A DNA stretch of 20,000 bases from an uncultured virus (IMG/VR IMGVR_UViG_3300028832_000125) (lineage: Duplodnaviria > Heunggongvirae > Uroviricota > Caudoviricetes): IMG/VR virus record IMGVR_UViG_3300028832_000125; one strand, 5' to 3'. Positions 1 through 20,000 of this stretch are shown here, one piece after another. Positions within the stretch are counted from its first letter, which is position 1, and each line of letters opens with the position of its first letter. Below the pieces are notes generated by a model. The model was not told the origin of the DNA and did not search any database. It saw only the letters and a program-made list of their open reading frames with translations. The position numbers were made by a program, and so were the translations under genes.

Positions 1-3000
1 TCTGAGGCAAAGTTGAATGATGCCGTCAATACCATCAACTACAGGAATAGCGAGTACGGCCAGAGCGGACTCGGTGGAAGCGTCTATGTCATCGGAACCA
101 ATGACACCACCGCGCCCGGTGACAGTAACGTTTACTCTGCCCTCAGAAGCGACAGGCAATATCCGCGAAAGAACAGGAATGATGTTATCAGTTCCCTTTG
201 GACGTTCAAGCACGGCAGAGGTCTTCGCAGGGGTATTCAGACAGAAGACTACAATGACGAAGGAGCCAATGAGGATAATCTGTTCGGCAAGGGCTTTGAA
301 CTCATATCGAAGACTGATGCCAACGGTAACATCGTAAGCCGTCTGGAGGTCGATGAGCTGTTGGTGCGCATCAAGGCTTTCTTCGCCCAACTGGAAATCA
401 GAGAGATTTCGTATGTCGGCGGTAACTACTGCTTCTCGGCAGCGGGTAGCCGTATATATTATGTTGACTGGATAGATGCCAACGGTAACGTCATCGATAA
501 GAACGTAGGCAGCATAGCCAACTGTGCGAAGTTCCGCTGTTACCTTTATTCTGATGACGGTACGACTGCCACCATCAACAAGTGGGCCGTGGATGACCAG
601 GCGATGTGCCGGACGTTCAATATTGATTCTGGGGTTCACCAGAATGTTTCCAATAAATACTACTGGCGCAGGGTCGTAGGAGTAGGCAGGGGTGTAATTC
701 CCTCTGAGGTGGTGACACCAGAGTTCACCGATGATGTAGTTCCCGCTCCCACCCAGTATCAGTATGTCGATATTTCGATGGCCGACTGTGCCATCAATAG
801 CGACTATCCAGAGCCGGATGACGCTATCGTTCAGATGGGTAACTGGAGTAACGAGAACAGACAAGGTATGATATATCTCATGGTGGAGGGTGACAGTGCG
901 CCTGCCATCATGGAGTACTCTGGTGTGGGTGCCAACGGTCAGCATTTCGTTCTGCCAGACCCCACGCTCATGTTGTCACCGAAAAAGAATATCATCTATG
1001 GCGAGTTCCATTCTGTTGTTGACTCTGAGGGAGGCGGCTCTGGTGATTCCATCGATGACCAGTTGAATGCCCTGTTGGATGCGCTCAATGACATCAAGAA
1101 TCAAGCCGATAAGAAGTTTGAAATCTGGTTCGGCAACTATGAGCCGTTACCCTCTAAAACAAACCAGTCAGCAACGCCCAACTTTCCCGCGTCTGAGTGG
1201 ATAACGGATGACTTGAAGGCCCTGCACGCGCAGGATTTGTTCTATGACACATACAAGGCTCCTGCCACTCAGAGAGGCCGGGCATGGAGGTGGATAGCCG
1301 CAGAGGGGGCGAATAATACCGTTGTTTACTACTGGGAAGATGTCACCGACCAAGACACCATTGACGCTCTGGAGAAAATCGCAGACGTGGCCAGTGACGG
1401 CAAACTGACTGGCGGTGCCGAGAAGGTGCGCGTGTTCCTTGACTGGGAAAAGGCCGTAGAGGAATACCTAAAGTACACTGAGCGGGCCAGAGACTACGAG
1501 ATAACAACGGAGTTGACCAACTACCGCAACGCCTTCAAGGAGTTGGCGAAGATGCTCAACAACAACGTGGCACTGATTACCAGTGACACCATGACTGAGA
1601 TTCCCACTCCCGCATGGCTTGCAGACCTGCAGGCAGAGACTGTCATCCCCTCTCCTGTCACGTACCGCCAGAAATGGACTGACTATTACACTACGCTTGC
1701 GGCCCTGTTGCAGGAAATCCAGAGGGTGGCAAAGGCTCTTGCCGATGCCGCACAGGCAGATGCCACCTCCGCATTGAATAAGATTGGTGATATGGCCAAT
1801 GATGGTAAACTTGACCCCACTGAGAAAGTGACGGTCAAAAGGGAGTTTATCGCCTGTTACCACGAAATGATGGACACTGATGAAGCAGGCTACGCCTCCG
1901 GCATTCTGGATATGGCAAAGAACCAGAATAACCAGTGGATAATCAACTACAACACGTACATTCTTCCGTACATCACCGCTTTCCGTGCCCTTGGTACGTA
2001 CCTCAATGGAGGCACTACATGGAATGAGCCTGCCCTTGCCACAACGATAGCAGACAGCGCATGGCCTTCATGGATTCAGTCTGCAAACATGGAAAATACC
2101 AATGATATTGCAGGCAGTACGTGGCGTGATAAATGGTCGGACTTCTACGCAAAGCGTACCGCAGTCCTCACCGCCCTCACTGACAACGCACAGACTACAG
2201 CCGATGACGCTCATGACCGTATCGATGACATCGTTTCGGATGGTATCATAAGCGCAGGTTCTGAGAAGTCCCTGCTTTATATCGACTGGATGAAGACCGT
2301 TGCGGAGTACAAGAAATATATCGAGCAGGCAGGTGACTACTTCGGAGATACTAACACGCAGGATGATGCCCTTGTGACGGCATACACCAACCTTGCCAAG
2401 ATGCTTAACAACGGAGCGAACCCGACAGCCAATATACTGAATGGTGTTGACCGTCCGGCATGGCTCACCGTAGCCAATATGAACGTTGACACGGTTCTGG
2501 CTGACACTCCCACGGCAACAGTGGCAAACTATCACTCCGTCTGGAACGCATACCATACGGCCCTCACCGCCTTGTTGGAAGTCATAACGAAGAAAGCCAA
2601 GGAACTTGCCGATGCCGCACAGGCTGACGCTACGAGTGCTCTGGAGAAAATTGGTGATATGGCCAACGATGGTAAACTTGACCCAAGCGAGAAACTTACC
2701 GTTAAACGTGAGTTTAAGGCCGCATGGGATGAAAAGGATAAGTCTGGTGGTATCATCGATATGTGCTATGATGCTACAGACAGTGCCATTATTTCCACCA
2801 CTACCATCAACGCCTATATCAACGCCTTTGTTGCTCTCGGTACGTACCTCAACAATGGTACTAACTGGAGTGCTGGCAGTTCGGTAAAGAATGACACGTA
2901 CAGGGCTAATGACAGCAATCTGCCATCGTGGATTCAGTCGGCCAATATGTCTGACACCAATACCATCACTGGAAGCACATGGCGCACGAAGTGGTCTGAC

Positions 3001-5223
3001 TTCTATTCTGCCAGAACAGCAGTATTAACGGCCCTGTCAGAAAAGGCAAAGGAAGCCGCCGATAATGCACAGGAAACAGCCGATAATGCGAATGACAGGA
3101 TAGATGACATCGTGGCCGATGGCATCATCAGTGGCGGTGCAGAGAAAAGCGGTCTGTTCATTGACTGGATGAGGTGTGTACAGGAATACCTAAAGTACAC
3201 CGAACAGGCAACGAACTACAGCGTCTCTTCCACTAACTATGTCACGGCATATACGGCTCTTGCAACCATGCTGAACGGCGGCACGGCGGCAACCGCAAAC
3301 ATCCTCAATGGAACCACTCGCCCGGCATGGCTCACCACTACAAACATACTGCTCGACACAACGCTGTCCGACTACAGCCTAACGGCAGACCAGTACCGCA
3401 CAAAGTGGAGCACATACTACACTCAGTTGACGCTTCTCATCGAGGCCATTGGTGACAAGGTGAAAGCCCTCGCCGATGAGGCTCTGGAAGAGTTGGATAA
3501 CATGGCAGAGGATGATGTCTTGACTGAGTACGAGAAAATGGTTTGCCTCAGAGAGTGGGATGCGGCCAAGGCAGAGTACACATCGCTCGTTTCGCAGTTC
3601 GCTAATACGCCAGGAGTATCTACGACAGCCCTCGCCAATGCGTTCAATATACTGTCTAACTACCTCAATAACCTGTCAACGAATAATACGACAGCGTTCA
3701 CGGGTACGGCTCCTGCATTGCTCACCGCCTCCGGCAACACGTCTATCAACGGCACAACCTTCAAGACGTACTGGCGCAACTATTACGATGAGCGTTCTAA
3801 GTTGCTTGCATCAGGCTCGAACTCGAAGATTTCCGTCTTCGCCCAGAGTTCGCGTCCGACACCTCCATATAAAGTCGGTGATATATGGGTACAGACCGAT
3901 AACAATAACAATATGATGGTCTGTATCTATGGCCGCAGTGCAGGTGCTACAGGCGCAGACTCAGACTGGGCCGACATGTCGGACATCACAGAGAAGAGAG
4001 ACCCAAGAGTTCTGCTTGCCGCATTGTGTAATATGGTTTACAGTTACGCAGGCGGGTATATAAGGAACAAAAGTTCCAACTCATACCTGGCCGTATATCT
4101 CGGTTCGAAGCCCTCTTCTGGTCATGCAGATGGTGACTTGTCTTATTATAGTAGCACGGTCTATCAGTATGTATCGAGTACATCTGGATGGAGTTCAGTG
4201 ACTAACGATACACTGAAAACCTCGCTTAGTGCGCTGTATGGTGTCATCGGAACCTACACCGTCAGAATCTTCCGCACGAAGCCGTCATCACCGTCTGCTT
4301 TCGACATGGTGTGTACGCCTGTGAACTTCACTGACGCAAACGCTCCTTCTGGCTATCAGACCGTAGAGGGCGGTATCTGCATCCAGATGTATAACGGCTC
4401 CAGTTGGGAGGTGTTGCAGGAATCCGCACACAGTATCATTGAGAATATCAAGGGCTATATCCGTGCCGTTGCTTATAAGCGTGCTGATGACTACGCCACG
4501 GCAGCGGGGCTTATCACTACTTCCGATTGGGCTGACTTATTCGCAGAGGCCACCGATGCAGACGGCAATAAGATAGCAGAGGCCCACATGAGTGCGTTTA
4601 TTACGAAGGTGAAGTCCGGCAATGACTATTATATCGAAAGTGGTATAAAGATGAGTGCCGACAAAATCGTATTCACTGGAAAGACCGTCATCAACGGCAA
4701 ATTCACCGTAGATAACAACGGAAACGTCACGATGGATGGCTTCACGGCCACGAACGCAACTATCACTGGAACGATTAACGCTTCAAGCGGAAAGATAACA
4801 GGCACGATGACCGTAGGCACGTATGCTTCCAATAAGAACAGCATCAAAATCATCCCAGATGATTCAAACCCGTCTATCGTAGGATATGTCGGAACTACAG
4901 AGGTGTTCAGAATCGGTGCGCAGGTCAATTATGACGGAGGTACAAAAGCGACATTCAAGGTTGGAAGGTCGTATCTCCGCGAGGATGGACTTTACATACT
5001 TGCCGCTGACGGAAGCAACTGCCGCGCCTACTCAACAAGATTCATCGTTGAAAGAGTCATCAACAGCCTGCACTATCCTTTCTGTATCGACATCGATTCA
5101 AGCGGAAAAGTCATACTTGGTGCAAATGGTGCATCGATGTGGCCTACCTCGAAGAGTTATGTAGGATGGGGTGATATTTACGTTGACGGTGATGTTCTGA
5201 AGGTCAATATGGATGGTGGATAA
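1..5223 (+). CDS. Large phage tail/baseplate-associated structural protein, 5'-truncated, with six internal helical repeats
   Basis: The frame is open from position 1 (TCT GAG GCA AAG TTG...), so the real start is probably upstream of the window. Motifs resemble Bacteroidales phage tail proteins (SRLEVDELLVR..FAQLEIREISYVGG, DAIVQMGN...RQG, PTPPYKVGDIWV). The C-terminus is beta-rich (IKMSADKIVF..NATITGTINASSGKI). It lies upstream of the DGR target and lysis genes. Confidence 0.8.
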   Translation, partial: SEAKLNDAVNTINYRNSEYGQSGLGGSVYVIGTNDTTAPGDSNVYSALRSDRQYPRKNRNDVISSLWTFKHGRGLRRGIQTEDYNDEGANEDNLFGKGFELISKTDANGNIVSRLEVDELLVRIKAFFAQLEIREISYVGGNYCFSAAGSRIYYVDWIDANGNVIDKNVGSIANCAKFRCYLYSDDGTTATINKWAVDDQAMCRTFNIDSGVHQNVSNKYYWRRVVGVGRGVIPSEVVTPEFTDDVVPAPTQYQYVDISMADCAINSDYPEPDDAIVQMGNWSNENRQGMIYLMVEGDSAPAIMEYSGVGANGQHFVLPDPTLMLSPKKNIIYGEFHSVVDSEGGGSGDSIDDQLNALLDALNDIKNQADKKFEIWFGNYEPLPSKTNQSATPNFPASEWITDDLKALHAQDLFYDTYKAPATQRGRAWRWIAAEGANNTVVYYWEDVTDQDTIDALEKIADVASDGKLTGGAEKVRVFLDWEKAVEEYLKYTERARDYEITTELTNYRNAFKELAKMLNNNVALITSDTMTEIPTPAWLADLQAETVIPSPVTYRQKWTDYYTTLAALLQEIQRVAKALADAAQADATSALNKIGDMANDGKLDPTEKVTVKREFIACYHEMMDTDEAGYASGILDMAKNQNNQWIINYNTYILPYITAFRALGTYLNGGTTWNEPALATTIADSAWPSWIQSANMENTNDIAGSTWRDKWSDFYAKRTAVLTALTDNAQTTADDAHDRIDDIVSDGIISAGSEKSLLYIDWMKTVAEYKKYIEQAGDYFGDTNTQDDALVTAYTNLAKMLNNGANPTANILNGVDRPAWLTVANMNVDTVLADTPTATVANYHSVWNAYHTALTALLEVITKKAKELADAAQADATSALEKIGDMANDGKLDPSEKLTVKREFKAAWDEKDKSGGIIDMCYDATDSAIISTTTINAYINAFVALGTYLNNGTNWSAGSSVKNDTYRANDSNLPSWIQSANMSDTNTITGSTWRTKWSDFYSARTAVLTALSEKAKEAADNAQETADNANDRIDDIVADGIISGGAEKSGLFIDWMRCVQEYLKYTEQATNYSVSSTNYVTAYTALATMLNGGTAATANILNGTTRPAWLTTTNILLDTTLSDYSLTADQYRTKWSTYYTQLTLLIEAIGDKVKALADEALEELDNMAEDDVLTEYEKMVCLREWDAAKAEYTSLVSQFANTPGVSTTALANAFNILSNYLNNLSTNNTTAFTGTAPALLTASGNTSINGTTFKTYWRNYYDERSKLLASGSNSKISVFAQSSRPTPPYKVGDIWVQTDNNNNMMVCIYGRSAGATGADSDWADMSDITEKRDPRVLLAALCNMVYSYAGGYIRNKSSNSYLAVYLGSKPSSGHADGDLSYYSSTVYQYVSSTSGWSSVTNDTLKTSLSALYGVIGTYTVRIFRTKPSSPSAFDMVCTPVNFTDANAPSGYQTVEGGICIQMYNGSSWEVLQESAHSIIENIKGYIRAVAYKRADDYATAAGLITTSDWADLFAEATDADGNKIAEAHMSAFITKVKSGNDYYIESGIKMSADKIVFTGKTVINGKFTVDNNGNVTMDGFTATNATITGTINASSGKITGTMTVGTYASNKNSIKIIPDDSNPSIVGYVGTTEVFRIGAQVNYDGGTKATFKVGRSYLREDGLYILAADGSNCRAYSTRFIVERVINSLHYPFCIDIDSSGKVILGANGASMWPTSKSYVGWGDIYVDGDVLKVNMDGG
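1366..3810 (+). repeat. Six tandem ~130-150 aa protein repeats alternating two subtypes (A-B-A-B-A-diverged)
   Basis: Unit starts: 1366 ALEKIADVASDGKL, 1771 ALNKIGDMANDGKL, 2209 AHDRIDDIVSDGII, 2638 ALEKIGDMANDGKL, 3088 ANDRIDDIVADGII, 3481 ALEELDNMAEDDVL. Each unit ends in a W..[YF]Y or W..YH helix. DNA similarity is still visible (1741-1817 vs 2608-2684). Confidence 0.85.
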
Positions 5224-5239
5224 TCAAAACTCTGAGAAT

Positions 5240-5563
5240 ATGAAGATAGTTAGAAGCAAATGGTTCCCTCCAAAGGGGTATGCGGCGATTATGTTAGTGT
5301 GGTGGCTCATCATCCGTGAAGGCCACTCAGTCACATCACGCCTCGTTAATCACGAAGACATTCACAGCAGGCAGCAGAAGGAAATGCTGATACTGCCATT
5401 CTTCGTGTGGTATGGACTGGAGTTCCTGTTCCGGCTGATACAGTACCGCAACTGGGATAAGGCGTACAGAAACATATCCTTTGAGCGCGAGGCTTACGAG
5501 AATGAAATCAACATGGCCTACCTGCAATCCCGCAGGTGGCTCGGGTGGACGAAATATCTGTAA
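5240..5563 (+). CDS. Small HExxH-motif protein, putative zinc metallopeptidase-like, hydrophobic
   Basis: NHEDIH motif followed by SFEREAY (possible third zinc ligand). ATG 5240 follows an AT-rich stretch; an alternative ATG at 5213 overlaps the upstream gene. Confidence 0.65.
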   Translation: MKIVRSKWFPPKGYAAIMLVWWLIIREGHSVTSRLVNHEDIHSRQQKEMLILPFFVWYGLEFLFRLIQYRNWDKAYRNISFEREAYENEINMAYLQSRRWLGWTKYL

Positions 5564-5582
5564 CTCTAAAAATAGTATTATT

Positions 5583-5861
5583 ATGAAGATTGACTTTACA
5601 AACATTACGGTGCAGGTGTCGTTTGACGGCTCCTGCCAGACCTTCAACATTGCGAAGGAAGTGGGAAATGACATGATGTACAACGGTGCTGTCATCTGTG
5701 ACATCGGGTTTGAGGAACTGGCCAGGGAGATATATTTCTCTGACAAGGAGGTTGAGATACCGCCCCAGTACGTCCGTCCCCTCTCGCAGGTCATCTCACA
5801 GGGAACATACATAGCAACCATCAAGCGTTATCTGCTACAGGTTCTCGATGGCAAACGGTAA
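5583..5861 (+). CDS. Phage hypothetical protein (tail module)
   Basis: ATG 5583 follows an AT-rich leader (aaaatagtattatt), giving MKIDFTNITVQ..ELAREIYFSDKEVEI. The ORF-track start at 5481 overlaps the previous gene and is unlikely. Confidence 0.7.
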   Translation: MKIDFTNITVQVSFDGSCQTFNIAKEVGNDMMYNGAVICDIGFEELAREIYFSDKEVEIPPQYVRPLSQVISQGTYIATIKRYLLQVLDGKR

Positions 5862-6132
5862 CAATAAGATAGGGTTCATCGTAGAGGGACGTGAGACCCA
5901 TGCTAACGGCGTGGTCAAGGTCTCTGTTAGGATGCTCAACAGTGATAAGCCGGAACTTAACACTAACGAGTTGCCTATCATCCTAAATGCCCTCAAGCAC
6001 AGTCATCTGATGGATGAGACAACGCACGTAGGCTTCGACTACACTCTGGACTTCCCGATGATGGCAGGCTTCGGCTTCCCCTATGTTCTGGACTTTACAC
6101 TGGAATCAGAAAACGATAGAATTATAACGTGA
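5848..6132 (+). CDS. Phage hypothetical protein with duplicated GFxYxLDF motif
   Basis: Tightly packed between neighbours on the same strand; GFDYTLDFPM and GFPYVLDFTL near the C-terminus. Confidence 0.65.
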   Translation: MANGNNKIGFIVEGRETHANGVVKVSVRMLNSDKPELNTNELPIILNALKHSHLMDETTHVGFDYTLDFPMMAGFGFPYVLDFTLESENDRIIT

Positions 6133-6133
6133 T

Positions 6134-6448
6134 ATGGCAAACTCATTGAGAATCGGCTATGCAGCCAAGAGGCGAGGTGACCTGTGGACTGCTACTGAGG
6201 CCAACGAAGTAAAGGAAGTGGCTAACAACCACGCAGGCATCATTGATGGCCACACCTCATCCATCAGTACTATCAATAACAGTCTTGACCTACAGTCGCA
6301 GCAGTTGCAGCAGAACACCCAGAATATCCGTCTGCTGCAAGAGACAACAAAGAGCGTCTGGCTCACTGAGGAAGAGTACAGGGCACTTGTTGAGGCTGAG
6401 ACCGTTGATCCTGCCACGGAGTATAACATCTATGAAGAGCAGTCATGA
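6134..6448 (+). CDS. Small tail-fibre-associated protein with coiled-coil segment
   Basis: Gln-rich coiled-coil-like middle. The C-terminal VWLTEEEYRALV...DPATEYNIYEE motif resembles short phage tail-fibre-associated modules. Confidence 0.65.
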   Translation: MANSLRIGYAAKRRGDLWTATEANEVKEVANNHAGIIDGHTSSISTINNSLDLQSQQLQQNTQNIRLLQETTKSVWLTEEEYRALVEAETVDPATEYNIYEEQS

Positions 6449-6621
6449 TAGTCAAGGGTGGGTATGAACTTGTTGCCCGCAGGAAGGGCAATATGGTTGC
6501 ACAGGCCGTATATCGTGGATTGCGTCTTGTGTGGCAGGCGGTGCGCTCATGTTTCGGCTCTGGAATATGGGTGCCCTCGAAGCCGTGGCTTGGTAACGAG
6601 AACTGGAAGAATCACAATTAA
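6445..6621 (+). CDS. 58-aa Trp-rich phage protein, absent from the ORF track
   Basis: Manual translation: MIVKGGYELVARRKGNMVAQAVYRGLRLVWQAVRSCFGSGIWVPSKPWLGNENWKNHN*. It has an ATGA start/stop overlap with the upstream gene and fills the gap up to 6634. Confidence 0.75.
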   Translation: MIVKGGYELVARRKGNMVAQAVYRGLRLVWQAVRSCFGSGIWVPSKPWLGNENWKNHN

Positions 6622-6633
6622 AATAGGTTTATT

Positions 6634-6834
6634 ATGTACGAAAAAGACAACAAGACCGCGAAGCAGCAGAAAGGCCGTCTTCGCACGCGAACATTCGTTT
6701 TTGCTATCTCCGACATGGAGACTGGCAGTGGTAACAGCACTCTGGAGGCATTTTGCGAGGCACACAACGTTTTGAGTGTGGTCTTCAATGAATCCAAAGG
6801 AAAGTTGATTTACGTGCTCATATACAAGGATTAA
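6634..6834 (+). CDS. Phage hypothetical protein (66 aa)
   Basis: AT-rich leader (aaataggtttatt) before the ATG; fits the gap before the giant gene. Confidence 0.6.
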   Translation: MYEKDNKTAKQQKGRLRTRTFVFAISDMETGSGNSTLEAFCEAHNVLSVVFNESKGKLIYVLIYKD

Positions 6835-6847
6835 ATAGTTTTTCATT

Positions 6848-9800
6848 ATGGCAGACATTATCAATTTGCAAGAGGCTTGGGAAGGTCACAGCGGCTCGGA
6901 AGTCGAGACCTTCATCAAGAAAGAGTTGAAAGGCAGGGCAGGAGCCGTCAGATGGGTGCAGAACAGCACATATTACTCCATCCAGGGCTTCGCCTCGGCA
7001 GCAGACAAGGCAGCGTATATCAGCGACCCCGTAGGTAACGCCAACCTCCTGTTGTTTGAAGAGGAACTGCCTATCTCCACAACTCAGAGTGACAGTTACA
7101 TCGCCCGTCTGTACTGCGACAGGGACACATCGAAGTCCTTTGCCGTGAAAGACGGTGACACTTTCTCCGTTGGACTGAGATTCTCGGCCATCCACGTCAT
7201 CGCCGCTACCAGTGAGCAGGAAAAGATGGACGGCAACGGTACGCTCATCATCGAACGCTCGACAGACGGCAGCACATGGACTCGCGTGGCATCGCAGGCC
7301 ATCGCCAGTGTTGACATCGACACTGAGGGCTATCCCGCAACGGTGGAGATTGGACGCTACCTGCTGACGGGCAGGCAGAACCATATCCGTCTGAGGGCCA
7401 CCTTCGGCTATACCGATGCAGGAGGCAATGACGCTACGATGGCCAGTGGTAACATCATCCTGTCTATCGCTTCCGTCTCTCTGGCAGTGACCCTACAGAC
7501 GAACTGGGCGCAGCCAGTACAGGCAAGCCAACTCACGGCACTGCCATTGCAGTTCATGGTGGAGGGTTCCGTCAGAAAGTACCTTCATGTGCAGGTATCT
7601 GGCATTGACGGCTATTCTGGCCATGACAGCGTAGAGGAATATTCGGCAGCGCAGGAGGGCAGTATGACCGTACTGTGCCAGGATGGTGCGGGTACGAAGG
7701 GAATCCTCAGAACTGGAGTCCATACCGTCCGTGCATGGCTTACCGCTGATGACGGTGACGGCGGCACCATCACAAGTGATGTCATCAGCCACCAGTTGAT
7801 GATGGTCAACACCAATCAGCCGTCCACGCTGATGCAGCCGAGACTACTCATCCAGAGTGTGGCCAGTTCCATTGACAACTTCGTACAGGGCCGTGTTTGT
7901 AAGTATGCGGTCTATTCCCCGAAACTCGTTGACGGTTCATACACCAACCAGGGTGACCCGGTGACGTTCTCGCTTTTGCTCACTGACAGGAGTGATGACA
8001 TTCTCGCAGGCAACCACGTAGTGTACTTCGACCAAGAGGTGACGGCATCGCCCGGTCAGCAGTATGACCTTCTGGCCACTCTGGAGATTGAGCAGAACGC
8101 GGGTGAGGTAGCGGCAGAGAGTTTCGACACGTTCCTGCATGCTACGCGCATGGTAGGCAGCACCCTCACCGATTTCCTGCTGTCGAGTTACGGCACTGGA
8201 TATATGTATGTGTCCGTGGATAACACTGGAGGCTTCCAGCCCACGGCAGGCTCCGTGTTCCTTCTGAATCCTAAGACCAGAAACAACAGTGAGGCTAACC
8301 CTCGCCGCATCCTCAACGGACGTAACAATAACGCCGAGGTCGAAAGTGTCTGGAGTGAGGGTTTCAAGATGGACGGCTCTGATGGTTGGACTGTAGATGA
8401 TGACGGTAACAAGGTATTGCGAATCCCCGCAGGCTGTCTTCTGAATATCAGATACAACCCCTTTGCGCAGTTCCTCAACTCGCCGGACTCCACACTGACG
8501 ATAGACCTTGATTTCTGCGTCCGTAACGTGGTGAATGAGGATGACCCCATCATCCGTCTGTGTGAGACTCTGGATGCAGAACGTGGCACGTTCATGGGCC
8601 TGCGTATGCGTCCGATGGTTGGCACTATGGCCTCCGCTCTCTCTGAGGGTGTCGAGACTGAGACTGACTTCCGTTGGGGTGAGGACAGGCGCACGCATAT
8701 CTCTATCAATATCGTCCCGAACGTTGCACCCAATACCTACGGTGACGGTCTCGTTGTCGCTGCAGACCAGAGCAGGGCAAGGGGTACGCTGAACCTCGTA
8801 AGGGTGTTCATCAACGGTGTCATCAACCGTGAGTTGCGTTTCTCCACTGAGGCGGGCGCACGGGAGTTCTGTACGGCTGCTCTATCTAACGGCGGTATCT
8901 TCATCGGCCAGGACGGTGCGGACATCGACATCTACGGCATCCGCGTATGGGACAGCACCGCTTCGGCCATCACTCCGAAGGATGCCATCCAGAACTACAT
9001 ATCCACGCTGCCGACCAGTGAAGAGAAAGTCCGTGTGAAGGAAAAGAACGCCATCACTAAGACCAACGGCCTTATCTCTCTGGAGGCTTGCCGTGACAAG
9101 GGCCTCAGAAACATGGTGTGGCACGGTGTCGAGCCTTTCATCAAGGAAACGAGCGGTTCAAGGGGTTGGATAGAAATGCGGTGCTATGACAATAATGGCA
9201 ACTACCTGCCGGAATGCTCTGGAACCATCTGCAAGGAGTCGAAGTCGCTCAAACCGAAGAGACAGGGTACTACGGCCAACACGTACTACTATTCAAACCT
9301 CCAGTTCAAACTCAGTGACGTTACTGACACCATACAGGTAGCCGTGGCCGACTTCCACAGCAGCATCGTTATCTCCGCTCCATTCGAGAGCGAGGGAAAC
9401 ACGTATGTCAGCATCTACGGAGGCAACCTCGGCAAGGATTTCCCTGTAGGCAACGCCACAAAGGACTATCCGTATGCAGACGGTTACGTGACGGTTCCCG
9501 ATGGATGGATTGACGGCAACGGCAAGTACCGTGGCATGGGCTATATGATTGCTCCTAATCAGCCGTTGGCTCAGAAACTGGTGCTGAAAATCAACTACGC
9601 CTCATCGATGCAGTCGCACCTCATCGGTATCAACTGGCTCTATCATGAGTTGCACACCCGCTTCTGTGGCCAGAACTCTTTGCAGAGGGACACGCCTACG
9701 GCTCTGGTGGCAAAGCATACCGAACCGTTGCTTTTCTTCACGGCAGGAGTGAATGAGGAAGACCCCGCTGCAGCCGTCTATCGCGGCCCCGGTGCCTTCG

Positions 9801-12800
9801 GCCCTGGCAAGATGGATAAGCCCACTTGGGGCTACAGTAAGAACGCCTCGAAGATTACGGACTCATCCAACGCGCACTACCGCCCGGACGGTCATGACTA
9901 CTTCGCCATGTTTGAAGGTGCCAACAATAACACCATCCTTGGTGATATGGTCGCACCGTGGGATGACACCACCCACAACGGGCAGGAGGCGAAGGTGTAC
10001 TACGACCCAGACGCTGAGGCTTTCATGTACCGTAAGACAACCACCAGAGAAGAGGTTGTTGACGGGCAGACTACCATTGTCGAGACCGTCACCAGTGAGA
10101 AGTGTATCGACTTTGACGGTGGCCCGACAGACAAGGTGACTGTTGGCGGTGAGGAACTGGAATACCCGAAGGAGCGCGTCACGGCAATCTTCCGTAATGC
10201 GGTCAATTTCCTGTATCTCCATAACCCGCGTGTGAACATCTACCGTGGCACGTTCGCGCAGTTGCAGCAGGAGTCCATGACTGAATATCAGTTGAAGGAA
10301 AAGTGGTGGTGTCGCTCCAATGCAGGTACTGACACTGATGACTACCTGTTGAAGCGGTGGGACTTCTACGAGCGCAGATGGGTGGACGCTGGCCTCTGGA
10401 ACGCCACCATCCTTGCCTATGACAAGGTGGACATCCGTAACTATACTGGAATGAACTGGAGTTCGATGACTGCAGCAGAGCAGGCAGACCATACGGCGGT
10501 GAACGCCAAGTTTATCTCATGTGTGGTCGCTGATGCCAAGGCTCATATCGGCGAGTACTTCAAGGAGTCATCGTTGAAGTTCCACTACTGCTTTGAAAAC
10601 CACTTCATCGCAGGAACCGATAACTGTTCAAAGAACACGTACTATGTCATCGACCCTGTTACGAAACTTATAGAGTTGCATCAAGATGACGTTGACACCA
10701 CTCTGGCCACCGATAACAACGGATTCCAGAGCAAGCCGTACTACGTTGACCGTATGCACCCGTGGGCTGACAGTGACCCCGGCCACCTCGATTGTTGCTA
10801 TGAGGGCCGTCAGAACACGCTGTTTAACCTCTGCGAGGAAATGTGGGAAGGTACGCATGAACTGAGTGCGGCCTTGAACAGCATCCTGTCGCTGATGGCT
10901 CAACTCTCTGGAGGCATCGGCTCCGCAGAGAGTGACAATATGAGTGGCGTATGGAAGGCACTGAACCGTTACATCTTCGACATTCAGCGTTACTTCCCGC
11001 AGGTGGCCTTCAATGAGGCAGCGAGAATCAGATATGAGTTCCCCGCCATGTTGGGCTTCCTTGGACGTGATGTCATCGACCCGCTCACCCAGTCCATGGG
11101 TGACCAGTTGGAGTCGGAGTTGCAGTTCATGAACAGAAGACTTGTCTATATGGCCTCGTATGCCGTATTCGGTGAGTTCCTGCCCTCTCAGTCTGGAGCC
11201 AGAAACGGCCTTACTGGACTTGATGACGCAAGCGCATCGATGGCCTTCAACGCCAAGGCCCTGCCAGACGGCGTGACAACTCCGACATACACGTTCCATG
11301 TCAAGCCTCATCAGTACATCTACCCGTGCTTCGGCTTCCAGACTGATTCCAAGCCGTCCTACACCAGAGTAGCGCCGGGACAGGTGTTCGAATTTACCGT
11401 GCCTGGTGTTGTCATCAGTGATAACGGCGTTTCTCTCTTCGGACTGAACTACTACCGTTCCGTAGGAAACATCGGCGATATGTCGTGTGACCCCAATATC
11501 GCTTTCTCCCTTGATGGCAGACGATTGACGGAGTTGGTGGCAGAGCCTACCACGTACTATCCAACCCCAGAGACCCTTGCGGGCAACCCGTCCGCAACAC
11601 CTGTCAGCGTACCCACTGCGGGCTATCAGCCTGCCTTCCGTCCGGCATCCTTCCGTATTTCTACGGGTACGAGACTGAGAAAGCTGTCACTGAAAGGCTG
11701 TTCCACATTGTCGAGTAGTGAACGTGCGCCTCTGAACCTGTCACCGCTGACGTTGTGCCAGGAGATAGACCTGCGTGACACGAAGATAGCAGCCGTGAAC
11801 GTTCCTCAGACCGCCTCGATGGAAACGCTGAGGCTTCCCGCCACGATGACCTCATTATCGCTGACGGCACAGCAGAACCTCGACACCCTCACCATGCAGG
11901 GCGGCTTGCTCCTTACGTCCCTGGTCATCACTGGCTGTCCGTCACTGTCAACGCAGGCCCTCATCCGCTCCATCTTCGATGAGAGAGAGACGGCGGGCAC
12001 TATCACGCCTCTGGACGTGCTGAGGCTGCATGATGTCAACTGGAATGAACTGAAAGCCGATGTGCTCATGTGGATGGCCAACGCCACCGTTGCGGAGATA
12101 TTCGGTAAGGTCATCATGCTCCGTGCAAGCAATGACCGTTGGCTGTCATTCTCAGAGGTCATCCAACTGATAAGGAAGTTCGGCGATATTCAGACTGTCC
12201 CCTCTGGGAACACAGTACCGTCCGACAGATTCTATATTGACTACCAGAAGCGTGACGTGAACGGCATCCTCATCAAGGGTGAGAAGTACGTCTATACCCT
12301 CGGTCAGCATGATATTTGGGAGGCAGCGGCCACAAACAATGTCGGTAACAATATCGCAGTGGTCAATGGCCGTGAGGCTGTCACTTGGGAACTGGTGACG
12401 GCAGGGGCATCGCAGTATGCTCAGATTGTCGATAACGTGAAGGGTACGGTGAATATCACGAACACCTATGCCTATAACGAGTACATGACATTCATCCTGC
12501 GTCTCACCGTCCTGCTGTTGGATGGCACCTCTCTGACCTATGACAAAAAGGTAGGCTTCCACAGGCGATTCCCGAAAATCAATGACTTCGCCTACGGTGA
12601 CGGCTCGTTTGATGATGAGTACGACCCCTCGAAGGAACTGGTGGGTGCCGTGGTGAAGGTTGACAAACTATCCGACTCACAGTACAAGTTCTGGGTGTAT
12701 GCAAAGGAGAATGCGCAGTTGAAGAGCGATGATAGCACCTACAACACCGCCTCTCACGTCTGGGGTATCTATCCAGATGAGGCAGGCAGCAACGGATTCC

Positions 12801-13594
12801 CCGCCTCCGTGTACAACCAGATACGTGATGATGCGGGCCTCTCCAATGCGGTTGATACGGCCATGGCCAATATCGGCAGTCGTGGCATGAGTACGGCCTA
12901 TATCCCCACTGGCGGGTTCTGGGATGCCAACGAGCCTGACGGATTCAAGAAATTCGCGGCTAATCTGGCTGAAAGTGACTTCGCCACTGAGGAAAAGAAC
13001 CAGATTGTCATCAATCATGCCAAGGCCATCATTAACGGCCACCTCGGAGAGTCGTACCCGACCACTCCGGCAGAACTGGCAAACGCCATGCAGGCCCTCG
13101 TAGCAGCCATGACGGCGCAGGGTGTGACCTCACCTGCCAGATACAGGCAGTTGTACTATCCCGCCGCCTTCGCCTGTCATGTCTATCAGCCATCCGTTGA
13201 CGGTCAACTGAATGAACAGTACGCCCGTACCAAATGGATGCTTCCTTCGGAAGGTCTGCTGTGTAGGATATACGCCTTCTTCTACAACAGTTGCGGGCGT
13301 GTGACGTATGCAAATGGTGGTAGGTGTGTTGCATCAAACGCCAATGAGAACCCAGACAGCGAGGCACTGCTTCCGTTGTTCGCCAACCTCTTGAAGCGTA
13401 TTGATGATGCAGGGGTAACGACCACTCCGTTCACTATCCCGTCTAATAGCAACTACTGGTCAGTTACTGAGTACAGCAGCATCAACGCGTGGGGCGTGAG
13501 CTTCAATGATGGTGGCGTCAGCACCTACTCCATCAGCGGCAAGTCCAACTGTAACGTTGTTCGGCCAGTGGCAGCATTTACCTACAACCTTTAA
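6848..13594 (+). CDS. DGR target: 2248-aa putative receptor-binding/structural protein (Ig-like, LamG-like, CotH-kinase-like, LRR, C-terminal CLec-type variable domain)
   Basis: The 3' end contains the VR matching the TR. C-terminal YWSVTEY....AW.V.F..G...NVVRPVAAF is typical of C-type-lectin-fold DGR targets. LamG-like VRVFING..IFIG.DGADIDIYGIRVW at ~8250-9000. LRR-like LRKLSLKGC / IDLRDTKI / LRLPATMTSLSL at ~11670-12060. Confidence 0.9.
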   Translation: MADIINLQEAWEGHSGSEVETFIKKELKGRAGAVRWVQNSTYYSIQGFASAADKAAYISDPVGNANLLLFEEELPISTTQSDSYIARLYCDRDTSKSFAVKDGDTFSVGLRFSAIHVIAATSEQEKMDGNGTLIIERSTDGSTWTRVASQAIASVDIDTEGYPATVEIGRYLLTGRQNHIRLRATFGYTDAGGNDATMASGNIILSIASVSLAVTLQTNWAQPVQASQLTALPLQFMVEGSVRKYLHVQVSGIDGYSGHDSVEEYSAAQEGSMTVLCQDGAGTKGILRTGVHTVRAWLTADDGDGGTITSDVISHQLMMVNTNQPSTLMQPRLLIQSVASSIDNFVQGRVCKYAVYSPKLVDGSYTNQGDPVTFSLLLTDRSDDILAGNHVVYFDQEVTASPGQQYDLLATLEIEQNAGEVAAESFDTFLHATRMVGSTLTDFLLSSYGTGYMYVSVDNTGGFQPTAGSVFLLNPKTRNNSEANPRRILNGRNNNAEVESVWSEGFKMDGSDGWTVDDDGNKVLRIPAGCLLNIRYNPFAQFLNSPDSTLTIDLDFCVRNVVNEDDPIIRLCETLDAERGTFMGLRMRPMVGTMASALSEGVETETDFRWGEDRRTHISINIVPNVAPNTYGDGLVVAADQSRARGTLNLVRVFINGVINRELRFSTEAGAREFCTAALSNGGIFIGQDGADIDIYGIRVWDSTASAITPKDAIQNYISTLPTSEEKVRVKEKNAITKTNGLISLEACRDKGLRNMVWHGVEPFIKETSGSRGWIEMRCYDNNGNYLPECSGTICKESKSLKPKRQGTTANTYYYSNLQFKLSDVTDTIQVAVADFHSSIVISAPFESEGNTYVSIYGGNLGKDFPVGNATKDYPYADGYVTVPDGWIDGNGKYRGMGYMIAPNQPLAQKLVLKINYASSMQSHLIGINWLYHELHTRFCGQNSLQRDTPTALVAKHTEPLLFFTAGVNEEDPAAAVYRGPGAFGPGKMDKPTWGYSKNASKITDSSNAHYRPDGHDYFAMFEGANNNTILGDMVAPWDDTTHNGQEAKVYYDPDAEAFMYRKTTTREEVVDGQTTIVETVTSEKCIDFDGGPTDKVTVGGEELEYPKERVTAIFRNAVNFLYLHNPRVNIYRGTFAQLQQESMTEYQLKEKWWCRSNAGTDTDDYLLKRWDFYERRWVDAGLWNATILAYDKVDIRNYTGMNWSSMTAAEQADHTAVNAKFISCVVADAKAHIGEYFKESSLKFHYCFENHFIAGTDNCSKNTYYVIDPVTKLIELHQDDVDTTLATDNNGFQSKPYYVDRMHPWADSDPGHLDCCYEGRQNTLFNLCEEMWEGTHELSAALNSILSLMAQLSGGIGSAESDNMSGVWKALNRYIFDIQRYFPQVAFNEAARIRYEFPAMLGFLGRDVIDPLTQSMGDQLESELQFMNRRLVYMASYAVFGEFLPSQSGARNGLTGLDDASASMAFNAKALPDGVTTPTYTFHVKPHQYIYPCFGFQTDSKPSYTRVAPGQVFEFTVPGVVISDNGVSLFGLNYYRSVGNIGDMSCDPNIAFSLDGRRLTELVAEPTTYYPTPETLAGNPSATPVSVPTAGYQPAFRPASFRISTGTRLRKLSLKGCSTLSSSERAPLNLSPLTLCQEIDLRDTKIAAVNVPQTASMETLRLPATMTSLSLTAQQNLDTLTMQGGLLLTSLVITGCPSLSTQALIRSIFDERETAGTITPLDVLRLHDVNWNELKADVLMWMANATVAEIFGKVIMLRASNDRWLSFSEVIQLIRKFGDIQTVPSGNTVPSDRFYIDYQKRDVNGILIKGEKYVYTLGQHDIWEAAATNNVGNNIAVVNGREAVTWELVTAGASQYAQIVDNVKGTVNITNTYAYNEYMTFILRLTVLLLDGTSLTYDKKVGFHRRFPKINDFAYGDGSFDDEYDPSKELVGAVVKVDKLSDSQYKFWVYAKENAQLKSDDSTYNTASHVWGIYPDEAGSNGFPASVYNQIRDDAGLSNAVDTAMANIGSRGMSTAYIPTGGFWDANEPDGFKKFAANLAESDFATEEKNQIVINHAKAIINGHLGESYPTTPAELANAMQALVAAMTAQGVTSPARYRQLYYPAAFACHVYQPSVDGQLNEQYARTKWMLPSEGLLCRIYAFFYNSCGRVTYANGGRCVASNANENPDSEALLPLFANLLKRIDDAGVTTTPFTIPSNSNYWSVTEYSSINAWGVSFNDGGVSTYSISGKSNCNVVRPVAAFTYNL
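13446..13579 (+). repeat. DGR variable region (VR)
   Basis: Aligns to 14233-14357. Outside the AAC tract there are 11 substitutions, all at TR adenines (6 A>G, 4 A>T, 1 A>C), with no non-A mismatch. There are 9 extra nt at the AAC tract. Confidence 0.97.
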
Positions 13595-13600
13595 CCTAAA

Positions 13601-13626
13601 GGGTGGCGTGTTCCAACACGCCGCCC
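13601..13626 (+). promoter_or_regulatory. GC-rich hairpin/cruciform downstream of VR (probable DGR target-recognition element)
   Basis: GGGTGGCGTGT-TCCA-ACACGCCGCCC: 11-12 bp stem with one T:G pair, starting 7 nt after the target stop codon. Same relative position as the homing hairpin of the Bordetella phage BPP-1 DGR. Confidence 0.8.
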
Positions 13627-13660
13627 ATCCTCTGAACCAGAAATAAGACAAGTGGAAAAG

Positions 13661-14110
13661 ATGCAAGAGACAGAAAGTTCACGGGGTGTTGTGATTCCCG
13701 ACTCCGTTGTTGAGAGTAGCAACACCAAGAAAAGGTCTGCAAAGAAGACGTTGGCTCAACTTCCAGTTTACAGGGCAACGGCCAACTTGAAATACATCGT
13801 GACCGCTCTGATTGTGAAGAGTCCGAATAAACTGAGGAAATTCTTCGACCAGATGTTGGTCAACGTGTCGGAGGTTGCAAAGGCCATCGGCATGGCTGAT
13901 ATTTCAAGGAGTCCGGCAGACAGGGTGTGGTACATCGAGACCGCCCTTGTGCTCGTAAACGAAGTGAGAAATGATTTCACCATCCTGCGGAAACTGGAGG
14001 TCATTGTTGACAAAGACCTCGACAACAAGGCAAAGGCAATGGTGAAGAGTGTGATTGCGCAGCTTGTGGCGTGGCGCGATTACACCTGTGGCGAGGGTGC
14101 CAAATCGTAA
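13661..14110 (+). CDS. avd: DGR accessory protein, Avd-like four-helix bundle
   Basis: Lies between VR and TR/RT; ~150 aa, helical; AQLPVYRA..L near the N-terminus and a C-terminal QLVAW helix resemble Avd/four-helix-bundle proteins. Alternative GTG start at 13652. Confidence 0.8.
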   Translation: MQETESSRGVVIPDSVVESSNTKKRSAKKTLAQLPVYRATANLKYIVTALIVKSPNKLRKFFDQMLVNVSEVAKAIGMADISRSPADRVWYIETALVLVNEVRNDFTILRKLEVIVDKDLDNKAKAMVKSVIAQLVAWRDYTCGEGAKS

Positions 14111-14135
14111 ATCCGATTCTTCGAGAAAAAGAGAT

Positions 14136-15650
14136 ATGACAGGCAGAGTGTTACATAATCCGTTAAATGGGCGATTTACTGCGGTGGATATTATGGTTCA
14201 TCGCAGTTACGATGATGCAAAATCGCAGACAGATAGCAACTACTGGTCAGTTACTGAGAACAACAGCAACAACGCGTGGAACGTGAACTTCAATGATGGT
14301 AACGTCAACAACAACAACAAGTACAACAGTAACGTTGTTCGGCCAGTGGCAGCATATGACGGTTTATTCAACATCTTCTATGAGTCCGTGGAATATGCGT
14401 ATCATGATTGTCTGAGAGGCAAGATGTCTTCAACACAGGCAATGGAGTATATGCAGATTGCATGGGCTGACCTTCCATGTCTTGCATGGGAGTTGTGGAC
14501 TGGCATATACAGGCCCACGACCTCCACTTGTTTTCTGGTCAGATACCCTAAACTCAGAGAGGTGTTCGCGGCTAACTTCCGTGACCGTATCGTTCATCAC
14601 TGGGTATGCCTCAGACTGGAGCCGTTGTTTGAAGAGCGGTTCATCGCACAGGGTAACGTGTCATTCAACTGCCGCAAGGGGTTCGGTACGCAGAAATGCG
14701 TGGAGCACTGCGCGGAAGGCATGGAGAGGGTGTCCGGCCACTACAGAATACCCGCATGGGTGTTCAAGGGTGACTTGACTGGATTCTTCATGTCGATAGA
14801 CAAGGCCCTGCTGTGGTATCTTCTGGAGAGATTCATCACCAGATGGCGCAAGAGGTACGAGCGAGAGGGATGGGCGAGGATAGGCAGTGACATCCTTGAC
14901 CGCCTCGGTCTGGACGCGATGCCCGAAATGTACTGGGACATACTACTGAGGACAACGCAGGTCATCGTCATGCACCATCCAGAGAAAGACTGCGTGCTCA
15001 ATTCGTCTGCTTCCCTCTGGGGCGGGCTTGCACCCAATAAGTCTCTTTTCGGGTGCGGTGAGGAAAAGGGAGAGCCGATAGGCAACCTCACAACGCAGTT
15101 GTTCGCCAATTTCCTCATGTCATACTTTGACCAGTACGTTCTCTACCTGTTCAGAAGACAGAACTACTCATACGAGAGGTTCGTTGATGACTTCGACAAT
15201 ATCTGCGATGATATGCAGTTCCTGTTGTCGGCCATTCCTAAGATGGAGGCGTTCCTTCGTGAGAAGTTGAAACTGACGCTCCATAAGGATAAGCGTTACC
15301 TGCAACAGGTGACGCACGGCCTCATGCTCGTTGGGACTTACATCAAACCCGGCAGGCTGTACCTGTCTAACAGGACGCTTGCGAGGTTCGCCGAGCGTGC
15401 AGAGGGATTCAGAAAACTCATGGAGTGCAAGGATGAGTTGACCATACTCGACTGCAAGCGCATCGAGCAGGTCATCAACTCCTATCTGGGATTCTGCAAG
15501 GGCAAGAGGACGTACAAAAGGAGAAAGGAGATACTGGACTCGATGGGGCCGCTTTTCTTCAAGTATTTCTACATCAAGGGGCACTATGACAGTATTAGGG
15601 CAAAGAATAAGTACAGGGAGTTGATTCTTCCGTTTAATATCAATCAATAA
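14136..15650 (+). CDS. DGR reverse transcriptase
   Basis: RT motifs: PKLREVFAANFRDRIVHH, NCRKGFGT, KGDLTGFFMSID, GEPIGNLTTQLFAN, YERFVDDF, LTLHKDK, LVGTYIKP. Adjacent to TR and avd. First ATG after the avd stop is 14136; the exact start is uncertain. Confidence 0.95.
   Translation: MTGRVLHNPLNGRFTAVDIMVHRSYDDAKSQTDSNYWSVTENNSNNAWNVNFNDGNVNNNNKYNSNVVRPVAAYDGLFNIFYESVEYAYHDCLRGKMSSTQAMEYMQIAWADLPCLAWELWTGIYRPTTSTCFLVRYPKLREVFAANFRDRIVHHWVCLRLEPLFEERFIAQGNVSFNCRKGFGTQKCVEHCAEGMERVSGHYRIPAWVFKGDLTGFFMSIDKALLWYLLERFITRWRKRYEREGWARIGSDILDRLGLDAMPEMYWDILLRTTQVIVMHHPEKDCVLNSSASLWGGLAPNKSLFGCGEEKGEPIGNLTTQLFANFLMSYFDQYVLYLFRRQNYSYERFVDDFDNICDDMQFLLSAIPKMEAFLREKLKLTLHKDKRYLQQVTHGLMLVGTYIKPGRLYLSNRTLARFAERAEGFRKLMECKDELTILDCKRIEQVINSYLGFCKGKRTYKRRKEILDSMGPLFFKYFYIKGHYDSIRAKNKYRELILPFNINQ
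14233..14357 (+). ncRNA. DGR template region (TR), overlapping the RT reading frame
   Basis: 125 nt, 46 adenines and 14 AAC codons by manual count. Identical to the VR at all aligned non-A positions. Confidence 0.95.
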
Positions 15651-15662
15651 AAATTTAAGATT

Positions 15663-16010
15663 ATGAGGTATTCAGAAATCCCGCCGTTCGTTACGGTAAG
15701 TAAGGCAGGCAACCTCTTCCACTACACGGTGAACTACCTGGTGGAGCAGGTTGATGAAGAGTATGAGGTCGGCAGTGTCACCATTGCCATTGACCACAAT
15801 CTGTGTGATGATGACTACGGCCCTCTGGTGTCTGCCATCATCCATGACAGGTATTCGCCGGACGATATTGAGGCTATACACCTCAACTACACCGCGAGTA
15901 AGACAACTGAGCACAAGAATGAGTTTGCGGCCTTGAACCAGTGGAGGGCTACCGCCAAGGAAAAGGCCAGGGAGGCTATCGGGTATGTCGCAGGTCTTAA
16001 CGCAGAGTGA
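15663..16010 (+). CDS. Phage hypothetical protein, possibly tail-fibre assembly/chaperone-like
   Basis: AT-rich leader. LVSAIIHDRYSPDDIEAI...EFAALNQWRATAKEKA resembles small helical proteins that follow tail-fibre genes. Function is inferred from position only. Confidence 0.65.
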   Translation: MRYSEIPPFVTVSKAGNLFHYTVNYLVEQVDEEYEVGSVTIAIDHNLCDDDYGPLVSAIIHDRYSPDDIEAIHLNYTASKTTEHKNEFAALNQWRATAKEKAREAIGYVAGLNAE

Positions 16011-16248
16011 GTTTAAGTATGCAGAAGAAAATCCAGACGGTTCGTGGCTGATACGGTACGGTGTCGTACCTGTCGGCCACACCTTCGGAGGCGAGAAGAT
16101 AGTCACGTTCGGCTCATCCCTGTTCCCAGAGAGGCCCACGCTGCAGCAGGTGTTGAAGAGCCTGCTGAGATATGTCGAGGCGTTCCCAGATGACGAAGCA
16201 GTAGCAAAGTCGATAATGAACACCAGACTAAAGGAGTATTTCTACTGA
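15985..16248 (+). CDS. Phage hypothetical protein (87 aa)
   Basis: Overlaps the preceding gene by 26 nt and ends just before the AT-rich intergenic region. Confidence 0.55.
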   Translation: MSQVLTQSEFKYAEENPDGSWLIRYGVVPVGHTFGGEKIVTFGSSLFPERPTLQQVLKSLLRYVEAFPDDEAVAKSIMNTRLKEYFY

Positions 16249-16284
16249 GAAAGACCTTTTTTCTGATATTTATAGTTAAAGTTA

Positions 16285-16314
16285 TTTGTTATTCAAATAA
16301 ATTGTGTACCTTTG
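16285..16314 (+). promoter_or_regulatory. Bacteroidetes primary-sigma-type promoter upstream of the lysis cassette
   Basis: TTTG (16285-16288), 18 nt, then TACCTTTG (16307-16314). Close to the TTTG/TAnnTTTG (-33/-7) consensus, with slightly short spacing, in an AT-rich gap. Confidence 0.65.
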
Positions 16315-16456
16315 CATCAAGATTAGGTAGTCATGGAGTCTGGCTGATTCATGGTGCCTCTTCGATGTGCTGTGCAAGTGCCGTCCCTTTTCTGGCTGTG
16401 GGTGATGGTTGTGGGCATAGCGAGTTTTGACCATCTAAAAAAAGTTACAGAATGAA

Positions 16457-17044
16457 ATGGATACGACTGTAGGAGCAAAAGCCTTGATGTGGGGTTCCAT
16501 AGGAACCGAGTTGATAGGTGTTGTCTATGACCTCAGATACATGGTTATCTGTTCGGTTGTTCTTATCCTGGCTGACTTGTGGTGGGGTTACTCAGAGTCC
16601 AAACTGCGGCTGTCGGAGGCAAAGGAGAAAGGCAGTGCCGCCCTTGAAGAGAAATTCAAGTGGCACAAGAGCCGGGCAGGGCGCAGGACGGCAAACAAGG
16701 TTGTTGACTATCTGACATATCTCGTAGTCGGAGCCTTCATCGGCCTCGCCATCACGGAACCAATGGATATTTGTAGCCATATATGGAGTGCCGCCATCGG
16801 CCTCGGTATCGGCTGTGCCTGCGAGATTGCCTCTATCATAGGGCATATCGCCTACGTGAAACTCGGAGTTGAAATCAGCCTGGTTGACGGGTGGAGAGTA
16901 TTCGTCCGATTCTTGGGAAAACTTATCAAGTCAAAGAGTAACGAGATTGGTGAGGCCGTGGAAGACTTGGGGCGTGAGGGCCACCGTCACCACCATCACC
17001 ACATGCCGGACATCTATGACGAAGAGCAGAATATGGAGTTTTAG
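16457..17044 (+). CDS. Phage holin
   Basis: Several hydrophobic segments; ADLWWG...KSRAGRRTANKVVDYLTYL...CEIASIIGH pattern of Bacteroidales phage holins; directly upstream of the endolysin. Confidence 0.8.
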   Translation: MDTTVGAKALMWGSIGTELIGVVYDLRYMVICSVVLILADLWWGYSESKLRLSEAKEKGSAALEEKFKWHKSRAGRRTANKVVDYLTYLVVGAFIGLAITEPMDICSHIWSAAIGLGIGCACEIASIIGHIAYVKLGVEISLVDGWRVFVRFLGKLIKSKSNEIGEAVEDLGREGHRHHHHHMPDIYDEEQNMEF

Positions 17045-17047
17045 AAT

Positions 17048-17608
17048 ATGGCAAGACTTGAAACATTATGGCCTTTCATCCTTTCGTGGGAAGGAGGCTT
17101 CGCAAACGTCCCCGGTGACAAGGGCGGTGCAACGAAGTACGGTGTCACCATATCCACTTGGAAAGCGCAGGGCTATGACAAGGATGGTGACGGTGACATA
17201 GACGTACAGGACTTGAAACTCATCACCACCGATGATGCCATGAGGATATGCCGCTTGAACTTCTGGAACCGTTGGAAAGCGGATGAGATTAAAGACCAGA
17301 GCGTGGCAAACCTGCTCGTTGACTGGGTATGGGCCTCTGGTGCACACGGCATAAAGAGACCTCAGAGAATCCTCGGTGTGAAGGTTGACGGTATCGTAGG
17401 CCCTAAGACCATCGCCGCCATCAATAACTGGAAGTACGGGCAGCGCGACCTGTTCAATGCCATTATGAAAGACCGTCTGGCCTTCATAAACAGCATTGCG
17501 GTAGGTACGCAGGCCAAGTTCAAGACGGGTTGGCTGAACCGTCTTCGTTCCATCCAGTACGGGTCTCTGACACTGAACACTAACCCGAAGAAAACGGTGA
17601 GGTTCTGA
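17048..17608 (+). CDS. Endolysin, glycoside hydrolase family 108 with C-terminal peptidoglycan-binding domain
   Basis: WEGGFANVPGDKGGATKYGVT catalytic motif, then QRILGVKVDGIVGPKT and KFKTGWLNR. Confidence 0.92.
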   Translation: MARLETLWPFILSWEGGFANVPGDKGGATKYGVTISTWKAQGYDKDGDGDIDVQDLKLITTDDAMRICRLNFWNRWKADEIKDQSVANLLVDWVWASGAHGIKRPQRILGVKVDGIVGPKTIAAINNWKYGQRDLFNAIMKDRLAFINSIAVGTQAKFKTGWLNRLRSIQYGSLTLNTNPKKTVRF

Positions 17609-17892
17609 TGGATAGACTGGAAAAGTTCGAGCGCGTGGAGTTCGTGGAGTACATGCCAGACCCTACCGAATACGAGTGGGCCGTGCTGTATGTAAGCATC
17701 TATTTCGGTCTCGCCATCTGCCTGTGCCCGTGCGGCTGCGGAACACCTTGCGTCATGCCGCTGAAACCCAATGACCCGCAAGGGTGGGATTTCTCAGAGC
17801 ATAACGGCAAGGTCACTCTCTCGCCATCCGTTCTACAGGATGGATGCAATGCGCATTTCTTTATTAGGGACAATAAAATAATTTGGGTATGA
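17608..17892 (+). CDS. DUF6527-like small Cys/His protein
   Basis: CLCPCGCG...W.....G.VTLSPSV....CNAHFFIRDNKIIW matches my recollection of the DUF6527 pattern. Start and stop overlap both neighbours. Confidence 0.75.
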   Translation: MDRLEKFERVEFVEYMPDPTEYEWAVLYVSIYFGLAICLCPCGCGTPCVMPLKPNDPQGWDFSEHNGKVTLSPSVLQDGCNAHFFIRDNKIIWV

Positions 17893-18458
17893 CTGAATAC
17901 GAGGTTTACAGAAGGTACTGGGAACACAGGTTGTACGAGCAGAACGGTTGCGGCCCTATGGTCGTATGTGTCCTGCTGTTGATCCTGTTCCTGGCCGCCT
18001 GCTGCCCTTGCAAGAATCTGGAAAACACGACAACGTTAGTTGAGCGTGATTCCACAGATACCAAGGTGAAGACTGAGATTATCTATGTCACCGACACGCT
18101 GTTGGTCGAGATTCCGGCCCAGAAGGCTGAGAGGACAACGGCAGACAGCGCGAGTCACCTTGAAAACGACTACGCCATGTCCGATGCGAGAATCAATCCA
18201 GACGGTACACTGTTCCACAGTCTCGAGACGAAGCCTCAGCAGAAGCCTGTCGAGTTCCAGAAGCCTGTCGAGAAAAAGGACAGCATCATCTACAGGTACA
18301 AGTACCGTGACAAGGAGGTAATCGTTGAAAAGAAACTCACCAGATGGGAAAAGTTCAAAATGGACTATGGAGGGTTTGCCTTCGGTGCCACCGTGGCATT
18401 GCTCCTACTGACCATCTACAGGGTTGTCAGAAAGGTGAAGAAGTTCACTATCATGTAG
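17889..18458 (+). CDS. Lipoprotein with C-terminal TM helix, putative unimolecular spanin
   Basis: Hydrophobic stretch plus lipobox (VLLLILFLAA-C), beta-rich middle, and C-terminal TM (YGGFAFGATVALLLLTIY) followed by a basic tail. Last gene of the lysis cassette. ATGA overlap at 17889; alternative ATG at 17958. Confidence 0.7.
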   Translation: MTEYEVYRRYWEHRLYEQNGCGPMVVCVLLLILFLAACCPCKNLENTTTLVERDSTDTKVKTEIIYVTDTLLVEIPAQKAERTTADSASHLENDYAMSDARINPDGTLFHSLETKPQQKPVEFQKPVEKKDSIIYRYKYRDKEVIVEKKLTRWEKFKMDYGGFAFGATVALLLLTIYRVVRKVKKFTIM

Positions 18459-18461
18459 AGT

Positions 18462-18496
18462 TGAGGGGTTGGCGAAGGGCTGACCCCTCATTCTTT
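18462..18496 (+). terminator. Intrinsic terminator between the convergent lysis operon and integrase
   Basis: TGAGGGGTTGGC-GAAGG-GCTGACCCCTCA (12-bp stem, two G:U pairs) followed by TTCTTT. The integrase stop codon lies in the right arm. Confidence 0.7.
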
Positions 18497-19729
18497 CCCC
18501 AAAACGTAGTCTATCACCTTGCGGTTTGCAGCGTCCACCTTGGCCATGTTGTAGTCAATGTAGATGGCCGTTGTCTTATTGGTGATGGAGTGGCCCAGAG
18601 AGGCAGAAATCGTCTCATGCGGTATATCCAACTCGCTTGCTATCGTAGCCCATGTGTGACGCGCCCAGTATGATGACAGGCCGGGGAAGGCGGCATGATG
18701 CACCTTGTGGAGCCTGTGCTTATGACTCCCCGGCTTCCATTTCGGGTTTGGCTCATAGGTCACGGGGCCTATCTCTTTGAGTCCCCTGTCGAACTTCTGC
18801 GTGAACGTCCGTGGCAGTCTGATGTCATCCATGAGATTCAGCAGGTGTTTCTTGCCACGGTAGCGGCTGATGATTTCCATCGCCTCCGGCTCCACCTTGA
18901 TACTATACATCTTCTTTGTCTTCGCACGCTTATAGACCAGATGGCCGTCCGGCGATATGTCGTAGAGCAGGCAGAGGTCTGTCACGTTGATGCCGATGAG
19001 GAAGAATGACAGTTTGAACATGTCGAGGTAACGCTGCTGATACGGCTCCACTGGATAGTTGAACAGTTCCCGCAGTTGACTGAGGGTGAGTGAGCGTTTC
19101 TTGGTGGCCTCCGGCCTTATCTTGAACTTGCGGAACGGGTAGGCAGTGGTGATGTCATTGTCTATGGCATCGTTGAAGACGGCACGGATATTCCTCAGAT
19201 GGATATTGCGCCCGTTCTTTGAGGGTGAGCACTTCATCAAGAAACGCTCGAAGCCGTCAAGCCATTCCTTTGATATGTCCTCGAAGGTGAGGGTACGCGC
19301 CTTGGAGTCATATTCCAGAATCTTCTTTAGCGTCTGGTCGTATTTCTCCTTAGTGCTTGCGGCATCCCGTGTGGAGGCATAGAGTTCAAATCGGTGAACC
19401 AGAGAATTAGGCTCATAGTCCTTTGGCTCCAGAATGGCCATCAGCCTGTTCTTAATCTGGGTGGCCGACAGTTTGGTTAGTTCCCCTTCAACGGTAAGCC
19501 TCATCAGCAGGTTGCTGACTTCCGTTTTACGGTTGGCGATGAAGGAGTTGATACTTTGCCTGTTCGGGTGTTCCTTGACCCTCTCCCTTACTGAATCCCA
19601 CTGGTTGGGGTGAATCCACTGGCCGAGGGGTATGTATGCCGATGACCCCCGCTTGTTGATGCCAATCTTTAGTTGCGCCTCAGAGCCTCTGAGACTGCGC
19701 CTGTCGAGATAAATGTGTACCGTTGCCAT
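18488..19729 (-). CDS. int: Tyrosine recombinase / phage integrase
   Basis: N-terminal arm-binding-type region (IYLDRR..LKIGI), SAM-like core (TFEDISKEWLDGFERFL), catalytic-region motifs YKRAKT, YWARHTWAT, LGHS, TAIY. Adjacent to a tRNA 3' end. Confidence 0.95.
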   Translation of the reverse strand: MATVHIYLDRRSLRGSEAQLKIGINKRGSSAYIPLGQWIHPNQWDSVRERVKEHPNRQSINSFIANRKTEVSNLLMRLTVEGELTKLSATQIKNRLMAILEPKDYEPNSLVHRFELYASTRDAASTKEKYDQTLKKILEYDSKARTLTFEDISKEWLDGFERFLMKCSPSKNGRNIHLRNIRAVFNDAIDNDITTAYPFRKFKIRPEATKKRSLTLSQLRELFNYPVEPYQQRYLDMFKLSFFLIGINVTDLCLLYDISPDGHLVYKRAKTKKMYSIKVEPEAMEIISRYRGKKHLLNLMDDIRLPRTFTQKFDRGLKEIGPVTYEPNPKWKPGSHKHRLHKVHHAAFPGLSSYWARHTWATIASELDIPHETISASLGHSITNKTTAIYIDYNMAKVDAANRKVIDYVLGKE

Positions 19730-19733
19730 AACT

Positions 19734-19790
19734 TTTGCGGTTTATTTGCGGTGGATTTTACCCAGAAGTACCCAAAAGTCCCCAAAGTAA
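19734..19790. repeat. Short direct repeats in the att region (candidate integrase arm / accessory-factor binding sites)
   Basis: TTTGCGGT at 19734 and 19745 (11-nt period); CCCAGAAGTA / CCCAAAAGTC / CCCAAAGTAA at 19761-19790 (10-nt period). Confidence 0.5.
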
Positions 19791-19859
19791 CTCCGTAACC
19801 GTTTCCTTATTTCATTGCTCTTTGCCCTTTGTTTACGGGCCTCATACGCTATTATTTCG

Positions 19860-19947
19860 CGGAGAGAACAGGATTCGAACCTGCGAACCGCTTTTGACGG
19901 TTACACGCTTTCCAGGCGTGCCTCTTCAACCACTCGAGCACCTCTCC
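19860..19947 (-). tRNA. tRNA-Ser(GGA), probable prophage integration site
   Basis: Reverse complement: GGAGAGGTGCTCGAGTGGTTGAAGAGGCACGCCTGGAAAGCGTGTAACCGTCAAAAGCGGTTCGCAGGTTCGAATCCTGTTCTCTCCG. Acceptor stem, anticodon loop CT-GGA-AA, long variable arm and TTCGAAT T-loop are present; CCA is not encoded. Confidence 0.97.
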
Positions 19948-19964
19948 TTGTTGATTTGCGGATG

Positions 19965-19972
19965 CAAAGGTA
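19965..19972 (-). promoter_or_regulatory. -7 element (TACCTTTG) of the tRNA promoter
   Basis: Plus-strand CAAAGGTA reads TACCTTTG on the minus strand, 17 nt upstream of the tRNA 5' end; matches the Bacteroidetes TAnnTTTG consensus. Confidence 0.7.
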
Positions 19973-20000
19973 ATCATTTTCCTTGAACTTTAAACTTTGA

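Follow-up and report, generated by a model that had tools for sequence, protein, structure and literature searches.

The window, a 20,000-nucleotide stretch, comes from the 78.7 kb record of a cattle-gut phage (IMGVR_UViG_3300028832_000125) that encodes a terminase, portal, capsid and tape measure. The features discussed below are collected in Table 1. The stretch opens inside the gene for a 2273-aa tail protein, the N-terminal part of which gave a weak phrog_326 tail match (E 6.6e-4), and the genes upstream of it have PHROG tape measure and tail matches. The gene studied here, the target of a DGR, lies in the tail module between the tail genes and the lysis genes of this temperate, Bacteroidales-type phage. 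Among 78 related loci, 45 had a tail-gene homologue upstream of the target, in siphophage-type contexts as well as in the sheath-encoding context of BS-TP1, and 33 had none in a search that used few queries. The target protein is probably present on the virion.

Table 1. Features of the window, with positions counted from its first nucleotide
Feature	Position	Strand	Basis
3' part of 2273-aa tail protein (G000 57109-63930)	1..5223	+	follows tape-measure and small tail gene
DGR target gene, 2248 aa	6848..13594	+	ORF
Predicted beta-sandwich string (Ig/CBM-like), aa ~80-460	7085..8227	+	AF2 model, pLDDT 85.9
Predicted LamG/concanavalin-A-like domain, aa ~461-730	8228..9037	+	structure match, Z 16.1
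Predicted CotH-fold atypical kinase domain, aa 751-1441	9098..11170	+	AF2 model and structure matches
N-lobe motif KRQGTTANTYYYSNLQFK, aa 804-821	9257..9310	+	QGTTA..Y...N (Q806, G807, Y813, N817)
LVLKINYASSMQSH, aa 911-924	9578..9619	+	K914-I-N916-Y-A-S-S-M-Q-S-H924
FGPGK988MD990KPTWG motif	9797..9832	+
MFEGANN, aa 1021-1027	9908..9928	+	in-frame motif
Catalytic-loop-type motif AGTDNCSKNTYY, aa 1255-1266	10610..10645	+	D1258-N-C-S-K1262-N1263
Metal-binding-type motif HQDDVDTTLATDNNG, aa 1278-1292	10679..10723	+	D1280-D1281-V-D1283
Leucine-rich-repeat (LRR) region, aa ~1600-1760, limits approximate	11645..12127	+	LRR_4, Hankyphage match, atlas neighbours
C-type-lectin (CLec; Lcl_C/DUF1566) tip, aa ~1903-2248, start approximate	12554..13591	+	Pfam Lcl_C
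Variable repeat VR1, 9 nt longer than TR	13446..13577	+	TR/VR comparison
Likely Avd accessory gene	13652..14110	+	position; weak 23S_rRNA_IVP match, E 0.054
Open frame with TR and DGR reverse transcriptase (RT), true start likely after TR	14055..15650	+	RVT_1, E 5.3e-6
Template repeat TR	14233..14355	+	repeat pair
GH108 endolysin, end of late module	17048..17608	+	domain search
Tyrosine integrase (temperate phage)	18488..19729	-	domain search

The DGR is real, comprising an adenine-specific TR, a VR in the C-terminal CLec part of the target, an RT and a likely avd. When the TR and VR were compared in two ungapped blocks, all mismatches fell at TR adenines (17/17). Avd homologues lie directly 3' of the target gene in many loci, and no RNA holder is listed for the stretch. 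The TR also feeds a second target, a protein of 229 aa that is encoded far from the tail module and is probably non-structural.

The 2248-aa target is predicted to consist, in this order, of beta-sandwiches, a LamG domain, the kinase domain, LRRs and the CLec tip. Structure comparison of the N-terminal model related aa 211-322 to a porphyran-binding CBM (Z 11.3, rmsd 2.5, 100 aligned), and Foldseek of the same model returned generic tandem Ig-like or beta-sandwich proteins with low TM-scores and identified no tail-attachment fold. The best match of the LamG-type part (VIA Z 16.1, rmsd 3.3, 202 aligned) was followed by many ConA-fold glycan-binding domains. Among 47 homologous C-terminal regions, Lcl_C was matched in 37 and LRR_4 in 11; the atlas neighbours of this region are LRR_4, LRR_EndoS and Lcl_C proteins, aa 1602-1706 match a Hankyphage protein (E 2e-7), and in the target itself Pfam placed Lcl_C at aa 2190-2241, below the cut-off. 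Between the kinase and the tip lie about 460 aa that hold linker, LRR and other domains. The target has no hydrophobic stretch of signal-peptide or membrane type (Kyte-Doolittle maximum 1.73; N-terminal maximum about 0), and a secreted lysogenic-conversion protein was rejected because there is no such segment.

We modelled aa 740-1450 with AlphaFold2 (pLDDT 92.5) and compared the model with 48,161 chains. Its best match was Bacillus cereus CotH (5JDA; VIA Z 18.4, rmsd 4.2, 346/359 residues), the next match scoring Z 8.8, and the rows below CotH were mostly atypical kinases (CtkA, PI4K, HipA and Fam20). In Foldseek the top two matches were 5JDA and 5JD9 (probability 1.00, with an E value of only 1.1e-3 and an rmsd of 13.2), so that a fold unrelated to kinases was not borne out. 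The 5JDA alignment covers model residues 12-702, that is aa 751-1441, almost the same span as the 9100..11160 in which a preliminary description of this DNA had reported five ordered CotH-like motifs, all of which we found in frame and in order within the target ORF. The same description had set a CotH-like enzyme or pseudokinase between LamG, the LRRs and the CLec tip, and this arrangement is upheld by the AF2 model, the structure matches and the Lcl_C and LRR_4 domain matches. A profile search linked the family to a Pfam-positive phage CotH (probability 94.7%, E 5.8e-8), and Pfam CotH was weakly matched in 4/54 family members (best E 3.4e-4). Pfam found no CotH in the target or its kinase region, nor did a six-frame PF08757 scan of the phage's own record or PDB sequence searches with the protein and two profiles; the family profile reached a probability of only 0.8% against 8 cellular CotH domains, and PHROG searches returned families of unknown function only and no CotH. 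Since the Pfam cut-off was not reached, we file the domain as CotH-like and not as a member of PF08757.

The motif match goes beyond chance, since the motifs fall on the stretches that the family conserves and the region is modelled as a single folded domain. In the secondary structure of the AF2 model K914 stands at the end of a strand that is followed by a long helix, and we infer that it is the ATP-binding beta3 lysine; it is invariant in 55/55 regions and in 145/145 covered representatives. K988 and D990, in a motif that the preliminary description had not listed, are invariant in 148/148 covered representatives. In the 150 best representatives of 687 matches D1258 (codon 10619-10621), K1262, N1263, D1280, D1281, D1283 and N1290 never vary, and the catalytic-type Asp, Asn, Asp and Lys are kept in 55/55 regions at 27-83% identity. 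Positions conserved at 98% or more number 49/705 in the kinase, compared with 3/460, 13/280, 5/355 and 2/448 elsewhere in the protein, LamG being the second most conserved part, and dN/dS, with dS near saturation, was about 0.02-0.05 in the kinase core against about 0.10-0.12 in the N-terminal and LRR parts; both contrasts are inflated because the homologues were chosen by their kinase region and the core windows were set after conservation had been seen.

The domain has the same predicted fold as the CotH spore-coat Ser/Thr kinase (5JD9/5JDA; B. subtilis CotH; PF08757) at 11% identity. Unlike CotH, it is set in a protein of 2248 aa and is about 330 residues longer, roughly double the length, owing to insertions at about aa 830-900 and 1040-1230. 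The catalytic Asp, the Asn and the metal Asp are in register with CotH, as mapped by sequence register and not by atomic superposition. The spacing of 23 between D1258 and D1281 equals that between D228 and D251, the essential Asp pair of B. subtilis CotH, and between D224 and D247 of the 5JD9 chain, so that by spacing D1258 corresponds to D228 and D1281 to D251, with N1263 as the Asn at +5. Of the CotH motifs given in the preliminary description, DNxxKN is present and WDxD is only partly right for this protein, which has DDxD. In CotH, Trp245 and Tyr142 stack on the adenine; here Trp245 is replaced by D1280, an Asp in 150/150 and 120/120 relatives, and F1022, a candidate equivalent of Tyr142 by motif reading alone, is variable (F/I/M/L/A). 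The N-lobe RG...KK(S/P)Y motif, present in 5JD9 and in 5/8 cellular CotH, has become QG...Y/W, here Q806-G807 with the corresponding Lys lacking. With Trp245 changed to Asp and the RG/KK residues gone, ATP binding is not assured; K914 and K988, both invariant, may substitute for the N-lobe Lys pair.

Loss of the catalytic Asp, the metal ligands or the ATP Lys, which would have pointed to a structural pseudokinase, was not seen in any of the 150 representatives or 55 regions. The invariance of D1258, N1263, D1281 and D1283 in 150/150 makes a dead pseudokinase unlikely, and on these grounds we rejected it as the default. The region is predicted to be a phosphotransferase of CotH fold whose active site likely works, and the conserved residues favour an active enzyme over a pseudokinase, one with an adenine pocket that differs from that of CotH. 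Catalytic activity of the domain is quite likely.

The same intact kinase site was found in 14 of 16 hand-picked non-CLec proteins, the tip of which is a BspA-type LRR, and in 16/71 loci the site is intact and no RT was found nearby. The kinase is thus not dependent on the DGR tip, and from these comparisons any enzymatic action is likely independent of the variable tip. A search for shorter stand-alone forms yielded 16 proteins; most of them lie on short contigs and are likely fragments.

The reading that we prefer, with a probability of roughly 0.4, is that a CotH-fold phosphotransferase sits in a tail-attached host-recognition protein and acts in assembly, and that the DGR separately retunes the tip. 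The kinase domain would form part of the conserved core of this giant protein, which is likely attached to the tail. Late in infection the domain would draw on the nucleotide of the host cell to phosphorylate the chain it belongs to, or adjacent tail proteins, as a step in assembly; the DGR would separately retune the distal lectin tip, which would bind the host. We place the step in assembly because a virion outside the cell lacks a source of ATP and because CotH offers a precedent, in that the B. subtilis enzyme, through auto-phosphorylation and phosphorylation of structural coat proteins, patterns an assembly. Action at this stage, as opposed to at or in the next host, is a tentative placing at somewhat less than even odds. 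An ORF scan of the phage found no CotB/CotG-like Ser-Lys-Arg repeats or Ser/Thr-rich substrate repeats.

It is also conceivable, but unlikely, that the virion-borne domain acts at adsorption on a glycan or lipid of the host envelope, by phosphotransfer or by hydrolysis of phospho-substituents, with the LamG and CBM-like domains helping, much as tailspike enzymes clear capsule. Glycan-binding folds lie directly upstream of the kinase, the conserved LamG among them, lipid and sugar kinases are among the fold neighbours of the domain, and the large insertions could shape a new substrate site. Under this reading, the invariant Asp at the Trp245 position and the lost KK pair would mean that something other than free ATP serves as donor or substrate. 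However, a phosphate donor outside the cell is not evident, and both the aromatic residue and the Lys are retained in the sister subfamily, whose domains follow the same order. A more specific version, in which an active kinase on the tail, its nucleotide pocket rebuilt, chemically alters a receptor or the host surface at adsorption and is aimed there by the DGR-diversified lectin, is improbable.

The changes at the adenine-stacking position and in the basic residues of the N-lobe could also belong to a switch or structural pseudokinase, whose pocket binds nucleotide or metal and stiffens or triggers the fibre without phosphotransfer, and this would suit a virion without ATP supply and a domain with no obvious substrate. 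Pseudokinases usually lose at least one catalytic or metal residue in some lineages, whereas D1258, the putative catalytic base, is retained together with both metal ligands in 150/150 representatives, and we regard this reading as quite unlikely. The preliminary description suggested that the DGR retargets an enzymatic effector, and Roux et al. (10.1101/2020.04.01.020958) similarly point to a kinase that works in the infected or lysogenic cell, its protein substrates picked or regulated by the DGR-varied lectin; in the available part of that source an I-TASSER model sets the VR near the kinase. The ATP-rich cytoplasm, the second, probably non-structural target of the TR and the place of phage G gp353 among signalling-type genes would fit such an effector. 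Against it stand the position of the gene in the tail module, the distance from kinase to tip and an N-terminal part that resembles an extracellular adhesin string; retargeting in particular draws little support from a site that stays intact with BspA-LRR tips and in loci without a nearby RT, and the effector reading is rather improbable. That the likeness to CotH arose by chance in a region that is not kinase-like, as the missing Pfam and PDB sequence matches of the target might suggest, is hardly credible, and we rejected it on the strength of the confidently modelled fold (Z 18.4 to CotH), the profile link and the weak Pfam matches in relatives.

The preliminary description implied that a kinase with a DGR tip was new, and in this it does not hold, since the combination appears in at least five papers, PMC5758913 and PMC4159848 among them. 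As far as the available text of these sources goes, the architecture has been published from 2014-2018 onward: CotH is among the DGR targets of Ye (PMC4159848), and giant phage DGR targets of CotH type form category f1 of Wu et al. 2018 (PMC5758913; CotH, LamG, LRR and CLec), PC_00012 of Roux et al. and domain group 3 of Macadangdang et al. (10.1101/2024.11.15.621889). Compared by the descriptions in those parts, these groups share with our protein a length of about 2000 aa or more, the domain set, a C-terminal VR and phage genes near structural genes; unlike them, the protein studied here is missed by Pfam CotH. Benler et al. (PMC8008677, available part) call CotH-type DGR targets unstudied, the available parts of PMC7824862, PMC8143477 and PMC6199706 carry no CotH or protein-kinase statement on such targets, and our literature search found no activity, substrate, virion location or biochemical test for any family member. 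Our contribution is structure-level support, from a predicted model, for a branch that Pfam misses and a residue map of its putative active site, together with a subfamily-wide change in the adenine pocket, a kinase that outlasts changes of tip and a cultured member (BS-TP1). CotH-type DGR targets belong to very common gut phages. If active on the virion, the domain would be a new use of the protein-kinase fold in phage assembly or entry, and a lectin-aimed kinase at adsorption, if true, would give phages a way of entry, by a targeted enzyme on a fibre, that has not been described for them.

The DGR itself resembles the two-target Quimbyvirus type as presented in the available part of PMC8008677, with one target after the tail genes and a second, distant one near methyltransferase-like genes, and differs from it in that the RT is one open frame. 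A distant relative of the target, phage G gp353, adjoins a metallophosphoesterase and a diguanylate cyclase, not annotated tail genes. Bacteroides phage BS-TP1, a cultured temperate phage, has as its DGR target gp27 (PQ571274; PMC12694917), which matches our protein over its full length (26% identity, E 9e-159), shares the DNxxKN and QDDxD motifs and is followed by avd and RT; BS-TP1 likely encodes a tail sheath, whereas the phage studied here looks siphophage-like. In its available part, PMC12694917 calls targets of this type potential tail proteins and does not use the word kinase. The Hankyphage p00 DGR target or 'tail fibre' (BK010646; PV107405 31489-38226, 2245 aa), with the BT-TP2 type, is colinear with our protein in its N-terminal, LamG, kinase and LRR parts and has the same tail-module position. 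Proteomics detected both large tail-region proteins of Hankyphage in PEG-precipitated particles, in a single-replicate analysis of a crude preparation in which thymidylate synthase, Gam and a transposition protein were present as well. The Hankyphage type fell on a separate branch of a quick tree with long branches, which serves only to separate the two subfamilies, and tblastn from our kinase region gave no match to it at E 1e-3, so that we rejected identity with that subfamily. By these comparisons our protein belongs with BS-TP1 gp27 to a divergent subfamily that is sister to the Hankyphage type. The Hankyphage type has retained the N-lobe Lys and an aromatic residue ahead of the metal Asp, both absent from the protein studied here.

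The CotH-like region of the DGR target is real and was correctly recognised in the preliminary description, whose five motifs all lie in frame and in the claimed order in the open reading frame. The window protein gave no match to Pfam CotH (PF08757) and none in a PDB sequence search, and a profile comparison with 8 cellular CotH domains reached a probability of 0.8%, yet with the C-lobe motifs in register. PF08757 was matched by only 4 of 54 relatives (best E 3.4e-4), and a phage CotH passing the Pfam cut-off was linked by profile to the window protein's family (probability 94.7%, E 5.8e-8). An AlphaFold2 model of aa 740-1450 (70-row alignment; pLDDT 92.5, pTM 0.92) bore out the proposed kinase fold. 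Foldseek placed B. cereus CotH at ranks 1 and 2 (probability 1.00, E 1.1e-3; target TM 0.53, rmsd 13.2), and an exhaustive aligner found the model, over aa 751-1441, closest to the CotH structure 5JDA (Z 18.4, rmsd 4.2, 346/359 residues), followed by CtkA (Z 8.8) and then PI4K, HipA, Fam20 and PI3K-like kinases. Further matches included viral models bearing the label CotH or spore-coat protein, as well as Bacillus phage G gp353 and crAss-like proteins. The LamG, LRR and CLec flanks described earlier were recovered as well: in a second model, aa 461-730 are predicted to adopt a LamG/ConA fold (Z 16.1, rmsd 3.3, 202 aligned) and beta-sandwich domains are also present, and Pfam detected LRR_4 in 11 and Lcl_C in 37 of 47 homologous C-terminal regions.

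B. subtilis CotH requires both D228 and D251 for activity and sandwiches adenine between Tyr142 and Trp245 (10.1101/469122, citing Nguyen 2016). The CotH chain 5JD9 carries D224, N229, W246, D247 and D249 (positions along the sequence, each higher by one than in the published scheme), and D1258, N1263, D1280, D1281 and D1283 of the window protein, mapped by sequence register, are spaced identically. Inspection of the putative ATP and metal site, as proposed in the preliminary description, revealed that catalytic-type Asp and Lys residues persist across homologues: among the best 150 of 687 representatives (50% clustering), D1258, K1262, N1263, D1280, D1281, D1283 and N1290 were invariant (150/150), as were K914 (145/145 covered) and K988 and D990 (148/148 covered). 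The catalytic-type residues were likewise invariant in 55/55 regions at 27-83% identity (from 93 complete domains in 107 hits, minus partial ones and near-copies) and in 120/120 closer sequences (120 of 743 hits). K914 may be the beta3 lysine, judging from the strand-then-helix order of the model and general kinase topology. Near-invariant positions numbered 49/705 in the kinase versus 23/1543 elsewhere in the protein, and kinase-core dN/dS was ~0.02-0.05 in three pairs, both contrasts being biased by the choice of homologues and windows. The residue pattern suggests that the kinase is likely catalytically intact.

The window corresponds to positions 58708-78707 in a virus record of 78,707 bases, which codes for an integrase as well as for terminase, portal, major capsid and tape-measure proteins (features are collected in the table). 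At least half of its words were found in 5 of the 24 public runs listed, four labelled bovine gut, two of which share one sample, possibly the window's own source; most of 28 relatives' loci in the genome collection were titled Bacteroidales.

Coordinates of features in the window unless the virus record is named
Feature	Position	Strand	Remarks
DGR target gene	6848-13594	+	2248 aa; between 2273-aa tail protein and avd, TR, RT, endolysin, integrase
Upstream tail protein, degenerate repeats	1366-3219		~290 aa period (families D1, D2, D5, D7)
Variable repeat VR1	13446-13577		
AAC tract in VR1	13520-13540		VR1 exceeds TR by 9 nt (three codons)
Template repeat TR	14233-14355		
Short AT-rich intergenic elements	16255-16318 and 19859-19987		include inverted pair I1; resemble record 38784-38843 and 60-122, the latter possibly marking an attachment-site repeat
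Second DGR target	record 16922-17611 (G000:C1; L026:939-1628)		229 aa; ~55 kb from TR
Second variable repeat	record 17484-17600		

The reading we prefer, at a probability of roughly 0.4, is that the CotH-like domain is an active kinase carried by a recognition protein attached to the tail; the kinase would act inside the producing cell and phosphorylate its own chain or partner proteins of the tail, in the way that CotH acts on the spore coat. The window protein was found to have no signal-like or membrane-like segment. The colinear Hankyphage DGR target bears on virion location: for PEG-precipitated Hankyphage particles, the entries in Table S6 of PMC12135933 include one labelled 'Tail fiber protein', with 5 peptides (6%), and one labelled 'Minor tail protein', with 15 peptides (10%) and also recorded above 250 kDa. 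The second of these is probably the 2245-aa target by the table's gene order and peptide arithmetic. Both large tail-region proteins were detected whichever label fits, and this analogy lends weak support to a virion location, since the sample was a single replicate that also held non-structural proteins. The two labels look exchanged relative to GenBank (L115:5240-16020, Hankyphage; gene order, peptide coverage). An enzyme acting at the surface is a rather unlikely alternative. Phage G gp353 adjoins a metallophosphoesterase and a diguanylate cyclase, so the wider family does not always lie within an annotated tail module. This distant relative (L116:2061-12275) has LamG, kinase and LRR-like parts; it directly follows the metallophosphoesterase gene, with a GGDEF gene nearby.

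Two subfamily-fixed differences from CotH were seen: Trp245 is replaced by Asp, and RG...KK by QG...Y/W. We file the domain as CotH-like because the predicted fold and core residues agree with CotH but the Pfam and adenine-pocket tests failed. A ligand-binding switch or pseudokinase would fit the altered pocket and sits less easily with the invariant catalytic-type residues; we consider it improbable.

The DGR of the window phage is genuine: mismatches fell at TR adenines in 17/17 cases for VR1 (two ungapped blocks) and 15/15 for the second variable repeat. A contig from public run X3 lacks the 9 extra nucleotides of VR1. A reading frame upstream of the second target may encode a DNA methyltransferase, judging from a motif. 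The two-target layout of the DGR echoes the Quimbyvirus arrangement. Of 102 fetched loci, not dereplicated, 71 had sufficient sequence to look for an RT, and in 55 of these one lay no more than 3 kb downstream. A tail-gene homologue was present upstream in 45/78; few queries were used, so missing matches do not equate to absence. A crude pattern scored 78/150 tips as CLec-like, an undercount on inspection. In 16 proteins hand-picked for other endings, BspA-type LRR_5 occurred in 14, Lcl_C in none (0/16 at E 0.001) and the catalytic residues in all. Tips vary while catalytic residues stay constant, which places the kinase in a constant core fitted with different binding tips. The earlier proposal that the DGR retargets an enzyme thus holds for the DGR itself and is weakened for retargeting. 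An intracellular effector steered by the variable repeat appears quite improbable. Motif likeness by chance can be practically discounted given the structural match. Locus L075:2-14719 holds two kinase-bearing paralogues in tandem with avd and RT between them, and in L057, L065, L071 and L081 the gene occupies two frames broken in or near the kinase region, by frameshift, insertion or assembly error.

The giant CotH-like DGR-target architecture is already known, its function being putative. CotH was reported in 6 variable proteins (PMC4159848); category f1 comprises 13 targets of ~2000 aa with CotH and Laminin_G_3, 7 of them near phage structural genes (PMC5758913). Manipulation of host signalling was suggested for PC_00012 (10.1101/2020.04.01.020958), CotH-CLec fusions were termed unstudied (PMC8008677), domain group 3 combines 5JDA likeness with carbohydrate-binding motifs and LRRs (10.1101/2024.11.15.621889), and targets of ~2000 aa include BS-TP1 gp27 (PMC12694917). 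In the literature covered, our search found no assay of these kinase-bearing targets and no mention of the Trp-to-Asp subfamily, members of which may be listed in the Wu, Roux and Macadangdang supplements.

Hankyphage was considered for the window protein's subfamily and rejected, as it proved to belong to a sister subfamily. Weak matches to the Hankyphage-type kinase domain also occur in Lactobacillus and Klebsiella phage records (H46-H51), a number of them carrying the annotation spore coat protein or CotH kinase. Unlike the window protein's subfamily, the Hankyphage-type sister group retains an aromatic residue and the Lys, which were kept in 80/80 sister-type loci (the best 80 of 243, all close to one another), in Hankyphage and in phage G gp353.

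Follow-up and report, generated by a model that had tools for sequence, protein, structure and literature searches.

What does a lone gene of the DUF6527/BubE family, a family otherwise placed in bacterial ubiquitination-like (Bub) operons, do in the lysis cassette of a phage? The gene lies in a stretch of 20,000 nucleotides—the window—which is the terminal part of a virus record of 78,707 bases that is 98% complete. An integrase and a tRNA-Ser at the end of the record, part of the tRNA being repeated at the other end, point to an integrated temperate phage. Near-identical DNA is found mainly in sequencing runs labelled bovine gut, and Bacteroidales are the presumed host because two close relatives come from MAGs of Prevotella and of Bacteroidaceae.

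According to Ye et al., BubE is a DUF6527 protein: a β-sandwich Ser-His protease that has a C4 zinc site and is extended by a hydrophobic stretch at its N- or C-terminus (bioRxiv 10.1101/2024.11.21.623953, PMC11601596). In E. coli, BubE removed BubA conjugates, for which S92 and H102 were required, and in vitro it cleaved BubA-GFP very weakly. The precursor in Type I Bub is processed by a JAB domain, not by BubE (PMC11601596), and Bub is switched on by DNA-damage regulators (PMC11601596; PMC13373217). The structure of BubE remained unsolved by these authors, whose truncations were insoluble (PMC11601596). A further source on the system is Gong et al. (10.1101/2024.11.21.623966). An earlier note on this DNA had described DUF6527 proteins of Bub operons as Ser-His peptidases that process the ubiquitin-like protein (Ubl); the peptidase assignment stands, and the cell role shown by Ye et al. 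is the removal of conjugates rather than Ubl processing.

The gene and its protein

The cassette and the prophage end consist of the following features:

16457..17044, + strand: putative holin-like membrane protein (hydrophobic segments; place ahead of the endolysin)
17048..17608, + strand: GH108 endolysin with PG_binding_3 (Pfam E 3.5e-22; PHROG 315, endolysin)
17608..17892, + strand: stand-alone gene of the DUF6527/BubE family, 94 aa, core domain only (Pfam PF20137, E 3.6e-20; model pLDDT 91; purifying selection)
17725..17847, + strand: Cys40, Cys42, Cys44 and Cys80, predicted C4 zinc site (BubE C57/C59/C61/C99 pattern)
17827..17829, + strand: codon of Ser74, the counterpart of catalytic S92 of Citrobacter BubE and S65 of E. 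coli BubE (L-x-P-S position; alignments A1, A2 and A4)
17854..17856, + strand: codon of His83, the counterpart of catalytic H102/H76 of BubE (three residues past the fourth Zn Cys; alignments A1 and A4)
17889..18458, + strand: putative spanin-like protein (lipobox-like Cys; hydrophobic C-terminal stretch)
18462..18490, + strand: terminator-like hairpin, the putative end of the late transcript (12-pair stem, T-rich tail)
18488..19729, − strand: tyrosine integrase at the prophage end (Pfam Phage_int_SAM_5 and Arm-DNA-bind_5)
19859..19947, − strand: tRNA-Ser(GGA), the likely attachment site given the partial repeat at the other record end (ARAGORN)

The ATG of the BubE-like gene overlaps the endolysin stop by one base (TGATG, 17606–17610), and its stop overlaps the ATG of the next gene (ATGA, 17889–17892), an overlap of 10 bases if the latter starts at TTG 17883. 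This 94-aa frame with its CPCGCG, TLSPSV and CNAHFFI motifs and its two overlaps had been picked out in the earlier note, and both translation and coordinates agree. Homologues number 73 at E ≤ 0.001, 20 of which share 56–88% identity over the full length, so the frame is more than a chance one. The dN/dS values are 0.03–0.13 in the 5 of 10 window pairs free of saturation (rough values, with dS > 1.6) and 0.11–0.26 among relatives (eight printed pairs). The gene is confirmed as real and under purifying selection. Its GC3 resembles that of the adjacent genes, near-identical intact copies lie on contigs of two other bovine-gut data sets, and a joined form lacking the gene was not seen in four sequencing runs. 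The contigs of one RNA run hold parts of the endolysin and spanin-like genes and not the BubE-like gene, a result that is uninformative either way.

The upstream gene is an endolysin, as had been proposed, by its GH108 match in Pfam and by PHROG 315. The downstream neighbour keeps the label spanin-like for its lipobox-like Cys and hydrophobic stretch, with no family match over the cut-off for 17889–18458; in relatives, a DUF6808 gene occupies this slot. No family match over the cut-off was found for the holin-like protein (16457–17044) either, which features a His-rich C-terminal tail. Across the region, the numbers of terminator-like sites and of sites in a promoter scan are not above those in shuffles. 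Elsewhere in the window, a diversity-generating retroelement (13446–13577 and 13652–15650) comprises an RVT_1 reverse transcriptase and a small accessory gene, with its variable and template repeats at the C-terminus of a 2248-aa protein. Past the long tail protein, a 116-aa gene (5213–5563) matches PHROG 15610, labelled protease.

The 94-aa protein belongs to the BubE family: residues 35–94 match PF20137 (DUF6527) with 72 bits against a cut-off of 23.6 (E 3.6e-20), which bears out the family named in the earlier note. In the Atlas, the family is named BubE and the features of the protein score 0.96 to BubE clusters; in the two nearest clusters of short BubE proteins, 57% and 50% of the members with a record are viral. 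A BubE profile search against 50% representatives returns 3603 matches. The match to PHROG 15183 leads to a family without assigned function, and NCBIfam gave no match for the protein.

Ser74 and His83 map to S92 and H102 of the Citrobacter BubE, and C40, C42, C44 and C80 to C57, C59, C61 and C99—a mapping counted by eye on Table S2, where S92 lies in L-x-P-S and H102 three residues after C99. At the level of the alignment, the Ser-His dyad, whose presence the earlier note had wished to see checked, and the four-Cys motif are shown to be intact in the phage protein. Both Ser and His are invariant in alignment A4. The Ser is kept in 46 of 48 rows of the window's clade (clade 1; the other two are gaps), in all 72 copies of a second clade (clade 2; the Ser lies outside the pattern of that search) and in 20 of 20 Bub copies, and the His is near-invariant across copies. 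Of the 48 clade-1 rows, 15 have Asp for the second Zn cysteine, and in many the fourth lies two residues away from its usual position. Where Type II BubE has a His ahead of the motif, the close clade (A1) carries an extra Cys.

The AlphaFold2 model features eight strands, is all-β without any helix of four or more residues and has a pLDDT of 91, that is, a predicted compact eight-strand β-sandwich, with no solved BubE to compare it to. Searches of the PDB by sequence returned only chance repeats with the single protein and no matches with the profile, Foldseek found no PDB match at E ≤ 0.001, and the best VIA hit (Z 4.6 over 44 residues) is not meaningful and says nothing on fold novelty. The BFVD holds one clear match: an 89-aa viral protein without a name (TM 0.87).

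The hydrophobic N- or C-terminal extension of BubE is absent: the protein ends one residue past the last core Trp, and clade-1 phage copies end 0–2 residues past it, whereas the 20 operon copies compared extend at one end. Compared with Type II BubE of E. coli ZDHYS365, the phage protein is the same in domain, N-terminal region, Ser-His dyad and Cys4 motif and, by prediction, accommodates the C-terminus of BubA at the same site. It differs in having no C-terminal extension, no bubA or bubBD in its replicon and a replaced Gly-Asn-Trp after the catalytic Ser-Ile, which is Leu-Gln-Asp here and is also replaced in the close clade. Moreover, Type II BubE stands under a DNA-damage regulator, whereas the phage gene stands in a lysis cassette. 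The identity to 15 Bacteroidota Type II BubE proteins is 29–45%. Compared with the biochemically tested Type I BubE of Citrobacter sp. RHBSTW-00271, dyad and Cys residues map and both proteins end after the last core strand, but the phage protein has no hydrophobic N-terminal extension (first Zn Cys at 40 instead of 57) and is accompanied by neither BubAB nor BubCD.

The earlier note had found no E1, E2 or Ubl gene in the window, and this holds for the whole 78.7-kb record, in which Pfam gives no match to ThiF, Multi_ubiq or Prok-E2_E. Seven Bub/Tad1-like protein queries and a BubA profile found nothing in the record, and tblastn with four BubBD/BubCD queries gave no match there; the BubA profile and family search did recover BubA in control loci. 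A JAB match in the record was rejected, being below the cut-off and interrupted by two stops. With no Ubl, E1, E2 or intact JAB in the record, the protein is a member of the domain family and not part of a Bub operon.

Lone copies in phages

Searches with A1 returned 30 viral, 7 genome and 23 metagenome loci, with clade-1 copies far from A1 under-sampled. Six of the 30 viral matches (L023, L025–L027, L029 and L030) were dropped for a chance CPCGC or a wrong frame, and L041, the weak L078–L082 (E ≥ 1e-4), the duplicate contigs L044, L052, L053, L055 and L064 and others stand outside the tallies. In 19 of the 21 close loci, an endolysin ends at most 400 bases upstream—at most 12 in 17 of them—and these 19 endolysins belong to three unrelated families (7 GH108, 5 Amidase_3 and 7 Amidase_2); the remaining two loci are a contig edge and a broken copy behind a holin-like gene. 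The eight Clostridia-type loci, four so named in their record and four assigned by likeness, comprise five behind an M15 or CHAP endolysin, two contig edges and one broken copy. Upstream of the gene in the 12 remoter clade-1 loci, none of the five endolysin types named occurs; these loci lie among head, tail or baseplate genes or in accessory regions, and their carriers include the jumbo phages FLC9 and pEa_SNUABM_29 as well as Dulem virus 40.

Several of these surroundings are peculiar in themselves. Two broken copies, L058:2368–2610 and L017:1007–1309, both from lysis regions, lack the N-terminal half. A gene for Peptidase C10 with dockerin lies just 5′ of the lysis genes in two related phages, L006 (4086–5303) and L058 (481–1353). 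A DUF4406–DUF6527 fusion, DUF4406 being nucleoside deoxyribosyltransferase-like, occurs in a non-structural phage region (L016:5560–6183; P0227–P0233 and P0237). In P0238, DUF6527 lies within a 1169-aa Leifsonia protein that also matches PF05593 and PF14410, which we take to be RHS-type.

Among the best 80 loci for the GH108 endolysin of the window—many of them near-duplicates, and three cut too close to judge—the BubE-like gene is present in one and absent from 79, and in most of them the endolysin is directly followed by the spanin-like gene. The BubE-like gene is hence accessory and not a conserved core component of lysis.

Clade 2 is divergent and comprises 246 viral loci, of which 80 were kept, with 72 distinct copies. 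Thirteen of the 72 lie directly behind an endolysin (Amidase_2, SLT, Muramidase, GH108, phage lysozyme, GH19 or M15_4, and one recognized by its PG-binding domain only) and five at another place of a lysis cassette; a terminase, portal, head or tail gene adjoins 21 copies by Pfam and two more by likeness, and 31 are unlabelled. L232 (3544–3864) holds a tandem pair of DUF6527 genes followed by a KTSC gene. A 99% branch parts clade 2 from the Bub copies and from the window's clade, and the endolysin label needs at least four changes on starred branches within it; the post-endolysin slot was therefore probably filled repeatedly. The trees are built on approximately 100 columns with many open forks and carry no claim on donor or order of events. 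Within this poor resolution, the Type II BubE proteins of Bacteroidota do not enclose the window's clade. The idea that the gene was recently taken from a Type II operon of that phylum finds no support in the tree or in the GC3, which is like that of the neighbours.

Lone phage copies of BubE are thus widespread (hundreds) and lie mostly in late operons, and the survey of orphan copies in phage late regions that the earlier note had called for finds them common. Partner genes are scarce around them: among 141 phage-context loci, BubBD or BubCD occurs in none and a BubA-like gene in one. A Tad1-like neighbour is likewise present in one of the 141. In the BubA-like case, a BubA-like domain (L018:2447–2869, profile E 5e-5) and an orphan DUF6527 gene (L018:5845–6204) are separated by a portal-like gene, and no E1 was seen in the 10.5-kb contig. 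In the Tad1-like case, which belongs to a non-structural part of a prophage, the orphan DUF6527 gene (L102:1144–1779, G529) lies directly 5′ of the Tad1-like gene, whose match to solved Tad1 has E 4e-4. ThiF occurs in 1 of 27 other phage records carrying the gene, approximately 38 kb away and paired with Prok-E2_D, another E2 type; this cassette (L074:1087–3330, G009), presumably PRTRC-like, lies in a related phage that also bears an orphan DUF6527 gene.

The BubE family itself is already known; what is new is that extension-free BubE is widespread in phages outside Bub operons, mostly in late operons. No report of phage-borne BubE was found in the literature searched, which was mostly open literature; such copies might be mentioned in the 2026 journal version of Ye et al.

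Bub in presumed hosts and a predicted complex

Type II Bub occurs in 3 of 401 genomes (under 1%) of the family of the Prevotella MAG, the presumed host family. These loci feature Multi_ubiq, DUF6791 plus ThiF, and DUF6527, with HTH and IrrE-like genes nearby, and one of the three has a split bubBD. A Type II operon with bubBD broken into two frames is seen at L083:7143–8326 (G107). In the phylum, Bub was found in 16 of 401 genomes and the DUF6527 family in 21 of 401 with 22 loci: 12 Type II, 5 Type I-like, 2 beside TCAD9 and 3 orphans. L103 and L104 carry a DUF6527 gene with a longer C-terminal part 3′ of a TCAD9/kinase-like gene, outside Bub operons. Samples of Clostridia, made up of incomplete MAGs, showed only the orphan DUF6527 gene itself (401 genomes of one order; 301 of one family) and no Multi_ubiq gene (221 genomes of the class). 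A text search of Table S1 of Ye et al. (PMC11601596) gave no entries for Prevotella, Bacteroides or Clostridi.

The modelled complex pairs the window protein and zinc with the last of the BubA domains in G253, from the presumed host family. In the PDB searches, no solved relative of BubE turned up from which such a prediction could have been copied. The score is 0.86 (runs 0.88, 0.01 and 0.86) compared with 0.05 for the best of three controls; in a calibration on a job that differs from the present one, 116 of 157 solved pairs scored as high as 0.86, as did 2 of 215 mismatched ones. The contact agreement between runs is at least 44% and the partner pLDDT at least 85, with one run of three having failed. 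The predicted interface includes the BubA tail (residues 69–76) and residues 73–79 and 83 of the window protein, so that the C-terminus of BubA possibly sits at Ser74/His83. Because 15 rows of operon BubE were in the alignment and the job departs from the calibration, the pass speaks at least for family likeness and only possibly for binding. The patch predicted to grip BubA (V13, M16, P17, F33, V49 and P51) is Type II BubE-like in the close clade. As judged by closeness to Type II BubE, interface positions do not differ significantly from other positions (p 0.38 for the window protein and 0.19 for the clade) in a test that is weak, BubII against itself giving p 0.08.

What the protein may do

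The preferred reading, with a probability of about 0.5, is a deconjugase that the phage makes late and that removes Bub tags; as a soluble Ser-His peptidase, it would cancel host tagging. As suggested by the gene overlaps, the gene would be translated at a late lytic stage alongside the lysis genes, coupled to the endolysin. As suggested by the missing extension, the protein would stay soluble in the cytoplasm, free of the membrane restriction proposed for host BubE. There it would grip the last β-grasp domain of BubA, as predicted by the model, and Ser74/His83 would cut BubA from tagged proteins, as in BubE. Bub would have to tag late proteins of the phage and removal of the tag would have to help the phage; both are assumed here. 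Such removal would cancel DNA-damage-induced Bub, plausibly at induction or infection, while virions are built, and the post-endolysin slot would be a convenient site of late expression rather than a sign of a lysis function.

The earlier note's suggestion that the protein counters conjugation-based defence is supported in part, namely by the intact dyad, the late lone copies, the presence of Bub in the presumed host family and the BubA model. The accessory distribution, 1 of 80 related endolysin loci, also resembles that of a counter-defence gene. The strongest counterpoint to a Bub deconjugase is that neither Ye et al. (PMC11601596) nor PMC13373217 demonstrates an antiviral role of Bub. Further points against it are the rarity of Bub in the host family, the diverged strand after the Ser and the extremely weak activity of BubE in vitro, and the Clostridia samples without Bub count against a Bub target for the Clostridia-type branch. 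That phages of at least three host groups repeatedly took the off-switch of Bub, trimmed it to its soluble core and placed it in late operons as a counter-defence deubiquitinase is a broader proposal, to which somewhat less than even odds are given.

The general idea of a late phage protein that strips a Ubl has precedent: Bil tags the central tail fibre of phages, as the earlier note had stated in general terms, and DUB domains of tail assembly proteins were speculated to counter Bil (Hor et al., bioRxiv 10.1101/2023.09.04.556158, the latter in the Discussion). The siphophage proteins embody the same idea, a late phage protein that would remove a Ubl from virion proteins, but their DUBs are domains of tail assembly proteins, whereas the BubE-like protein is free, accessory, of another fold and a Ser-His protein aimed at Bub by descent. 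The DUB domains of the siphophage tail assembly proteins are presumably JAB-type. Another comparison is offered by small accessory counter-defence genes such as the sponges of the Tad1/Acb2 type, which bind signalling nucleotides. Phage BubE is likewise small, patchy and mobile, with one relative beside a Tad1-like gene; in contrast to the sponges, it would be the captured off-switch enzyme of the targeted system itself.

If the protein is an active deconjugase, its substrate may be other or wider than Bub: Bil Ubls, PRTRC-type Ubls or Cap2-linked CBASS cyclases. Such a target would fit a dyad that is kept next to a post-Ser strand unlike that of Type II BubE, Clostridia-type copies that persist where Bub was not found, the ThiF and Prok-E2_D cassette in a related phage and the tagging of tail proteins by Bil during assembly. 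However, the hydrophobic patch is Type II BubE-like and the model accepts BubA, and this extension to other tags is considered unlikely, although it fares best among the alternatives to a Bub deconjugase.

The size of the phage clade raises the question of whether Ubl is the substrate at all. A late peptidase native to phages that processes a phage protein during head or tail assembly, with Bub having borrowed the fold and the Ubl link being secondary, would account for a 246-locus clade set apart by a 99% branch, for the 21 of 72 copies that adjoin terminase, portal, head or tail genes and for the viral majority or half in the nearest Atlas clusters of short BubE (57% and 50%). Against this, the gene is patchy and missing from 79 of 80 related lysis loci, has no fixed partner, changes neighbours over the tree and also occurs in non-structural regions, which makes an assembly peptidase a little less likely still.

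Nearly the same low standing is given to an accessory lysis enzyme that would pass through holin lesions and cut an amide or isopeptide-like link of the envelope, or process a lysis protein. The position directly behind endolysins recurs in two clades split by a well-supported branch, with at least four changes of the endolysin label in clade 2, and the gene is coupled to both neighbours here; moreover, BubE cleaves peptide and isopeptide bonds, and the gene is present where Bub was not found. The neighbouring endolysins, however, come from hosts with either one or two membranes and represent approximately ten unrelated catalytic families, so that no shared protein substrate is evident. In clade 2, virion-gene neighbours (21) outnumber post-endolysin copies (13), most related cassettes do without the gene, and the protein carries no signal or cell-wall-binding domain, nor do 15 longer homologues (weak evidence). 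Processing of lysis proteins, which the earlier note had offered as its other option, is the weaker alternative because 79 of 80 loci do without the gene, the endolysins are unrelated and many copies lie by packaging and virion genes.

Improbable is a passenger or non-catalytic binder in a tolerant late slot, drifting or sequestering BubA: the rare and patchy occurrence, the two broken copies (L058 and L017) and the Asp at the second Zn Cys in 15 of 48 clade-1 rows would suit it, but dN/dS is far below 1, Ser and His are near-invariant, the slot is kept across endolysin swaps and near-identical copies recur in two bovine-gut data sets.

For the Bub system, the late phage copies of BubE suggest looking for its role in phage assembly or release, and they make the question of that role directly testable. 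As the structure of BubE is unsolved and its truncations were insoluble, the extension-free proteins of 90–100 aa are ready candidates for structure determination and enzymology. If the broader proposal of repeated uptake for counter-defence is true, the phage protein would be a stand-alone phage enzyme against bacterial ubiquitin-like tagging, and Bub would be an antiviral system acting on late phage proteins. Removal of tags by the host's own BubE or by that of a phage would then explain why Bub looks inactive in phage tests.
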